A stretch of DNA of 64,000 nt from Bacteroidota bacterium. Lineage in GTDB: Bacteria > Bacteroidota > Rhodothermia > Rhodothermales > Bin80. The notes under the pieces were generated by a model. The model saw nothing but the letters and a program-made list of their open reading frames with translations, ran no database searches and was not told the DNA's origin. Position numbers and translations under genes: made by a program. This document shows positions 1 through 64,000 of this stretch, piece by piece; position 1 is the first letter of the stretch; each line of letters opens with the position of its first letter. Location: the NCBI GenBank assembly GCA_028875125.1, contig JAPPGC010000106.1, positions 5,217 through 69,216 on the forward strand. The letters are read 5' to 3'.

Positions 1-104
1 GTAAGCGTGATTTGGGCCAAGTGACGCTGGAGGAGGCCATTAAGCTTCTTAATGAGAAAGCCACCCGACCGCGCACGGTAAGAAGGCGGAGAAAAAAGGC
101 TTGA
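1..104 (+). CDS. 3' end of a gene that starts upstream of the window (partial)
   Basis: Frame 3 is open from nt 3 to TGA at 102-104 (KRDLGQVTLEEAIKLLNEKATRPRTVRRRRKKA*). The TLEEAxxLL motif plus basic tail resembles the C-terminal repeat of bacterial topoisomerase I, but 33 aa is too little to be sure. The stop overlaps the alr ATG (TGATG). Confidence 0.3.
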   Translation, partial: KRDLGQVTLEEAIKLLNEKATRPRTVRRRRKKA

Positions 105-1252
105 TGAAGCCCCGTGTATGGATGCGTGGAGTTTTCAGGAGGCTGAGAGCTCAGCGATACAAGTATCAGCGTCAAGTTCAGGTCAATGTGAGCCGATCGG
201 CCTTGGAGTCCAACCTGAAAGTATTCCAGAGGATATGTGGAAACGTAGCCGTAGCCCCTGTTCTTAAAAGCAATGCCTATGGTCACGGATTAGTTTATGT
301 AGCCCGAATACTTGACACGGCGGAATGTCCGTTCTTTGTAGTAGACGGGTACCATGAAGCATTGATTCTTCGGAATGAGGGCATCCGTACACCTCTCCTG
401 GTTATGGGATTCACACCCTCGGAAAACATCCTGGGCAGCCGGTTGCATAATGTAGCCTTCATGGTGGGAGATTTGGAACAACTCAAGACTCTGGCAACCC
501 ATCGCCAATCCCAATGCAGATTGCATCTTAAAGTTGATACCGGATTACATCGTCACGGCGTTGCACCTTCGGAGTTCAATGAGGCGTTGCGCCTTATTAC
601 CAGTGCACCTGGTTTGGAATTGGAGGGCATCTGCTCTCATTTTGCGGATGCCTCGGGCAGCGACACTGCTTTCACCAAGACACAGCTTACAGGATGGAAC
701 AGGCTGGTTGAACCACATCTCGATCGTGTGCGGTATTTACATATCGCCAATACCGCCGGAACCACCTGGACGCAGGAGGCTGTTGGGAATGTAGCAAGGG
801 TGGGACTCGGTTTGTACGGATATGACACCCATCCATCTCGCAGTCTGTCCCTTAAACCAGCTTTGTCCATCCAATCACGCCTGCGAAGTTTAAGGACGAT
901 TGATCCGGGCGAGAGGGTCGGCTATGGACTCACCTGGCAAGCTTCAGATGTCACTACACTAGCCTTGGTACCAACAGGATATAACGCCTGCGTAGACCAT
1001 CGTTTGTCGAATAAGGGGGCATTCAGGATTGAAGGTGCAGTTTGTCCGATCATTGGCCGTGTAAGTATGAATACGACCACGATCAATATCCCGCAGGTCA
1101 CAGATGCAAAACCCGGTCAGGTAGTCGAAATCATAGCATCAGATCCAGAGGCGGTTAATTCGGTGAGTAAAATTGCCAGCATTTGTAACACAACACCGCA
1201 TGTGATCCTTTCAGGGATCTCGCCGCTTCTGCGGCGGGTAATTGTAGAGTGA
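104..1252 (+). CDS. alr: Alanine racemase
   Basis: PLP-lysine motif VLKSNAYGHGL near the N-terminus. The length of about 380 aa and the C-terminal beta-domain motifs (RVGYG, GRVSMN) fit the family. ATG at 104; the track's 101 is a TTG. Confidence 0.9.
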   Translation: MKPRVWMRGVFRRLRAQRYKYQRQVQVNVSRSALESNLKVFQRICGNVAVAPVLKSNAYGHGLVYVARILDTAECPFFVVDGYHEALILRNEGIRTPLLVMGFTPSENILGSRLHNVAFMVGDLEQLKTLATHRQSQCRLHLKVDTGLHRHGVAPSEFNEALRLITSAPGLELEGICSHFADASGSDTAFTKTQLTGWNRLVEPHLDRVRYLHIANTAGTTWTQEAVGNVARVGLGLYGYDTHPSRSLSLKPALSIQSRLRSLRTIDPGERVGYGLTWQASDVTTLALVPTGYNACVDHRLSNKGAFRIEGAVCPIIGRVSMNTTTINIPQVTDAKPGQVVEIIASDPEAVNSVSKIASICNTTPHVILSGISPLLRRVIVE

Positions 1253-1261
1253 CAGCCAGTG

Positions 1262-2608
1262 TCAGGGGAGCCGGATGATTGGTTTAGAAGTTTTTCCAAC
1301 TGAAATTATATACATTCCCGCAGCCAGTGCGCTTGGGTACCAGCGAATATGGTTCTGCCCCTTTCTTGCAATGGAGGTGATCAGGCGTCCGTAGATGTCA
1401 GTAATGAACAGTTGATCAGGTGCATTGCTCGAGAGTGTGATGGTTATTGATTCTGTGAACGGGTTAGGGTAAGCTTCCAGTTTGATAGGTTCGGGGGCTT
1501 CATTGCGGGAGAGCACGTTGTTTTTTGCGAAGATGTGCACTGCTATGCCGGGTTCCGTGATGGCGTACTGATCTTTCCAAGCCACTATGGCGTGGCCGAA
1601 TGTGGCGCCGCCCTGGAGATTGACACGGCGCGAACCTGCCCCCAGTTCGTCAAGACGCAGAACCCATACGAACCCATGTTGTGCAGATGAGCTTGATGGG
1701 GCTCCAATAACGACATGATCTTCAGCCAGTGCGATACTGGTACCCGCATCTGTGGATGGTACTGGTGGAACTGGCGTGAACGAATAGGTCTGCTCCCAAT
1801 CGGACATCCCCAGAGTATAGATGTAGGCAAGCGAGGCACCGGGTGCACCCACGACTGCGCGCATGTATTGGTCGTACGTTCCCAAGGCAACGCTCGAGCC
1901 GAATGCATGCTCATATCCGGCAGAACCGCCACGAAGTTCGGCTTGGAGTCGCCAGTCTGAGCCAGAAGTTCTTTCATAGATATAGGCAAGACCAGCTCTT
2001 TCCCCGCGCGGCTCGTAGGCCTGAGGTGCGCCCACCAGCAGGGTTTCCGAATCCATAGCAAGCGCATGTCCGAAGGCCTCACCGCCGGACTCTCCGTTAA
2101 GTGTCTGCATCCAGTTCCATTCATTCTGTGGGGACTGTATATAGAGGTCTATACGTCCGCGCCCAAATTGATCTGCTGGGCTGCTCACAGCCACAAAAAT
2201 ACCGTGCACGGCCACTGCACGCCCATAGCCATCTGTATCCTGTGTAACGAAGCTAAGTGGCTGGGGAAGCTGGTTATCACGAAGATCATAAAAGTAAGCT
2301 CTTCGGTTTCCAGGGGCACCAGCGACCAATAAATGGCCGTCCGCGGCCAGGCTATAGCCTAAGCTGTCGTTCGCCGTGCCTTGTAACGTCAATGCAGGAG
2401 CCCAGCCTCCCTGTGGGTTTTGCCGATAGGTCCAGATCATACCGCTTCCACCACCCGCGCTGGGATCGCCAATTGCCAGAGTCGAATCTCCCGCAGCTAT
2501 TGAATGTCCGAATGCTGGTGTCAGAGCTTCAATTCGGTGCTGTGCGGCGATACAAGGGCATTTCAGAATGATTAAACCAAGTGCAGCTAGTCCAATAGAT
2601 CTGAGCAT
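1262..2608 (-). CDS. Secreted FG-GAP/integrin-alpha-like beta-propeller repeat protein with T9SS C-terminal sorting domain
   Basis: N-terminal signal peptide. About 7 repeats of the FGxxxAxxxxxLxVGAP type. The C-terminus (EAYPNPFTESITITL...GMYIISV...) matches the Por-secretion-tail pattern. Confidence 0.8.
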   Translation of the reverse strand: MLRSIGLAALGLIILKCPCIAAQHRIEALTPAFGHSIAAGDSTLAIGDPSAGGGSGMIWTYRQNPQGGWAPALTLQGTANDSLGYSLAADGHLLVAGAPGNRRAYFYDLRDNQLPQPLSFVTQDTDGYGRAVAVHGIFVAVSSPADQFGRGRIDLYIQSPQNEWNWMQTLNGESGGEAFGHALAMDSETLLVGAPQAYEPRGERAGLAYIYERTSGSDWRLQAELRGGSAGYEHAFGSSVALGTYDQYMRAVVGAPGASLAYIYTLGMSDWEQTYSFTPVPPVPSTDAGTSIALAEDHVVIGAPSSSSAQHGFVWVLRLDELGAGSRRVNLQGGATFGHAIVAWKDQYAITEPGIAVHIFAKNNVLSRNEAPEPIKLEAYPNPFTESITITLSSNAPDQLFITDIYGRLITSIARKGQNHIRWYPSALAAGMYIISVGKTSKPIIRLP

Positions 2609-3543
2609 CAGCGTCCTAAATCTGCATCTCCAAGTCGTAAGGTATACAGGATGTTGAGATAGCTCTCATAGCGTTCGTCGCTGATTCTTTCCTTCATATG
2701 TGCACGCTTCACAGCACAATCCGGTTCATGATCGTGTGTGCAGGCAGGGAAACGGCATCTTATAAGATGTGGCCTGAACTCCGGGAAGTGATGCGCAAGT
2801 TCCCATGGTTTAATGTCCAATAGACCAAATTCGCGTATGCCCGGTGTATCCATAACACTGCCACCAGTGATCAGTGAATGCAGTTCGGTATGTGCTGTAG
2901 TGTGACGTCCCTTACTTGTTTTGTTACTGATGGATTTTGTGGGAATATTTATCTCGGGATCAATAGCGTTAAGGAGCGAAGATTTACCAACGCCCGAAGG
3001 TCCCAATAGTACATTGACTTTGTCAGAAAAAAGATGGGACAAGGTCTTCAGGTTTAGCTTTTCCGCCACACTGGTCAACACGACTGGGTAACCCAACTGC
3101 CGGTAGTACTCATCCAGCTCCCTGATTGATACTGAGAGATCCGGTGCAGCCAGATCCATTTTATTGATCACCACACCCCCAGGAATGTCCTGCGTTTCGC
3201 AGGCAACTAGCAGGCGGTCAACCAGCCTCCAGTTCAGTGCGGGTTGTTGAGTTGCCTGAACGATCCAAATAAAATCAACATTTGCCACAAGAATTTGACG
3301 CTTTCTTACTTTACGTCCCGCAGCCCGGCGTTGCAGGCAGTTATATCGCTGATGGACTTGAGTGATTAATCCGGTTTTGTCATTTTGAATCACGAGACCG
3401 ACGCGATCACCTACGGCGATCGGCTGAGTACTGTTTTCGTGATCCAGACGCATTCGACCGCGAATGCGTGAAGGAATCACTTTCCCCTTGACCGAGACAT
3501 CAATCCAGATTCCGGTGGAACGAATCACTGTGCCGGTGTGCAT
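2608..3543 (-). CDS. rsgA: Ribosome small-subunit-dependent GTPase A
   Basis: Circularly permuted GTPase: NKMDL (G4) lies before GPSGVGKSSLLN (G1). There is a C-terminal zinc knuckle CRFPACTHDHEPDCAV and an N-terminal OB-like segment. Confidence 0.9.
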   Translation of the reverse strand: MHTGTVIRSTGIWIDVSVKGKVIPSRIRGRMRLDHENSTQPIAVGDRVGLVIQNDKTGLITQVHQRYNCLQRRAAGRKVRKRQILVANVDFIWIVQATQQPALNWRLVDRLLVACETQDIPGGVVINKMDLAAPDLSVSIRELDEYYRQLGYPVVLTSVAEKLNLKTLSHLFSDKVNVLLGPSGVGKSSLLNAIDPEINIPTKSISNKTSKGRHTTAHTELHSLITGGSVMDTPGIREFGLLDIKPWELAHHFPEFRPHLIRCRFPACTHDHEPDCAVKRAHMKERISDERYESYLNILYTLRLGDADLGR

Positions 3544-3625
3544 GAGCGTGAATGGTTAATCGCAACAGAGCGTCCGTGTACACGTATTACACGGACGTGG
3601 GTAATTTACTTAAGGCGCGCCGATA

Positions 3626-3856
3626 ATGAACACGAAACAGGAAGATAACCGTGACACGTTCGCCGAGGCGAAGCGTATATTTGAACAGCTTGGCCTGGAT
3701 CAAAAGGTTGAATTCATAGCCACGCAGACCCTGAACACAGCCGTCGAAGCCGCAAATGCTATTGTCGATTGCGTCTCCGAAGAGTGTTCTGAGATTTTCA
3801 GCTCTCCAGCGCAATCCACCGACGAGCAAGATTCTGCAGAAGCCGAGACAACCTAG
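3626..3856 (+). CDS. Small acidic hypothetical protein (76 aa)
   Basis: ORF only, with no recognisable motif. It lies between rsgA and lon on the opposite strand and overlaps the lon stop by 4 nt. Confidence 0.3.
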   Translation: MNTKQEDNRDTFAEAKRIFEQLGLDQKVEFIATQTLNTAVEAANAIVDCVSEECSEIFSSPAQSTDEQDSAEAETT

Positions 3857-6249
3857 GAGGAGGATGTCCCCTGGTGTGCACCATTACTCGGTGCAGGTGC
3901 CGTGAAGAATTCCCCGGGATGCCTGACTGCGGTAGTGTCTAGCGTCATGTCAAGTACCTGGCTCATCCGTCGGACATAGTGGACGTTCAGTCCCTCCAGC
4001 GTTTCGGGTTTAATCTCTTTTATGTCCTTCTCATTCTTGGACGGCAGGAGGACATGTTTAATCCCCGCTCTCCTTGCAGCCAGGACCTTTTCCTTGATGC
4101 CCCCAACGGGCAATACGAGGCCGCGGAGTGTGATTTCACCGGTCATCGCAAGGTCGTGCTGTACTTTCCGCTGCGAATAGATTGATACGAGTGCAGAGAG
4201 TAATGCAACACCGGCGCTGGGGCCGTCTTTTGAAACGGCGCCAGCGGGAACATGCACGTGTACATCGTAATGCTTGAAGGCGAGTTGCGGGATTTCCAGT
4301 TCATCAGCATGTGCCTTGATGTAGCTAAGGGCGGCTTTGGCGGACTCTTGCATAATGTCTCCCAGGCTACCGGTTAGAATAAGTTCGCCATTACCGCGGG
4401 AGACGGAGGCCTCGACAAACAGGATGTCGCCGCCTGTTGGTGTCCAAGCAAGTCCGGTGGCGACCCCGGGGACTTCAGTTCGTTCGGCTATTTCACTAAA
4501 GAACTTGCGGGCCCCTAGATACGTCTCGACATCATCCTTTGACACCGTCGACTCGGTGATTTCTTCGGCGGCTATTCTCTTTGCGACACCACGTGCCACG
4601 CTCCCAATTGTGCGTTCGAGGTTCCGGACTCCGGATTCACGGGTATATCCATCAATGATATAGTTTAGTGCTGCCTCATCAAGTGTGAGTTGTGTCTCGT
4701 CAAGGCCGTTACGCTCAATCTGGCGCGGGACTAGGTATCCTTGAGCGATTGCTAGTTTTTCCTCTTGGGTATATCCAGAGATCTCGATGGTTTCCGTGCG
4801 ATCTCTGAGTGGCGCAGGAATTGTATGCAGTGAATTCGCAGTCGTGATAAACAGCACCTTGGACAGGTCGTAATCCAGTTCCAGGTAGTGATCATTGAAG
4901 GCTTCGTTCTGCTCCGGGTCGAGCACCTCCAGTAATGCACTGGAAGGATCTCCTCTATGGATGTTCCCGATTTTATCAATTTCATCCAGCATGAACACTG
5001 GATTGGCAGAACCAGCTTTTTTAAGTCCCTGCAGTATGCGACCGGGCATTGCACCAATGTATGTACGTCGGTGACCGCGTATTTCCGCTTCATCATGTAC
5101 TCCTCCGAGGCTGACTCGGACGAATTTACGTTCCATGGCACGGGCAATGCTCCTACCTAGACTGGTTTTGCCAACTCCGGGAGGACCGTGAAAGCACAGA
5201 ATAGGAGCTTTCATATCTCCCTTGAGCTTGAGCACGGCTAAGTGCTCCAGAATGCGCTGCTTGACTTTTTCCAATCCGTGATGATCTTCCTCCAGTACCT
5301 GTTCAGCGTGCGCGATATCCAGTTGATCCTCAGTGTACTCAGTCCAGGGTAAGTCGAGAATCCAGTCTATGTAGTTACGATTAACCGCATAATCGGGCAT
5401 AACAGGGTTCGAACGTTCAAGCTTTTTCATCTCCTTCTCGAACACACTCATGACATGTTCAGGAAGGTTTTTTTCCTTAGCCCGCTCGTGCAATTCCGCA
5501 TGCTCATTGTCGCTTGATCCCTCTCCCAACTCATCCTGGATGGCCTTCATTTTCTGCCTAAGAAGAAATTCCCGTTGCTGCTTGTCTACATCATCACTCA
5601 TACGCGAACGGATTTTCTCAGAAACTTTCAGAACCTCAATTTCTTTGGTCAGGTGTTTGATCAGCAGTTCTGCACGATCTTTTAATGATGTAGTCTCAAG
5701 AAGCGCCTGTTTCTCCTGAACGCTGATTTGCAGTTGTGAGGCGATAAGGTTGATGAGCAAGGTGAGGGATTTGATTTTTTGTATGGCCTCTGCCGCCTCA
5801 TTTGGAAGGTTCGGTGAGAGGTCTACGATATCAATGGCCAGATTTGTTATTGAGTGCTTCAAGGCTTTTTTCTCTACATCGTTTGGTAGGTCTTCATATT
5901 CCTCAAGTGTCTCGATCTGTGCCTTGAAGTAGGGCGTTGACTGCGTGAATTCATTAACCTTGAATTGGGTCTCCCCTTGAATAATTATGTTTTTCCCCCC
6001 ATCCGGCATCTTGGTCATCTTCAGTATCGTAGCCGCAGTGCCTACGTTGAATAGATCTTCGGCCTCCGGGTTATCAATTTCGCGTTCCCGCTGAGAGATC
6101 ACCCCAAAGAGGTTGTTTTGGTTGACGGTACTGCGTATCAGTTGCAGTGAAGCATCGCGCCCTACTGTGATCGGCAGTATGGCTCCCGGGAAGAGGACCG
6201 TATTGCGGAGGACCAGAATAGGCAGTATCTGAGGATCAGACGTTTTCAT
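3853..6249 (-). CDS. lon: ATP-dependent Lon protease
   Basis: N-terminal LON substrate-binding domain, Walker [10 protein letters not shown], catalytic Ser motif DGPSAGVA and downstream Lys ([10 protein letters not shown]). 798 aa. Confidence 0.95.
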
Positions 6250-6465
6250 TTCTGTCTTAGAGATTGGCGGGGGATGATTTTCTAGTCAGATTGTATGAGA
6301 ATAGCATTCAAGACCAGTAATACACAATGGAATTTAAGGAGGCTCAGTAGAGAAACTGGCAAAAACTGCGCCAATCAGAATATTGGATGACAAAATGTCG
6401 CTTTGGCCATGATTGGTAACCATTTGTTTTAATTCCACGTTCAATACCGAGCAGACGACGCTAAA

Positions 6466-7452
6466 ATGTGGCACAATGATATCTTAAATACAATCGGCAA
6501 CACCCCGGTTGTACAACTGAATCAATTGACGGAAGGTCTGTCATGCAGGGTTTTGGTTAAACTGGAGAGCTTTAATCCGGGAGGGTCCGTTAAGGATCGG
6601 ATTGGTGTTGCGATGATTTTGGCAGCGGAGAAGTCCGGTCAATTGAAGCCTAACGGCACACTGATTGAGGCTACAAGCGGGAATACTGGTGTGGGTATTG
6701 CACAGGCTGCAAGAGCGAGAGGCTACCGGTGTATCTTCGCGTTGACGGAGAAAGTGAGTCAGGAGAAACGGGATCTTCTCAGAGCCTTTGGGGCCGAATT
6801 GGTGATTTGTCCAACGGATGTCCCTCACGACGATCCACGCTCTTATTACAGCGTAGCTGAGAAGATTGCCGCAGAAGAGCAGGGTGGCATTTACCTTAAC
6901 CAGTACTTCAATGAAGCCAATGTGAATGCGCATTACCAAACCACCGGTCCGGAAATTTGGCAGCAGACACAAGGACGGATTACGCACTTCTTCGCGACGG
7001 CGAGTACGGGCGGCACAATCTCCGGAAGTGCGAGATACCTAAAGGAGCAAAATGCCAAGATCAGTGTAATTGGTATTGATCCCTGTGGGTCCACTTACTA
7101 TAAGTATTTTCATGAGGGCATTATTGATCCTGACGAGATATACAGCCATCAGATTGAAGGTGCGGGCAAAGAGTATTTGGCCGGAAACATGCACATGGAC
7201 CTCGTTGATGACTATATACGCGTGAGCGACAGGGACGCCATGCATATGGCACGGCGGTTAGTCAAAGAAGAGGCTATATTTGTAGGACCATCCAGTGGTC
7301 TTGCATTGGCTGGCGCACTTGAATGGCTCGAAAAACACGGTCAAGAACTTGCTCCAGATGCGCTGGCGTTGGTTTTGCTACCCGACTCGGGGATGAGATA
7401 CATGAGCAAGACTTTCAATGATCGTTGGATGCAAGCCAACAACCTAAACTGA
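6466..7452 (+). CDS. PLP-dependent cysteine synthase / cystathionine beta-synthase family protein (no CBS domains)
   Basis: KLESFNPGGSVKDR carries the PLP lysine. SGNTG is present, as is the TGGT phosphate-binding loop (ASTGGTISG). 328 aa. Confidence 0.85.
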   Translation: MWHNDILNTIGNTPVVQLNQLTEGLSCRVLVKLESFNPGGSVKDRIGVAMILAAEKSGQLKPNGTLIEATSGNTGVGIAQAARARGYRCIFALTEKVSQEKRDLLRAFGAELVICPTDVPHDDPRSYYSVAEKIAAEEQGGIYLNQYFNEANVNAHYQTTGPEIWQQTQGRITHFFATASTGGTISGSARYLKEQNAKISVIGIDPCGSTYYKYFHEGIIDPDEIYSHQIEGAGKEYLAGNMHMDLVDDYIRVSDRDAMHMARRLVKEEAIFVGPSSGLALAGALEWLEKHGQELAPDALALVLLPDSGMRYMSKTFNDRWMQANNLN

Positions 7453-7473
7453 TTCACAGAAAATCAAGCTACC

Positions 7474-7827
7474 ATGGCAGAGGACACTAACGAGATTGAT
7501 GATTTTTCCCAGCAGTCTGATCAAGAAAGCACGGATCTAAAGATTGAGTTAAGTGAAGCCGTTGCAGACGGTCAGTATGCCAATCTGGTTATGGTAGGAC
7601 ACTCGTCGGAGGAGTTTGTGCTGGATTTCATTCTTGTGATGCCGGGGATTCCAAGAGCCAAGGTCAAAAATCGGATAATTCTCACGCCACGGCATGCCAA
7701 ACGGATGTTACACGCTCTGGGGCAGAATATTGAAAAATTTGAGCATGCAAACGGAGAGATCCCGGGTAGTCCAGTACCAGAGCATCTGTCCGTTCAGTTT
7801 GGTGGTGGTCAGGTAGGGGAGGCGTAA
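7474..7827 (+). CDS. DUF3467-like small protein
   Basis: The core YANLVMVGHSSEEFVLDF resembles the DUF3467 signature. 117 aa with an acidic N-terminus. Confidence 0.55.
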   Translation: MAEDTNEIDDFSQQSDQESTDLKIELSEAVADGQYANLVMVGHSSEEFVLDFILVMPGIPRAKVKNRIILTPRHAKRMLHALGQNIEKFEHANGEIPGSPVPEHLSVQFGGGQVGEA

Positions 7828-8910
7828 CTACTTTCGAGTGGTGACTAATGCTACTATTGCACCGCACATGAACAGGGTATGTGGAAGTATGGTAGCCAGG
7901 AGTGGGTTCAATTCCTCCGTGTAGCCAAACGGTTCTATGAGTTTTTGTGCAGCGAGGTAGACAAAGGCGATCAATAGCGCGATTCCAATTTGTACGGCCT
8001 GCCCTCCACGTCTACGCCTGCAGGCTAGTGGGAGCGCAATGAGCATGACGATCAGGTTTGCTATGGGGTAGGCGAACTTGGAGTAGTATCCAATCATGGC
8101 GCGACCTGTATCTCCCACCCCGCTGCGCCGCAAGGCATCCACGTAACCAGTAGCAACGGGAATTGTCATTGACTCAATGTCTCTTTGTCTGCGGGCAAGA
8201 TCCCGGGGAAATACGAGAAGAACAGTGTCTAGAGGAGCAATTATTTGACGGCTCTCATCTCCATCATTGAATTTTCGGATGACAGCATACGAAAAATGCC
8301 ATAGAGAGTCCTGCCAAACCATTTGTTGACCATCCACGCGCTCCGTAAGCGTACCGTCAGTGCTGAATCGTTGCAGCTGAACCCTGTGGGCTGTGTTGGT
8401 TCGACGGTCAAAGTATCCTACAGTAACTACACTGGTGGGGTCGTTGCGTCGATGTATTTCGCTCACATAAAGCTGTTGTGTCCTGGTATTTATGTAGAGT
8501 TCGTCGTAGGATAGGACGGTCTGGTTAGTGTTTGGTACTATCCATCCTCCTGCAAAAAACATGAGCACACTCACAAACACCCCAATCAGGCAGTAGGGAA
8601 CCATGAAGCGTTGTAGCGCAACGCCGCTGGTTTGCAGCGCAACGATCTGAAATGACTGCGCCAGCCGGCCAGTAGTGAAGATTGCAGCAAGAAAAAGTGC
8701 AAGGGGCGATACCTGGCGGATTATGTCCGGGACAAAACTGGGGTAGTACACGAAATAGATATTCCGCATTGGAGCATTACGATCCAAAAAATCATCGATA
8801 TGCTCCAAGTAGTGAAGCAACACAAAGAAAATGACCAGAACCAACACCAGAAACACATACGTCCCCAATATCCGCCCCGTAATATGTCGGTCCATAGTAG
8901 TCAAGAACAT
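7828..8910 (-). CDS. LptF/LptG-family LPS export permease
   Basis: The N-terminal DRHITGRIL...F motif is typical of the YjgP/YjgQ family. The layout is 3 TM helices, a periplasmic beta-domain, then 3 TM helices. 360 aa. The start could be the Met at 8895. Confidence 0.75.
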   Translation of the reverse strand: MFLTTMDRHITGRILGTYVFLVLVLVIFFVLLHYLEHIDDFLDRNAPMRNIYFVYYPSFVPDIIRQVSPLALFLAAIFTTGRLAQSFQIVALQTSGVALQRFMVPYCLIGVFVSVLMFFAGGWIVPNTNQTVLSYDELYINTRTQQLYVSEIHRRNDPTSVVTVGYFDRRTNTAHRVQLQRFSTDGTLTERVDGQQMVWQDSLWHFSYAVIRKFNDGDESRQIIAPLDTVLLVFPRDLARRQRDIESMTIPVATGYVDALRRSGVGDTGRAMIGYYSKFAYPIANLIVMLIALPLACRRRRGGQAVQIGIALLIAFVYLAAQKLIEPFGYTEELNPLLATILPHTLFMCGAIVALVTTRK

Positions 8911-8988
8911 CTTGCGTTCACCTTATCATATTTTGAACAATAAGACAATAAGTATGTACCTGTCGGCGTCATAATCGTTCTGAATTAC

Positions 8989-10161
8989 ATGAAGGTTCAC
9001 GAGTATCAGGCTAAGAATATACTGGAAGAGTATGGTGTGGCTATGCAGCCTGGCGAAGCTGCCTCAACGGTCGCCGAGGCGGTAGAGGTTGCCCGGGGCA
9101 TGGTGCCGGTTCATGGGGAGTTGTTTGTTGTTAAGGCCCAAATTCACGCGGGTGGGCGTGGCAAGGGGGGTGGGGTAAAGCTGGCGCGCGGCCTGGATGA
9201 AGTAGCGGATGTAGCCGGGAAAATACTTGGCATGAATTTAGTTACGCATCAGACCGGTCCAGAAGGACAGCTGGTGCGTAAAGTTCTGGTAGCACCTGCC
9301 GTTGATATTGCAAAGGAGTACTACATAGGGGTAACCCTTGACCGGGCCCGCAGCCAACATGTAGTGATGGCCTCAACAGAAGGTGGTGTTGAAATAGAAA
9401 AAGTAGCTGCTGAAACACCGGACAAGATTCTCAAAGATTGGGCGGACCAGGGACTTGGTCTTCAAGGATTCCAAGCCCGACAATTAGCCTACGGGCTCGG
9501 CTTTATGGGCAAAACTGCGAGGCAGGCCGCAAGTTTTATAAGCTCACTCTTTGCTGCATACATAGGAGTCGATGCGTCTTTGGCTGAGATCAACCCGCTC
9601 GTACTTACCAAAGATGGTCGTGTGGTTGCTATTGATGCCAAGCTCAATTTGGATGATAATGCTTTGTATCGACACAAAGACCTGGCCGCACTCCGGGATT
9701 TGCACGAAGAGGATCCTTTGGAAGTGGAAGCGCATGCATCCAATTTGAATTATGTTAAACTGGATGGAAATGTTGGATGTATGGTAAATGGGGCGGGGCT
9801 GGCTATGGCGACCATGGATATCATCAAGCTTGCCGGGGGCAATCCTGCTAATTTCCTGGATGTCGGGGGTACTGCAAGTGCCGAAACCGTTGAGGCCGGA
9901 TTCCGCATCATACTAAAGGATTCAAACGTTCGCGCGGTGCTGGTGAATATATTTGGCGGTATTGTTCGCTGCGACCGGGTTGCTCGGGGCGTTGTAGAGG
10001 CTGCGCGCAACGTTGGAATTAGCGTTCCGCTGATTGTGCGGCTCCAGGGGACGAATGCTGTGGAGGGACAACGAGTATTGAACGAAAGCGGGATCGAACT
10101 TGAATCTGCCGTATTGTTTGAGCAGGCAGCAGACAAGGTACGTTTGGCGTTGGCAGCATAG
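8989..10161 (+). CDS. sucC: Succinate--CoA ligase (ADP-forming) beta subunit
   Basis: MKVHEYQAKNIL N-terminus, ATP-grasp domain and a C-terminal CoA-ligase domain (NIFGGIVRCD). 390 aa. Confidence 0.95.
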   Translation: MKVHEYQAKNILEEYGVAMQPGEAASTVAEAVEVARGMVPVHGELFVVKAQIHAGGRGKGGGVKLARGLDEVADVAGKILGMNLVTHQTGPEGQLVRKVLVAPAVDIAKEYYIGVTLDRARSQHVVMASTEGGVEIEKVAAETPDKILKDWADQGLGLQGFQARQLAYGLGFMGKTARQAASFISSLFAAYIGVDASLAEINPLVLTKDGRVVAIDAKLNLDDNALYRHKDLAALRDLHEEDPLEVEAHASNLNYVKLDGNVGCMVNGAGLAMATMDIIKLAGGNPANFLDVGGTASAETVEAGFRIILKDSNVRAVLVNIFGGIVRCDRVARGVVEAARNVGISVPLIVRLQGTNAVEGQRVLNESGIELESAVLFEQAADKVRLALAA

Positions 10162-10174
10162 ACATGATGGTTAC

Positions 10175-10585
10175 ATGAAGGAATCACAGACCATAGACAC
10201 GGTTGAGATAAGAGAGGGACTGGAAGATCTCACACCCCAACTGATCCGTATTCTTTATCGTCGGGCCCCCCTGCATCGTCCGGTTTCGAACCCAGAACGT
10301 TTATGGACTATGTTTGAGCGTGCATCTCTGGTACTCACAGCATGGAAAGGGACGCGTCTATTGGGCATAGCCCGGGTTCTGACGGATGGAGTGATGTACA
10401 GTTATCTCTGTGATCTGGCTGTGGAGCCTGATGTTCAGGGTTTGGGTATAGGTAAGCGCCTGATGAAAAGTGTGCAGGATCACTGTGAGGGCACGGAGCT
10501 CGTTCTCAGAAGCACATTGGGCCGGTTTCACAAGCATGCGGGGTTAAAAGCGGTCGATGATGTATGGGCTGTTAAATCCGGTTGA
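10175..10585 (+). CDS. GNAT-family N-acetyltransferase
   Basis: Acetyl-CoA-binding motif VEPDVQGLGIGKRLM. I moved the start to ATG 10175 to avoid overlap with sucC. Confidence 0.7.
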   Translation: MKESQTIDTVEIREGLEDLTPQLIRILYRRAPLHRPVSNPERLWTMFERASLVLTAWKGTRLLGIARVLTDGVMYSYLCDLAVEPDVQGLGIGKRLMKSVQDHCEGTELVLRSTLGRFHKHAGLKAVDDVWAVKSG

Positions 10586-10816
10586 GGGCGTCACATGCCC
10601 AAAGAAGATTCCAAAACGTATCCCCCACCAAGGGGATAAAGGGCTGCCGGGGCTTTGTGAGATACTCGTGAGCTACGGAACTTGCAGCGTATTCCGGCAC
10701 CACGGACAAACATTTTGCGATTTGTGTTGGCGGGGTAGCGTGTAGAAGCTCCGAATGGAGAGCATAAAAGGTCTCATTCTGCAAATTTGCCGCGTATGGG
10801 AGCATGGATTCTTTGC

Positions 10817-13495
10817 TCAGATCCCCCGAAATCTCCGGTTACGTTCTGCACGTGGTTGCTGGAAACGCAGGAATTCCGCCAGGCGCCCGCTCTTCACGTG
10901 TAAATTAAATCCCCATGACTGGTAAGCCCCAAATGGAATCCAGCGAAAGGACATATTCCAGCACTCAAACTCCTTAGATATATTGAGCGTCGTGGTTACG
11001 ATTTGTTTTCGCTCAAAGTCGTAGCCTGTTTGGCCTCGAACACGCCAAGTTGGGGTTAGACTGAAGTTGAAGCCCGTATTTACAGTGGCCGAACGGCGGA
11101 GGACTAATTGCGGTCGAGTAATTTGATAGACAAAACTTAGATTTAATGACCAGTTTTCGAATCCCCCGGCCCCGCTGGTTTGAGAAAACTGATTGTTGAT
11201 CCCTGCTCCGAAAGGGGGAATCGAGTTGCCGAATTGGGGCATGCCTGAAGTGGCCGTCGGCATGTCTGTTGTACGGGTTCGCACGCGTCCACGCAATTGC
11301 ATACTCCCGCGTACGCTCAGCTGCGTTAGCCGAGCAATCTTCAGATCGCGTAATGAGAAGGCATACTCGTTCACCATGCGACGACCATCAGGGCTCAGTT
11401 TATAGGGTGAAAGGGTGGAACTGAAATTAATGTTGAACTGGCCTAGAATATTAGTACGAGCACTTATGCGTATAGGAGACATTCTGAGCGAGTCTGCCGC
11501 AAGATTATAGCTGCTGGATACGTTCAGCGTGAAGAGCCGGAGAACACGACTTTGATCGGCTCCGGTTGAGTCTATACTCACCCGCTTGGTCTCGAATGTA
11601 TTGTTGACACCAAAACTGATCGCCTTCTGCACGCCACGCTGTACGCCCGTAACAATGTTGTAGCGACGGGGGGTCGGTCCAGTTGCCAGAGTGTCCACAA
11701 CAGGTAGGCCGGCCTCATCCAGTAACGGACGTGTGTATCCCCAAGTATCGCCAGAAAAATCCGGCCGATATGAAAACCCAATATTGGGTCGCACTGTGTG
11801 TCTTAATCCTTGGTATTGTCCAAGTCTGACAGGAAAAAGGCCGTAGATTGTCGTGTTCGCGGATGCTCCCGTATTGAACTGTCTTAGGGCAAAAAAACCT
11901 GGCTCCGTTTTTCTTTCGGTTGTACCGTCGGCCAAAAGCGTTTGGCGCTCAGAAGTAATGAACCAGTCCTCGGTGTAATTCGCGTTTGGCGATAAATTCA
12001 GGCGAACCTGTCCCAATAGAGGTATCTGGCGTATCGCAAACGGAGCCGCGATAGGTACGCGGTGGGTGGCAGCAAAACGAATGCGACCGTCACTCCTGCC
12101 AGTGGCAGACTGGTATTTGTCTCCATCTAGCAACGCCTCAAACCATGAGTAATCAACCGGTTGCCCGTCGGCCAATGTGTCGCCGTTAGCAATCAACTCC
12201 TCGTCTGAGATAGGTCGAAATTCATACCTGTTGTTAATGCGCGACGAAACGCTGTACTGGAGTCGCTCATACCAGCGCTGATTCTGTCCACTGCTGTTTT
12301 CGCGCTTGAAAGGGGCACTGGTTCCTTGAGAAAAAGAAAATTGTGGCAGAGACAATTCGACGCTTCCCGTGGATATCACCTGTTGCTGTCGCATGCTCAA
12401 GGAAATGGATCTGCTTCCTCTGAACGTACGATTGAATTGGACAGAGGAACCGATCGACTGTCTGACATTGTCGTCGTACTGATAAGAAACTGTGCGTAAG
12501 TACGTACTGGAAGTGAGGTTTACGTTGGCACTCAGGCGTGACTTTGGCGAGAAGGTCTGGTTATGGGTCCACCGGAAGCTCAGGTTGTTTCGCTTGACCA
12601 AATCTGGATCATCACGCTCGCCACTTCGCTCGTGAAGGAAATCAACGTTCAGATTGCCACTGAACCGATCCCGCCGATTGTAACGAAAAGCCGGGTTAAC
12701 CTGCCAGCTTCCCTTGGTCCACAGACCAAGGCGGATTTGCGCATCCATATAATTATTCATGGCAAAATACCACCCCCAATTGCGCAGGAAAAACCCCCGC
12801 TCATCTTCTCCATATTCGGGGGCTAGCAGCCCGCTTCTGCGCCCCTCTTGGTAGGGCAGAAAGCCAAAGGGAAGCCACACAGGCGTCGGGATGTTGAAAA
12901 TGAAGAGCTGAATGGGGCCGGTATAGACCCATTTCTGATCAACGACCTTCATTCTGCGGGCACGGAGTGAATAGGACGGGGTCTCATCCGGTCCGCAATT
13001 GCAGGTAGTGTAGAGACCGTCCTTGATAAAGATCGTACTGTCCTCCCGGACTTTTGCTATCTCTGCTTGTATAAAGCCCTCTTCAAACTGCGTTCTTGCT
13101 TCCGTTAAACGTCCACGGCGGGTAGCGATATTGTAAGCCAGTCGTGATACAGTGAAAGTTTCTGAACCCTCAGAGTATACCGGTGCGCCCACGTAGCCCG
13201 AATCTGTGGCAAGCCCTTGTGCGACGAGCTCGTCTTGGTCCAGGAGTAGGGTAATGGAGTGGGCGTTGAGCTGAATGCCCTCGTAGGATACGCTGGCATT
13301 ACCGGTGAGTGTGCCATGATCTCCCTCCCCTGAGCCAAAATGCAGTATCAGGGAATCCCGGGCACTGAATTCTATCGGAGAAGTGGGTGAACCAGCTTCC
13401 TGTGCCCACGTAATCTGGGGAAAAAGCAACAGACCAACAGCGACAAAGCGGAATAATTGTCTTAAAACAACCTCACCGTTTGCGGTTATAGTCAT
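10817..13495 (-). CDS. LptD/OstA-like large outer-membrane beta-barrel protein
   Basis: Signal peptide (LLLFPQITWAQEA), an OstA-like N-terminal beta-jellyroll segment (LTGNASVSYEGIQLNAHSITLL), then about 700 aa of alternating beta-strand pattern ending in an aromatic-rich C-terminus. I chose the start at ATG 13495; it still overlaps the upstream gene by 23 nt. Confidence 0.7.
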   Translation of the reverse strand: MTITANGEVVLRQLFRFVAVGLLLFPQITWAQEAGSPTSPIEFSARDSLILHFGSGEGDHGTLTGNASVSYEGIQLNAHSITLLLDQDELVAQGLATDSGYVGAPVYSEGSETFTVSRLAYNIATRRGRLTEARTQFEEGFIQAEIAKVREDSTIFIKDGLYTTCNCGPDETPSYSLRARRMKVVDQKWVYTGPIQLFIFNIPTPVWLPFGFLPYQEGRRSGLLAPEYGEDERGFFLRNWGWYFAMNNYMDAQIRLGLWTKGSWQVNPAFRYNRRDRFSGNLNVDFLHERSGERDDPDLVKRNNLSFRWTHNQTFSPKSRLSANVNLTSSTYLRTVSYQYDDNVRQSIGSSVQFNRTFRGSRSISLSMRQQQVISTGSVELSLPQFSFSQGTSAPFKRENSSGQNQRWYERLQYSVSSRINNRYEFRPISDEELIANGDTLADGQPVDYSWFEALLDGDKYQSATGRSDGRIRFAATHRVPIAAPFAIRQIPLLGQVRLNLSPNANYTEDWFITSERQTLLADGTTERKTEPGFFALRQFNTGASANTTIYGLFPVRLGQYQGLRHTVRPNIGFSYRPDFSGDTWGYTRPLLDEAGLPVVDTLATGPTPRRYNIVTGVQRGVQKAISFGVNNTFETKRVSIDSTGADQSRVLRLFTLNVSSSYNLAADSLRMSPIRISARTNILGQFNINFSSTLSPYKLSPDGRRMVNEYAFSLRDLKIARLTQLSVRGSMQLRGRVRTRTTDMPTATSGMPQFGNSIPPFGAGINNQFSQTSGAGGFENWSLNLSFVYQITRPQLVLRRSATVNTGFNFSLTPTWRVRGQTGYDFERKQIVTTTLNISKEFECWNMSFRWIPFGAYQSWGFNLHVKSGRLAEFLRFQQPRAERNRRFRGI

Positions 13496-14438
13496 CAATC
13501 TGATCGAATACAAGACTGGCAGCACCAAGCATACCGGCCTCGTTTCCGAGCGTTTCCTGGATTACAACAACGCTCTCGCGCATGCCAGGTTTTATGTACG
13601 ACGCAATAACCTCTCGTACCGGAGTCAATAACAGATCACCTGCATTGGAAACACCACCACCTATGACAATAGTACGTATGTCAAGTAGGTTAATAACGCC
13701 CCCCAATACGCAGCCCAGCTTCCGGCCGGCCCACCTAAGGATTTCGGTGGCGGCGGGGTCCCCATTCATAGCTGCTCCTGCAATTGTGGCGGGTGTGAGA
13801 TGCGACAGTCCCGGAGCTGTATGCAATGAACTCTTGGGGTGTTTCCCTAGAAACTCGCGTGCATGACCAGTCAGGAACCGCTGCCCAAGGTATGCTTCAA
13901 TAGCTCCATTGACACCGGTCATATCCGGTGGGCCATCATAATTAATGGACATATGTCCTATTTCTCCGGCTGCCCCGGTTTCACCTCGAAAGATTCGATT
14001 ATTGAACACGATGGCACCGCCGACCCCCGTACCGAGCGTGATCATGATAAAATGATCATAGTTCCCTGCTGCCCCGTAGCGGCTGGATCCGAGGGCGGCC
14101 GCGTTAGCATCATTCTCAACAAAAATACTCAGGCGTTTACCTAACCGTTTTTTTAGGACTGATCTCAGGTCAACGATGCCCCATCCGGGCATATTTGGCG
14201 GATGAATTAACGATTTTCTGTCGAGGTCAATTGTCCCAGGAGCACCGATTCCTATGCCGAGTATGCGATTCGCGCGTTTGAGGAAAGGTTTTAAGGCCAG
14301 GGATATTTGATCCAGTACATGTTCTTTACCCTGTTCAGCTTCGGTAGGGACTGAATTCGTGTTAATTAGGCCGAATGCATTATGGACCAAAGCGGCTTTA
14401 ATGTTTGTCCCCCCCAGATCAATGCCGATCGCGTGCAT
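13473..14438 (-). CDS. ROK-family glucokinase
   Basis: N-terminal IGIDLGGTNIKAAL ATP-binding motif and ROK signature region (ENDANAAALGS...GTGVGGA). 321 aa. Confidence 0.85.
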   Translation of the reverse strand: MHAIGIDLGGTNIKAALVHNAFGLINTNSVPTEAEQGKEHVLDQISLALKPFLKRANRILGIGIGAPGTIDLDRKSLIHPPNMPGWGIVDLRSVLKKRLGKRLSIFVENDANAAALGSSRYGAAGNYDHFIMITLGTGVGGAIVFNNRIFRGETGAAGEIGHMSINYDGPPDMTGVNGAIEAYLGQRFLTGHAREFLGKHPKSSLHTAPGLSHLTPATIAGAAMNGDPAATEILRWAGRKLGCVLGGVINLLDIRTIVIGGGVSNAGDLLLTPVREVIASYIKPGMRESVVVIQETLGNEAGMLGAASLVFDQIDDYNRKR

Positions 14439-14443
14439 TTTGG

Positions 14444-14752
14444 TTATTCCTCTATTCGATAAACAGTTTCTCCATCGCGTCGCATACCATATTGCTCTCG
14501 CGCGATTTTTTCTATCGTCTCATCGCTTGGCGGGTTTTCTAGCAAAGACTGGAGTTCTGCTATTTCGCTTCTCAATTGCATATTCTCCTCCACCAGCTGC
14601 TCATAATCCCGCTGCCATTTTGATCGCCGGACCAGGCTGTAACTATCAAACCAAGTGAACCAGAGCAATCCTGCAAACATCAGACCGATAAGCAACAGGC
14701 GCGTAAGGCGTCTGCCCATTGAAACATGTTGTGGTGCTGCTGTAGACGCCAT
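14444..14752 (-). CDS. ftsB: Septum formation initiator (FtsB/DivIC family)
   Basis: A single N-terminal TM helix is followed by a coiled coil (QLVEENMQLRSEIAELQ) and a REQYGMRRDGE-type C-terminus. It sits directly downstream of eno, as in many bacteria. Confidence 0.75.
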   Translation of the reverse strand: MASTAAPQHVSMGRRLTRLLLIGLMFAGLLWFTWFDSYSLVRRSKWQRDYEQLVEENMQLRSEIAELQSLLENPPSDETIEKIAREQYGMRRDGETVYRIEE

Positions 14753-14764
14753 GCGCTGTATCTG

Positions 14765-16096
<1,332 letters not shown>

Positions 16097-16216
16097 TTAC
16101 AGCAGCGCACCAAAATACGTTGGTTGCCGTGAATGATATAGTGCGGCAATAGATTATTCGTTGCGTACTTGATCCTACAGGTTCCTCCTTCGGGGAGATC
16201 GCGACTACAGGGAAGT

Positions 16217-17494
16217 TTAACGACGTTGACGTACCGTAGTTGTACCACTGATGGTCATGCCCCGACACGTATAGCTCACCTGCGTACTTTCACCTGTATT
16301 CCAGCGTGTTACGTAGAAAATATCCTCGGCGGAAGGGTAGGCGGTAGCCATTCGATTAACGCCGTCCTGATCGCCAATACGAGAATATTCATCCGCAATC
16401 AGCCAGAACACAGCGGCCTGCTCACGATCAGCCACGCCACAACTCGCGACGGCAGTGGAATAAAGATTAGGAATAGCCACACGGGCCTGTCGGAAATCTG
16501 GGTCAGCTTCTGCGGCCAACCTGAAGTGGTCCCGCGCGTCGCGGAAGCTCTCCATATCCTGGTACGCTAAGCCGACATTGTAATAATCCTGCGCAACGAT
16601 TTCTATATCTGGCAGGGACTGCATCTGTCCGAAGAGTTCGATAGCGCGCTCGTTGTCACCGTCTTCAACGTACATCCGGGTCAACAAACGCAACGTTGCC
16701 GCACTAGGCTTCATGCTGAGGATTTTGTCTGCAAGCCCCAGCATTTCCTCACGATAAGCCTCTTGCTGGTACAGTCCAAAAAGTTGCGTAACCAGTTCGG
16801 CGTTATCAGGATCTGCTTCGTACTGCTTCTCTAGGAAGGCAATTTGCTCATCCGGGGGAATGACGGAAAAGTATTTATGGATCAAGCCCTCAATACTCTC
16901 TTCGCCTTCCCGCTTGTCTCTGAGTTCACGTAGGAAATCAAGTGCTCCTCCGATATCTCCTCCCTGATACATGTCCGAAACAATAACATCAAGGTAGTAG
17001 GGGTCAATACGCTGCGGATCCATTTCGTAAGCGCTTCGATATGCTGCGATCATATCGGGGCGTAGATCGGCGAGCTCATTGATGTTGGTCTGGATAAATC
17101 GTCCCTTATTGCGGGTCCAAATGAAGGGGTCAAATTGTATGTCCAGTGGGGAGAGCACGGGGATCACACGATCAAATTGCACAAGTGCAGAATCAAGCCA
17201 CGCACGTTTTTTCGCGGGATCCTCTTCCTCATTGGCAAGCCCCTGAAAAGTCTCGATGGCGCGTCTGAAGTTCACATCTGAGGTGCGCTTATAGCCGAGG
17301 GGTTCGTTATAGAGTAGCCATACCAGATTAGGTACAGCATCACGGTAGTTTTGATTTTTCCAGTTCTCGTGGTAGAGAGTGTAATGGATTCTAACCTCTT
17401 GATCATTCTCGGCTGTCTGCGCCGAAACTGCAGATGTCAGCGGGACCGAGATGATTATAAAAAGAGCCAGCAGGCAAGAGTGGATGCGATACAT
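16217..17494 (-). CDS. Secreted tetratricopeptide-repeat (TPR) protein
   Basis: Signal peptide (SAVSAQTAE) and repeated 34-aa helical W/Y/A-patterned units along the protein. Confidence 0.65.
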   Translation of the reverse strand: MYRIHSCLLALFIIISVPLTSAVSAQTAENDQEVRIHYTLYHENWKNQNYRDAVPNLVWLLYNEPLGYKRTSDVNFRRAIETFQGLANEEEDPAKKRAWLDSALVQFDRVIPVLSPLDIQFDPFIWTRNKGRFIQTNINELADLRPDMIAAYRSAYEMDPQRIDPYYLDVIVSDMYQGGDIGGALDFLRELRDKREGEESIEGLIHKYFSVIPPDEQIAFLEKQYEADPDNAELVTQLFGLYQQEAYREEMLGLADKILSMKPSAATLRLLTRMYVEDGDNERAIELFGQMQSLPDIEIVAQDYYNVGLAYQDMESFRDARDHFRLAAEADPDFRQARVAIPNLYSTAVASCGVADREQAAVFWLIADEYSRIGDQDGVNRMATAYPSAEDIFYVTRWNTGESTQVSYTCRGMTISGTTTVRQRR

Positions 17495-17548
17495 GGGATC
17501 AGAGTTTCCTAACTAGGGAATTTAAGCAAGAACATGGAAGCAAATGAC

Positions 17549-18823
17549 TTATCCGAGCCTTCGCTTGACGAACCAGCGTTCACCTACATTCAAAGTGGCA
17601 GATACGCCGATAAACCGGTCACGGATCAAGTTTTGATTAGTAGACCCTCGCGTACCGACCTCAAAGGTAATATCAACCCTGGTACCGAAAAACAATGTAG
17701 GTAGACCAAATCCGCCTGTGATGGCAGTAACAGCAATATCCGTACCGTGGGTGGGACTTATATACAGGTTGTCCTGATAGAAACCGATACGATAGGCTAT
17801 GCGGCGCAGATAAGATGCCTGTAATGCGGCTCCTGCAGGGATAAACTCTACGCCTCCTCCGTAACGCGTGCGATCACGCAAATTACTCGGCCTGAACCCC
17901 GTGAAGTATAGGCTGCTGGAAGCAGAGGACCAGGGTTCATGCCGGACTTCGGCGCTCAGTAGCCAGCGATTCTGATATCGTAGGGATAATCCCCCACGCG
18001 TTCGGAGCGGTACCTTTACATTTCCTGTGATTGTATTCCCGAGTGTATCGAGGTCCAGGCTTTCTCCAAGGGTTAACGCCTGGGTTCCTTTCAGCGTTAC
18101 CGGCAAGCTTCCGCTGGCAGCAATTGAGATCTCGTAGTCTTCGCCGCCAAAGGAAAGTGCTATTCCGGCGGACGAGGTTAATCCAGATAGGCGGGTGCTA
18201 CGTACCAGCCTGGAATCGAGGAGGTCAGCGGAGTCAAATGTAGTACGTCGTTCCTCTTCGGCAATCCCAAATATGAGATCAGCAGATACGCCGAGCGAGG
18301 CCCATCGACTTATTCTCATTCCGAGACCTATCCTTGCCTGATGCAGCCCGCCGGAGCCCTCATGATGAATCTGGAAGGGCAGTTCTCCCTCCACGTCCGC
18401 GTTCAAGGTCCCTGTGGTTGATACTTCATAGTTGATCCGGCTGTAGGGTTCGTAGGAAGCTCCCAAACCGAGTCGTGTAGAAAGGAGGGGCACTCCGATC
18501 TGGAGTGCGCTGAAGTTTCCATTGATCAGGCGCTCAGCCTGTCCACGGGCATCCTGGGCATGTAATCGATTGAACTGCGCTCCGGCAGCAACACGCACCA
18601 GCGTCTGACGGCTCCACGTTGCAGGATTGCTGAAGTTCATATAGTCGTACGAAAAGAGTCCTACCCCCGCACCGCCGAGAGCTTGAGCCTGGCTGGAAGC
18701 GAATGAACTGAGTTCCCCAATTCCATATCCCGAATAGAACGAGCCGTCATCCTGTCCCTGACCCTGAACATTACTTGTCAGAATCAGTGCTGTTAGGATA
18801 GCACATGAACTGAACTTTTTCAT
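17549..18823 (-). CDS. Outer-membrane beta-barrel protein (FadL/PorV-like pattern)
   Basis: Signal peptide, the N-terminal motif QALGGAGVGL...NFSNPATW seen in FadL/PorV-type barrels, alternating beta pattern and a C-terminal aromatic residue. The specific family was not determined. Confidence 0.5.
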   Translation of the reverse strand: MKKFSSCAILTALILTSNVQGQGQDDGSFYSGYGIGELSSFASSQAQALGGAGVGLFSYDYMNFSNPATWSRQTLVRVAAGAQFNRLHAQDARGQAERLINGNFSALQIGVPLLSTRLGLGASYEPYSRINYEVSTTGTLNADVEGELPFQIHHEGSGGLHQARIGLGMRISRWASLGVSADLIFGIAEEERRTTFDSADLLDSRLVRSTRLSGLTSSAGIALSFGGEDYEISIAASGSLPVTLKGTQALTLGESLDLDTLGNTITGNVKVPLRTRGGLSLRYQNRWLLSAEVRHEPWSSASSSLYFTGFRPSNLRDRTRYGGGVEFIPAGAALQASYLRRIAYRIGFYQDNLYISPTHGTDIAVTAITGGFGLPTLFFGTRVDITFEVGTRGSTNQNLIRDRFIGVSATLNVGERWFVKRRLG

Positions 18824-19983
18824 GATTTCCCAGAGGAAACTAGCCGCCTATCAAAAGTAATATGTGACGAAATGAATGTTGCACGTGGAGACAGATTTCC
18901 GGCGTTTATGCCGTATAAGAGAACTGTGTTCAAGCCGTTGTTAATCACGGGAGCACGCAATTCTAGGTAATCGTACTCCAACGTTCCCAAAAAAACACTT
19001 TGGAAGAAAACGCTGAGATCTTGTCCTGAGAAGCGGTATTTACCTTCACCAGTCAGGTCGGCTTCGCCAACCAAGATTGCAGGCGCTTCCTGATCAGAGG
19101 TCACTGCAACCAGTTGCAGCCGGTGCAAGAGTGGACGCACGAAGTTTGGAGGCGTGTGTTGACTGGCGATCGTATCGGCACTGAAAGTGAGAACTGCACC
19201 GTTGATGGACCGGTCTGAGAAGTAAAACTCTAGATCAAAGTCAAGTGCAATTGCGGGACCTGTACCATCCTGGAACAGGACGAATTCATCCGGGGCAGCG
19301 GGTTCCGTCTTTCGGTCAAATTTTGTATATGTACTGCTAACAGTAAATGTCGTTGGTCCAGCTGTTGACGTTGCCACAAGTGTCGTGGAAGTGGAATTGA
19401 AACCGACTACCTGTTCGCTGCCGTTATCTATGAAAGCGAATCCGTAAAACTCTGATCCAAAATTATCACTTCGAAGTAGGTTCTCGTTTGCATCAATCCA
19501 TGAGGCCGGAAGATCAATCATGATGAGTGAATCCCGCGTTGCCACGTTTACGTTGATGATCTCCGGGCCTATTGTCAAGGCGGTGTTGGCTTTGAGTCCA
19601 CTCTGGTCCCATTCAGCAAGAACTTGGTGCAGCGAAAACTGGAGTACGCCTGTTGTATCCCCAAAATCATAATCGCGCACAAGTCGCAGTTGAACCGCAC
19701 TTATAGCGTCTGATGGGGCTCCAGAAAACTCCCCGGCAAAATCCAAAAAACCGGACGCCTCAACCTGACCGGTTAGTGGATCGTCTGCACCTCCGACGAG
19801 CACACGGGGCGCAGCCCCTGTAATGTCAACGAGCGACGAGGGGGAAAACGACGTTGCTGTTAAAGTTTGGGTATGGAGACTTCCGCTTTCTCCCAGCAAA
19901 TTCAGCCCTACATCGGAGGTCGGATCCGTACAGGCTGCCAAAACGAGCAGCGAAAACAATAGATAACAGCAAGTTGGGCGCAT
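18820..19983 (-). CDS. DUF4270-like lipoprotein
   Basis: Lipobox LLVLAAC at the ATG 19983 start. Its position immediately downstream of a short GlgA-like gene is the arrangement I associate with DUF4270 in Bacteroidota. There is a 4-nt overlap with the downstream barrel gene. Confidence 0.5.
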   Translation of the reverse strand: MRPTCCYLLFSLLVLAACTDPTSDVGLNLLGESGSLHTQTLTATSFSPSSLVDITGAAPRVLVGGADDPLTGQVEASGFLDFAGEFSGAPSDAISAVQLRLVRDYDFGDTTGVLQFSLHQVLAEWDQSGLKANTALTIGPEIINVNVATRDSLIMIDLPASWIDANENLLRSDNFGSEFYGFAFIDNGSEQVVGFNSTSTTLVATSTAGPTTFTVSSTYTKFDRKTEPAAPDEFVLFQDGTGPAIALDFDLEFYFSDRSINGAVLTFSADTIASQHTPPNFVRPLLHRLQLVAVTSDQEAPAILVGEADLTGEGKYRFSGQDLSVFFQSVFLGTLEYDYLELRAPVINNGLNTVLLYGINAGNLSPRATFISSHITFDRRLVSSGKS

Positions 19984-20095
19984 AAGAAGTCGGCACGGGC
20001 ATTTGAAGAATATGCCCAAGAACGCGGTGACCGCTTGAATTGGTACAGGGCGCGGCCGAAAACGTGCAACTTTGGAGAGAACACGGATGTTCCCC

Positions 20096-20872
20096 CTAAA
20101 CCGCTTCTACTCTCAGTAGGTTCTCGTACAGATCGCCTGCCTGTGCGATCATTTGCTCGGCCTCAGTACTGAACTGTACAGATGATTCACAATTCTGCCC
20201 CAAGGAAGGCGGGTACGCAACAGAGTCGGAAAAATGCTTACCCAGATCAGTCATACTCATTCCAGAAAGGTCTCCATTGAGGGAGAGCTTCATGTTTTTT
20301 ACCAGCTTCTGAGAAACCGTTGCATTGGCCTCAATATCATCCGGGGTATAAACAGTTCTTGCGGACTCAAACAGCGGGTCGTTCTTATACTCGGTGGTCA
20401 CCACGAGCGGTACAAAACCACTAATCCATCCTAGTGCATGAACGACATCCGGCTGCCACTGCATCTTGCGCACGATCTCGAGAACCGACCGTGCAAAAAA
20501 GAGTGCTCGAGTGGCATTATCCTCAAAAACATTCCCAAGTTTGTCTTGATGCAAACCTTTTCTTTTGAAGAAATTTTTGTTATCCACAAAATAAACCTGC
20601 CGGCGGGTTCCGGGGATTGCCGTTACCTTGACAGTCAGTGTTTCCGTTGAGCGTCCCATGTGCACTTTTGTGCGACGGAGGCGGATAACCTCGTGCAAGC
20701 CGTTCTTGCGCTCGCTGATTGTTCCGTAGCGAGGCATCATAATTCTGGTTTCGAAGTTACCGAGTGCCTGGAGCCCTTCGGGTATGCATCTTGTCAAAGT
20801 CCCGACATCGCTTTCGTTGGTAAATGGATGAACTTCGCCAGTGACGAATAAGGCTTTGATTGGCTGATCCAT
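20096..20872 (-). CDS. Short glycogen/starch-synthase-like protein (N-terminal Rossmann half only)
   Basis: KALFVTGEVHPF...MPRYG resembles the GlgA N-terminal KxxFVxxExxPFxKTGG region. At only 258 aa it lacks the second GT-B lobe. Confidence 0.65.
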   Translation of the reverse strand: MDQPIKALFVTGEVHPFTNESDVGTLTRCIPEGLQALGNFETRIMMPRYGTISERKNGLHEVIRLRRTKVHMGRSTETLTVKVTAIPGTRRQVYFVDNKNFFKRKGLHQDKLGNVFEDNATRALFFARSVLEIVRKMQWQPDVVHALGWISGFVPLVVTTEYKNDPLFESARTVYTPDDIEANATVSQKLVKNMKLSLNGDLSGMSMTDLGKHFSDSVAYPPSLGQNCESSVQFSTEAEQMIAQAGDLYENLLRVEAV

Positions 20873-21180
20873 AGATGCTTCTGTAGGCTTATCCTCTTAG
20901 GTCCACGTCCATACTATCGGCTGCGAAGACACGCAGTCGCGCCTATTGGGAAAGAGAAACGCAGGTAAATGCAAGTGTAATGTAATGTGTCACAGCAGGC
21001 CGTTGGCCTAAGATACGAAAAAAGCTCTTACTATCAAACCTTGGCAGGCGTATTGATAGGGTGTTTATCACTGATTATTTAATTTTTGGTCTGACGCATG
21101 GTCAAATTGATTGGAGCAGGTTGGGCAGGGCTGGGTTAAACCCCGTTTGTGAATTAAGTCGCTCGTTTACCTCTATTTTC

Positions 21181-23055
21181 ATGTCGATTTCTGTCGGTTC
21201 GTCTCGTGAGCACATCCCTGTGCACATTTTTGAAGATGCCGCTTCCGTTGCATATGAAGTAGCGCGCCACATTGGTGCACTCATTAGAGATCGGACTGCT
21301 CGAGGATTGAATACAGTTCTGGGGCTTCCTACTGGTACTACGCCTCTGGATGTATATAAGGAACTAATCCGGATGCACAAAGAGGAAAGCTTGGATTTCT
21401 CCAAGGTGATAACCTTCGCATTGTCTGAGTATTATCCGATTGAGCCGGACCGCTTACAGAGTTACCATCGTTTTCTGCGGGAGAACCTTCTGGACCACAT
21501 CAACGCGCCCGAAGATCAGACTCATTCGCTACTTGGCAACCTGCCCTCAACTGAAGTAGACAACTGGTGCAGGTCGTACGAAGAGACTATTCGGGCTGCT
21601 GGAGGCTTAGACCTTGTTCTTCTTCGCATTGGTCGAAGTGGGCATATTGGCTTCAATGAGCCCGGTAGTTCCCGCAGTGATCGGACTCGCAAAGTAATCT
21701 TGGATTCGATCACCCGAAAGGACGCAGCCAGTCATTTCTTTGGCGATGAATACGTTCCCCGACAGGGCTTGACGGTCGGTGTCGGTACAATATTGGATTC
21801 CAAGGAGATCATCTTGATGGCGGCAGGCGAGGGTAAAGCACGCATCGTTCGTCGCGCAGTGGAAGAGGCAGTAAATGAAGAGGTGACAGCCTCATACTTA
21901 CAGGAGCATCCCAGAAGTGCTGTATATCTGGACCGCGCGGCTGCGGGTGCACTTACCCGGGAACGAACTCCATGGTTGGTCTATGATGTGGAGTGGGATA
22001 TGTCGATGGCCAAACGCGCGATTATCTGGTTGTCTGAGCGCGTAAATAAAGCCATACTCCAGTTGGAAGAGGCAGATTTTCAGAATAACCGGCTACACAG
22101 TTTGGTCTATGCGTATCCTGAGATTGACGAGTTATGTCTGCGGGTATTTGATGATTTGCGACGCAGGATTTGTTATCGAAACCAGCTCCCTACCGATGAG
22201 CGCATTATTCTTTTCAGTCCACATCCAGATGATGATGTGATTTCTATGGGAGGAATGCTGGACAAGTTGGTCCGAAACAGGAATGAAGTCATTGTCGCAT
22301 ACATGACGAACGGTTCGGTAGCGGTGTTTGATACGGATGTGTCACGTTATCTGGGCTTTGCAGAGATGTGTCTGGATCAACTGGGCATAAAGGGTAAGGC
22401 AGCGGAAAATTTTCGTGTGCGCAGGAATGAATTGCTGGAGTTTTTAGAGAACAAGAGTTCCGGAACGGTTGATCTTCCTGCGGTACAGCACATCAAGGCC
22501 GCCATCCGCTACGCGGAGGCGGTTGCCGGGATTGAAGTAATGGGACTGAGCCGGAAGAATGCACGGTTCATTGATCTGCCGTTCTATCAGACGGGGCGCA
22601 TCAAGAAAAAACCGGTTGGCGAGGAAGATGAACGAATTATACTGGATCTCATGGAAGAACAGTCGCCAGCCCACATATTTGTCGCTGGGGACTTGTCGGA
22701 TCCGCATGGCACCCATCGAATGTGCTACTTTGCTATACAGCGGGCACTGGAGCGCTATAATCAGGAACGGGAGGGGCCAAAGGTGTGGCTATATCGTGGC
22801 GCTTGGCAGGAGTGGGAAATACATCAGGCTGATGTATTTACACCAATCTCAAGAGCGGAAATGGCCCGCAAGATAGAGGCCATTTTCAAACACGAAAGCC
22901 AGAAGGACCGGGCAATGTTTCCCGGAGCTTACGATGATCGCGAGTTCTGGCAGCGGGCCCGAGACCGTAATACAGGGACGGCGGAGGCACTTAATCGACT
23001 CGGACTACCCGAATTCTATGCAGCTGAGGCATTCGTGACCGGCTACACGCTGTAG
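21181..23055 (+). CDS. nagB: Glucosamine-6-phosphate deaminase fused to a LmbE/PIG-L-type deacetylase-like domain
   Basis: N-terminal NagB motifs (LGLPTGTTP, GRSGHIGFNEPGS). The C-terminal half carries the LmbE motif SPHPDDDVISMGG and downstream HxxH-type residues. Start set at ATG 21181. Confidence 0.85.
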   Translation: MSISVGSSREHIPVHIFEDAASVAYEVARHIGALIRDRTARGLNTVLGLPTGTTPLDVYKELIRMHKEESLDFSKVITFALSEYYPIEPDRLQSYHRFLRENLLDHINAPEDQTHSLLGNLPSTEVDNWCRSYEETIRAAGGLDLVLLRIGRSGHIGFNEPGSSRSDRTRKVILDSITRKDAASHFFGDEYVPRQGLTVGVGTILDSKEIILMAAGEGKARIVRRAVEEAVNEEVTASYLQEHPRSAVYLDRAAAGALTRERTPWLVYDVEWDMSMAKRAIIWLSERVNKAILQLEEADFQNNRLHSLVYAYPEIDELCLRVFDDLRRRICYRNQLPTDERIILFSPHPDDDVISMGGMLDKLVRNRNEVIVAYMTNGSVAVFDTDVSRYLGFAEMCLDQLGIKGKAAENFRVRRNELLEFLENKSSGTVDLPAVQHIKAAIRYAEAVAGIEVMGLSRKNARFIDLPFYQTGRIKKKPVGEEDERIILDLMEEQSPAHIFVAGDLSDPHGTHRMCYFAIQRALERYNQEREGPKVWLYRGAWQEWEIHQADVFTPISRAEMARKIEAIFKHESQKDRAMFPGAYDDREFWQRARDRNTGTAEALNRLGLPEFYAAEAFVTGYTL

Positions 23056-23195
23056 AATCTGAGACTTCAAGCAGGCGCACGGCCTTCTTCATATTTACCC
23101 TCAACGAGGCCCAGAACATAAATCCCGGAGATAACTGGAGATTCTGTACTAATGCGCTCCTTGCACACGACTCAAAAACAGGCTCACGGACATGG

Positions 23196-23660
23196 TCACA
23201 AATGACAGTGGGTTAGGCCGCGCTTTTCCAGGTATCGCTGGTGATATTCTTCTGCGCGATAGAAGGTGCAGACCGGTGTAATTTCTGTGACAATGCGACG
23301 TTTAAGCCGTGCCTGAAATTTTGTCAGTGAGGCCTTTGCTTCTGCCTTCTGTGATTCGGAGTGATAGAAAATCACAGATCTGTACTGGTTTCCAACATCC
23401 GGGCCCTGGCGGTTGAGTGTAGTTGGGTTATGGTTGTTCCAGAAGATATCCAGAAGCTGTGCGTAGGTAATCTGGGTCGGGTCAAATGTTACACTCACGA
23501 CCTCAGCGTGTCCCGTCTGCTTTGAGCAGACCTCATGGTAGGTTGGGTTTTTTGTCTGCCCTCCTGAGTAACCCACGGCAGTTTCGGTTACCCCCGGTGT
23601 ATTCCGAAACACCTCTTCTACGCCCCAAAAACAGCCCGCGCCGAATGTTGCCTGTTCCAT
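23196..23660 (-). CDS. msrA: Peptide-methionine (S)-S-oxide reductase
   Basis: Active-site GAGCFWG motif at the N-terminus. 154 aa. Confidence 0.95.
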   Translation of the reverse strand: MEQATFGAGCFWGVEEVFRNTPGVTETAVGYSGGQTKNPTYHEVCSKQTGHAEVVSVTFDPTQITYAQLLDIFWNNHNPTTLNRQGPDVGNQYRSVIFYHSESQKAEAKASLTKFQARLKRRIVTEITPVCTFYRAEEYHQRYLEKRGLTHCHL

Positions 23661-23684
23661 TGATAATGATCCATTGATAATGAT
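23657..23684. repeat. Perfect 14-bp tandem duplication (CCATTGATAATGAT x2) spanning the msrA start codon
   Basis: Read directly from the sequence: 23657-23670 equals 23671-23684. On the minus strand each copy carries an ATG (23660 and 23674). Confidence 0.95.
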
Positions 23685-23790
23685 ACTTGAGGGCAGGTTG
23701 CTACGCTCAGGGGAAGATTTAGATTCTATGCAAAAAAAACATTAACTTGGATCGCTTACTGGTAGCCACACACAACGAATAGTTCTTAAC

Positions 23791-24552
23791 ATGTATAAGT
23801 CAATAACAACTTTGTTTCTCTTGGGGGTGATTGTACTTCCTGTCCGCGCACAGATTGGCGTTGGTGCTGCTGCGCCAGAAGGTGCCATCGTGCTTTTTGA
23901 CGGAACCCGTGAGTCTCTGGACGAAAATTGGACCTACTGGGAAGGTCCCCGTTTCGCGGCTGAATTACCCATAAAATGGGAGATTGTGGATGATCCTGTG
24001 GACGATGGAACAGTCGTAAGCAGTAAGGATCCCTCGGCAGCAGGCGGGCTTTATGGCGCGGCAGACATTGTAACCAAGAATAAATTTCGGGATTTCAGGA
24101 TGCATGTAGAATTCCTGATCACCGAGACGGGCGGGAACAGTGGCGTGTACCTCCAGAATCGCTACGAAATCCAGGTACTTGATGGTGATTCAACCAAGCA
24201 CGGTATGGCTGCGGTTATTAATGAGAAAGAATCTCAGTACTGGCCGTACAATGGTACCGGGCAGTGGAATTCCTATGATGCGGTGTTTCGTGCTGCGCGC
24301 TTTGAGGACGGTGAGCGAACCGAGCGGGCCATGGTCACGCTTTATTTTAATGGAGTAAAGGTGCACGAGAATGTGCCAATTGAAAAGGTATGGGGTGGTC
24401 CAAATTCGGGTATTGATGGAGGCAATGATGAGGGCCGTGGCATCACAGATGTGCCGGGTGGATTAAAGTTGCAGGCCGAAGGCCATGATGTACGATATCG
24501 CAATATTTGGATACAGGGAATAGACCTTATTGAGCCTGACACGGATTTCTGA
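23791..24552 (+). CDS. Secreted DUF1080 (3-keto-disaccharide-hydrolase-like, concanavalin fold) protein
   Basis: Signal peptide, then W...W spacing, FRMHVEF, SGVYLQNRYEIQVLD and a terminal VRYRNIWIQ, which are typical of DUF1080. Confidence 0.75.
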   Translation: MYKSITTLFLLGVIVLPVRAQIGVGAAAPEGAIVLFDGTRESLDENWTYWEGPRFAAELPIKWEIVDDPVDDGTVVSSKDPSAAGGLYGAADIVTKNKFRDFRMHVEFLITETGGNSGVYLQNRYEIQVLDGDSTKHGMAAVINEKESQYWPYNGTGQWNSYDAVFRAARFEDGERTERAMVTLYFNGVKVHENVPIEKVWGGPNSGIDGGNDEGRGITDVPGGLKLQAEGHDVRYRNIWIQGIDLIEPDTDF

Positions 24553-25195
24553 TTTCGGGGAGACACATAGTGGGGATTGCTGCGCTGCGTACGCTGGCGG
24601 TCGTACTTTGGTAAACTAGGGAGTCCTCCCCCAAAGCGTTCAAGACGCACGGGGCGATTGGTTGCTCTCAGGGAGATACCCGCTTAGCACGATGCAAGAC
24701 AACAAAAACCGCGCTGTCTTGTGATCTTGGAGGATCATACTAGCCCAGCAAAATTCGAAATCTTAGGCTACGACTACCTATTCTTCAACTTCCTGATCAC
24801 ACTACACCACACAAGAAATTGCATCTCTTGCAATATACAGGGGGGTAGAACCGGGTGGTTACTCCAGGTGGCACAGGATTCCAAGTGGGGGCACAGCGAG
24901 TCCCGTCGCGTAGCATGGCGTAGGTAGACTACGCTCGCCATGCGAATATTGTAAAGCAACCGGACCATCACACTGCTATAGAAAGACCCCCAAATAAGTT
25001 AGCAACTCACCAAATTATTGTTCCGTCTATTTTATTCTTTATCTGTTATAAATTTAGCAATTTTGGTTATATTACTGTTAATTCACGCTGGGTAATGTCT
25101 TCGGAATTGAGCATTGAAACATCACATTTGCTTATCGGCCGGAGTACGGAGCCAGACCCGGAGACTTCTTTCAAACCCAAACCAAATGCGGACGA

Positions 25196-27601
25196 ATGAA
25201 TAAATCCAACGAAATTGACTCAGAGATCCAGGCACTGCGCGAGCGCCTGTCCACATTGAGCGCAGCGGTTCTGCGTGTCAACTCTAGCCTCGATCTCGAT
25301 ACGGTTCTGCGCGAAATGCTGGCAGGCACGCGTGACCTGGCCGGCGCCCGCTACGGCGTGATCACGAGCATTGATGAGACAGGGCAGCCGCAGGACTACG
25401 TCACCTCCGGCTTTAGCCCGGACGAAGAGCGGCAGTTGATGGAGTGGCCCCCCGGGTTGCGTTTCTTTGAGCACCTCCGCGATCTTCCGGGACCGCTCAG
25501 GCTGACAGACCTGCCCACTTACATCCGCTCCATCGGCTACGACCCGGCCCCGATTCTTCCAAAGACCTTCCAGGCGACCCCGATGCGTCACCGTGGCATG
25601 CATGTGGGAACCTTCTTTCTCGGAAGGAAGCAGGGCGGTCGTGAGTTTACCGATGAGGACGAAGAGGTTCTGGTATTGTTCGCCTCCCAGGCAGCGGCGG
25701 CTATCGCCAATGCCCGCACGCACCGAGACGAGCAGCGGGCGCGCTCGAGTCTGGAAGCCCTAGTCGACACCTCGCCGGTAGGTGTCGTGGTCTTTGATGC
25801 GAAGACCGGTCAACCGGTTTCATTCAATCGGGAGGCGAGGCGGATCGTCGAGGGACTGCGCATGCCCGGTCATGGCGTGGAGCAGCTGCTGGACGTATTG
25901 ACGTGCCGCTTCTCCGACGGGAGTGAAGTGGCCCTTGCGGAATATCCGATCAAACGAGTGATCGACGACGCGGTGACCATGCGCGCCGAGGAGGTCGTGC
26001 TCTCGGTTCCTGATGGCCGAAGAACCACGATGCTCGTCAACTCCACCCCGATCCACGCCACCGGCAATGCAGTCGAGTCAATGATCGTCACTATGCAGGA
26101 TTTGGCGCCATTCCAGGAACTGAACCGGTTGCGGGCGGAATTTCTGGGCATGGTGAGCCACGAACTGCGTGCGCCGCTCGCTGCCATCAAAGGTTCGGCC
26201 GCGACCGTGCTAGGTAGCTCGCGGGTTCTGGACCGAACCGAGATGCAGCAGTTCTTCCGGATCATCGAAGGGCAGGCCGATCATATGGACAATCTGATCA
26301 GCGACCTGCTTGATGCGGGGCGCATTGACTCTGGCACGCTGTCGGTCGACTCCAGGCCAGTGCAGGTGTCCGAACTGGTGGAGCAGGCCCGGACCACCTT
26401 CTTAAGTGGCGGCGGCAGGCAGACCATCCGCATTGACCTGCCGCTGGACTTGCCCCGTGTGATGGCCGACGAACAACGCATTGTTCAGGTGCTGAACAAC
26501 CTCTTCTCAAATGCATCCGTGTATGCTCCCGAGTCGTCGGTCATCCATGTCGATGCGGTGCGTGATGGGGTCTATGTCGCGATTTCGGTAACGGACGAAG
26601 GCCAGGGTGTGTCGCCCGAGCAGTTGCCGTACCTGTTCCAGAAGTACACCGGGGGAGGGGGTCGACGGCAGGGCGTCGGCCTCGGTCTGGCCATCTGCAA
26701 GGGATTAGTAGAAGCCCACGGGGGCCGCATCCGAGCAGAGAACGCCGGACCCGGACAAGGAACCCGGTTCACTTTCACGATTCCAGTGGTCGAGGAGATT
26801 GAACATGGTGCGATGGACATCCCGACGCATGGAGAGCGCACGGATCGACGGAAGCCGCTAGTGCTCGCAGTGGACGATGATCCTCAGTTTCTAGGGCATG
26901 TGCGGGCGACCCTCAACGACGCCGGGTTCAGTCTGCTTACCACAGGCAACCCGAATGAGGTGTCCGACTTGGTTGATGAACACGACCCCCATCTGGTCCT
27001 GCTGGACCTTCTGCTGCCCGAGATGGACGGCATAGAGCTGATGCAACAGGTTCCGGCGCTGGCGGATCGGCCGGTCATCTTCCTGTCCGCATATGGCCGG
27101 GATGAAACGGTTGCAAGGGCCTTGGAGATGGGAGCTGTAGATTACATCGTCAAGCCGTTTTCGCCCACGGAACTGGTGGCCAGGGTCCAGACCGCGCTGC
27201 GCAAGAGCGACGTATTCCCTGAAACGTTCCAGTCGGGAGCTCTTGTGATCAACTACGAAGAACGCCGGGTTACCGTGAGCGAAGTTCCGCTGGAACTCAC
27301 CGCCATTGAGTACGACCTGCTTCGTGTCCTTTCGACCAATGCCGGTCGGGTAGTGACCTACGAAAACCTGTTGCGTACCGTGTGGCGATTGACCGGTCGC
27401 GAAGATAGGCGTCGGGTCAGGGCATTCGTGAAAAAATTGCGAGACAAACTGGGCGATGATGCGGACAACCCAACGTACATCCTAACCGAGCCGCGGGTAG
27501 GCTACCGTATGCCCAGGCCCGACGACACGCCAGATGCCGCGGGTGGGCTTGGGAATGAGGACCCATTGAACTCTCAGCGCGCAGAGGGCGAGGCGAGCTA
27601 G
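25196..27601 (+). CDS. Soluble hybrid sensor histidine kinase fused to a complete OmpR-type response regulator (GAF-PAS-HisKA-HATPase_c-REC-wHTH)
   Basis: H-box SHELRAPL, N-box NNLFSNASVY, G-boxes DEGQGV and GVGLGLAICK. REC domain with VDDDP, LLDLLLPEMDG and VKPF. C-terminal winged helix (LTAIEYDLLRVL...EPRVGYRM). No hydrophobic TM stretch. The DNA is visibly GC-rich. Confidence 0.9.
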   Translation: MNKSNEIDSEIQALRERLSTLSAAVLRVNSSLDLDTVLREMLAGTRDLAGARYGVITSIDETGQPQDYVTSGFSPDEERQLMEWPPGLRFFEHLRDLPGPLRLTDLPTYIRSIGYDPAPILPKTFQATPMRHRGMHVGTFFLGRKQGGREFTDEDEEVLVLFASQAAAAIANARTHRDEQRARSSLEALVDTSPVGVVVFDAKTGQPVSFNREARRIVEGLRMPGHGVEQLLDVLTCRFSDGSEVALAEYPIKRVIDDAVTMRAEEVVLSVPDGRRTTMLVNSTPIHATGNAVESMIVTMQDLAPFQELNRLRAEFLGMVSHELRAPLAAIKGSAATVLGSSRVLDRTEMQQFFRIIEGQADHMDNLISDLLDAGRIDSGTLSVDSRPVQVSELVEQARTTFLSGGGRQTIRIDLPLDLPRVMADEQRIVQVLNNLFSNASVYAPESSVIHVDAVRDGVYVAISVTDEGQGVSPEQLPYLFQKYTGGGGRRQGVGLGLAICKGLVEAHGGRIRAENAGPGQGTRFTFTIPVVEEIEHGAMDIPTHGERTDRRKPLVLAVDDDPQFLGHVRATLNDAGFSLLTTGNPNEVSDLVDEHDPHLVLLDLLLPEMDGIELMQQVPALADRPVIFLSAYGRDETVARALEMGAVDYIVKPFSPTELVARVQTALRKSDVFPETFQSGALVINYEERRVTVSEVPLELTAIEYDLLRVLSTNAGRVVTYENLLRTVWRLTGREDRRRVRAFVKKLRDKLGDDADNPTYILTEPRVGYRMPRPDDTPDAAGGLGNEDPLNSQRAEGEAS

Positions 27602-28142
27602 AGGTTCGGGAGTTGCGGGAGGTACCATCAGAGCTGATTCAGACCTGATGCGCCAGACGGAGTGTGCTGGCTGTCAACCCATCGGCCATGTGATACCATT
27701 CGCCCAGCCGCGTGATTTCGGAATTGACCCGGTCCAATCTTCACAATAGTCTAGATCGGTCCGGACAGTATCGGCGAGCACACGGGATCCGCGCGTTATA
27801 TGGGGCTGGCAAAACCCACAGCAGTTGCTGACGGGGGTGGTGGAAGCCACGATCTATCGGATCCGGCTTGCGATCGCGAACCAACGAGACCATGGATCCA
27901 TTCTTGTGGGGACGAAACATCATCGGAGGTCGACGAATTGGAGGTCCCGCGGCGCGTGCCAACGTACCCTTCTTCTCGGTAAATCGATGGAACGATAGGA
28001 AAATTCTCCAGTCAATGCCAGAGGCTGGAACGATGGTATAAACTATCGCCCATAGTTGGAACCCTGCCATACTATACTATGAGGGCTCTCCATGACCTGG
28101 AAGCGCCTATGAGGGGCGTTGTTTTGTAGAACGTCGCCTGCA

Positions 28143-30170
28143 TCAGGCAGGAACGCCAACCTTAGCGGGGAGTCGATCGGCGACAATTTCCGCGATATCC
28201 TTCACATCCGGGCCGTCTACTGTTTTTGCTGCAGCGTCGCGAAGCATCGTCAGGCAGAACGGGCAAGCAGTAGCTACGGTACTGACGCCCGTAGCTGCTG
28301 CCTCAGCGTAGCGTGTTTCATTGATTCTTGGTACCGGTTCATCCATCCACATTTGTGCTCCTCCCGCACCGCAGCAAAATGATTTTTTTCGGTTGCGTGG
28401 CATTTCAGTTATGACTGCCCCAGACTCTTCGAGAACCGATCGGGGAGCCTCGGTGATATCGTTCTGCCGTCCCAGATAGCAGGGATCGTGCAAAGTGACA
28501 TTTTCTTCAAGGTCATCAGTCGGCAGGCGTCCGGCGTCCGCAAGTTCTGACAGAAGCTCAGTGTGATGGATCACTGTATAGTGTCCGCCTAAAGCAGAAT
28601 ACTCGTTGCCCAGAGTATGCAGGCAATGAGGACAGGTGGTCATTATTCGGGGTGGATTCACTGAATTCAGTGTTGCGATATTGGCTGAGGCGAGTTCTGA
28701 GAACAGATATTCGTTGCCACTCCTGCGTGCTGAGTCTCCACTGCAGCGTTCCTTGCTTCCCAAGACGGAGAAGCTAACCCCAGCAGCTTCAAGCACGCGC
28801 ACCAGCGCACGGGCTGTTTTCTGGGCGCGTTGGTCATATGAAGGGGCGCATCCCAACCACCATAGAATTTCGGCATCAGGTTGTTGTTCAACAGTTGGGA
28901 CGACCAGGCCGTCAGCCCATTTCAGCCGGTCTCCAGCCCCCATGTTCCATGGATTGCCGTTACGCTCCATGCCCTGGTAAACTGTCTCCAGTTCCTCCGG
29001 GTATTGATCTTCCATCAGAACCAATCCACGTCGAATCTCCAGGATATCGAGCATCGGAGCGTTCGCTACGGGACAAATCGCTGTACAGGCACCGCAAGCG
29101 GTGCATGCCCACACAGCGGACTCGGTGATGGCATATTCGGTAAGCATCGCGTCGGGCGGTTTTCCCGAAGCCAGATCATGAAGGTTTTCGTTGATGAAGT
29201 AGCGTTTGTTGATCTCGAGAGCCGCAGGTGACAATTCCTTGCCTGTTTCGCATGCCGGGCAGACATCCTGGCATCGATTACACATAATGCAGGCGAATGC
29301 GTCAGCAATACCCGACTGCGGAAGTTGTTCAAGTTTTAATGCTCCAAAGACTTCAATATTTTCATTCGAAAAATCAATCGGGTCAAGTGCACCGGGCGAT
29401 TTCCGGTCTATCTGTGTGGCGAAGTTGAAGCCGGACATAATAAAATGCACGTGCTTCGTGTATGGGAAATAGGGAGCAAAGGCCAAGATCAATCCTAGCG
29501 CCCCCCACCAGCATACGTGATGCCAGATCGTCAGCGTATCTGTCCCCAATCCTGCCCAGATTGGAGCAATTGCAGAGGCAATTGGTTGCCAGGGATCAGG
29601 GGAATGCAGTTGAATGGCCACGGATTCACCCAGCACGCGGAACCCCACATGGCACAAAATAAAAATGCCGACGATCAGAGAATCACGTGATACCGTTTGG
29701 TTGAGGAAGGAGAGCCGGGAATTCTTGATTCGGAGGACATTCGCCCGCTGTGAGAAAACCTTGCGTCCAGGAAACACAAAGCGTCGCAGCAGGAGCCATG
29801 CCATGGCCAGCAGCACTGCGCCGCTGGCAAGATCAACCGCAAGGCGGTAGCTTTGACTGATCCAGTCTGGAAATAGGACAGGTTCGTCAACATAACCACG
29901 GATCACATCTACGACATTGACCAATAGGTATAGTACGAATCCCCATGCGAGTGCTGCGTGTACGGCACCGGTAATGCGCCGTGTTCCCCAGATTGGACGC
30001 ATTACAATCCATGTACCGAGCGCACGAATCGTACGTTGCCAGTCCGTTGAGAGAGAGGGCGCCTGGCCGTAACGTATAGTTCGAAACATCGCGGAAAAGC
30101 CCAAGCTCGTGCCGTATGCAGTGAAGATCACCGCAAGGGCAAAGAGTGCTTTTTCCGTCAGGGTCAGCAT
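28143..30170 (-). CDS. Membrane-bound Fe-S oxidoreductase: NarI/DsrM-like polytopic domain fused to 2x[4Fe-4S] ferredoxin and two CCG (HdrD/DsrK/GlpC-like) domains
   Basis: About 5-6 N-terminal hydrophobic helices with conserved His. Ferredoxin motifs CIMCNRCQDVCPA and CTACGACTAICPV. Cysteine-rich CCG-type motifs (ERCSGD...CPHC; SFCCGAGG...CPFC). Confidence 0.8.
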   Translation of the reverse strand: MLTLTEKALFALAVIFTAYGTSLGFSAMFRTIRYGQAPSLSTDWQRTIRALGTWIVMRPIWGTRRITGAVHAALAWGFVLYLLVNVVDVIRGYVDEPVLFPDWISQSYRLAVDLASGAVLLAMAWLLLRRFVFPGRKVFSQRANVLRIKNSRLSFLNQTVSRDSLIVGIFILCHVGFRVLGESVAIQLHSPDPWQPIASAIAPIWAGLGTDTLTIWHHVCWWGALGLILAFAPYFPYTKHVHFIMSGFNFATQIDRKSPGALDPIDFSNENIEVFGALKLEQLPQSGIADAFACIMCNRCQDVCPACETGKELSPAALEINKRYFINENLHDLASGKPPDAMLTEYAITESAVWACTACGACTAICPVANAPMLDILEIRRGLVLMEDQYPEELETVYQGMERNGNPWNMGAGDRLKWADGLVVPTVEQQPDAEILWWLGCAPSYDQRAQKTARALVRVLEAAGVSFSVLGSKERCSGDSARRSGNEYLFSELASANIATLNSVNPPRIMTTCPHCLHTLGNEYSALGGHYTVIHHTELLSELADAGRLPTDDLEENVTLHDPCYLGRQNDITEAPRSVLEESGAVITEMPRNRKKSFCCGAGGAQMWMDEPVPRINETRYAEAAATGVSTVATACPFCLTMLRDAAAKTVDGPDVKDIAEIVADRLPAKVGVPA

Positions 30171-30179
30171 GGACCCAGG

Positions 30180-31436
30180 CTAACCCAATGTGTAGGATGC
30201 TGGATCAATATCTCTTTGAGCCCGCTCCATAATGGCTTGGTTGGCAGTAATCGCAACCGCAGTAGCTTCCAGTCCACGTTCCCAATTTGCCGCGGGAGGA
30301 TACGGACCAAAGGCATGGTTGTCCATGAATTCCTGCAGCGCATACCAGAGTGGTGTTTCTACGTTTGGATCATCCTCGGTGGGGTCCACATTCTGGGCGT
30401 CCAATTGGGTTGCATTCGCCAGGAGTGCGATTCCTGTTTCCTTGTAGAACCGGTCCGTTCGCGCGTACACTTCCCAACCAAGCATCGGAGCATCTACCTC
30501 CTTGAACATCCAGGCCTTGCCTCGGTCGCGGAATAAGATAGTGCTGTCGGAGCCATAGTAGGCCTCATAGGCTTCATCAAAAGAGCTGGCCAGCGTTGCA
30601 TCAAACATCATATGCAAGCCACTGGGGAATTCAAAGATGGCCTGAATCGTGTCTGGGACCTCCCGACCATCTTCCCAGGCCATAATCTGACCAAAACCGT
30701 GAACGGAGGCAGGCAGTTCTCCAAGTACCCAGTACGCAACGTCCATCTGAAGTAACGCAGCTTCACCAATCAATCCCGTAGTTATCGCTGGATCCAGACG
30801 CCAGTTAAGCTCGCGCACCCGGTCGGCGCTTGGAGACGCCCGTCGCCAACTTTCCTTGGCGTGCCACTGCCCCCGTGCCATGGCAGGTTTGCCAATAGCA
30901 CCACTACGCATAAACTGAAATACCGAGCGGTGCTGAGGGTTAGAGCGGTAAGTCTGACCAACCTGGAATATTTGCCCGGTTGCATCACGTGCGGCACGTG
31001 CAATCGCTTTGGCATCCTCAATGGAAGATGCCATAGGGGCTTCGCAATACACATTCTTGCCCGCTTGAAGTGCATTTACTGCAATATCGCGATGCAGGTG
31101 CGTAGGCGTTGCAACAATTATGGCCTGAATATCAGGGTTGTTCAGGATCTCGCGGTAATCTTCGTGTCGGGTTGCCTCTGGCGCATCCCGCTGCGCACGG
31201 CGAAGCATTGGGCCATACGTATCACAAATAGCCGCAACCTGAGCGCCGGGTACACGAGCAAGTGTGGCCGTAATGTCACGTCCCTGGGGGCCATACCCGA
31301 TAATTCCGCACTGAACGTCGTTGCGATTACCAGGCCATAATCTTGTCTTGATGTTGGCTGCGCGAACTAGGCCTGCTCCGCTGAGTGCGGCGCTGCCCAT
31401 CAGGAATGCCCGTCTGCTGACTGTGTGCTTGCTCAT
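30180..31436 (-). CDS. Tat-signal Gfo/Idh/MocA-family oxidoreductase
   Basis: Twin-arginine motif SRRAFLMGSAAL, Rossmann start GIIGYGPQG and EAPM-type motif (YCEAPMA). ATG 31436 overlaps the upstream stop (TAATG). Confidence 0.85.
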   Translation of the reverse strand: MSKHTVSRRAFLMGSAALSGAGLVRAANIKTRLWPGNRNDVQCGIIGYGPQGRDITATLARVPGAQVAAICDTYGPMLRRAQRDAPEATRHEDYREILNNPDIQAIIVATPTHLHRDIAVNALQAGKNVYCEAPMASSIEDAKAIARAARDATGQIFQVGQTYRSNPQHRSVFQFMRSGAIGKPAMARGQWHAKESWRRASPSADRVRELNWRLDPAITTGLIGEAALLQMDVAYWVLGELPASVHGFGQIMAWEDGREVPDTIQAIFEFPSGLHMMFDATLASSFDEAYEAYYGSDSTILFRDRGKAWMFKEVDAPMLGWEVYARTDRFYKETGIALLANATQLDAQNVDPTEDDPNVETPLWYALQEFMDNHAFGPYPPAANWERGLEATAVAITANQAIMERAQRDIDPASYTLG

Positions 31437-32386
31437 TACTGATTGGTTGGGTGTGTTGAATGAAATTCCAAGGAAACAAGATCTGTCGCACCTGCATCGT
31501 CGTACACACACAGTGTACGCATACCATGAAATTTTTGTTGAACCTGTTTGCCATCTTCTCGTCTCATGGCGAGTAGTGCGGTTGAAATCGCATCACAGAT
31601 CATTGCAGAAGGATGTGCGACTGCAGATAACGTTGCACCTTGCACGGGGTAACCTTTTCGTGGGTCAATCACATGTCCCCACATCTTGCCGTCTTTTTGG
31701 AAGCCTTTACCTCTGGGGGCCGAAACCGATAAGGCTTCATCACGGATAGACGTTGAGGTGAGCATTTGCGAGTCATCCAGCGGATCGGATATGCCTATCG
31801 GCCAACCGTCGGTATTCTGCGGAGGTGTTCCGATGGCCAACATGGTACTTGTTCCTCCGTGTAACAGTGCGGAAGTTATGCCACCCTCCCGCAAAAATAT
31901 TCCGGCCTCTTCTATAGCATATCCTTTTCCGATCGCGCCAAGATCCAGTGCCATGCCTGGTTGTCTAAAGGCGACGGTTCGTTCTGCATCGTTCAACACG
32001 ACCTTGTCCATCCCCGTTTTAGTCAAGGCTTCTTTTCTTTCATGCTCCTCGGGCCAAGTGCCCCGACCACGAACAAATCCCCAACAACGCATGAGCGGGC
32101 CCACTGTCACATCAAAAGCACCATGCGTCTCGTTATGGATTTCCGCGGCCTTCCTGAGTAATGAGTACAGCCTGGGGGTTACTCGTACGGGTTCCTTTGA
32201 TGCGTTGGCGTTTAATTGGCTGATTTCACTGGTTGGGTCGTAAAAGCTCAGTTGCTGTTCCAATCGTTTTATTTCTGCTAGAGCCTCTTCCCCTGCTCCA
32301 CGCAACAGGACTGCATCGTCCCCGTGGAGCAAGAACTCAAACCGTGTAGCCATGGCATTTAGTGCCATTCGAACGGTTTGCATCAA
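31436..32386 (-). CDS. apbE: FAD:protein FMN transferase (ApbE family), no signal peptide
   Basis: ApbE core motifs (AMATRFEF..., LSFYDPTSEISQLN, LDLGAIGKGYA, SAPRGK). The protein starts at the conserved core. The track start 32386 is TTG and an ATG lies at 32383. Confidence 0.85.
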   Translation of the reverse strand: MMQTVRMALNAMATRFEFLLHGDDAVLLRGAGEEALAEIKRLEQQLSFYDPTSEISQLNANASKEPVRVTPRLYSLLRKAAEIHNETHGAFDVTVGPLMRCWGFVRGRGTWPEEHERKEALTKTGMDKVVLNDAERTVAFRQPGMALDLGAIGKGYAIEEAGIFLREGGITSALLHGGTSTMLAIGTPPQNTDGWPIGISDPLDDSQMLTSTSIRDEALSVSAPRGKGFQKDGKMWGHVIDPRKGYPVQGATLSAVAHPSAMICDAISTALLAMRREDGKQVQQKFHGMRTLCVYDDAGATDLVSLEFHSTHPTNQ

Positions 32387-32461
32387 CCTGCCGGACTGGA
32401 AGAAGCGGAAAGAGGAGGATAGATGGCCTATCGCTCACTTATGCCCTTCAGCTTATTTGCC

Positions 32462-33856
32462 TCAATGAGTTTCCGTGGCGTATGTGATCGGCTCTACCTT
32501 CGTGCCGCTGCCGGTATGCAGGGATCGGTCTTCTTCATTGAAGTAGAGCATCTCACCCATACGCTCGCTCATTTCTGCCATAGAGATGATCGTCTGTGCA
32601 CGGATGGCAACATCAATATTTCCGTTCGTCTGGCCATCATCACGAATCGCCGTGAAGAAATCATGAATATGAGCCGGAACATCTGCGCCTGGCAGGAGAT
32701 TTTCCATTTGCTCTCCGTCCACCAAATCAGCAAAAGGACGCTCAGGGCGAAGCTCTAAACTCTCACCACTGAAGTATAGCGTGCCCTCGTTGCCCCGGAT
32801 AACCTGTCCGAGTCCCTGCTCATTCACACTGCTGCCGGTAATGACCATACACAAACCACTCGGGAATTCGGTCAATAGTTGGCAGTTGTCCGTTACATCG
32901 CGGTCTTCCGCGCCCAGGATTGAATCACCAATTTTCTTGTTACCTACGGAACATACACGCTTCGGAAATTCAGGAGCACCTGTTGCGATCAGGAGCGGAT
33001 GGATCCGATGTGCCAATAAGTCTCCCAGAATGCCTGCACAGTACGGGTAGTACTTACGCCAGCGATGATAATGCTGTGCGTTGAAATCACGGGCAGACAC
33101 TGGGCCGAGCCACTTTTCCCAGTTAATCGTTTTTCCGGGCTCCAGCTCCGGTTCTAGCCGATAGTAATTCCATTCGCCGATGGGTGTATTGCGGCAATAG
33201 GAATCCTGAGCGAGCACCAGCGGGCCGATGCGGCCTGCACGAATTAACTCGGCAGCTGCATGCCATTTGCCCTGTGTACAAAATTGTGATCCGATCTGGA
33301 ACTTCTTACCGGTTTCCTTGACCTTGTCGTAGATCTGGAACCCTTCGTCGAAATACCGGGTCATTGGCTTTTCGCAGTAGACATGCTTTCCTGCGTCTAG
33401 TGCATCCAGAGCGATCTGTGTGTGCCAGTGGTCAACGGTGCCAATGAATATGGCATCAATGTCCGGGTTATCCAGGATAGGCCGATAGTCTTCATGAACT
33501 TCCACTGCTGCCTCACGGCCTGCCTCCTGACGGGCGGCTTCCAGTGCTGCGTGAGCCTGATCACGACGTTTGGAGAACAGGTCACAGGCCGCCGCACCAG
33601 CGGCATTAAGCTGTACGTTATGCCGTGGCCTGCCGTTGTTGGTTGGGTTTGTAACGTTTAGGAGGTGTGCATTAAATCCCTGTCCACCTACACCAATAAA
33701 CCCGCATACGACTGTATCGTTGGCTCCCAGTACTGCTCCAGTAGCTGGTGCTTTAGCGCGTCCGGTCTTCGCACCATGTATGCCAGCCATGACAGCGGCG
33801 GTGCCGGCAGCAGATTTTTTGAGAAAGTCGCGGCGGGAGTGTTGCTTATTTAGCAT
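32462..33856 (-). CDS. Tat-signal Gfo/Idh/MocA-family oxidoreductase
   Basis: Twin-arginine motif SRRDFLKKSAAGTAAV, Rossmann start GFIGVGGQG and the YCEKPM motif. Start set at ATG 33856 (MLNKQHSRRDF). Confidence 0.85.
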   Translation of the reverse strand: MLNKQHSRRDFLKKSAAGTAAVMAGIHGAKTGRAKAPATGAVLGANDTVVCGFIGVGGQGFNAHLLNVTNPTNNGRPRHNVQLNAAGAAACDLFSKRRDQAHAALEAARQEAGREAAVEVHEDYRPILDNPDIDAIFIGTVDHWHTQIALDALDAGKHVYCEKPMTRYFDEGFQIYDKVKETGKKFQIGSQFCTQGKWHAAAELIRAGRIGPLVLAQDSYCRNTPIGEWNYYRLEPELEPGKTINWEKWLGPVSARDFNAQHYHRWRKYYPYCAGILGDLLAHRIHPLLIATGAPEFPKRVCSVGNKKIGDSILGAEDRDVTDNCQLLTEFPSGLCMVITGSSVNEQGLGQVIRGNEGTLYFSGESLELRPERPFADLVDGEQMENLLPGADVPAHIHDFFTAIRDDGQTNGNIDVAIRAQTIISMAEMSERMGEMLYFNEEDRSLHTGSGTKVEPITYATETH

Positions 33857-34201
33857 TTGTCTGAATGATTGAGTTGTGAACAACAAGTACGGAAGCGTTT
33901 CCGATGGAACTTGAACCGCTTTCATTGGGACAAGTAACCCCCCAATATAAGGAATACAACGAAATGCGGCAACAAGTCCGATCACCAAGTACGCTGCATA
34001 GATGGTATAGGTTCAGGGCAGGCCTAGGAGTTCTATGGAGCAGTAATTTGAGTTTTGACGGGACAAGTGCGTGAGTACTTGGTTAACTTCGGGTATTCGA
34101 CCGGACGATCACAAAATGGTTATTGATTGGTGTTGTCCGCTCTGTTGAAACTTTTAAACTATTTTGACCTAAAATCTACTACACTAAGTCGTTTTGTTGT
34201 A

Positions 34202-34795
34202 ATGCCTTCATTAAAACTCAAGCTCATCCTGCGAGTGGTTGTTCTGACTCTCGTACTTGTCGCACCAGTATATGCGCAGACTACGGAATACGTCGTTGCT
34301 CCAGAAAGTGAGATGCATGTGGATGGCACATCAAATCAGACACCGGAATGGCGCGTCTATGCTACACAGATTGACGGTACATTGAGTATGAATGAGGAAG
34401 GACGCGTTGACTCCGTACGTCTTGTGATACCCTCCAAGATGATGAAAAGCAGAAAAAGTCCCATCATGGACCGTGGCATGCATGGAGCACTCAAGGCAAA
34501 TCAGCACGCCGAGATCGTCTATGAACTCGTGTCTGTATCTGATTTCACGATGACGGGGGACAACACATTCACGCTCAATTCGACCGGCAATCTCACCATT
34601 GCGGACGCAACCAAAGAGATCGCGATTCCGATTGAGGGCATTGCACAGGAGAATGGTCGCGTACATTTCACTGGGAGTCATTCGCTATTGATGAGTGAAT
34701 ACGACCTCAAGCCTCCCACCATGATGTTCGGTGCGTATCGGACGGGGGATGAGTTAACGGTGACGTTTGAACTTATTGCCGCTCCAGCGGAATGA
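34202..34795 (+). CDS. YceI-like periplasmic (polyisoprenoid-binding-fold) protein
   Basis: Signal peptide. The pattern VDGTSN..W...G.L........V..V...I....M.S......D..M, GNLTIADATKEI and MSEYDLKPP fits the YceI family. Start at ATG 34202. Confidence 0.65.
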   Translation: MPSLKLKLILRVVVLTLVLVAPVYAQTTEYVVAPESEMHVDGTSNQTPEWRVYATQIDGTLSMNEEGRVDSVRLVIPSKMMKSRKSPIMDRGMHGALKANQHAEIVYELVSVSDFTMTGDNTFTLNSTGNLTIADATKEIAIPIEGIAQENGRVHFTGSHSLLMSEYDLKPPTMMFGAYRTGDELTVTFELIAAPAE

Positions 34796-35137
34796 GCTCG
34801 GGTGAGGGGCCCCCGCAGGCCTCGCCAACGTGTAAGGCTTAAAGCTATGCTCCACTCTGGGAATAGCCGACAGGCCTGTTCCGGAATCTGGAAGCACTTT
34901 AAACTCACCTCAGTTTACGCGGTTGTCTTGCGGACAAAGGTTTGTTCTCGTTGGATGAATCGCTTGGGAACTTCTCCAGATAGTCCAAGGCCTAATATTC
35001 ACAGTGTTTCATACGAACCTACACACCCCTTCCAGCTCCGTTAGCTCGTGAATGGGGAAGTCAAGCAGCCGGAGGAATTTTCACCCTCGTGCCCCATGGA
35101 GAATTTGAATGGGACGAATGTTACGTCGGCAAATGGG

Positions 35138-38100
35138 CTATTCCCTTATCGGTGGTGCACCGGTTGCTTCGAGAGCACTGGTAAGTGCTGTGACGATGTC
35201 CTGTTCAAATGAGGCCAGTGAAGCTTCCAGTTCTTCCAGCTGTGCGCTGCCAGTCTCTAGTGATTGCCTGTGCAGGTCGGTCGGACCATAGGTCGTTCGT
35301 AGGCCGCTTTGTCCAACAGACAGTCTAGACATCACGGTTGGTGCATCACGCTCGCCTGGTCCGTCTTTTGCCTCGTAGCCGCTCAGATCCCGTCGGATAT
35401 TCAGGAGGGTTGTACGTGCAGCATGCAACTCTGTGGTCAAATCGGCTGAAGGATTCGGGGCACGCAAATGAGCAGTTTGCATGGCGTCCACAAGATCAAT
35501 GTTATCTGCAAGTGATCCTGACAGGAGGCTGGCACGCTGCATTAGCGAAGCGGCCCGGGCTCTGTATTCGGCGATTTCGCTGGGGGTACTGCCCGCAAGG
35601 GCAGGCGTACGCAGCAGTTCAACTTGGAATGTGACTGGGCCGGACAGGACAGATTCTACCCCGTCACGGACACGTACAAGCGTGGCAGTGTAGCTGCCGG
35701 GGGTAGCGAGATAGCCGCCCTGGCCAAATCCTCCACCGGAGGAACCCGGTGTAATTACGGCGTGGGACGGGTACCTCAGATTCCAGGTGACCCGGTGCAA
35801 ACCCTTTGAGGTACTTCCAGCAACCCGCCCGACAACCTGTTCAGATTCATCACGAACAATCACGAAGACCTTATCGGCAACTTCGTTGCGCTCGGCTTCA
35901 AGTGCATCCCATCCCGGGAAGGGGATATCAATTTCGCCGGCTTCTTTTTCCCTTTCTTTACGAGCTTGTCTCAGGGTAGTCGGACTTTCGCGGAGGTAAT
36001 AGGTAAATGTTGCTCCGAACGGTGGATTGGGAGCTGCGAAGTAGTCTGTACCCTGTGATCCACCGGCAACATCGCGTTCTACATATAGCTTGGCAGTACG
36101 CGGTGCAAAAAGGTGTGCCTCATTGGCGAGCAAATCTGCATTGACGTGACGGAGCGGGGTGTAGTCATCAAGCACAAAGAAACCGCGACCGAAAGAGGCC
36201 CCTACAACATCGTTCTCCCGCCGTTGGATTGTAATGTCACGAAACGAGATCGTCGCATCAGATGCCACCTTTATCCATTCCACACCGCCGTCAACAGTAA
36301 AGTATATCCCGAATTCAGTGGCGGTGAAGAGCAGATTCGGATTTACATGGTCCTGCACAATACGCCAAATGAGTGTTCGATCAGGGAGATTTCCTGTGAT
36401 TGAAGTCCAGAAATGCCCGCGATCATTGCTCTTGATCAGATAAGGAGATAAATCTCCAAACTTGTGGTTGTCCAGTGCTGCAAAGACGACGTCAACGTCA
36501 TGCAGGTCGGCGTAAAGGTTGTTAACAAACGCGGTTGCCGGAATGCCATCAATGCTGCCGACTTCTACCGCTCGCCATGTTTCGCCGTCGTCTTCAGTAA
36601 CCTGGATCAGTCCATCGTCGGTTCCCGCATACAGTAGACCGGCTTGTAGCGGGGATTCTGCGAGAGAAGTAATCGTGTTGTAGACCGACATGGCATTGAA
36701 ATCCCATGGGTTGTCGTAGCTCTGTACACGTCCCATGATGGGAAGAGCAATACGCTCCTGATCACGAGTCAAATCACTAGATATTGCGGTCCAGCTGTCG
36801 CCCCGGTCTGTTGAATTCCAGACACGGTGGGATGCAAAATAGAGCGTGGTTGGAGAGTGTGGACTCACAACAATCGGGGCGTCCCAGTTGTAGCGCTCGT
36901 GTTCTTCTCCGGGACCCGCCTGGGGTTGAATCAAGGTTTGCTCGCCCGTGATGAGATCCACACGGTTCATACGTCCCTGCTGTGACTCAGCATAAATGAT
37001 ATCCGGGTTCCCAGGCTCGGTGGCAGATTGATGCCCGTCTCCACCAAGCGTCTTGAACCAGTCGGCATTGCGTATGCCATGCCGATTATCTGTGCGGGAT
37101 GGTCCACCGTGTGAACCATTATCCTGTGTACCGCCAAATATGCGATAGAATGGTTCTGAGTCATCAACTGCCAACTTGTAGTATTGGGTGATTGGCAGGT
37201 TGCTTATAAAACGCCAGGATTCCGTTCCGTCATAGGTTTCAAATAGTCCACCGTCTGTGCCCATAAGGATATAGTCTGGATCATCCGCACGGAATGCGAT
37301 TGCATGATTATCTGAGTGCTTATCGCTTTCGCTCATGCGATAAAATGTGCGACCATGATCATGAGATACCTGTGTGCGCACATCCATAAGATATATGGTC
37401 CCTTCCCTGTGTGGGGAGGCATAGAGTTCCTGATAATAGTGGGGACCGGTTGCGCCGCTTACCGTATCTGACATTTTTCTCCAGGATGCACCACGATCAC
37501 TGGACATAAAGATGCCGCCCGTTGTTAGATCAAGCTCAATTGCGGCATAAATGATGTCAGGGTTCTGGGGTGATATTGCGAGCCCAATCTTACCAAGATT
37601 TGATTTGGGTATCCCGCGCGTCAGTGCTGTCCATGTACGCCCTCCGTCAGTGCTTTTGTGCAGTCCACTACCGGGGCCACCTCCCATGTACGCAGCCACA
37701 TTTCGGTGACGCTGCCATGTAGCTGCATAGAGTACAGCGGGATCGCGGGGATCAATCACCACATCCGTTACCCCTACCCATTCATCATCACCCAAAGTTT
37801 GTTCCCATGATTCACCGCCGTCAACACTCATGTAGAGTCCACGCTCGCCGCCGCTGTTCCACAGGGGGCCTTGTGCGGCTACCCAGATCACATCACCATT
37901 ATCGGGATGGACAATGATACGGGAGATGTGCATGGATTCTTTAAGTCCCATATTTTTCCATGTCTTACCTCCGTCATCGCTGCGATAAATGCCATCACCG
38001 TAGGCTACGTGGCGTCCACCCACATTTTCGCCGGTGCCGACCCAAACCGTGTGGGGATTACGGGGGTCAAGCGTAAGCTCTCCAATTGAATAGGATCCCT

Positions 38101-38359
38101 GGCCGTCAAACAAGGACTCCCATGTCGTGCCGGCGTTGATGGTCTTCCACACGCCTCCGCTACCCACGGCGACGTACCACATGTTATCATCGTCGGGGTG
38201 CATGGCAATATCTGCAATGCGTCCGGAAGTGAAGGCAGGGCACACATTACGTAGCTTCAGAGCAGAAAAGTTAGTCTCACTGATCAAGTTATCTTGCGCG
38301 GAAGCAGGCAATGCGATTAACAGCACAAGGGCGGTGAGTACACGGAGGGCGTAGGTCAT
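35138..38359 (-). CDS. Secreted BNR/Asp-box repeat, sortilin (VPS10)-like tandem beta-propeller protein
   Basis: Signal peptide and at least 8 Asp-box motifs of the SxDxGxTW type (SDDGGKTW, SVDGGESW, STDGGRTW, SSDRGASW, STDRGDSW, TEDDGETW, SNDRGHFW, TVDGGVEW). 1073 aa. Confidence 0.8.
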   Translation of the reverse strand: MTYALRVLTALVLLIALPASAQDNLISETNFSALKLRNVCPAFTSGRIADIAMHPDDDNMWYVAVGSGGVWKTINAGTTWESLFDGQGSYSIGELTLDPRNPHTVWVGTGENVGGRHVAYGDGIYRSDDGGKTWKNMGLKESMHISRIIVHPDNGDVIWVAAQGPLWNSGGERGLYMSVDGGESWEQTLGDDEWVGVTDVVIDPRDPAVLYAATWQRHRNVAAYMGGGPGSGLHKSTDGGRTWTALTRGIPKSNLGKIGLAISPQNPDIIYAAIELDLTTGGIFMSSDRGASWRKMSDTVSGATGPHYYQELYASPHREGTIYLMDVRTQVSHDHGRTFYRMSESDKHSDNHAIAFRADDPDYILMGTDGGLFETYDGTESWRFISNLPITQYYKLAVDDSEPFYRIFGGTQDNGSHGGPSRTDNRHGIRNADWFKTLGGDGHQSATEPGNPDIIYAESQQGRMNRVDLITGEQTLIQPQAGPGEEHERYNWDAPIVVSPHSPTTLYFASHRVWNSTDRGDSWTAISSDLTRDQERIALPIMGRVQSYDNPWDFNAMSVYNTITSLAESPLQAGLLYAGTDDGLIQVTEDDGETWRAVEVGSIDGIPATAFVNNLYADLHDVDVVFAALDNHKFGDLSPYLIKSNDRGHFWTSITGNLPDRTLIWRIVQDHVNPNLLFTATEFGIYFTVDGGVEWIKVASDATISFRDITIQRRENDVVGASFGRGFFVLDDYTPLRHVNADLLANEAHLFAPRTAKLYVERDVAGGSQGTDYFAAPNPPFGATFTYYLRESPTTLRQARKEREKEAGEIDIPFPGWDALEAERNEVADKVFVIVRDESEQVVGRVAGSTSKGLHRVTWNLRYPSHAVITPGSSGGGFGQGGYLATPGSYTATLVRVRDGVESVLSGPVTFQVELLRTPALAGSTPSEIAEYRARAASLMQRASLLSGSLADNIDLVDAMQTAHLRAPNPSADLTTELHAARTTLLNIRRDLSGYEAKDGPGERDAPTVMSRLSVGQSGLRTTYGPTDLHRQSLETGSAQLEELEASLASFEQDIVTALTSALEATGAPPIRE

Positions 38360-38802
38360 TTTTTTGTTTTGGTTTGCGTAAAGCCCGTTAAAGATAGGTC
38401 TTACTTAGTACAGGAGTGTAATTGCGCGCAGGTGAAAGATGTGTCAGTTTGGGGTTAAGCCAAATGATCTGGCGATAAAAACTGATCACAAGTATATGAT
38501 TAACCGGCAGCTACAGCGTAAGGTAGGTGTTCGCAATTAGTGTCTCATAGCAGACAGCAGGTAAGGATACGAAAGCACTAGGCCTCCGCAACTGAACTGT
38601 TGAGGTCCCTGTACTTGCAACAACTGATCTGAGTACATCTAAGCAGTCAAGAATGTACCCGGGAATCTGACGGGTATTCTATCCGATCCCATTGGGACAC
38701 AGAGTTTTATAACGATGCCGAGTTCCCTGTGGTGACAATTCGATGTTACTTTTGGTCGCGCGCCATCAAATACACATGTGCGTCAATCTGACCTCAATTC
38801 GT

Positions 38803-38816
38803 ATGAGTGCACTCAT
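38803..38816. repeat. Perfect 14-bp palindrome ATGAGTGCACTCAT
   Basis: Read directly; it is self-complementary over all 14 nt. It lies about 80 nt downstream of the nitrilase-family stop, inside a 537-bp ORF-free gap. Confidence 0.9.
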
Positions 38817-38896
38817 TCAAAATGGAATTCTAGAACGGGACTTGACGGAGTGTTTTCCTATTACGTTATAGGTTGTAGTGCAGGATAAGCATGTGG

Positions 38897-39745
38897 CTAC
38901 GGGAGGCGTCGGTGACTGAGGCAGGGTAGGCGTTCTCGTAATTGGTCCTGATAAGTGAAGTTTACTTCACTGCTGATCACACACGCCCGGTCTGGAGCCT
39001 GCGCAAGAATCTGTCCCCACGGGTCAACGATGACGGAGTGTCCAAAGCTCTCACGTCCGGCATTGTGACGACCAAACTGGGCAGGAGCTACCACGTAGGC
39101 AAGATTCTCAATAGCACGCGCCCGCAACAATTCCAGCCAGTGATATGCTCCAGTTCTCCATGTGAAGGCCGAGGGTACAAAGAGTACGCGCGCACCGCGT
39201 TTCACCAGCACCCGATATAGTTCTGGGAAGCGCAGATCGTAACAGATACTGAGTCCCATAGTGGCTCCGAGGGCATCAAAGGTCACAGGTTCTTTCCCCG
39301 GTGCGATGTAACGGGATTCTACAAACGAATGGGCCTCGTCCAACTGGATGTCAAACAGATGAATTTTATCATAGCGTGCGATAATTAGGCCCTCAGGTCC
39401 AAATACCAGGCATGTGTTGGTAACCCTATCCTTGGCCGCAAGCGGGACAGTACCCCCTACGATGTAGATGGAGTTTGAGCGGGCCAGTTCCCGCAGCATT
39501 TGTACCGCAGGTCCGTCCTCGAGATCTTCGACGGCCTGGATCTTATTGCCCTCCCGATCCAGATACGAAAAGTTCTCGGGAAGAGCCACCAGTTGTGCAC
39601 CGAGATGCACCGCCTTCTCAATCAACAGCTTCGCCTGTGTCAGGTTGGTCTTAATTTCCTGGCCTGAGCAGAGCTGGATAGCCGCTATGTGTACGGGATT
39701 GTGCAGATTCATCATCGGAGAAAAGGGGGATTGGTAGCGTATCAT
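38897..39745 (-). CDS. Carbon-nitrogen hydrolase (nitrilase superfamily, Nit/omega-amidase-like)
   Basis: Glu-Lys-Cys triad contexts are present: ALPENF, YDKIHLFD and LSICYDLRFPE. An alternative start lies at 39715. Confidence 0.85.
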   Translation of the reverse strand: MIRYQSPFSPMMNLHNPVHIAAIQLCSGQEIKTNLTQAKLLIEKAVHLGAQLVALPENFSYLDREGNKIQAVEDLEDGPAVQMLRELARSNSIYIVGGTVPLAAKDRVTNTCLVFGPEGLIIARYDKIHLFDIQLDEAHSFVESRYIAPGKEPVTFDALGATMGLSICYDLRFPELYRVLVKRGARVLFVPSAFTWRTGAYHWLELLRARAIENLAYVVAPAQFGRHNAGRESFGHSVIVDPWGQILAQAPDRACVISSEVNFTYQDQLRERLPCLSHRRLP

Positions 39746-39778
39746 TGAATATATCCAACCAAATACCTCCTCAAATTG

Positions 39779-40651
39779 ATGCGCATACTGATTACAGCGT
39801 TATTCGCCGTTCTTTGCCTGTTTGGCTGCAATATGGAGCCGGAGTCCGCCTATAACGGCTCTGAAGCCGATAGGCTCACTGCTGATGCAGAGGCACGGCT
39901 CTCGGCCACGGAAGGAGGACAGATGGTACTCCGCGCAATTGAAGCACATGGGGGATTGGATGCCTGGCACAATGCGGAGACGAGTGCCTATATCTGGGGC
40001 TTCGCAGGAGGTATGCGGACCAGATTGGTAGCCAACAACCGCACTAGACAGATATACCACGACATTTTGGCCTTCGCAGATGAAGCGGTTCAAGGCAGTG
40101 TGCAGATGGCGTGGGATGGGTCAGAGGCCTGGGTTTATCCAGATTCGCTGATGGACATGGTGAATCCGAGATTTATGGCAACAACAGGGTACTACTTTCA
40201 ATCCACTCCATTTGTCCTGGCAGACTCGGGGCTTCATTACGAGGTACTGGCTCCGGCGCTTCTGGATAGTGTAGAGCATCAGATAGTACGGGTAACCTTC
40301 GGGGACGGTATAGGTGATGCATATGGCGACCACTACACGTTGTACGTTCACCCGGAGACGAATATGGTGAGTGCGCTCCGATACCGGTCAACCTTTGGTC
40401 GGGGGCGCCCGGCCATCGACGAGAATATGCGGGAAACTCTGCTTTACTACAAAGATCATGTAACGGTTGATGGTTTGACTACGCCGACCCGGTTTGAAGG
40501 GCATGGATTTTCCGAGGGTACTCGGGGAGACCAGTACTATAGTGCAGAATCCAGCGAGCACTCTTTTTCTGCACCATTTGATGCGACCCGTCTGGTGATG
40601 CCTGATGGGGGGCGCGTCCAGCCAATGCCGCCAGGAGACAGCGGGCAGTAG
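39779..40651 (+). CDS. Hypothetical lipoprotein
   Basis: Lipobox LCLFGC. No motif recognised. ATG at 39779; the track's 39776 is a TTG. Confidence 0.5.
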   Translation: MRILITALFAVLCLFGCNMEPESAYNGSEADRLTADAEARLSATEGGQMVLRAIEAHGGLDAWHNAETSAYIWGFAGGMRTRLVANNRTRQIYHDILAFADEAVQGSVQMAWDGSEAWVYPDSLMDMVNPRFMATTGYYFQSTPFVLADSGLHYEVLAPALLDSVEHQIVRVTFGDGIGDAYGDHYTLYVHPETNMVSALRYRSTFGRGRPAIDENMRETLLYYKDHVTVDGLTTPTRFEGHGFSEGTRGDQYYSAESSEHSFSAPFDATRLVMPDGGRVQPMPPGDSGQ

Positions 40652-41009
40652 CTGCATACGCCCTTCAGGACAGACAAACGGAATAGTAAAAGTGGTCGCC
40701 ATATGGCTGTCGCCATGTGATCTCTTACAAGGGTAGATTGATTTTGCCTCAATGCTGCTCATGAAGGGAACTGACCAGCCTTCCCGAATGCGACCAAATA
40801 CAGTTGTGGCGAGGGTGCAATTTTCCTGGCCTGTCTGTACCGCTCGTAGGCGTCGGCACACTCGTGCAGGGTACTACCTATGTCTGGGAGGCGGTTAATA
40901 CGAGCAATGGTTTCAAATAACGTTCGACGAATGCGTATAATAATTCCGAGGAATTGCTTACTTAAGTCAAGTGCATTACCTTAACGGAGTATCAACCAAT
41001 CTTTGAATC

Positions 41010-42515
41010 ATGGCAGCAGAAAGACAACTTAATAGGCGTGAATTTATCGCCACTACAAGCGGGGCCGCTGCCGCGGCAGCTGTATTACCTCGGCGGGTTC
41101 TCGGGGGACCCGGGCGTGTTGCCCCCAGCGACAGAATAAATGTTGCACTCATCGGTTCTGGTACGCAGGCTCTACGCCAACTCATGAGTGACTGGCTGCC
41201 GAGAGAAGACCTGAGTCTTGTTGCGGTGTGCGACCCCAATACGGATTCAGATGATTATCGTGACTGGAGTCCACATGGTATACGCAATTCGGTTCGGCGA
41301 TTCCTGAATAATCCTAACTGGGGATCTGAGACAGGTATTCGGGCTGGTCTCATGGCGGGCAAAGAATTGATAGAAGGTTACTATGCGAACGAGCGCGCGC
41401 AGGGTGACTGGAACGGATTAAAGCTCTACGCGGATTATAGGGAAATGCTGGCTGAATCGGAGGACATCGATGCTGTGATAGATATGACGCCAGAGCACCT
41501 TCACGGCGTAGTTAACATTGCAGGCATGAAAGCAGGCAAAGCAGTGATTTCTCACAAAGTTCTGGCCAATACGCTGCATGAGGTACATCATACGGTTCGG
41601 GTGGCCAAAGAGACCGGTGTGACCACGCATTTGATGGCTTGGAACAACGATCCAAGTCTGTATCAGTTGTGGGAATGGCTTGATCAAGGTATCATCGGAA
41701 AGGTGAAAGAGGTACATAACTGGTCGAATCGCCCTGTCTGGCCACAAGGTTGGATGGAAAATCCGAAGGAAGCGATGCCGATTCCCGAAGGTTTGGACTG
41801 GAGTTTGTGGCTGGGTTGTGTACCGGATAGATCCTACCACCTTGACTACACGCATGCACTGTTTCGGGGGTGGTTTGAATTCGGTAGCGGTTGCCTGGGG
41901 GATATGGGGCAGTACAGCCTGTGGAGGACGTATCGAATGCTGAATCCCGGTCCAGTGGTCAGTGTTCAGGCAAATGCCGCGACGGGTGCAGTTATTGTGG
42001 GGAATCAAAGCCAATGGCGTCGCTCAGAAGTGGCATTCCCGTCGGCAAGTACAGTGCATTTTGAGCATAAGGACTTAGACATCTTCTGGTATGATGGTGG
42101 GATGAAGCCGCGTGTACCGAACGGGTTACTTGCACCGGGTGAACGCCTCCCACGTGAGGGCGTGCTGTACATTGGAGAGTACGGTACAATCATGGGAAAT
42201 AATTTTCTTGCGACTGATTTTCGCCTTTTGCCTGAGAGTCGAATGACCGCTCTGCAGGGGTCCATGCCTGCTGTTCGACCTGCAGAGGACGTGAAGGGTT
42301 CGGTAGACGAGTACGTGGATGCAATTCGTGAAGGCAAGCAGAGTCGGGGCAGCTTCATTAACATCGCAGATCTGGCCGAGGCGACCTGTTTAGCAACGAT
42401 TGCTTTACGGACCGGCGAGCACATTAGTTGGGATGCTGAAAACATGAAGGTGACGAGTGAAAATGTCCCTCACGAACTCATGACACGTGAGTATCGTGAC
42501 GGTTGGGCGGTTTAG
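41010..42515 (+). CDS. Tat-signal Gfo/Idh/MocA-family oxidoreductase (third copy)
   Basis: Twin-arginine motif NRREFIATTSGAAAAAA and Rossmann start ALIGSGTQA. 501 aa. Confidence 0.8.
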   Translation: MAAERQLNRREFIATTSGAAAAAAVLPRRVLGGPGRVAPSDRINVALIGSGTQALRQLMSDWLPREDLSLVAVCDPNTDSDDYRDWSPHGIRNSVRRFLNNPNWGSETGIRAGLMAGKELIEGYYANERAQGDWNGLKLYADYREMLAESEDIDAVIDMTPEHLHGVVNIAGMKAGKAVISHKVLANTLHEVHHTVRVAKETGVTTHLMAWNNDPSLYQLWEWLDQGIIGKVKEVHNWSNRPVWPQGWMENPKEAMPIPEGLDWSLWLGCVPDRSYHLDYTHALFRGWFEFGSGCLGDMGQYSLWRTYRMLNPGPVVSVQANAATGAVIVGNQSQWRRSEVAFPSASTVHFEHKDLDIFWYDGGMKPRVPNGLLAPGERLPREGVLYIGEYGTIMGNNFLATDFRLLPESRMTALQGSMPAVRPAEDVKGSVDEYVDAIREGKQSRGSFINIADLAEATCLATIALRTGEHISWDAENMKVTSENVPHELMTREYRDGWAV

Positions 42516-42873
42516 GCATGATCAACTGGCCGGGTTGCCAGCATTACTGCAGCATATTGATTGGGCGGAACCGTTTTCGGTGTGCGGCAGGGATGTGGTC
42601 CTAAGCAGGATTGTTGCTGTGGAGAGATAGGATAACAGTCAGCCCCTGAGGATATACTCATTAGATATATTTTCAGCCTCTATGTCTCTTCCCGAGAGGC
42701 CATTGGCAATCCCCTCAATCCTGAAATCCAATGCCGGGAAGACCGTAGGGACAGTCCCTGGTTTCGGTTCGCCATAATTGCAGTAAGAATGGATGACTGT
42801 CGTGGTCACGATGGCCAGATTAACCTGATCGGTCTATAATCTAGTTCACCCCAGCAATTTATCAGGGAGCGTG

Positions 42874-42912
42874 TGACAAGTTGTCATGATTCCGTAGCAT
42901 GGAATACTTTTG
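42874..42912 (+). promoter_or_regulatory. Candidate clpB promoter with an overlapping palindromic operator (TGACAA-G-TTGTCA)
   Basis: The palindrome lies at 42874-42886. Its right arm supplies a TTG (42881-83) 21 nt upstream of TACTTTTG (42905-12). That 8-mer fits the Bacteroidetes -7 consensus TAnnTTTG. The clpB ATG is at 42964. Confidence 0.3.
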
Positions 42913-42963
42913 GTGCATCCTATATCCAAGCACAACTATTGACAAAAAGTCAGACCAATTACA

Positions 42964-45576
42964 ATGAACCTAAATAACTATACCGTTAAAGCACAAGAGA
43001 TTGTCCGGAAGGCGCTCGAGATCGCTGCGGAGAATAATCATCAGGGACTTGATCCGGCACATTTGCTGAAGGCATTTCTGATGGATCTTAACAGCATTGG
43101 CGTCACCATAATGCAGCGCCTTAGCGTAGATTTGCAGGGCCTGCAAGACGAGGTGGATCAATTGCTCGAAAAGTTGCCGGTGGTCACAGGATCATCGGTA
43201 GAAGGGGGCTATTTGACTAGCGAAGCCAAGCGCACATTTGACAAGGCGCTGGAGGAGTCTCGGGCGCTAAAGGACCAATTTGTGAGCAGTGAACACTTGC
43301 TTATCGCTTTAGCTGCGACTAGTGGGCCCGTAAGTCAGGCATTGGCGCGTCGCGGAGTGACCAAGCAGGCAATACTGGGGGTACTCAAGGACGTTCGGGG
43401 CAATCGACGCGTTACTGATCAGCATGCTGAAGATCGCTACCGCGCGCTGGAGCGTTTTACCCGTAACCTTAACGAACTTGCCTCGACAGGAAAGATTGAC
43501 CCCGTGATTGGACGCGATGAAGAGATTCGACGTGTGCTGCAGATCCTTTCACGACGGACAAAAAACAATCCAGTACTTATCGGAGAAGCAGGCGTAGGTA
43601 AGACTGCGATTGCCGAGGGTATCGCAATTCGGATCGTACAAGGGGATGTCCCGGAAGGCCTGAAATCCAGACGACTGCATGCGCTTGATGTGGGGGCTTT
43701 GATCGCAGGCGCCAAGTATCGGGGAGAATTCGAGGATCGGCTGAAGGCTGTGGTCAAGGAAGTCACCGATGCCAATGGAGAAATTCTACTCTTCATTGAC
43801 GAGATCCATACTCTGGTAGGCGCCGGAGCCGCCGAAGGCGCAATGGATGCCGCTAACATTCTCAAACCTGCCTTGGCCAGAGGCGACCTTCGTGCTATAG
43901 GTGCAACAACGCTCGATGAGTATCGAAAATATTTCGAGAAAGACAAAGCACTGGAGCGGAGATTTCAGACGGTCTTGGTGAGCGAGCCAGATCTGGACGA
44001 CGCAATCTCTATTCTGCGAGGCATTCGTGAACGCTACGAAGTGCACCACGGGGTGCGTATTACGGATGCAGCAATTGTTGCTGCCGTCCAACTGAGTAAT
44101 CGATACATTGGGGATCGGCATCTACCGGACAAGGCGATTGATCTGGTTGATGAAGCCATGGCTCGTCTGCGGACTGAGATAGACTCACTTCCAGAGGAAC
44201 TGGATACGCTGGAGCGACAGATCAGACAGCTGGAGATCGAACGCGAGGCACTAAAACGTGAGGACGACGCGGAAAAACTTGCGGTGCTTGAGGAGCAGCT
44301 GGCTAATCTGACAGAAGAGCGCAGCAGCCTGCGTGCGCGATGGGATGAAGAGAAACGCCTTATTGCGAAGATTCGGGAGGCGAAAGAGCAGATAGAAGAA
44401 CTACGTATCAAGGATGAAGCACTCGTACGCGCAGGTCGCTATGAAGAAGTTGCCAAAATTCGTCACGGTACAATTCCTGAGCTTGAAAGCCGAATTCAGG
44501 ACGCTCAGGCCAAGATCTCAGAGGTGCAGGCAGGTGGTGCACTCCTGAAAGAAGAAGTGGATACAGAAGATATTGCAGAGATTGTCTCGAAATGGACCGG
44601 TGTACCAGTTGCCCGGATGCTGGAGAGTGAACGGATCAAGCTGCTCCGGGCAGAGGATGAGCTCAGGCGTCGCGTAGTTGGTCAGGACGATGCCATTGAG
44701 GCAATTGCGGATGCCGTGCGCCGTGGGCGGGCAGGTTTACAGGAGCAGGGGCGCCCGATCGGATCCTTTATTTTCCTAGGATCTACTGGCGTAGGTAAGA
44801 CTGAACTGGCCAAAGCATTGGCCGAGTTCCTCTTCAACAGTGAGCAGGCTCTGGTACGCATTGATATGAGTGAATACCAGGAACGCCATACCGTAAGCAG
44901 ATTGATCGGTGCACCTCCAGGGTATGTGGGGTATGAAGAAGGCGGGCAGCTGACGGAGAGGGTCCGGCGAAGACCCTACGCAGTGGTGCTGCTGGATGAA
45001 ATCGAAAAAGCTCATCCCGAGGTGTTTAACATCCTGCTTCAAGTACTGGATGAGGGTTGCCTGACTGACAATAAGGGGCGAACAACGGATTTCAAGAACA
45101 CAATTGTGATCATGACTAGTAATCTGGGAAGTGATCTGATTCGTCAACGGATAGAGATGGGAGAGACACTGAATCGTCAGGCACTTCGGCGCGAAATCAT
45201 GGATCTCCTGAAGATGAGCGTGCGCCCGGAATTCCTGAATCGTATTGACGAGATTGTGTTGTTCAACTCACTGGACAAAGACGTCATTCGTCAGATTGTG
45301 ACGATCCAGTTTGCTCGTATTCAGCGGTTAGCACTACAGAGCCATGAAGTAGCACTCACACTGACGGAGGGCGCCAGAGACTATCTGGCGGAGAAGGGCT
45401 TTGATCCGGCATTTGGCGCGCGTCCAGTCAAGCGTCTGCTTCAGCGTGAGATCGTTAACGCACTTGCAGAAGAAATCCTCTCGGGCTGGGTATCTGCCGG
45501 ACAGACCGTTAATGTGGATGTGGCTTCGGATGGCAGTGGATTAGTGCTTGAAACCGAGTCGATGGTGACTACATAG
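42964..45576 (+). CDS. clpB: ATP-dependent chaperone ClpB
   Basis: Clp_N repeats, two AAA+ modules (GEAGVGKTA; GSTGVGKTE), a long middle coiled coil and a C-terminal D2-small domain. 870 aa. Confidence 0.97.
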
Positions 45577-45702
45577 GCGTTGGAATAACGGCATTTAGCG
45601 GGCAGGCCCTCTACAATAAGGTGAATATGTACTATATTGGCGTATATTCCAGCGTCTGGTCATGGTTGGAATACCGGTTATTAGGTTGGAGGGCCATCGC
45701 TT

Positions 45703-48700
45703 ATGTACTTAGGCAAACTTCTTGTTCAAGGTTTTAAGAGTTTTGCCTCCGCAACGGAGTTGTGTTTTGATCCGGGGATTACTGCCATTGTTGGTCCCAA
45801 TGGCTGTGGGAAATCCAACATTGTTGATGCATTGCGTTGGGTCATTGGAGAGCAGCGGGCACGTGTGCTGCGATCAGATAGGATGGACAATATCATCTTC
45901 AATGGAACGTCAAAACGTCGTGCGGTAGGATTGGCCGAAGTTCAGTTGACGATCATGAATACTCGGGGGATACTGCCCCTTGAGTATTCCGAAGTGATGT
46001 TAGGACGTCGTCTGTATCGTTCCGGGGAGGCAGAGTACTTGCTTAGCGGTGTACCCTGCAGACTTCGGGATATTACTGACCTGTTTACAGATACCGGAAT
46101 GGGTGCAGGGGCCTACTCGGTCATTGAACTGAAAATGATTGAGGAGATTCTCTCTGAGAGTACTCAGGATCGTCGCCGGCTGTTTGAGGAGGCCTCTGGG
46201 ATCACGCGATACAAGAAACGTCGAGCGGATGCGCTGCGCAAGCTTGATAACATGAAATCTGATCTTGCGCGCGTTCGGGATCTGAAAGACGAGATTTCCT
46301 CGCGCGTACGCAGTCTCAAACGGCAGGCCACTATTGCTGAACGTTACTTACGCTATAAGTCTGAACTGAACTGTGCCCAGCTAACGCTTCTTCAGTTCGA
46401 GTATAGTTGGTTGGCTTTTGAAGAGGAGGACCTGGCAGAGGATGAAACCAGGATAGCGGATCATTGCATGGATCTGACTTCCAAGCTGCATGCCTACGAT
46501 GCGCAACTTGAAGCCCTCAGAACCAGATTTGTATCTGAGCAGCAGTCAGCAGAGGCCAACCGCCAGGAGTTGGTTAGACATGAACAACGGGTTGCGGAGC
46601 TGGAGGGAGAGATTCGATTAGGTCAGGCGAACCTGAAAATGATTGCACGCGATCTGGATAGATTGCTTCTGGAGGGGGAGACGGCGGCCTCTGAGTCCGC
46701 AGAGTTGTCCGATGATCGTGAGTCTGTAAGTTCGGCGTTGTCTGCTGCAATGCCGCAGGCCGCCAAGGCCGTCCAGGACTTGGATGGGGCGATTTCCGCT
46801 AGAGATACTGCACGTGAAAACCTGGGATTACTGGAGCAAGAAAGAAACTCTTTCCAAGGAACAGCAAATGATCTCAGTCAGCAAAGGGCTGGTATTCAGC
46901 GTCTAGTTGACCGGCTGCAAGGCCGCATTACCCATTTGAGGATAGAGGAAGACAGACTGAGCACAGAGCAGGAGTCCGGGGGTGAAACAGATGCGGGGGC
47001 GGCAAAGGCGGTCGAAGCTGCCAACCATGCACTTGAAGAAGCAAAACAGCATCTTGATGCTGCCAGATCTGAACGAACCGAAACCGAAACAGCAAATGAA
47101 GCGCTGGCAAGAAGGATCACACACGCAGAAGATGCTGTACGGCTGGCCGAAAAGGGCTTGGCTGCGAAGCTCGGAGAGACAAAGATTCTACGCGACCTCG
47201 TTGATGCCTATGAATTTTTCCCGGACGCGGTTCGGTATCTCTCAGCCCGGACAGAGAATATTGAGGTTACTGCACTTGGGGATTTGATCACGTGTGAACC
47301 GAAATACCGGGCCGCCTTGGCAGGTGCACTTGGGGCCTATGGCGCCTGTATGGTTGCAAAGACGAGGGCGGACGCGGAAGAGGCAGCCGAGCTGCTTCGC
47401 CTGGGGGATATGGGGCGTGCTTATTTCATTGTTCTGGAGAATGTCCAGGACAGGCCTTTGGTCAATGAGAGCCCACCTAATGCTCTGCGGACGCTCGTTA
47501 GACTGCGTGAGGAGGATTGCGCGCCGATCGTCGATCTATTGCTGCAGGATGTTTTTCTCGTCGAATCCCTTGAGGAGGCCCGGGTGATGCTCAATAATGG
47601 AAGGGGTGCGAATGATCGGTACGTGACTTTGCAAGGTGAATGGATAGATGCGAGGGGTATGGTGTATGCAGGAGGGGATGAAGAGGGCGGGGTTTATTCA
47701 TACTTGGTCCAGCGCGGTAATCTGCAGGAGGCCAGCGATGCGTGCAGTGAGCTTGAGGAGCAGGTTGAACAGGCAAAAAACCTGCTCACGGAGATTCGTG
47801 CAACTCAGCGTCAATTAAATTTAAAAGAAGTTGTAGATCGGGCGCACATAGCGGAAGCAAAGTATGCGGAGGCTAATCGCACAGCCCAGAACTGTACGCA
47901 AATACATGAGATTGCCTCAAATCGGCTGGGGGAACTCAGGCATCGGAAGTCGCAGGTTGAACAGGAAATTTTGGATTTGGAGTCGGAGGTGCAGTCCCAT
48001 GGTGATGAACTGCAAGAGTCTGATGAAAAACTCGCTGAGATCCAAAAGCATCTCAAACTAGTTGACGACAAGATTGAGACCTCGACGACACAGTTAGAGG
48101 CGGCGCAGAACACTCACATTGCGGCGCAGGCTGCTGCCGTTAAAACAGCCTCCGAGTGTGACCGCCTGAAAGGTGATATGAAGCGTCTCGAACAACATCG
48201 GATGCGTCTGGATAAGCGAGTAGCGCAGCAAGGCAGAGATCATGCTGCACTGATACAGGCGCAGAAGAAGGTCAGTGCACAAGTGCATGAACTAACACTC
48301 AAACTCGACGACGAGCGTGCCCGTCGCAAAGACCTGGATAACCTGAGTGCACAGGATAAAGCACGTGAGCACGAGTCTCGCGTTGAGTTGGAGCAGGTGA
48401 ATGATCGTCTACGCAAAGGGCGTAGAGCCCTTCAGGAGGCAAAGCAGGAAGAAGCAGATGTTCGAGTGAAACGCAGTGCAGTGACAGCGCGCTTGGAGGA
48501 TATGGTTCACCGCGCAAGTGAAGAGTACGGCACCAAGCTTACTAGAATTTCAGAAAATACCGAGATTGACGAAGTTGCGCTCAGAGAAGAAATCAAGCAA
48601 AAAGAGCGCAAACTGCAATCGATGGGCAACGTCAATGCACTCGCCCTTGAAGAATATGAGAAAGAGAATGAGCGGCTTGAGTTTATTGAGACGCAGTTTT

Positions 48701-49239
48701 CGGACCTTGAGGAAGCTCAGAATACTTTGATTCGCACGATCAGAGAAATAAATCGTACGGCGTCAAAGCAATTCATTGACACCTTTGTGTTAATACGAGA
48801 AAACTTTCGTGAGCTTTTTTGTGAGCTTTTTGGCGAAAAAGCCAAATGCGAACTCGATCTGACCGTGCCGGAAGATGTACTGGAGTCGCCGATCGCTGTT
48901 ACGGCCAGACCAAGTGGGAAACGCCCAGTCAGTATAGCACAGCTTTCAAGCGGAGAAAAAACGCTTACTGCAATTGCGTTGCTGTTTGCAATTTATCTGG
49001 TCAAACCTAGTCCATTCTGCTTTCTTGATGAAGTAGACGCTCCTTTAGATGACGTTAACGTAGAGCACTTTATGCGCCTTATTCGCCGCTTCTCCTCGGA
49101 TACTCAGTTTGTTCTGGTCACACACAACAAGCGGACAATGGAAATGGCCGATCGACTGTACGGCGTTACAATGCAGGAAGAAGGGGTTTCCAGCCTGGTG
49201 AGTGTGCGCTTCGAGGAAGCAATGGCTATGGCAGGATAG
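45703..49239 (+). CDS. smc: Chromosome segregation protein SMC
   Basis: Walker [10 protein letters not shown], long coiled coils with a central hinge, signature LSSGEKTL and Walker [12 protein letters not shown]. 1178 aa. Confidence 0.95.
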
Positions 49240-49624
49240 CGTCCACTTCTATCTCGACGAGGAACTCTGTTGCGATCAATCCAGAAACTTCCACCATTGT
49301 GGCTGCGGGCCGGATATCCTGGAAGACCTCACCATGGGCTTTGCCGACCTTGTCACCATTGGCGAGGATATCTACAACATACATCCGCGTACGCACGACA
49401 TCAGTAAGAGAACTCCCCAGTTTTTGGAGGGCGTCAGCAATTATGGCAAAAATATGTCGGGCCTGTTCGTAGGCATCGCCTTTGCCCACAACCTTTCCGT
49501 GTGATTCAGTTGCCGTAGTGCCCGACACATGCACGTATCGGCCGACGCGCACAGCGCGCGTGTACCCGTACTGTGTCTCCCACACTGCCCCGCTGCTGAC
49601 GGACCGTCGCTCAGAGTCGTTCAT
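49226..49624 (-). CDS. RidA/YjgF-family protein
   Basis: 132 aa. The pattern YVHVSGTTA...VVRTRMYV...[11 protein letters not shown]...EIEVDA fits the family. Its 3' end overlaps the smc 3' end by 14 nt (convergent). Confidence 0.8.
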
Positions 49625-49870
49625 AGATCGGATAGTATCAGGTTAATGTAAGGGCTTGGGAGGTCTGAGGACAAACCAGATTCCAACGCTATACAGAAAA
49701 CGGAAACCATGCTGCGATCAATCACACAAGCCAGAGTCGCATGCATTTCATCCCGTTTAATCTGACAAGAAAGCGTACGTGCATCACGCTACACTCGAGC
49801 GGGGTGGCCTGGGTACTAGAGTGTACAGAAGAAGCTGAAATGAACGCAGTTTGAGAGCAGTATCGCACAC

Positions 49871-50362
49871 TCAGAGCGTAACGTATTTCACGAGCCTAGC
49901 GAGCTCCTCATCATCGACATACTTGCCGATCTCGCGCTCAAACTGGGCCATGTTTTCGTAGGGACGATACTCCTTAAACTCATGCAGCATTCTGCTTCCG
50001 ACGCCTGGAATTGCAAGGATGTCTTCGTCGGAAGCGGAATTGACCTCAACGGGAATAAAAACTGTTTTCAGAATCTCCTCGGCAGCTTCATCGCCAATCT
50101 CGGCAGCGAGGCTGGCAAACAGTTCTCCGAGTGAGGCGAACGGGCGACGGGCGACTATGTGCGTAGCAACGGTATCGCCAGTCACTTCGTGCAACGTTTG
50201 CTCGGCAGCCGTGTTGGCATCAAGTAATCCCACCTCCTGTGCGGAGATAGCATCCGCAGGGCCAACATCGCTGTCGGCCGAGGAATCATACGAATCCCCG
50301 CTCCCGCCACAGGCGGCAACCGACAACGCAAGAGCAAATAGCCCTACGCGTAAGAAATTCAT
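49871..50362 (-). CDS. Lipoprotein with two helix-hairpin-helix (ComEA-like) motifs
   Basis: Lipobox LSVAAC. Two HhH-like units (LDANTAAEQTLHEVTG...; VNSASDEDILAIPGVGSRMLHEFKEYRPY). Confidence 0.6.
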   Translation of the reverse strand: MNFLRVGLFALALSVAACGGSGDSYDSSADSDVGPADAISAQEVGLLDANTAAEQTLHEVTGDTVATHIVARRPFASLGELFASLAAEIGDEAAEEILKTVFIPVEVNSASDEDILAIPGVGSRMLHEFKEYRPYENMAQFEREIGKYVDDEELARLVKYVTL

Positions 50363-50399
50363 TATTAATCAGACGATTTGCCCGGAGGCAGTGGTTACA

Positions 50400-50693
50400 T
50401 CAAAGCAACTCGCCGGATGCTTCCTCACCCTCGTCTCCTCCCTCTTCGCCATGATCCTCCGCCCCTTCTTCACCTTCATCTGACATTTCGTGGTCCATAT
50501 CATCCATGGCCTCGGTAGTGTCGCTGTCCATGGCATCATCCTCCATCATGGCATCATCGCCATCCATGGCAGCTTCCTCCTCCATGGCGTCGCCAGGAGC
50601 AGCCGCATCGTCGGTTGCGGCATCGTCAGCGCTGCCACCGCAGGCGGCAATCAACAAGGCAAGAGCGAAAAGGGCAATTTGAAAGAATTTCAT
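50400..50693 (-). CDS. Hyper-acidic Met/Asp/Glu-rich small lipoprotein
   Basis: Start at ATG 50693 (MKFFQIALFALALLIAAC, with a lipobox). The mature part of about 79 aa is almost entirely D/E/A/M/G. The ATG overlaps the upstream stop (ATGA). Confidence 0.55.
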   Translation of the reverse strand: MKFFQIALFALALLIAACGGSADDAATDDAAAPGDAMEEEAAMDGDDAMMEDDAMDSDTTEAMDDMDHEMSDEGEEGAEDHGEEGGDEGEEASGELL

Positions 50694-51103
50694 CTTGAAA
50701 CCGGTGGTTGAATAAGTGCTGTGATCAAGCCTAGAAGACCGATGTAAATCATCGAACCAGGCGCCAAGGCGGGCAATGCCCCCCTTAGGGATCTCCATAA
50801 TAGAGAAAAAAAAGATAAGTTTTTATACATTTCGAGCTCAAATTCAAAATTTCCTTTCAAATGCAGAAATAATCCTGTTATTCCGGTTAAAATGCACAAG
50901 ATCATGCTGATCCTAAACAGCTTTCGAATTAGTGGTCGCGGTGCAAAGAAATGGGTCAGGGTTAGCGAGAGGCACAGAGTCAAGACCACGATAGGGGCCC
51001 ACTGCCAGGGATCCTCAAAATGACCAAGCAATCCTAGCTCAGTAACAGTGCCGACCAACGCAAGCACGAGTACGGCATGGCAGAGCTGGAATACGATCTT
51101 CAT
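50690..51103 (-). CDS. Small integral membrane protein (about 4 TM helices), unknown family
   Basis: Four hydrophobic stretches in about 137 aa. ATG 51103 lies 1 nt after the MacB-permease stop, and its own stop overlaps the next start. Confidence 0.5.
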   Translation of the reverse strand: MKIVFQLCHAVLVLALVGTVTELGLLGHFEDPWQWAPIVVLTLCLSLTLTHFFAPRPLIRKLFRISMILCILTGITGLFLHLKGNFEFELEMYKNLSFFSLLWRSLRGALPALAPGSMIYIGLLGLITALIQPPVSR

Positions 51104-51104
51104 C

Positions 51105-52322
51105 TCATTCGTGGCGGAGAGCTTCAATTGGATTCAGTGCTGCGGCTTTGCGTGCCGGATAGAATCCGAAGAAGATGCCAACGCCCGCGGAAAAAACCAG
51201 TGCAATCATGATCGTGGTCGGGGAGGTAACGGTGTTCCAGCCGGTCATCTGACTCAATATGGTCGATCCGGCAAATCCAATTCCAACCCCAATCGCACCT
51301 CCTAGGACACTCATTACAATGCTCTCAACAAGGAATTGCGTCAATACATCCCTTCCTCGTGCACCAATAGCCATGCGGATTCCGATTTCCCGGGTGCGTT
51401 CAGTAACAGATACGAGCATAATATTCATGATTCCAATGCCCCCGACCAGGAGTGAGATCGAAGCGATGGCAGCCAGCAACAGGGTCATAACCTCCGTGGT
51501 ACCTTGCGCGGCTTCCGCAAGATCATTCTGGTTTCGGACCGTGAAATCATCTTCAGCAAAGCCTGCCAAGCCATGTGATTCTCGCATAATGGCCCGAATT
51601 TCCTCCTGCGCAGCAGGGATATCTCTCGACGAAGGCGTACTTGCCAAGATCTGAAATATGCGGCTCCATCCGCTGAGACGGGTTTGAACCGTTGTATAGG
51701 GAGCAAGAATTACGTCATCCTGGTCCGTACCGTTGGCGGTTTGCCCTTTGGCTTCAAGGACGCCTACGACCTGTACGGGCACATTGCGTATCTGGACAGT
51801 TATTCCAACCGGATCTTCACCAGGAAACAGGTTTTCTGCTACGGTATGGCCCAATACTGCCACGCGTCGCATCTGGCGCAATTCGCTCTGATCAAAGAAT
51901 CGGCCGTACTTGAGTTTCCAGTTACGAATAATCTGGTAATCTGTTGAAACACCATTGATGGTTGTACGCCAGTTGCCTTGCCCCCCGATGACCTGTGTTC
52001 GGCTAAACACTACGGGTGAGACCGCGGATACGATCAGACTTTCCCGCTTGATTTTTTCTGCATCCTTTATAGTGAGGCGGTTATAGCTTTGTGCTCCCCG
52101 ACTCACACCGCCTTGGCTGCTGGCTCCAGGGGTTACTACAATCATGTTGGTGCCCAAGGTGTTAATCTGGTCCTGAATCTGGGACTGTGCCCCCTGTCCA
52201 ATGGCAACCATAACGATAACTGCTCCTACACCAATCACAATCCCCAACATCGTGAGAAGCGTGCGCATTTTGTTCTTCAGGATGCTCTGTGAGGCAACCT
52301 TGACTAGTGTGGAAGCTTTCAT
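51105..52322 (-). CDS. MacB-type ABC transporter permease (FtsX family with periplasmic domain)
   Basis: The layout is an N-terminal TM helix, a large periplasmic domain, then 3 C-terminal TM helices. Motifs such as RTREIGIRMAIGA are typical of MacB/LolE-type permeases. Confidence 0.9.
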   Translation of the reverse strand: MKASTLVKVASQSILKNKMRTLLTMLGIVIGVGAVIVMVAIGQGAQSQIQDQINTLGTNMIVVTPGASSQGGVSRGAQSYNRLTIKDAEKIKRESLIVSAVSPVVFSRTQVIGGQGNWRTTINGVSTDYQIIRNWKLKYGRFFDQSELRQMRRVAVLGHTVAENLFPGEDPVGITVQIRNVPVQVVGVLEAKGQTANGTDQDDVILAPYTTVQTRLSGWSRIFQILASTPSSRDIPAAQEEIRAIMRESHGLAGFAEDDFTVRNQNDLAEAAQGTTEVMTLLLAAIASISLLVGGIGIMNIMLVSVTERTREIGIRMAIGARGRDVLTQFLVESIVMSVLGGAIGVGIGFAGSTILSQMTGWNTVTSPTTIMIALVFSAGVGIFFGFYPARKAAALNPIEALRHE

Positions 52323-52325
52323 GAT

Positions 52326-53072
52326 TCAGACGGATATCTGGAGTTCTGGGTACAGGTCGGTTTTTGCGGAACGACGGTTTTCAATGCGCTTGTCTAGTAT
52401 GATCTTACCATCGCGCAACTCAATGATGCGCTCTGTGCAGTCAGCCACATCGGATTCGTGTGTAATCAGCAGGACGGTCATTCTCTGGTCGTGAAGCTCT
52501 TGGAACAGGGAAAGTACCTCAACGGAGGTTTTGGTGTCCAGGTTACCGGTGGGCTCATCGGCCAGTAGAATGGATGGATTAGTCACGAGTGCGCGTGCGA
52601 TAGCAACTCGTTGTTGCTGTCCACCTGAGAGTTCACTGGGTTCATGATCCATTCTGTCCCCGAGACCAACGCGTTCCAACGCCTCCTTGGCGGCTTTTCG
52701 GGCCGAGATTTTTCGACGAGATCGATCATAGAGAAGCGGTAGCTCAACATTTTCGAGTGCTGTTGTTCGCGCCAAAAGGTTAAAACCCTGAAAAACAAAG
52801 CCAATCTTGCGGTTGCGAATATCGGCCAATTTATTACGCGAAAGCCCCTCTACATGCACGCCGTCAAGGAAGTAGGTACCGGAGGTTGGATAGTCCAGGC
52901 AGCCGATAATGTTCATCAAGGTTGATTTCCCCGAGCCGGAAGCGCCAACGATAGCAATCATTTCGCCTCGGTTCACGACGAGATCAATACCTTGCAGGGC
53001 ACGTACCTCGGTCTTGCCCATCGCGTACACCTTGGTGATTCCTTCGGTACGCATCACGATTTCGCGTTCCAT
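52326..53072 (-). CDS. ABC transporter ATP-binding protein (MacB/LolD type)
   Basis: Walker [10 protein letters not shown], signature [15 protein letters not shown] and Walker [12 protein letters not shown]. Confidence 0.95.
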
Positions 53073-53075
53073 ACG

Positions 53076-54362
53076 CTAAAAGCCCTCTGGGCGCCAACGC
53101 CGCTCCTGACTCTGGAACGGGTTATTTGAGCCGTTCTCTTCCTGCTGGGTTACCCCCGCTATAATTTCCGTGCCGGGCTGAAGTCGCGCAGTAGTAACCT
53201 CTGTCATTTGCCCATCAGTGATTCCTATTTGCGCAGGGGCCACCATCAACTCTCCGTTTTCATCCAGGTACCAGAGCATAGTGAAATTACTGTCTCCAAA
53301 GCCGCTTCCGCCTGCTCCCGGGCCGCCATTGCCGCCGCCGCTCCAGGAGCCGGCCTGCCTGGATCCGGTATTTTGCTGTGCACCTTCAACGCTTCTACCC
53401 GGGCCTTCTGACGAGGCTTCCGCTTCTCTTTTGGCTCGGATTGTTTCAAACATTCGAGGAGTTGCACGGAAACGAAGGGCGGCATTGGGCACTTTGAGTA
53501 CATTCGTAGCTGTTTCGATCAAAAAATCTACGGTGGCGGTCATGCCAGGCAGGAGAAGGCCGTCGGGATTCTCAACATCAACGACCACGGTATAGTTAAC
53601 CACATTTTCTTCAACCGTAGATTGCAATCGCACCTGGCGCACGGTACCCGTGAAGATCTCGTCCAGATAAGCCTGCACGGTAAACCGGGCAAACTGTCCT
53701 TCTCGGATTTGCCCGATATCACTCTCATCCACGGACGCGAGAATTTCCATCCGGGAAAGATCGTCTGCGATCAGGAACAATTGTGGTGCGGAGAAGCTGG
53801 CCGCAACGGTTTGACCTACATCAACATTCCGCTCAATCACCGTTCCAGAGATGGGGGCTATAATCGTAGCATAGCTCAGGTTTTGGCGTGCACGATCCAG
53901 ACTGATGTCTGCGCTTCGCGTTGTTGCTCTAGCAATATCGAGATCGTATTGTGCCTGAGCATAATCTACCTCAGTGACAAACTGCTGGGCGTAAAGGGGT
54001 TCCAACCGTTCAAGTTCCCGTTCAGCTTGTCTGAGCTGTGCCTGATTACGTTCAAGGTTGGACTCGGCATCCCGCACGGCACTCCACAGGAGTGTAGTGT
54101 CAATACGAGCAATGACTTGTCCCTGCCGTACGCGGTCATTGAAGTCCACATAAATACTGGCAATGATTCCTGATATCTGGGTGCCGACCTGAACAGTCGT
54201 TACGGCATCAAGAGCTCCTGTGCTCGCGACAACTGCCTCGATATCGCCCTGTTCCAGCGTGACGAAACGGTAGGGACTGATGGGTTCAGCGCTACCACGG
54301 CTGAAATACCACAAGGAACCACCGGCGATTACGACGGCGGCTATTACTGCAAATAGTCTCAT
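53076..54362 (-). CDS. Periplasmic adaptor (HlyD/MacA-type membrane fusion protein)
   Basis: N-terminal TM anchor, lipoyl-like halves flanking a coiled-coil hairpin (NLERNQAQLRQAERELERL), a beta-barrel domain and a Gly-rich tail. Start at ATG 54362. Confidence 0.85.
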   Translation of the reverse strand: MRLFAVIAAVVIAGGSLWYFSRGSAEPISPYRFVTLEQGDIEAVVASTGALDAVTTVQVGTQISGIIASIYVDFNDRVRQGQVIARIDTTLLWSAVRDAESNLERNQAQLRQAERELERLEPLYAQQFVTEVDYAQAQYDLDIARATTRSADISLDRARQNLSYATIIAPISGTVIERNVDVGQTVAASFSAPQLFLIADDLSRMEILASVDESDIGQIREGQFARFTVQAYLDEIFTGTVRQVRLQSTVEENVVNYTVVVDVENPDGLLLPGMTATVDFLIETATNVLKVPNAALRFRATPRMFETIRAKREAEASSEGPGRSVEGAQQNTGSRQAGSWSGGGNGGPGAGGSGFGDSNFTMLWYLDENGELMVAPAQIGITDGQMTEVTTARLQPGTEIIAGVTQQEENGSNNPFQSQERRWRPEGF

Positions 54363-54375
54363 TAAGCAAGTGCGT

Positions 54376-54813
54376 TCACTCTTTAGATGAAGGTTGGGTG
54401 GATTTATCTCTATTGCGCGGAGCACGACGGAAACGAGAGTTGCGATCGGAATGTTTGGATCGTTTCCGAGTCAATTTCTCTTCCACGCGTTCCCATTGCT
54501 CTTGACCGAGTATTCGCTGCAGGTCCGCGGCCAAAGCCTGACGGTACACGGCAAGGCTGTCGGACATATGCTGACGCTGCCTCATAAAACCTTGTTCAGC
54601 GCGGCGAATAACGGTCATTAGTTCTTCTCGCTGTTCTTCGCTTTCAATCTCAACGATCTGCTCAATCTGTCGCATGAGTCCTCCTTGGACCCTGATTTCA
54701 GCAATGGCAGCGTTTCGGCGGTGTTGCCAGGCACTGGTGCCGAGGATGCCGATCAGGATCCCGGCGATTAATGTGCATCCCAGGAGCACAATTGATTTGA
54801 CTCGAGTACTCAT
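54376..54813 (-). CDS. Membrane-anchored helical protein, third member of the sigma/anti-sigma unit
   Basis: One N-terminal TM helix, an E/Q/R-rich helical region and a basic tail. Its ATG overlaps the anti-sigma stop (ATGA). Confidence 0.45.
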   Translation of the reverse strand: MSTRVKSIVLLGCTLIAGILIGILGTSAWQHRRNAAIAEIRVQGGLMRQIEQIVEIESEEQREELMTVIRRAEQGFMRQRQHMSDSLAVYRQALAADLQRILGQEQWERVEEKLTRKRSKHSDRNSRFRRAPRNRDKSTQPSSKE

Positions 54814-55175
54814 GGAGTGGTTAATGAAAATTCATCCAGATTCGCAGAGTAGGCCGTGGTAAGCGTCAGGGGTTGCAGGCCAAAGACGATTTCTGTTGGT
54901 GTGGGCTCAACTTCATAATTTCGACTGACGAAGGTGTTGTAAGATACAAAGCCCAAAATCAGGAGCATACTTGCGAGAGCAACGGGTCTGAAAGCGAGCC
55001 ATAGCGTCTGCCAAAGTTGCTCTTCCGGCTGATTCAGAGCCTGGATCCGGTTCATGATCCTATCGGCTAGGAAGGGTCGCACGCCGGACTCGGCATTCAT
55101 CTCTGCAGTCTCACAAAGCAGGGAGTGCAGGTGCGGATTATGATCTCTTGGTGTGGAGGAGGGTCGTTGATTCAT
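54810..55175 (-). CDS. Putative anti-sigma factor (single-pass membrane protein)
   Basis: It lies 1 nt downstream of the ECF sigma gene and has a central TM helix (VALASMLLILGFVSY). An N-terminal HSLLC is present, but there is no complete HxxxCxxC zinc motif. Confidence 0.5.
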   Translation of the reverse strand: MNQRPSSTPRDHNPHLHSLLCETAEMNAESGVRPFLADRIMNRIQALNQPEEQLWQTLWLAFRPVALASMLLILGFVSYNTFVSRNYEVEPTPTEIVFGLQPLTLTTAYSANLDEFSLTTP

Positions 55176-55176
55176 T

Positions 55177-55743
55177 TTATTCCTCTTCTGCGAGTATGGG
55201 CCCCAGAATATCGCGTAGCCGGGCGGTTGCCCGACTGAGCCGGGACAGTACAGTGCCCTGTGGAATTCCCAGTATTTCAGCAGCTTCAGCAGTCGAGTAT
55301 CCGTCGACTAGTCGAAGTACGACAACTGCACGATGATGGGGCTTAAGTTTGTTCATGGCCAGATTTATCAGTTCTGCCCGGTCAAATCGATCTGTTTCAG
55401 TATCGCGAAATCCTGGCTCTGGCAGCGTAATAGTTTCGTCATCTCTGCTGACGAATCGTAAGCGCATACGCTTCCGCCGGCGCAGGGCATCAAGCGACGC
55501 ATTGATTGCAATCCGCGTGAGGTAGGTGCTGCATGCCGCATCTCCCCGAAACCGATCCAGTGTTTTGTAGAACCGGATAAATACTTCCTGCACCAGGTCG
55601 TCAACATCTGCACTGGCACCGAGCATACCGGCCACGGTACGAGCCACCAACTGCTGGTGACGTTCCAATATTTCGCGAAACGCATTCTGATCACCTCTGC
55701 GGGCACGATCAATTAATGTATCATCTGATGGAATATGGGTCAC
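55177..55743 (-). CDS. ECF-type RNA polymerase sigma-70 family factor
   Basis: Region 2 (DLVQEVFIRFYKTLDRF) and region 4 HTH (YSTAEAAEILGIPQGTVLSRLSRA). 188 aa with a GTG start. Confidence 0.9.
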   Translation of the reverse strand: MTHIPSDDTLIDRARRGDQNAFREILERHQQLVARTVAGMLGASADVDDLVQEVFIRFYKTLDRFRGDAACSTYLTRIAINASLDALRRRKRMRLRFVSRDDETITLPEPGFRDTETDRFDRAELINLAMNKLKPHHRAVVVLRLVDGYSTAEAAEILGIPQGTVLSRLSRATARLRDILGPILAEEE

Positions 55744-55791
55744 TTTCCCACGGCCTCAGCGTTGCTGTTATGGCTGCACAGATTGTATCAA

Positions 55792-55817
55792 AACCAGTCA
55801 CAGCAATCTGGTTGCTG
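55792..55817 (-). terminator. Alternative hairpins between the Spy-like gene and the ECF sigma gene (possible attenuator or weak terminator)
   Basis: On the minus strand, CAGCAA-ccaga-TTGCTG and AACCAG-N10-CTGGTT overlap each other and are followed by TTGAT. The stems are only 6 bp. Confidence 0.25.
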
Positions 55818-55872
55818 CAAAGAAAGTAAAGTAAGCATAACCGTGTGTATTTCAGACTGAGCCCAGAGGTCA

Positions 55873-56286
55873 CTAAAATCCGCGTCGTCCGTTGCCACGG
55901 TTTGGTCTTTGTCGCCGCGCAGACCTGGATTGTTCCCGCATGACTTCTCGGTAAATGGCCATCTGCTCTTCCGAAAGCAGTGCGGAGAGCGCGATTTCTG
56001 TTTCCTTATTGATTTCTTCCCGTTTGGCACGCATGGCCTGAAATTGTCCACGTCCCCCGCCCGGTCCGGGGCGTAATGCCATTAGCGAGTCTGTGCGGGC
56101 GGCCAGGATGGCGCGAACTGCCGGAACCTGTTCAGTGGTAAGGTCAAGCTTCGCAATCAGTGAATCGTTCGCGGTCTCCATCGCCTCCTGAAAATTATCA
56201 AACCGACCGCCCGGGCCTCGTTGAGCAAGGGCGTTGTGAGCTGCCAAGAGTCCTATAAGAAGTGTCAATAAAAGCGTTTTACGCAT
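55873..56286 (-). CDS. Periplasmic Spy/CpxP-family (LTxxQ-motif) protein
   Basis: Signal peptide (AHNALAQ), two LTxxQ-like motifs (LTTEQV, LSEEQM), Gly-rich linkers and a basic tail. Confidence 0.65.
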   Translation of the reverse strand: MRKTLLLTLLIGLLAAHNALAQRGPGGRFDNFQEAMETANDSLIAKLDLTTEQVPAVRAILAARTDSLMALRPGPGGGRGQFQAMRAKREEINKETEIALSALLSEEQMAIYREVMREQSRSARRQRPNRGNGRRGF

Positions 56287-56314
56287 TTGGGGTTATCAGT
56301 AATTTGAGTCTATA

Positions 56315-56341
56315 TGACGTTTTTAGGAGGGAGATTATTCC
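56315..56341 (-). promoter_or_regulatory. Candidate ECF-type promoter (GGAAT-N17-CGTCA) upstream of the Spy-like gene
   Basis: The minus strand reads GGAATaatctccctcctaaaaaCGTCA and ends 28 nt before the ATG at 56286. It resembles the GGAAC/CGTC class of ECF promoters. Confidence 0.3.
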
Positions 56342-56469
56342 TTAACTGGCAGGTGTTTTTAGATCGTGCTCCCACGAGGGTAAACTTTTTAGGTAATTCC
56401 AGACATGCAACCGATAACCCGCACTGTCGTAATTTCTCCCTCCAACTTCTCCATTAATCACTGGTTCTT

Positions 56470-57663
56470 ATGTCATATAGAGGCACAATTGGAATTCTTA
56501 CAGGGGGCGGCGATGTGCCGGGACTGAATCCTGCGATTCGAGCGATTACTTTGCGTGCGCTGCGGGAAGGTTACAAGGTGCTTGGAGTCAAGCGGGGTTG
56601 GGCTGGGCTGGTCGAACTTGTCCAGAACAGCGAGGCTGAAAATTCAAACAATGTGATTGAACTTGACGAGTCTACGGTCAATGCGGCAGCCCGCTCAGGC
56701 GGCACGTTTCTTCACAGTTCCCGAACTCGGCCAAGTCATTTACCGCAAATTAATTTACCGGCGCACCTACGGGATCGTTTTACTGACCCTGTTAATGACG
56801 TTACTTCCGCGGTTCTCTCAAACATCGAGTATCTGGGCATTGACTATCTGGTTCCAATCGGCGGGGACGATACGCTCAGTTATGGTTATCGTCTGCACAA
56901 GGAAGGGGTTAAGGTTGTAGCGATCCCCAAGACCATGGACAATGATGTTCCAGGCACCGATTACTGTATTGGGTTTGGTACTTGCGTAACCCGGACGATT
57001 GAACTGGCCAATACGCTGCGTACTTCGGCGGGATCACACGAGCGCTTTCTGGTCATTGAAGTATTTGGGCGCTATGCGGGGTATTCAGCGCTACTCCCTG
57101 CGATGGCGGGAGCTGCGGATCGCTGTGTCATTCCCGAGTTGGATTTTGATATGGATCAGCTAACCGAACTCATGGTGTATGATCGCAACAGGAATCCGAG
57201 CCGCTATTCTGTTGTGCTTATCTCCGAGGGAGCAAAGATTAAGGGAGATGATACCATGTCCTTCCTAGGCTCTGAGAAGGATCAATACGGGCACGCTAAA
57301 CTGGGTGGTATTGGACGTCGGGTTGGCGAGGAGTTGAAGCACCGCTCGCCCAAGTACAATAATGGTCGGCGGATCAATGTCGTCAATCAGCGGCTAGGCT
57401 ATCTGGTTCGCTGTGGGGCCCCTGATGCGCTGGACTGTGTTGTGCCGATGGCTTATGGAAACCTGGCCCTGGATTTAATCCTGTCAGGCACGTCGGGACG
57501 CTTGGTAAATATCCGTAATGGTGTGTACGGAAGTATTTCAATGGAGGTGATCAACGGCCCTCACAAAGTGGTGGACGTAAATAAGTTTTACAACACCGAA
57601 CGGCTTCGCCCCAACTTCAAGGATCTACACGACGCACCTCTCTTCATAATGAACTCCGATTAA
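56470..57663 (+). CDS. 6-phosphofructokinase, probably pyrophosphate-dependent
   Basis: The GGGDVPGLNPAIR, IGGDDT and PKTMDNDV motifs are present. Asp in GGDDT and Lys in PKTxDND are the residues associated with PPi rather than ATP use. Confidence 0.9.
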   Translation: MSYRGTIGILTGGGDVPGLNPAIRAITLRALREGYKVLGVKRGWAGLVELVQNSEAENSNNVIELDESTVNAAARSGGTFLHSSRTRPSHLPQINLPAHLRDRFTDPVNDVTSAVLSNIEYLGIDYLVPIGGDDTLSYGYRLHKEGVKVVAIPKTMDNDVPGTDYCIGFGTCVTRTIELANTLRTSAGSHERFLVIEVFGRYAGYSALLPAMAGAADRCVIPELDFDMDQLTELMVYDRNRNPSRYSVVLISEGAKIKGDDTMSFLGSEKDQYGHAKLGGIGRRVGEELKHRSPKYNNGRRINVVNQRLGYLVRCGAPDALDCVVPMAYGNLALDLILSGTSGRLVNIRNGVYGSISMEVINGPHKVVDVNKFYNTERLRPNFKDLHDAPLFIMNSD

Positions 57664-57916
57664 CGGGGGCTACTTCGGTTCTTCAAGACTAACCTAGTCG
57701 TGCAAACTGCATGACAGGGAGAGTTATGTGTCTTCAAGGAATGTATTTCAGTGTGCAGGGCACATACTTTGCGTCCAGATAACAGGATTTTCCATTAATT
57801 TTTTAAAATTTTTTTCTGGAAGCGCTTTCATAACCGAAAAAATTTTGTTATTTAATTTATTTTTCTTAAAATAAAGCGGTTTTCTGCATTTAATCCTTAA
57901 TAACTTCACGACTACG

Positions 57917-59269
57917 ATGACGAAGAAGAAAATCTGCGCGCTGGCGGTTCTGGGTCTGCTGGTGCCTTCAGTTCTTGCCCAGGAAGCGGATGCGATCAGT
58001 GGAGTTGATACGTCGTGGCTACTCGTATCCACGGCGCTGGTGCTCTTGATGACCCCCGCGCTGGCCTTTTTCTATGGAGGGCTGGTGCGCTCCAAGAACG
58101 CACTCAACACGATGATGATGAGTTTTGTGGCGCTGGGTATCTCCGGTACACTTTGGGCGGTCGCAGGGTACTCCCTTGCGTTTGGCGCGGGCGGAGACTG
58201 GATTGGTGATTTGTCAATGGCCTTTCTGGCTGGTGTTGGGCTTGAACCGAGCGGTACGACTCCGCACTTGCTCTTTATGGGTTTTCAGGGGACATTCGCC
58301 ATAATTACCGCTGCGCTGATATCTGGTACACTTGTTGAGCGAATGAAATTCGTCTCTTATGTGATCTTTATCGGTCTCTGGGGACTTGCTGTGTACGCGC
58401 CGGTGTGTCATTGGGTGTGGGGTGGAGGCTGGCTCGGCGGGATGGGCGCACTTGATTTTGCAGGTGGTGCTGTTGTACACGTCAATGCGGGGGTTGCAGC
58501 CCTGGTGGCAGCAAGAGTGCTGGGGCCGCGAAAAGATTACGGACGGGAGGCACTCCTGCCTCATAACGTACCTTTTGTGCTGCTAGGTGCGGGCATACTC
58601 TGGTTTGGATGGTTTGGGTTTAATGGTGGAAGTGCGCTTGCCGCCGATGGTATTGCGGCGCTGGCACTGGTGAACACGCTACTTGCGCCAGCTGCTGGAA
58701 TATTTGCGTGGACACTGCTGGATCGATTCACCACAGGTAAAATCACCGCGGTGGGCATTGCGACAGCGATCGTTGTGGGACTTGTTGCGATTACCCCAGC
58801 AGCGGGTTTTGTCAGTCCGGGGGGAGCATTGGCATTGGGAGCGGTTGGTGTGATACCGAGCTACTATCTCATTAGGTGGCGTACAAGAACCAGTTTTGAT
58901 GATTCCCTGGATGTATTTGCTGCTCACGGTATGGGTGGAATTATGGGTGCACTCCTAACTGGTGTGCTGGCAACGACTGCGATCAACTCGGGGGGAGCAA
59001 ATGGTCTATTGTTTGGCGGAGGTGTTACTCAATTGGGTATTCAGGCATTGTCCGTTTTGGCAGTCGCGGTTTACAGCGGAGTTTTGACCTACCTGATTCT
59101 GAAGCTGGTTGGACTTGTGACGAAGCTCCGCGCAGATTCTTCAGATGAGGGCCTGGGTATGGACATTGTGGCTCATGGTGAAGAGGCCTATGCAACTGGC
59201 GAAGGAGCAGTGTTGCTCAATGAATCGGAGGCGCCGGAACGCGTCAATGGGTTAACTAAAAAAGACTAA
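57917..59269 (+). CDS. amtB: Ammonium transporter
   Basis: Signal peptide, 11 TM helices and Amt signatures (FFYGGLVR, DFAGGAVVHVNAG, HGMGGIMGAL). Confidence 0.95.
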   Translation: MTKKKICALAVLGLLVPSVLAQEADAISGVDTSWLLVSTALVLLMTPALAFFYGGLVRSKNALNTMMMSFVALGISGTLWAVAGYSLAFGAGGDWIGDLSMAFLAGVGLEPSGTTPHLLFMGFQGTFAIITAALISGTLVERMKFVSYVIFIGLWGLAVYAPVCHWVWGGGWLGGMGALDFAGGAVVHVNAGVAALVAARVLGPRKDYGREALLPHNVPFVLLGAGILWFGWFGFNGGSALAADGIAALALVNTLLAPAAGIFAWTLLDRFTTGKITAVGIATAIVVGLVAITPAAGFVSPGGALALGAVGVIPSYYLIRWRTRTSFDDSLDVFAAHGMGGIMGALLTGVLATTAINSGGANGLLFGGGVTQLGIQALSVLAVAVYSGVLTYLILKLVGLVTKLRADSSDEGLGMDIVAHGEEAYATGEGAVLLNESEAPERVNGLTKKD

Positions 59270-59275
59270 CAAAAA

Positions 59276-59626
59276 ATGAAACTCGTAAAAGCAATAGTCC
59301 GGCCATCTAGACTACCGGATGTTCTTCGGGCCCTGTATGCAGCAGATATCACTGGACTCACCGTTTCGCGTGTGCGCGGACACGGAGGTCAGGTTGAAGT
59401 CGTGGAAACCTATCGGGGTACAACTGTGAAAATGGAAATGCATGATAAGGTAATGATTGACATAGGTGTATCTGACACATTTGTTGATATTGCGGTTGAT
59501 GCGATCTGCAGTAGCGCAGCTACGGGCAGTGTAGGCGACGGTAAGATATTCGTGCTGCCAGTTGAGCGAGTTATCCGAGTCCGTACGGGGGAAGAGGACG
59601 TAGCTGCCGTGACCCCTGTCCGCTAG
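59276..59626 (+). CDS. glnK: P-II nitrogen regulatory protein (GlnK-type, amtB-linked)
   Basis: It aligns without gaps to the canonical P-II (MKLVKAIVRP...YRG...GDGKIFV...RVRTGEED). It starts 6 nt downstream of amtB. Confidence 0.9.
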   Translation: MKLVKAIVRPSRLPDVLRALYAADITGLTVSRVRGHGGQVEVVETYRGTTVKMEMHDKVMIDIGVSDTFVDIAVDAICSSAATGSVGDGKIFVLPVERVIRVRTGEEDVAAVTPVR

Positions 59627-59635
59627 ACTGGGTAG

Positions 59636-59669
59636 TCCTGGTCATCTGGTGTCAGACAGGTGGCCAGGA
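59636..59669 (+). terminator. Strong hairpin after glnK (13-bp stem, 8-nt loop), no U-tract
   Basis: TCCTGGTCATCTG-gtgtcaga-CAGGTGGCCAGGA forms 11 Watson-Crick pairs plus 2 G-U pairs. It begins 10 nt after the glnK stop. Confidence 0.45.
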
Positions 59670-59739
59670 TGTGCCCGTGATCCATTCAACCCCATGTGTG
59701 CTTGTGCGTACAAGGTCCCGTGCATCGCCGGTTTTGTTC

Positions 59740-60297
59740 ATGGATTCCCTGTATTGGATCAGTCTGATTGTTGGTGGTGTGTTTGTGCTGCTATCGTTGC
59801 TTGGCGGAGGTGATACGGATGTGGATGCAGATACGGAAATGGACCTGGACACCGAGGCGGAACCGGGCGCTGGATCAGGATGGATAGATCTGTTTTCGCT
59901 GCGCACAGTGTTTCTGTTTGCAGCATTCTTTGGTCTTTGCGGAGCTTTGCTTCCATTGGCGGATGTAACCGGGATTGCCCGTTTAGTTGCTTCTCTAGGG
60001 GTCGGTTTGACTGTTGGGATGGGCGGCAATTTTATCATCAAACGGGTCGGATATGCACATATTTCCAGTGAGGTCACTGCTTCAGACCTCAAGGGACGTA
60101 CTGGTGAGGTTATCATTCCGTTTGGACATTCGGATAAGGGAAAAATAACTCTGGTCACGAAGGGGCAGCGTATGCAGTTGCAGGCGCGCGGATTTGAGGG
60201 ATCAGAGGATGTGTTCGCCGAAGGCGAAGAAGTCGTCGTCATTCGAATGGAGGGGGCAGTTGCTGAAGTTGTAAAAACTACGGGATCAGTACGATGA
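59740..60297 (+). CDS. NfeD-family membrane protein (YqiJ-like)
   Basis: N-terminal TM helices, an acidic loop and a C-terminal OB-fold-like segment (GRTGEVIIPF...GKITLV). It lies upstream of a flotillin gene. Start at ATG 59740. Confidence 0.7.
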   Translation: MDSLYWISLIVGGVFVLLSLLGGGDTDVDADTEMDLDTEAEPGAGSGWIDLFSLRTVFLFAAFFGLCGALLPLADVTGIARLVASLGVGLTVGMGGNFIIKRVGYAHISSEVTASDLKGRTGEVIIPFGHSDKGKITLVTKGQRMQLQARGFEGSEDVFAEGEEVVVIRMEGAVAEVVKTTGSVR

Positions 60298-60473
60298 GGT
60301 ACAGGGAGGGCGCTCGAATACTGCACTCCCTCATATGCGTGTTCTGGGGCCACTTATCCTGGAACGCTACGGAGAGAAACCGGCCGCAGTTCAAACGTAA
60401 ATGCATCGGCTTCTCGCGTGCATGTGTCCCACGACCAATAATTCTTTTTTCTTCTTCTTAAACCCGTCAACAA

Positions 60474-61718
60474 ATGGAAATCATTGGATTTGCTGTCATC
60501 GTAGGCGGCTCAATTGTCGCTGCACTGCTGGTGATATTCGGAATTGTGCGTTCAAACCTCAAGATTTGTCAACCCAATGAGGTGCTCATCTTTAGTGGAC
60601 GCAGACGGCGTTTGAGCGATGGTAGCAAAGTGGGGTATCGGTTCATCAAGGGCGGCCGTGGTTTTCGAATTCCCATTATTGAACAGGTTGCCCGAATTCG
60701 CCTGAATACCATTCCGTTGGATTTGACGGTCCAGAACGCGTACTCAAAGGGAGGAATTCCGTTGACTGTGCGCGCGATCGCCAACGTTAAGGTTGCTTCA
60801 AATGAATCCGAACTTGCAAATGCAGTGGAGCGGCTGCTGGGTAAAGATCCCTATGAAATCCAAACGATTGCAAAAGAAACTCTGGAGGGAAATCTGCGCG
60901 GCGTGCTGGCAACACTCACACCAGAGGAAGTCAATGAGGATCGTTTGAAATTTGCAAAGGAGTTGTTGTCTGAGGCGGACAATGATTTGAATGCTCTCGG
61001 TTTGCAGTTGGATACGATGAAGATCCAGAGCGTGGAGGATGATGCAGGTTACCTGGATGCAATTGGACGACAGCAGTCAGCGCATATTATTGCCGCAGCC
61101 CGAGTTGCCGAGGCAGAAAAACGTGAGGAGGCAAGACTGGCAGAAACCGATGCAGACAAGAAGATTGAGCAGGCGGAAAACGACCTACGCATTCTGAAGG
61201 CACAATTGTCTGCCAAGAGTACTGCCGAAGAAGCCCGGATTGATGTTGCCGGCGAAGTAGCGGCAGCCCAGGCCCGTCAGGAACTCGCACTAGAAGAGAT
61301 TAAGCTAGCAGAAAAAACGCAGCGTGCAGAAATCATTGTTGCGGCAGAAGCCGAACGTCAGGCTAAAGAGGAGATTGCAAAAGGCAACGCGGCCAGAATA
61401 TTTGAGGATGGCAATGCAGAAGTAGAGGTCCTGCGCCAAAAACTGGAACTCTGGCAGGGAGCGGGATCGAATGCCGAACGACTGTTCCTGATTCAGATGC
61501 TGCCGGATATACTCAAGCAGGTGGTCCAGACCGTTGATAACCTCTCTATTGATAAGCTGACCGTAGTTGACAGTGGCAGCGGAAAAGGGGTGCCATCGGT
61601 CTTCAACCAGATCGCGGGATCCACCCCGGCACTACTGGGAAGCCTCAAAGCTTCAACCGGCATTGACATTGCCGCCATGTTAGGCAGTGTGGCCAATGAT
61701 TCTGGAGAAGACAAGTAG
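60474..61718 (+). CDS. SPFH/band-7 flotillin-like protein (YqiK type)
   Basis: N-terminal membrane hairpin, an SPFH domain and a long A/E-rich flotillin coiled coil (AEAEKREEARLAETDADKKIEQAE...). Confidence 0.85.
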   Translation: MEIIGFAVIVGGSIVAALLVIFGIVRSNLKICQPNEVLIFSGRRRRLSDGSKVGYRFIKGGRGFRIPIIEQVARIRLNTIPLDLTVQNAYSKGGIPLTVRAIANVKVASNESELANAVERLLGKDPYEIQTIAKETLEGNLRGVLATLTPEEVNEDRLKFAKELLSEADNDLNALGLQLDTMKIQSVEDDAGYLDAIGRQQSAHIIAAARVAEAEKREEARLAETDADKKIEQAENDLRILKAQLSAKSTAEEARIDVAGEVAAAQARQELALEEIKLAEKTQRAEIIVAAEAERQAKEEIAKGNAARIFEDGNAEVEVLRQKLELWQGAGSNAERLFLIQMLPDILKQVVQTVDNLSIDKLTVVDSGSGKGVPSVFNQIAGSTPALLGSLKASTGIDIAAMLGSVANDSGEDK

Positions 61719-61817
61719 ATCCGCACAACTGTTCTCGCCTCGGTAGGTGTGGAACAGTCGGTCATTACCTCTGCAGAAAAGTCCGTAGCTGAACACTGAG
61801 GTCGTAAAGCAGTTGCG

Positions 61818-61864
61818 CCCGACAACCAGCCCGCATCAATAATAGAAGCGCACTGGCGGTCGGG
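61818..61864 (-). terminator. Composite hairpin in the convergent gap between the flotillin and M16 genes
   Basis: CCCGAC/GTCGGG plus a 9-bp inner stem enclose a 13-nt AT-rich loop. Pairing is better in the minus-strand transcript (one mismatch, one G-U). There is no clear U-tract. Confidence 0.3.
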
Positions 61865-61909
61865 TGCAAAATAATTGGTCGGCAGCCGAACTTCCCTGCC
61901 ACCGGTTTC

Positions 61910-64000
61910 TCAGTTTTCAGCTATGTTGCCATCAGGATCCAGTTGCACGACATCTCCATAGCCTAACTCCTCGATACCGGTCGTGATAACACTCAGGTCG
62001 CCCACAATCAACCAAATGAGGTCATTCGGCCGGAGTACCTCCTTGGCAGCTTCGGCAATCGTATCTACATTCAGAGCACGCACCTGATCAGGATAGGTGT
62101 CGTAGTAGTTTTCCGGCAAATCGTACTGGACGAGCTGTTGTATGCTACTAGATACGGATCCATTGGTCTCCCAGAGTCCCGGCAGGGCAAGCGTCTGGCT
62201 CTCCTGTGCCTTGAGAACCTCGTCTGCTGTTGCAGGATTATCTCCCAAAATGCCTTCAAGCTCGCCCTTGATTTCCATCATGGACTCTACTGTCTTATCC
62301 GTCTGGACAGGTGCGTATACCAGGAATGGACGCTGTCCGCGTGCAGTAAGCAGCAAAGAGCTTGCACCGTAGGACCATCCTTTCTCCTCACGCAGATTCA
62401 TATTGATCCGCGAAACAAAAGCACCTCCCAAGACCGTGTTCATGGTCTTAATACCGATATTGTTTGGCGTATTGCGTGGAGGGGCCAGATGACCAGCTAA
62501 AATGATAGATTGCTGGGCCTGAGGCCGGTCCATAAGGTATATGCGGGAACCTCCCTCGGACGTTACTGAAGCAATGTTTTTTGAGGGCACTTCTGCGGGC
62601 TTCCAGCTTCCCAGACGGGCTTCCAGAAGGGGAACAAGTGTTTCTAGGTCTATGTCCCCGACTGCAATCAGTGTTGCGTTGTTGGGTCTGAACCAGGTAT
62701 CATGATAAACAAGGAGATCCTCGCGTGACATATTGGTGACCGAGGCCTCCGTTCCGCTGCCTGTAAAGGGATTACTGTACGCGTGATCTGTGCCGTAGTA
62801 GAGTGCCGGCATCACACGCAGTGCCATTTGAACCGGATTCACCTTCTCCCTTTGGATTGCTGCCAGGCGCTCCTGCTTCAAGCGGGCAAACTCTGACTCA
62901 GCAAAGGACGGATTCAGAATAACGTCTGCGAAGAGGTCCAGACTTGCTTCGAGGTTTGCCATAAGCGCTGTCAAGCTCACAGAAGAGCCATCCAGGCCGG
63001 CGCCTGCACCTAGGCTTGCACCAAGGTTCGCAAGACGGTCATTGATTTCCAGGGCAGTGAGGCTGGTTGTGCCTTCATCCAACATAGACATGACCATACT
63101 TGCCGTGCCCGGGGCAATTCCTTGGTCAGAGGCATAGCCCGCATCCAGCACCAGCGTCACGTCGAGTGCAGGCACGGAACTACGCTTTGCAAGGATGATT
63201 TCCAATCCGTTACTGAGTTTTGACCGCTGAAACTCAGGGAACTTTACCTCAGGCTCGTCGCCGGTTTCGGGCAGAGTTGAGCGGTCAGACGGCTCGACTG
63301 TCGCGGACAATTCAGGGAAGGGATGTACTTCCAATATATACACGCCGTCCGAGAGCCATTCCTCGGCGGTTTTGCGCACACTTTCGGGAGTCGCTGCATC
63401 TTTGTCACGGAAAGACTTCAGGTAAGCGTCAGGGCTACCGCCGTAGATCTCGGAGGATGCCAAAATGTCTGATTTACCCCCAAAACCTCCGATGCGCTCC
63501 ATACCATAAATGAAACCTGCTTTTTCCTGTGTAATTATCCGGCGGAGTTCCTCCGGTGTAGGTCCATCTGAGAGGAATGCAGCTAATTCCTCATTTAGTG
63601 CTGTCTCGACGTCCACAAGTGCGACCCCCGGACGCGCCGTTGCCTGAATAGTAAACTGGCTTCCTATGCTGCCCGAAGAAACAGATGCACTGGCGTTTGT
63701 TGCAATCTGATCTGTGTAAACCAGCCGCTTGTAGAACCGCGAATTTTTGCCGCTGGAAAGTACGCTGGATGCCAGGTCCAAAAGATGATAATCTTTGGAA
63801 TAGCGCTCGGGTACGTTCCAGACTTTATAGATGCGCGATTGTGGTACGCGATCCTGCATGATTTCGCGCTGTTCTCCTGTACGTTTGGCAACCCAGGTAT
63901 CGAATTGAGATACTGGCGGGCCGGGTGGAATATCTCCAAAGTATTTTTCAGTCAAGGCACGGGCCTCACTCACGGTAATATCCCCCGCGATTGAGAGGAC
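61910..64000 (-). CDS. M16 (pitrilysin/insulinase) family peptidase, C-terminal about 700 aa (5' end beyond the window)
   Basis: The frame stays open upstream of the track's GTG start through to nt 64000 (..VLSIAGDITVSEARALTEKYFGDIP..). The repeated M16 inactive/active domain pattern is visible. The HxxEH zinc motif would lie outside the window. Confidence 0.75.
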   Translation of the reverse strand, partial: VLSIAGDITVSEARALTEKYFGDIPPGPPVSQFDTWVAKRTGEQREIMQDRVPQSRIYKVWNVPERYSKDYHLLDLASSVLSSGKNSRFYKRLVYTDQIATNASASVSSGSIGSQFTIQATARPGVALVDVETALNEELAAFLSDGPTPEELRRIITQEKAGFIYGMERIGGFGGKSDILASSEIYGGSPDAYLKSFRDKDAATPESVRKTAEEWLSDGVYILEVHPFPELSATVEPSDRSTLPETGDEPEVKFPEFQRSKLSNGLEIILAKRSSVPALDVTLVLDAGYASDQGIAPGTASMVMSMLDEGTTSLTALEINDRLANLGASLGAGAGLDGSSVSLTALMANLEASLDLFADVILNPSFAESEFARLKQERLAAIQREKVNPVQMALRVMPALYYGTDHAYSNPFTGSGTEASVTNMSREDLLVYHDTWFRPNNATLIAVGDIDLETLVPLLEARLGSWKPAEVPSKNIASVTSEGGSRIYLMDRPQAQQSIILAGHLAPPRNTPNNIGIKTMNTVLGGAFVSRINMNLREEKGWSYGASSLLLTARGQRPFLVYAPVQTDKTVESMMEIKGELEGILGDNPATADEVLKAQESQTLALPGLWETNGSVSSSIQQLVQYDLPENYYDTYPDQVRALNVDTIAEAAKEVLRPNDLIWLIVGDLSVITTGIEELGYGDVVQLDPDGNIAEN

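Follow-up and report, generated by a model that had tools for sequence, protein, structure and literature searches.

The hybrid two-component systems (HTCS) of Bacteroides combine a sensor, a HisKA/HATPase kinase, a receiver and a DNA-binding output in one polypeptide chain (PMC11253607). The same organization is found in an 801-amino acid (aa) protein encoded by the window, the whole analysed stretch of 64,000 nucleotides from the genome (G000) of a sponge-associated member of the Rhodothermales; other G-numbers designate genomes of the same genus. As for HTCS, signalling in cis is presumed and the tethered DNA-binding domains must stay silent in the absence of stimulus. HTCS sit in the membrane, sense in the periplasm, have AraC-type outputs and adjoin polysaccharide utilisation loci, whereas the 801-aa protein is soluble, features a GAF/PAS-like sensor and an OmpR/PhoB-type winged helix, and is coded by a single-gene cassette with its own putative operator. 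A SusC/SusD locus is absent among the immediate neighbours, which encode a DUF1080 hydrolase and an Fe-S/CCG protein.

The receiver and DNA-binding output resemble PhoB, MtrA and RpaB, matching the NCBIfam models over their full length (MtrA 163, RpaB 144, PhoB 136 bits), and the boxes upstream of the gene are phased by 11 bp, as is typical of pho-box-like direct repeats. In contrast to those proteins, the regulator is covalently fused to a kinase, and the scores lie under the equivalog cut-offs, so that the 801-aa protein has no orthologue among the named regulators. Its sensor is related to the GAF-A domain of DevS (DosS) and DosT from Mycobacterium tuberculosis. DevS and DosT have tandem GAF-A/GAF-B domains, a HisKA_3 kinase and a separate NarL-type regulator, DevR, while in the 801-aa protein one GAF domain precedes a PAS-like domain, a HisKA kinase and a fused OmpR-type output, and His149, the haem ligand, is absent together with the distal Tyr171.

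A further point of comparison is provided by the laterally transferred symbiosis genes of sponge microbiomes, which code for eukaryote-like repeat proteins, restriction-modification (RM)/CRISPR systems and GPP34 (PMC8163846, PMC11706023). Those two papers make no mention of histidine kinases or two-component systems. The kinase family shares with these genes a cross-phylum occurrence among sponge-symbiont MAGs, a gene tree that conflicts with taxonomy, and ankyrin, adhesin-like, defence and GPP34-P450 neighbours of the gene or its promoter module; it would add a regulator class to the shared sponge-symbiont gene pool. Signal-transduction genes are reported to be under-represented in sponge symbionts (PMC5649159), and G000 has very few two-component genes. 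Despite this depletion, one self-contained sensor-regulator appears to be kept at about 60% identity across symbionts of many phyla. The locus as a whole is read here as a horizontally acquired insertion carrying a one-gene autoregulated signalling cassette, a reading whose probability is put at about three in four.

The insertion between two native genes

The kinase-regulator gene lies between a DUF1080 gene that is syntenic in G003, G006 and G017 and an Fe-S gene that, among the same-genus genomes searched, was missing only from the fragmentary G014 (Table 1). Only about 100 bp separate the two native genes in G003 and G006, and this empty site in two same-genus genomes identifies the kinase interval as an insertion. 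G001 carries a different insert of 10.5 kb at the same site; its flank (L036 1-133) matches positions 24481-24613 by blastn and sequence comparison. The earlier note had raised the question of whether relatives carry orthologues at this locus: only the close relatives G017 and G010 do. The syntenic copy of G017, a single-contig genome of 3,552,915 bp, is 94% identical in nucleotide sequence over 17 kb, which rules out mis-assembly. The horizontal acquisition proposed in that note is upheld by this presence/absence polymorphism and empty site, and by the deviant composition and cross-phylum gene tree described below.

Table 1. Features of the kinase-regulator locus and its flanks (window coordinates)
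Feature	Position	Strand	Remarks
Left native gene	23791..24552	+	secreted DUF1080 / 3-keto-disaccharide hydrolase; Pfam PF06439, E 1.6e-29
Native intergenic flank	24553..24618		common to G001, which is without the kinase gene
Lineage-specific insert	24619..28074		about 3.46 kb; comparison with G003, G006, G001
192-bp dispersed repeat of G000	24651..24848	+	one diverged copy (77%); GGGGCG...ATATACAGGGG
Promoter-operator-leader module (putative)	24925..25192	+	conserved in all genus copies; also solo copies
AT-rich core (putative operator)	25034..25082	+	four phased boxes; start-to-start spacing 11/21/11 bp
Candidate five-codon uORF	25186..25203	+	ATG CGG ACG AAT GAA TAA; overlaps kinase start codon out of frame
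Kinase-regulator gene	25196..27601	+	801-aa soluble GAF / PAS-like / HisKA / HATPase_c / REC / Trans_reg_C protein
GAF domain	25289..25708	+	aa 32-171; Pfam GAF_2, E 1.6e-13
PAS-like linker domain	25751..26095	+	aa about 186-300; below Pfam threshold in window copy
Kinase core	26132..26788	+	HisKA aa 313-380 (H322), HATPase_c aa 425-531
Receiver domain	26861..27190	+	Response_reg aa 556-665; D560, D561, D604, S631, K653
OmpR/PhoB-type winged-helix DNA-binding domain	27287..27511	+	Trans_reg_C aa 698-772
Codon 791	27566..27568	+	TTG; stop TAG in other genus copies (alignment)
3' tail of copied unit	27602..27817		about 27602-27650 common to all genus copies
Last part of insert	27818..28074		found only in G000, G010, G017
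Native flank	28075..28142		terminator-like hairpin of Fe-S gene, 28102-28120, then T-run
Right native gene	28143..30170	-	membrane Fe-S / CCG-domain protein; Pfam CCG, Fer4

No other gene is present in the insert. Its 3' tail beyond the part found in all genus copies and up to 27817 is common only to the G017 copies, and a 109-aa minus-strand ORF in the last part has no Pfam match. A search of the insert yielded no integrase or transposase ORF and no terminal repeats that would explain how the cassette moves. The imperfect direct repeat that had been noticed on both sides of the gene does exist as two 14-mers (24651-24664 and 28113-28126, identical at 10 of 14 positions), but these are not island ends, nor an att site or target duplication. 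The left one is the first 14 nt of the unrelated 192-bp dispersed repeat, and the right one lies inside the Fe-S terminator hairpin that G001 has without the kinase gene. The 192-bp repeat is found as two tandem copies on contig C80, and at least 10 contig ends stop inside it.

The gene has 60.6% G+C, compared to 51.2% for the genome, as expected from the GC-rich composition estimated by hand in the earlier note. Among genome windows of 2.4 kb (mean 51.4%, sd 2.0) it has a z of 4.5 and ranks in the top 0.02%. GC3 is 0.713 versus 0.524 in the genome (z 4.1) and GC2 is normal; the excess at third codon positions reflects foreign codon usage rather than amino-acid content, and computed composition, synonymous positions included, falls far outside the spread of the genome. 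The gaps of 643 and 541 bp reported on the two sides of the gene have the correct lengths, and the segment 25021-25080, said to have about 22% G+C, has 21.7%. Three antisense ORFs of 89-167 aa are present within the gene; the pile-up described earlier is real, but modest rather than unusual.

Six of 24 species in the genus were found to carry the kinase gene; its location varies, some genomes have more than one copy (three in G017), and a 3' remnant at a contig start of G010 suggests a seventh. The gene might instead be an old vertical resident lost by most species, its high G+C resulting from selection on the protein. Such a history would agree with the locus common to G000, G010 and G017 and with the gene-bearing species (the six plus the G010 remnant) forming one subclade by Fe-S-gene identity, G018 excepted; in most hosts the gene is also GC-richer than the DNA around it, as an intrinsic bias might produce. 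The excess at GC3 with normal GC2 speaks against it, as do the other loci occupied in G016 and G020, the empty or differently filled site in G003, G006 and G001, and the nesting of the genus clade among copies from other phyla. In addition, the gene and the G018 copies share 85% identity, compared to 71% for the flanking Fe-S gene. Vertical residence is highly improbable and largely refuted by these data, and transfer of the kinase gene inside the genus is proposed.

Domains, conserved residues and the sensor

The order GAF, PAS, histidine kinase, receiver and OmpR-type winged helix that had been read from the translation was recovered by Pfam, with five domains above the gathering score used as cut-off. 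The PAS domain alone is sub-threshold in the window copy (PAS, PAS_8 and PAS_10 at E about 0.005, residues 186-233); PF00989 and PF08448 (PAS) are on record for many close relatives. HisKA (E 4e-15) includes the H-box SHELRAPL with H322, whose His and Glu are invariant among 201 aligned relatives, and HATPase_c (E 3e-24) has the conserved N435, N439, D467xGxG471 and G495xG497 of the N, G1 and G2 boxes. The scan also confirmed the receiver (Response_reg, E 1e-25), whose phosphorylation pocket of D560, D561, D604, S631 and K653 is kept in 200 of 201 members, and the winged helix (PF00486, E 7e-19, full length). The H-box, the N/G boxes and the acceptor-Asp context had been pointed out previously together with the C-terminal RVGYRM, which is invariant in the 201 family members. 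Judged by the alignment, the catalytic residues are all intact.

In agreement with the earlier reading no transmembrane segment was detected in the 801-aa protein (maximum Kyte-Doolittle 19-residue mean of 1.04), and the Pfam scan gave neither an Hpt domain nor a match to HTH_18 or HTH_AraC. The opinion that fusions of this kind are uncommon did not hold, as the architecture is not rare: the family that it defines has thousands of members in databases. The TTG at codon 791 gives the window copy alone an 11-aa C-terminal extension (801 versus 790 aa). Comparison of the gene with six other genus copies yielded dN/dS values of 0.11-0.24, showing that it is under purifying selection.

The product would be a soluble histidine kinase of the homodimer type fused to its own OmpR-family response regulator. 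A cytoplasmic cue would be read by the N-terminal GAF, with a DevS-like fold devoid of the haem histidine, and by the PAS-like domain. The kinase would then autophosphorylate H322 and the phosphoryl group pass to D604 of the same protein or dimer. Signalling might not occur in cis if the kinase fed a separate regulator, or another kinase fed the receiver, the protein being a phosphorelay node. Hpt relays are commonly fed by hybrid kinases, and G000 has two other kinase/OmpR-type pairs. Yet the protein has no Hpt domain, and the hosts into which the single-gene cassette moves have few other two-component genes. As in Bacteroides HTCS, for which cis signalling is established (PMC11253607), the receiver of the protein leads straight into a DNA-binding output, and a relay role is quite unlikely.

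A gap-free alignment of about 145 residues links the GAF domain to DevS/DosT GAF-A (phmmer E 2e-18, PDB 4ynr and 2w3d; E 2.5e-12, PDB 2vzw), the next-best solved GAF domain giving E 5e-4. This similarity indicates homology to GAF-A without its haem ligands. The DevS proximal ligand His149 is replaced by Pro119 and the distal Tyr171 by Phe141, and DevS Glu87 and His89 are not retained. In 190 of 201 members the position of His149 is Leu, Pro or Arg, and His never occurs among the residues counted.

These substitutions bear on the alternative that the sensor binds haem like DevS and DosT, making the protein an O2/NO/CO sensor. The much better fit to GAF-A than to other solved GAF domains is in its favour, as is the conserved pair M130 and H132, which hairpin geometry would place on the strand facing the DevS haem pocket. 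Sponge tissue, moreover, alternates between oxic and anoxic states. In view of the replacement of His149 and Tyr171 and the loss of Glu87 and His89, haem binding is considered unlikely, and a cytoplasmic cue read without the haem histidine is preferred.

A gene family spread over many phyla

Relatives with 57-65% amino-acid identity occur at 80 loci in at least 10 phyla, from Acidobacteriota, Alpha-, Gamma- and Deltaproteobacteria, Spirochaetia, Binatia, Latescibacterota, Gemmatimonadota, Nitrospirales and others. Phyla are intermixed in the gene tree, which needs 22 label changes versus a minimum of 8 and in which some clades unite copies from different phyla across short distances. A single clade (support 100) holds the Rhodothermota copies; it lies inside the copies from other phyla, and its sister is a Vicinamibacterales copy. 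The G+C of the gene, which exceeds that of its surroundings in most hosts, is a further point in favour of transfer between phyla. The taxonomic spread of the best relatives, a check named in the earlier note, is thus broad, and the family appears to be large, unstudied and passed between many bacterial phyla.

Several genomes with relatives are named sponge-symbiont MAGs. Bin80, from the genus of the window, and bin65 are symbiont MAGs of Aplysina aerophoba (PMC5649159). G000 encodes a GPP34+P450 protein, an architecture reported only from sponge symbionts (PMC11706023). The cassette may have entered the Rhodothermales genus once, from a multi-phylum pool of sponge-symbiont bacteria, and later moved within the genus, landing in a DUF1080/Fe-S intergenic hotspot in the lineage of G000, G010 and G017.

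The promoter-leader module and its solo copies

The module ahead of the gene is roughly 270 nt long. Its AT-rich core has the boxes ATTCTT at 25034 (GTTCTT in relatives), GTTATA at 25045 and 25066, and GTTAAT at 25077. The equal 11/21/11 pattern is found upstream of the gene in other phyla with GTGA boxes, and an AT-rich dip at -150 to -210 is present in nearly all loci, including those of hosts with 65-70% G+C. When an HMM trained on half of the loci was applied to the held-out ones, its best match fell 60-320 nt ahead of the gene in 18 of them; this cross-phylum model gave no match in the window itself, where the Rhodothermales boxes read GTTA and not GTGA. A search for a sigma-70-type promoter found none, and the phylum may use other promoter types. 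The four-box block is likely the auto-operator of the kinase gene: bound there by the winged-helix domains, ahead of the gene's own promoter, the protein would regulate its own gene. Operator and gene seem, from their shared pattern, to travel together across phyla, offering a natural example of a fused kinase-regulator and operator probably transferable as a plug-in unit.

Modules without the gene (solo modules) occur elsewhere in G000 and in kinase-bearing relatives, next to genes for secreted beta-propellers, Cas3, restriction-modification and GPP34-P450 proteins. Modules were found in 9 of 24 genus genomes, namely the six with the gene, G010 with its 3' remnant, and two fragmented assemblies, in one of which (G019) a module abuts a contig end; the 15 genus genomes without the kinase gene have none. 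Dispersal at BLAST-level similarity is confined to the genus of the window, and an Acidobacteriota genome with eight gene copies has no BLAST-detectable solo modules.

Solo modules could be additional regulator targets, or a portable promoter unit that the same process has spread. Most lack a co-directional downstream gene, and a simple regulon in which each module drives the next gene does not fit. They may not be targets but a portable promoter repeat that is selfish or spreads passively, or traces left where cassettes were once inserted, a serious possibility that falls short of being probable. Three independent G000 copies (C45, C70, C6) end alike, about 5 nt before the would-be kinase ATG, as a discrete unit would; copies lie in accessory and defence islands, one beside an IS5-like transposase (C99), and the restriction to one genus agrees with such spread. 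It is also conceivable, with similar reserve, that the regulator would then control only itself, or nothing of consequence, in G000. On the other side, diverged solo copies preserve the operator core best, at 74-84% identity where the flanks are lost, and modules occur only in gene-carrying lineages. A divergent ORF begins 60-800 nt upstream in 22 of 23 solo copies, which mirrors the ankyrin and giant adhesin-like genes that diverge from the kinase gene in other phyla.

If solo modules are targets, a bolder and rather doubtful extension takes gene and dispersed operator modules as a horizontally transmissible regulon kit of the sponge holobiont. The DevS-like GAF pocket, rebuilt on conserved Met130/His132/His93/Trp84 in place of the haem histidine, would sense a host-tissue cue (redox state, gas or metabolite). 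The portable modules would control GPP34-P450, secreted beta-propellers, Cas3 and restriction-modification in G000, and ankyrin and giant adhesin-like genes would be controlled in other phyla. Such a kit would explain the joint spread of gene and operator over at least 10 phyla. Control of GPP34-P450 or of the adhesin-like giants, if true, would make the sensor-regulator the first candidate master switch of the sponge-symbiont lifestyle, and an experimentally tractable one, since one gene with its 270-nt control module is transferable to a laboratory host.

The ATG of the candidate uORF at the end of the module is conserved in the genus copies and in the solo modules.

The kinase gene and its product

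The ORF 25196-27601 (+), read in an earlier note as a gene for an 801-aa protein (the kinase gene), is real. The domain order proposed for its product, GAF-PAS-HK-REC-wHTH, holds for the five Pfam domains that score above the gathering threshold (see table), while PAS is matched weakly at residues 186-233 (E about 0.005); PAS is recorded for many relatives of the kinase protein at >60% identity. The largest 19-residue Kyte-Doolittle mean, 1.04, leaves no membrane segment in the protein, in agreement with the absence of a transmembrane segment noted before. In NCBIfam, named kinases as well as MtrA, RpaB and PhoB are matched only below threshold, so the kinase protein is not orthologous to any named system. 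PADLOC defence models gave no match.

An alignment of 201 family members has invariant or near-invariant residues H322, E323, N435, N439, D467, G469, G471, G495 and G497, and D560, D561, D604, S631 and K653 in the receiver. Compared to six other copies from the genus, the kinase gene has a dN/dS of 0.11-0.24; it is intact and under purifying selection. Codon 791 (27566-27568) reads TTG in place of the stop TAG of all other genus copies, which adds 11 residues and yields a product of 801 instead of 790 aa.

Among solved structures, the GAF domain is closest to the haem-binding GAF-A of M. tuberculosis DevS and DosT (E 2e-18 and 2.5e-12); the next best solved GAF scores E 5e-4. The DevS alignment is gapless, so that DevS residue n corresponds to residue n-30 of the kinase protein. 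The position of the DevS haem ligand His149 is occupied by Leu, Pro or Arg in 190 of the 201 family members and never by His among the residues counted. W84, H93, R102, D105, M130 and H132 are conserved in at least 92% of the family, and beta-hairpin geometry would place M130 and H132 on the same side as Tyr171 of the DevS distal pocket. The sensor GAF thus has a DevS-like fold but lacks the known haem site.

The source genome (G000) has 3.32 Mb in 129 contigs and 51.2% G+C. The GC-rich island described earlier is borne out: the kinase gene has 60.6% G+C (z = 4.5 against all 2.4-kb genome windows, 0.02% of which are as GC-rich). Its GC3 is 0.713, compared to 0.524 ± 0.046 for long ORFs (z 4.1), GC1 lies 2 sd above them and GC2 is normal (0.432 vs 0.436). 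The excess is thus synonymous, and reflects foreign codon usage, not amino-acid content. The ORF-poor gaps on both sides measure 643 and 541 bp as proposed, and the stretch 25021-25080, put at about 22% G+C, has 21.7%.

Features of the kinase locus and of related loci (unlabelled coordinates are window positions; residues are those of the kinase protein; C-numbers are source-genome contigs and L-numbers extracted loci)
Feature	Position	Description
DUF1080 gene	23791-24552 (+)	left native flank
Repeat copy	24651-24848	77% copy of 192-bp repeat
Hairpin	24913-24943	imperfect, 5' edge of module
Module	24925-25192	promoter-operator-leader block
Box 1	25034	ATTCTT (GTTCTT in relatives)
Box 2	25045	GTTATA
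Box 3	25066	GTTATA
Box 4	25077	GTTAAT
uORF	25186-25203	five codons (MRTNE*)
Fe-S/CCG gene	28143-30170 (-)	right native flank
GAF_2	residues 32-171	Pfam, above gathering score
HisKA	residues 313-380	Pfam, above gathering score
HATPase_c	residues 425-531	Pfam, above gathering score
Response_reg	residues 556-665	Pfam, above gathering score
Trans_reg_C	residues 698-772	Pfam, above gathering score
DevS His149 equivalent	Pro119	proximal haem ligand in DevS
DevS Tyr171 equivalent	Phe141	distal pocket in DevS
DevS Glu87 equivalent	Thr57	H-bond network in DevS
DevS His89 equivalent	Ile59	H-bond network in DevS
Ankyrin-repeat neighbours	L052, L053, L086, L107	
Repeat-rich giant neighbours	L042, L087, L106	Calx-beta-like by eye
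Other repeat giants	L047, L070	
Adjacent second kinase-gene copies	L064, L066, L101, L115	
Gene divergent from solo module	C70, about 12778-14832 (-)	GPP34+P450, 684 aa, 60.5% G+C
Gene divergent from solo module	C63	Cas3
Gene divergent from solo module	C45	Eco57I-like methylase
Gene divergent from solo module	C57	SNF2/ResIII helicase
Gene divergent from solo module	C54	T9SS-tailed beta-propeller
Gene divergent from solo module	C6	DUF5128 propeller lipoprotein
Gene divergent from solo module	C99	Peptidase_M15 lipoprotein

Insertion site and copies within the genus

The native flanks of the insert, the DUF1080 and Fe-S genes, are adjacent with about 100 bp between them in two genomes of the genus, G003 and G006 (about 73% nucleotide identity). 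In a third, G001 (86% identity), the same site carries another insert of 10.5 kb (L036 = G001:C1:1506000-1521999, about 140-10740) that codes for PSCyt1/PSCyt2/PSD1, DUF1501, a DDE_Tnp_1 transposase and two DUF5128 beta-propeller proteins. The presence/absence polymorphism that the note proposed to look for is found in these empty sites and in the different insert, and the intergenic site is an insertion hotspot. The flanks common to G001 and the source genome end at about 24618 on the left and resume at about 28075 on the right, which delimits the variable segment to about 24619-28074. Its portion 27818-28074 has a 109-aa ORF without Pfam match, and an Rfam scan of 24400-28300 at E <= 1 gave no match. 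A syntenic kinase copy lies in G017, assembled as a single contig of 3,552,915 bp, with 94% identity across 17 kb; a chimeric contig is thereby excluded for the source genome. In G010 (99% identity) the contig breaks inside the kinase gene, leaving a 3' remnant.

Among 24 species of the genus the kinase gene was found in G000, G016, G017 (three copies), G018 (several copies and fragments), G020 and G022. The copies occupy different loci and share a stretch from about 24900-24935 to about 27650, extended to 27817 between the source genome and G017. The G018 and source-genome kinase genes are 85% identical while their flanking Fe-S genes are 71% identical, so the kinase gene has passed from one species of the genus to another. 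The insert has neither an integrase or transposase ORF nor terminal inverted repeats, and no integrase, transposase or terminal repeats accompany the genus copies.

The observation of the earlier note is confirmed and its interpretation supported, with the exception of the flanking direct repeat (24651-24664 and 28113-28126). The two 14-mers match at 10 of 14 positions and were rejected as an att site or target duplication. The right one belongs to a terminator-like hairpin of the Fe-S gene, also found in the kinase-less G001. The left one is the first 14 nt of a 192-bp repeat (GGGGCGTTTGGTTGC...CTTACAATATACAGGGG, in short GGGGCG...ATATACAGGGG) that is dispersed in the source genome and lacks a terminal inverted repeat. 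The repeat is found twice in tandem at C80:50-429, where the two units have a GGGG in common, and at the ends of at least 10 contigs, 11 ends in all (C9, C16 at both ends, C18, C21, C48, C63, C66, C90, C99 and C125), where it breaks the assembly. Candidate identities are a non-autonomous element, an IS200/IS605-like PATE or a small RNA gene; the copy next to the kinase gene has no Rfam match.

Relatives in other phyla and known systems

A protein search with at least 8000 candidates, 8000 of them scored, revealed full-length relatives that share this architecture; among the 120 matches listed they go down to 63% identity. A species-representative genome collection contains 543 stretches that code for relatives, and the best 80 of them have 57-65% identity over the full length. 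These 80 come from Acidobacteriota (Vicinamibacterales, Terriglobia, Bryobacterales, Aminicenantes, 'Ca. Versatilivorator'), Alpha-, Gamma- and Deltaproteobacteria, Spirochaetia, Binatia, Latescibacterota, Gemmatimonadota and Nitrospirales. Hosts of other phyla often have two to eight copies per genome, and in most hosts the kinase gene exceeds its own flanks in G+C. Phyla are intermixed in a maximum-likelihood tree of the family, which needs 22 label changes compared to a minimum of 8. Clades starred in the tree join, for instance, one Versatilivorator with one Xanthomonadales copy, with branch lengths of about 0.07-0.08, and the Rhodothermota copies group in a single clade (support 100) whose sister is a Vicinamibacterales copy (support 98). 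Horizontal acquisition, as proposed before, is supported by the foreign GC3, the empty sites and this phylum-mixed tree.

No neighbour gene is strictly conserved across the 80 loci. The recurrent classes are paralogous copies, ankyrin-repeat proteins and giant proteins rich in repeats; the kinase gene of other phyla and of G017 often stands back to back with ankyrin-repeat or giant genes, or beside a paralogue. The giant proteins are adhesin-like, and one cluster reads by eye as Calx-beta-like.

Of the systems described, the Bacteroides HTCS (PMC11253607) comes closest. The kinase protein has the same one-chain logic, but HTCS are membrane-bound, have an AraC-type output and are linked to polysaccharide utilisation loci. 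It shares none of these three defining features, the last judged on its immediate neighbours, and so is not an HTCS member. No paper linking this architecture to sponge symbionts was found in the literature searched. Named MAGs and gene content point to sponges as a habitat. Bin80 (G022, same genus) and bin65 are MAGs of Aplysina aerophoba symbionts (PMC5649159), and the record names of the RHO1, COS4, APA and SB0661 bins look like sponge-MAG labels. The source genome encodes a GPP34+P450 fusion (C70), an architecture ('GPP34_L') reported exclusively from sponge symbionts (PMC11706023). Signal-transduction genes are depleted in sponge symbionts according to Slaby et al. (PMC5649159). A tblastn search with the fusion protein found only two other kinase/OmpR-type pairs in the 3.3 Mb of the source genome (C116, about 50-51.6 kb; C110, about 7.4-8.8 kb), whose two-component repertoire is very small. 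The kinase-protein family is both unstudied and ecologically striking.

Control region and solo modules

An AT-rich block is strongly conserved upstream of all genus copies of the kinase gene and in the window features four boxes with a start-to-start spacing of 11/21/11 bp. In the 80 loci of other phyla an AT-rich dip (20-40% G+C) precedes the start by 150-210 nt, even where the host has 65-70% G+C, and the alignment of these loci reveals the 11/21/11 pattern with GTGA boxes. A strict regular expression matched only 26 of the 80 loci, yet with 22-fold enrichment, and was replaced by a held-out test with a nucleotide HMM trained on loci L044-L080. Run on both strands of the held-out loci, about 14 kb each, the HMM had its best match 60-320 nt upstream of the kinase gene and on the coding strand in 18 loci; single E-values are marginal, so that the positional agreement is the evidence. 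Upstream phased boxes are the arrangement expected for an operator of OmpR/PhoB type, for which the block is a candidate. A sigma-70 promoter scan gave no site.

A short uORF runs across the start codon of the kinase gene in another reading frame. Other genus copies retain its ATG, and so do the modules without kinase gene (solo modules), where a different sequence then follows. The hairpin at the 5' edge of the module (GCATGGCGTAG...CTACGCTCGCCATGC) is not retained as such in other genus copies.

An HMM of the genus block detects more module copies in the source genome (C99, C116, C6, C45, C54, C53, C70, C57, C63). C45, C70, C6 and C53 have the promoter-leader module in full (about 270 nt), and in the first three similarity breaks off at one common position, about 5 nt ahead of the would-be kinase ATG; in diverged solo copies the operator core is the surviving part. 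Modules occur in the six gene-bearing species, in G010 with its 3' remnant and in the fragmented assemblies G014 and G019, where one abuts a contig end, and in none of 15 genus genomes without kinase gene. They outnumber kinase genes 7 to 3 in G017 and 8 to 1 in G022. No solo module is BLAST-detectable in an Acidobacteriota genome with eight kinase gene copies, which makes module dispersal, at BLAST level, specific to this genus.

Most of the 23 solo copies lack a co-directional gene downstream, and in 22 an ORF of at least 100 aa in divergent orientation starts 60-800 nt upstream. The solo modules might be either further operator sites, defining a regulon of accessory genes for host interaction and defence, or else a portable promoter unit or footprints. 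The GPP34-P450 gene starts 355 nt from its solo module, in divergent orientation, and modules adjoin three of the genome's four most GC-rich windows. A diverged solo module on C99 is followed, 118 nt downstream, by the start of an ORF (about 11905-12891 (-), 328 aa) that by eye encodes an IS5-like transposase.

Follow-up and report, generated by a model that had tools for sequence, protein, structure and literature searches.

Gene content and layout of the locus

The locus described here belongs to a 64,000-nucleotide stretch of a Bacteroidota genome (hereafter the window). At 99% identity, the window matches a Rhodothermaceae MAG obtained from a sponge. Four genes are called from the ORF listing and the sequence, all on the minus strand: in order of transcription G1 (32462-33856, 464 aa), ApbE (31436-32383, 315 aa), G3 (30180-31436, 418 aa) and G4 (28143-30170, 675 aa). 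The ApbE stop and the G3 start overlap in TAATG at 31436, 9 nt separate G3 from G4, and the spacer between G1 and ApbE measures 75 nt to an in-frame TTG or 78 nt to an ATG (MQTVR...), the start used by ApbE homologues. The compact minus-strand array put forward in the original prediction was thus recovered, and searches of the four proteins against Pfam and NCBIfam agree with the domains it had assigned to each. Transcribed divergently from G1, a gene on the plus strand (34127..34795) encodes a YceI-like periplasmic lipid/polyisoprenoid-binding protein (PF04264 at 6e-09). Its proximity to G1 is conserved among Rhodothermota-type clusters, also in clusters devoid of G4, and YceI adjoins G1 in L001-4, L006, L007, L011, L084, L085, L090, L092 and L155. 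A gene for a DUF1080 3-keto-disaccharide hydrolase lies 3.6 kb off.

Tat-signal dehydrogenases and a signal-less ApbE

G1 is a Tat-signal Gfo/Idh/MocA NAD-type dehydrogenase. Both G1 and G3 contain the N- and C-terminal GFO_IDH_MocA domains in Pfam/NCBIfam (PF01408, PF22725 and PF19051 in G1; PF01408, PF22725 and PF02894 in G3), and G1 displays the GxGxxG, EKP and GDxxxH motifs. The twin-arginine motifs attributed to the two proteins are indeed present. In G1 the signal peptide (MLNKQHSRRDFLKKSAAGTAAVMAGIHGA..., 33752..33856 on the minus strand, end approximate) scores 22.4 bits with TIGR01409 against a cut-off of 16.7 bits, and its RR[DE]F[IL]KK motif is preserved across 38 G1-type sequences. 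That of G3, SRRAFLMGSAAL, is recognised by motif only, with no NCBIfam or Pfam HMM hit to a Tat signal; SRRAFL is conserved among G3-type proteins. Both enzymes are probably exported, and family resemblance suggests a sugar or glycoside C-OH as their putative substrate.

The nearest solved structures to G1 are the dehydrogenases 8tdh/8tdf (8e-22), followed by DgpA and 6a3f, the latter of the levoglucosan-dehydrogenase family (NCBIfam); GFOR is also among the best PDB sequence matches. Tat-exported Gfo enzymes retain bound NAD(P), and for B. thetaiotaomicron BT2158 no acceptor is known (PMC8121099). Zymomonas glucose-fructose oxidoreductase, Caulobacter aldose-aldose oxidoreductase and the Bacteroides BT2158-type glycoside 3-dehydrogenases, all Tat-exported Gfo/Idh/MocA proteins with non-dissociable NAD(P), share with G1 and G3 a Rossmann domain preceded by the twin-arginine signal, together with the EKP and Asp/His catalytic motifs. 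However, with NF058561 G1 scores 98 bits and G3 70 bits, far under the cut-off of 750, and the known systems are ApbE-less, their cofactor being recycled by a second sugar substrate where the acceptor is known.

The second gene encodes an ApbE-family FAD:protein FMN transferase without signal peptide or lipobox (PF02424 at 9e-66, model positions 2-259 of 266), and PDB ApbE/Ftp/FmnB structures match the subfamily profile at 1e-46. Among the positions that never vary are H237, which is the catalytic-base His, GAIGKG (149-154) and D264/S267/T268; judged from these residues it retains the catalytic His and the Mg/FAD motifs and is predicted to be catalytically intact. As originally claimed, no signal peptide is encoded: the 16 in-frame codons from the TTG back to a TGA contain no start codon, and none of the 120 closest homologues (cluster representatives) has a signal. 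Because all 120 begin M-x-T-V-R-L-A-L-x-AMATRFE, about nine residues ahead of the conserved AMATRFE core, this absence cannot be blamed on the assembly. Some ApbEs are cytoplasmic and act on soluble reductases (PMC12052999), and the Klebsiella pneumoniae enzyme flavinylates a soluble fumarate reductase. The latter and the ApbE domains of trypanosomatid fumarate reductases have the same fold, are signal-less and keep the catalytic His and Mg/FAD motifs. Their target, however, is an FMN-binding domain with D-x-x-[ST]-G-A-[ST], whereas here the neighbourhood encodes neither such a domain nor the motif, and ApbE has a Tat-exported Rossmann dehydrogenase as its conserved partner.

The short ApbE was surveyed at 80 metagenomic loci, 47 of them informative in that 1.5 kb or more precedes the gene. 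In 28 of these 47 a G1-type Tat-Gfo immediately precedes ApbE, and a partial G1 is seen in 14 of the 33 truncated loci; about 40% of the informative loci have no adjacent Gfo. The Gfo beside ApbE scores 320-820 bits against G1 and 50-85 bits against G3, and this G1 clade is found immediately upstream of signal-less ApbE in several phyla. From Rhodothermota-type to Verrucomicrobia-type loci the adjacency persists despite all other surroundings changing, the remaining neighbours being as varied as rhomboid, menaquinone biosynthesis and housekeeping genes. A menaquinone theme recurs near the short ApbE, with EMO in the window, YceI in Rhodothermota-type genomes, and UbiA and MqnC-like genes in L096, L099 and L110. 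G3 occurs in Rhodothermota-type clusters and is missing from Verrucomicrobia-type ones: Pedosphaera-type (Verrucomicrobia-type) loci have Gfo-ApbE without G3 or G4, while L090, L092 and L155 have G1-ApbE-G3 without G4. At none of the 80 metagenomic loci was a G4 homologue found. The conserved unit is G1 plus ApbE.

All four genes are conserved together in Rhodothermales-type genomes (L003-L009), with G3 and G4 9-12 nt apart, and the same order is found in Rhodothermales species down to ~58% G4 identity. L011, L084, L085 and L172 keep the four genes with insertions, L010 has no G1 within 10 kb, and L173 retains G4 and the downstream synteny with G1-G3 missing. Among non-Rhodothermales genomes (Chloroflexota/Calditrichota-type), 71 loci carry G4 with neither an ApbE nor a G1/G3-type neighbour; only weak Gfo matches (30-89 bits) were seen, in four of the 71, and any one neighbour is common to at most 11. 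Linkage of G4 to G1-ApbE is confined to Rhodothermales-type genomes. Co-conservation of the four genes, which the original prediction requires, consequently holds there and breaks down beyond, where G4 and G1-ApbE mostly occur apart.

The canonical flavinylation motif D-x-x-[ST]-G-A-[ST], present in every proven ApbE substrate, is absent from G1, ApbE, G3 and G4, as had been noted at the outset. Neither this motif nor a conserved [ST]GA[ST] occurs in the G1, G3 and G4 proteins of ~100 loci, and no conserved neighbour carries the canonical form. The closest approximations singled out earlier, RITGAVHAA in G4 and MRSGAIGK in G3, are present yet not conserved as acceptor-type motifs. In G1 the sole conserved Ser/Thr-rich element is small-small-small-[ST]-V-N (aa 340-345), in a beta-strand region, with DATLASS as the G3 counterpart. 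Among G4 proteins, no Ser/Thr column distinguishes those linked to ApbE from the rest. The single exact consensus motif in the window, DTVSGAT, belongs to a neighbouring Sec-exported Sortilin/BNR protein; it is conserved family-wide irrespective of a nearby ApbE, and BNR is not a neighbour in many ApbE clusters.

G4, an EtfD/EMO-type protein

G4 is an EtfD/EMO-type membrane heme b/Fe-S menaquinone reductase and a full-length homologue of EtfD. It matches M. smegmatis EtfD (PDB 9ojn) at 1.1e-100 with phmmer, its AF2 model (pLDDT 74.5) aligns with 9ojn at a TM-score of 0.82 over 727 alignment columns, and the heme and Fe-S ligands listed for EtfD are all conserved, being invariant in G4 homologues. 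In common with mycobacterial EtfD (Rv0338c; 9ojn) and with Syntrophus aciditrophicus EMO, an ETF:(methyl)menaquinone oxidoreductase, it unites in a single chain a membrane part of five NarI/HdrE-like TM helices with two cubane [4Fe-4S] sites and a pair of CCG domains. The original statement that no characterised system has such a composition is hence valid for the whole set but not for gene 4 alone, whose family has been characterised structurally.

The membrane domain (aa 1-245; 29436..30170, minus strand) was delineated by hydropathy, the positive-inside rule and the AF2 model. Of the five to six helices anticipated, hydropathy and the model support five (4-33, 65-93, 102-132, 160-189 and 210-237). 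The N-terminus is placed outside and the C-terminus inside by hydropathy and positive-inside loops (K+R counts of 7 and 9 after TM1 and TM3, 2 after TM2). For the proximal heme b, H71 and H242 are the predicted ligands, those of EtfD being H78 and H241; H242 and the conserved menaquinone-contacting Phe, F231, align with EtfD H241 and F230. G4 departs from EtfD/EMO at the canonical distal-heme His position, 18 residues before the proximal His, which is Ala224; six residues earlier, at the periplasmic end of TM5, H218 is invariant in the G4 family.

The dicluster ferredoxin domain (aa 289-370; 29061..29306, minus strand; Fer4_8/9/10) contains C294, C297, C300, C304 and C356, C359, C362, C366, invariant across 20 homologues and matching EtfD C301/304/307/311 and C412/415/418/422 one-to-one. 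Both Cys motifs quoted in the original prediction occur in G4, and Pfam also detects two CCG stretches (5.5e-32). The first CCG domain (aa ~436-520; 28611..28865, minus strand), defined by the 9ojn alignment, the EtfD ligand list and invariant columns, offers C441, C476, C513 and C516, with S477 in place of EtfD T539, and is predicted to hold an EtfD-like linear [3Fe-4S] site. The second (aa 558-644; 28239..28499, minus strand), defined by the best Pfam CCG stretch and the EtfD alignment, has C564, C599, C600, C636 and C639 (C637/672/673/709/712 in EtfD) and probably binds a non-cubane [4Fe-4S] cluster completed, as in EtfD, by a His, H515 of the first CCG. Through S477 and H515 the shielded, non-catalytic cluster ligation is conserved.

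G4 (675 aa, near the 706 of SaEMO) lacks the mycobacterial disordered C-terminal tail of ~265 aa, and a Tat-Gfo and ApbE operon context has not been described for the EtfD/EMO family. HdrDE, DsrMK and TmcBC resemble G4 in combining a cytochrome b membrane domain with a cytoplasmic HdrD-like Fe-S/CCG protein and in (mena)quinone exchange; G4, in contrast, is a single chain with EtfD-type closed CCG ligation instead of the open, catalytic kind seen in heterodisulfide reductases, and falls far below the cut-offs of the NCBIfam DsrK, TmcB and HmcF models. No etfAB genes are found near G4. Mycobacteria, likewise, are not known to carry etfAB near the EtfD gene.

Functional interpretation of the locus

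The original prediction saw in G4 a dedicated conduit from periplasm to quinone. In such a complex G1 and G3 would oxidise periplasmic sugars and pass electrons through G4 to quinone, with covalent FMN installed by ApbE as the bridge. The transcription-unit-like array and its preserved order among Rhodothermales species accord with this, and the tight G3-G4 spacing, together with the order-level retention of G4, could reflect a real functional link. Moreover, the related Syntrophus EMO has distal hemes as well as a quinone site on the periplasmic side so that, given the invariant H218, G4 may possess a periplasm-facing redox centre. Nevertheless, EtfD/EMO proteins present their Fe-S chain and proximal heme to the cytoplasm and take electrons from ETF; in G4 the cluster ligation is non-catalytic, the canonical distal His is an Ala, and no Ser/Thr sets ApbE-linked members apart. 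The 71 G4 loci devoid of Gfo and ApbE, and the absence of G4 from all 80 metagenomic ApbE loci and from Verrucomicrobia-type G1-ApbE loci, also speak against it. We thus regard a dedicated complex as quite improbable, and the conduit claim is not supported: G4 is an EtfD/EMO orthologue of cytoplasmic orientation, its family mostly lacks Gfo/ApbE neighbours, and G1-ApbE mostly lacks G4.

Two other scenarios concern the ApbE. It might bind FAD in the cytoplasm and cross the membrane on Tat-signal G1, mainly an export partner, to flavinylate canonical substrates encoded elsewhere, such as NQR/RNF-type subunits or the Sortilin/BNR protein. The conserved position next to a Tat substrate across several phyla, the intact catalytic residues and the want of an acceptor motif in any conserved neighbour are compatible with this, as are a related protein (P0489) that is a Tat-signal Metallophos-ApbE fusion and the location of the window's only exact motif in a Sec-exported neighbour. 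NosX, too, is an ApbE-family protein bearing its own Tat signal. Yet at some 40% of the short-ApbE loci no Gfo adjoins the gene, and the BNR motif is indifferent to ApbE, BNR itself missing from many clusters; we deem this scenario unlikely. Little credence, in turn, is given to an inherited gene order with no direct coupling, in which ApbE, itself cytoplasmic, would serve an unlinked flavoprotein of the same compartment as flavin transferase or FAD-handling enzyme. The known cytoplasmic ApbEs, the acceptor-free neighbourhood and the variety of other neighbours would suit it, but the adjacency of one Gfo clade, persisting while its surroundings change, is hard to explain without selection.

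In this context, we put forward that the locus probably consists of two functional modules, a G1-ApbE unit and the EtfD/EMO-type G4. In the first, G1 would be exported folded via Tat with its nicotinamide cofactor, while the catalytically intact ApbE would be produced in the cytoplasm; Rhodothermota-type genomes supplement this unit with a second Tat-Gfo (G3) and the divergent YceI. Before export, ApbE may act on the folded G1 precursor or in concert with it. Since its catalytic His and Mg/FAD motifs are intact, the link to G1 would represent either cytoplasmic maturation, with FMN placed on G1 at a site deviating from the canonical motif, or Tat co-export, with ApbE leaving the cell as a hitchhiker of G1. 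Either option would provide a flavin-linked path by which the periplasmic enzyme could re-oxidise its trapped NAD(P)H toward the menaquinone pool. As many short-ApbE loci have no adjacent Gfo, ApbE may also serve targets encoded elsewhere. In the second module, G4 would receive electrons from a cytoplasmic flavoprotein donor, which is ETF in characterised EtfD/EMO members, and reduce menaquinone. Only in the Rhodothermales lineage does it sit in this operon, and its likeliest role is that of co-regulated respiratory equipment rather than of acceptor for the periplasmic dehydrogenases.

NQR, RNF, NosR/NosX and PepSY-, MsrQ- and NapH-like clusters (Meheust et al. 2021) also group ApbE with redox proteins and with a membrane component for electron transfer; unlike this locus, they have an exported ApbE and an [ST]GA[ST] acceptor, and the membrane protein here is of another family and cytoplasm-facing. 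In the literature searched we found no paper tying ApbE to Gfo/Idh/MocA proteins. The pairing of a Tat-Gfo with a signal-less ApbE across several phyla is thus an unreported association and a moderately interesting lead.

Gene array and the conserved G1-ApbE pair

Four genes on the minus strand compose the array: G1 (32462-33856, 464 aa), ApbE (31436-32383, 315 aa), G3 (30180-31436, 418 aa) and G4 (28143-30170, 675 aa). G1 and G3 are Tat-signal Gfo/Idh/MocA dehydrogenases, ApbE is a signal-less FAD:protein FMN transferase and G4 is a membrane Fe-S/CCG protein. The stop codon of ApbE overlaps the start of G3 (TAATG), 9 nt separate G3 from G4, and the G1-ApbE spacer is 75 nt long if ApbE is taken to start at a TTG and 78 nt long if it starts at the ATG used in homologues. 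These ORF coordinates and spacers bear out the four-gene array of the original prediction, and each of its domain assignments was recovered in Pfam and NCBIfam scans. A scan for promoters and terminators returned counts at or near shuffle level, with a consensus ill-suited to the host phylum. G4 is 99% identical to its counterpart in a sponge-derived Rhodothermaceae MAG.

Both G1 and G3 combine a Rossmann N-terminal domain with an alpha/beta C-terminal domain (Pfam), and alignments show their GxGxxG, EKP and Asp/His motifs to be conserved. The Tat motifs proposed earlier for the two proteins also hold: G1 passes the Tat model TIGR01409, and G3, which has no HMM match, carries S-R-R-x-F-L followed by an h-region and an AxA site (VRA), all kept in its orthologues. 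Export of both is thus predicted. With the BT_2158-type equivalog NF058561 (cut-off 750) the scores are 98.2 bits for G1 and 70.4 bits for G3, and the two proteins resemble glycoside/levoglucosan 3-dehydrogenases at the family level only. Tat-exported Gfo/Idh/MocA proteins abound in Bacteroidota, Rhodothermota, Planctomycetota and Verrucomicrobiota; glycan breakdown by the 3-keto-glycoside route rests on them, and their NAD(P)H is non-exchangeable. In BT2158 the NAD(P) is bound and the re-oxidising partner is stated to be unknown (PMC8121099). The window also contains a DUF1080/3-keto-disaccharide hydrolase with a signal peptide (23791-24552, plus strand), 3.6 kb downstream of G4, and a further Gfo/Idh/MocA paralogue of 501 aa (41010-42515, plus strand), 7 kb upstream of G1, both of which fit a periplasmic 3-keto-glycoside metabolism in the host.

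G1 and ApbE together form the conserved unit. An ApbE alignment scan of metagenomes yielded 80 loci (38-56% identity). Where 1.5 kb or more of sequence precedes ApbE (47 loci), a G1-type Tat-Gfo gene lies directly upstream of it in 28, and in 14 of the 33 truncated loci the 3' end of such a gene is visible. No G4 homologue was found in any of the 80. Genes of the G3 type are present in a minority of loci, and three orders occur: G1-ApbE-G3, G3'-G1'-ApbE and ApbE-Gfo'. Verrucomicrobia-type contigs carry the arrangement Gfo-ApbE-rhomboid without G3 or G4, and their Gfo (458-463 aa) is of the G1 type, scoring 436-459 bits with G1 versus 62-70 with G3. In Rhodothermota-type clusters G1 adjoins a divergent YceI gene whether or not G4 is present. 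The novel element is that a signal-less ApbE clade is paired in several phyla with a single Tat-Gfo clade, without a canonical acceptor for the pair; a mechanism is inferred from this below.

A different setting is found in metagenomic loci L096 (4807-9883), L099 and L110, with no Gfo neighbour. Here, a UbiA prenyltransferase and a radical-SAM CofH/MqnC-type gene, the latter belonging to the futalosine menaquinone pathway, are followed by a short ApbE (the signal-less subfamily of the window protein) and then by a rhomboid protease, which also lies 3' of ApbE in the Verrucomicrobia-type Gfo-ApbE loci.

G4 as an EtfD/EMO-type protein and its genomic context

G4 matches the structure of M. smegmatis EtfD (PDB 9ojn) at 1.1e-100 in a phmmer search of the PDB, and its AF2 model (20 homologues, pLDDT 74.5) superposes on that structure with a TM-score of 0.82 and 31% identity over 727 alignment columns, membrane domain included. 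Pfam and NCBIfam identify a dicluster ferredoxin and two CCG stretches, while hydropathy, loop charges and the AF2 model delineate five NarI-like TM helices. Together with the full-length homology, this is the single-chain architecture of EtfD and of the Syntrophus aciditrophicus EMO. The fusion of membrane, Fe-S and CCG parts described in the original prediction thus stands, and its estimate of five to six helices settles at five. The Fe-S part is predicted to be cytoplasmic and the N-terminus to lie outside, a topology shared with the EtfD and Syntrophus EMO structures.

The cofactor ligands of EtfD, as listed in the EtfD paper, are all invariant across 20 G4 homologues. In G4 they align with the EtfD residues, except for H71, which falls outside the aligned stretch and was assigned to EtfD H78 by its TM2 position and the full-length fold match. 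On this comparison heme b would be held by H71 and H242, the two cubane [4Fe-4S] clusters by C294, C297, C300 and C304 and by C356, C359, C362 and C366, the linear [3Fe-4S] cluster by C441, C476, C513 and C516, S477 taking the place of EtfD Thr539, and the non-cubane [4Fe-4S] cluster by C564, C599, C600, C636 and C639 plus H515; F231 is the predicted menaquinone contact. Such closed ligation, in which Ser/Thr and His replace Hdr cysteines, implies that the CCG domains serve as a wire and not as a catalytic site. In contrast, the catalytic non-cubane clusters of DsrMK/HdrDE are open, with the full Cys set, whereas G4 shows the EtfD-type closure through S477 and H515. Similarity to DsrMK/HdrDE-type equivalogs is far below threshold (DsrK 44 bits vs. 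400, TmcB 58 vs. 735, HmcF 38 vs. 750).

G4 has Ala224 where the distal-heme His is canonically found, 18 residues ahead of the proximal His in TM5; six residues before Ala224, at the periplasmic end of TM5, H218 is invariant in the family. Both H218 and H174 (TM4) are invariant His residues of the G4 family without a His counterpart in the aligned part of EtfD. M. smegmatis EtfD retains the distal-heme His yet binds no distal heme, and the Syntrophus EMO binds one. Cytoplasmic ETF is the electron donor of both characterised enzymes, and EMO is general among fatty acid-using organisms that contain menaquinone (EMO preprint). No etfAB genes were found among the annotated neighbours of the window array. 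G4 is best read as the EtfD/EMO of this Rhodothermales lineage, with a predicted ETF/menaquinone role.

A G4 alignment scan of species-representative genomes gave 80 loci, in which all ORFs were searched with the four window proteins. ApbE and Gfo genes lie beside G4 only in the Rhodothermales loci L003-L011, two of which depart from the pattern: in L010 a search over 10 kb shows no G1, and in L011 an insertion of 3.3 kb precedes G4. The other 71 loci are mostly from Chloroflexota, plus two Calditrichaceae, one cyanobacterial and one unclassified MAG; ApbE or G1/G3-type genes are absent near G4 in all of them, four showing weak Gfo matches (30-89 bits), and no conserved G4 neighbour is common to more than 11. 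The co-conservation of the four genes, as originally anticipated, applies to the Rhodothermales loci, with the two deviations, and fails in the 71 other G4 loci as well as in the 80 metagenomic ApbE loci. G4 is a lineage-specific neighbour of G1-ApbE-G3.

Further arrangements are found in additional relatives. ApbE-G3-G4 is kept with insertions in L084, L085 and L172, and L173 has G4 with the downstream synteny of the window (3-keto-disaccharide hydrolase, PMSR, GlcN-isomerase/PIG-L) without G1-G3. In these four loci a convergent pair 3' of G4 encodes a MoCoBD protein (xanthine-dehydrogenase family molybdopterin-binding subunit) and a [2Fe-2S] Fer2_2 subunit; the window counterpart of that position is a hybrid GAF-histidine kinase-receiver-Trans_reg_C gene (25196-27601, plus strand). 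Near the stand-alone G4 of Chloroflexota (L012-L082), we found an Mrp/ApbC-type Fe-S carrier ATPase in 11 loci and branched-chain 2-oxoacid dehydrogenase E1/E2/E3 in 6-9, neighbours that fit acyl-CoA/ETF-linked catabolism.

ApbE and the search for its acceptor

ApbE matches PF02424 over nearly its full length (9e-66), and a profile of the subfamily finds ApbEs in the PDB at 1e-46. The catalytic-base His (SHI/HHI) of V. cholerae ApbE and Listeria FmnB corresponds to H237 in the alignment, and the GAIGKG loop and the D264-x-x-S-T Mg/FAD motif are invariant in the subfamily. With the catalytic His and Mg/FAD motifs kept, the protein looks like an active transferase. A lipoprotein or secretion signal is typical of the ApbE family, not defining. 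That the window protein has none, as first proposed, is confirmed on three sides: the 16 in-frame codons upstream, back to a TGA, include no start codon; the top 19-residue hydropathy (1.34) falls at aa 255, not at the N-terminus; and a signal peptide is absent from all 120 of the closest cluster representatives (at least 50% identity, 237-347 aa, from several sources including a Pedosphaera MAG), whose sequences start at the AMATRFE core or some nine residues ahead of it.

To our knowledge, maps of flavinylation have to date covered exported ApbEs and [ST]GA[ST] acceptors only. This motif is present in all proven ApbE substrates, usually as D-x-x-[ST]-G-A-[ST]. We searched every ORF of the window and, in about 100 loci, those lying up to 4 kb from ApbE with the expressions D..[ST]G[AS][ST] and [ST]GA[ST], and found no conserved acceptor motif in G1, G3, G4 or recurrent neighbours, in agreement with the earlier reading of the four proteins; a conserved [ST]GA[ST]-type motif is likewise absent from 38 G1-type and 15 G3-type proteins. 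The two near matches named in the original prediction can be dismissed: the G4 sequence RITGAVHAA is replaced in homologues by RPLTSTIHA and other variants, and the G3 sequence MRSGAIGK represents the G-x-[IL]-G element common to Gfo proteins, where Ile/Leu occupies the site expected of an acceptor residue. G4 was also rejected as a clade-specific target, no column having Ser/Thr in at least 90% of ApbE-linked G4 and at most 30% elsewhere. In G1, the candidate element is small-small-small-[ST]-V-N (aa 340-345), in a beta-strand region, the only Ser/Thr element of that kind found in the protein; its G3 counterpart is DATLASS.

The only exact ApbE consensus in the window, DTVSGAT (aa 313-319), belongs to a Sortilin-Vps10/BNR beta-propeller protein with a Sec signal (35138-38359, minus strand, 1073 aa). 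Its form across 120 homologues is [DN][AT]V[SA]G[AG]T-GPHYYQ, with the terminal Thr in 119 and the exact consensus in about 70. The gene adjoins YceI/G1 in some Rhodothermaceae loci and not in others, and near a homologue from Balneolaceae neither Gfo nor ApbE is encoded. Given that the motif is family-wide and the gene is not a general neighbour, we reject it as the ApbE target; DTVSGAT is probably a coincidental family motif.

Among 150 representatives collected with the ApbE profile there is no Gfo-ApbE fusion, the apparent one, P0365, being a read-through artefact. Two fusions of another kind were detected: P0411 (762 aa) joins an Nramp metal transporter to ApbE, and P0489 (638 aa) a Tat-signal calcineurin-like phosphoesterase (Metallophos). 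The latter indicates that some short-ApbE relatives are exported folded via Tat. A literature search on ApbE together with MocA/Gfo returned nothing relevant, and Gfo/MocA proteins are unmentioned in a survey of flavinylation (Meheust et al. 2021).

Possible roles of the array and of the pair

The original prediction envisaged a dedicated conduit from the periplasm, in which G1 and G3 deliver electrons through G4 to the quinone. Its last component is, however, an enzyme of a known kind, whose EtfD-type relatives take up electrons on the cytoplasmic, ETF side, and G4 is a neighbour of the other genes in one lineage; we thus consider the conduit very unlikely. The reading towards which we lean, if only modestly, is that of a composite operon in which two modules have been joined, the G1-ApbE unit, whose ApbE would act on or together with folded G1, and the EtfD/EMO-type G4. 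That the genes are linked by mere synteny seems improbable to us, and that ApbE is a hitchhiker with remote targets somewhat less so, although still unlikely.

Regarding the G1-ApbE pair, we put forward, as a tentative and rather doubtful proposal, that a widespread signal-less ApbE clade matures one Tat-Gfo clade in the cytoplasm, resulting in an NAD(P) plus flavin enzyme that passes electrons to menaquinone. Two routes can be envisaged. ApbE might modify folded G1 at a non-canonical site prior to Tat export, so that FMN would be attached outside the [ST]GA[ST] rule; alternatively, FAD-loaded ApbE might bind G1 and be co-exported as a subunit. Cytoplasmic ApbEs are known (PMC12052999), and the relative P0489 is fused behind a Tat-signal phosphoesterase.

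The "(Fe-S)-binding protein" found in Rhodothermales and Chloroflexota, so far without a name, is placed by these results in the EtfD/EMO family, an assignment which predicts that it connects menaquinone with ETF-dependent catabolism in both groups. The cross-phylum pairing of ApbE and Tat-Gfo bears on both flavinylation and the re-oxidation of periplasmic Gfo enzymes. If the cytoplasmic maturation of G1-type proteins is true, they would represent a new class of ApbE client, and the question of how Tat-exported Gfo enzymes are re-oxidised would have an answer.
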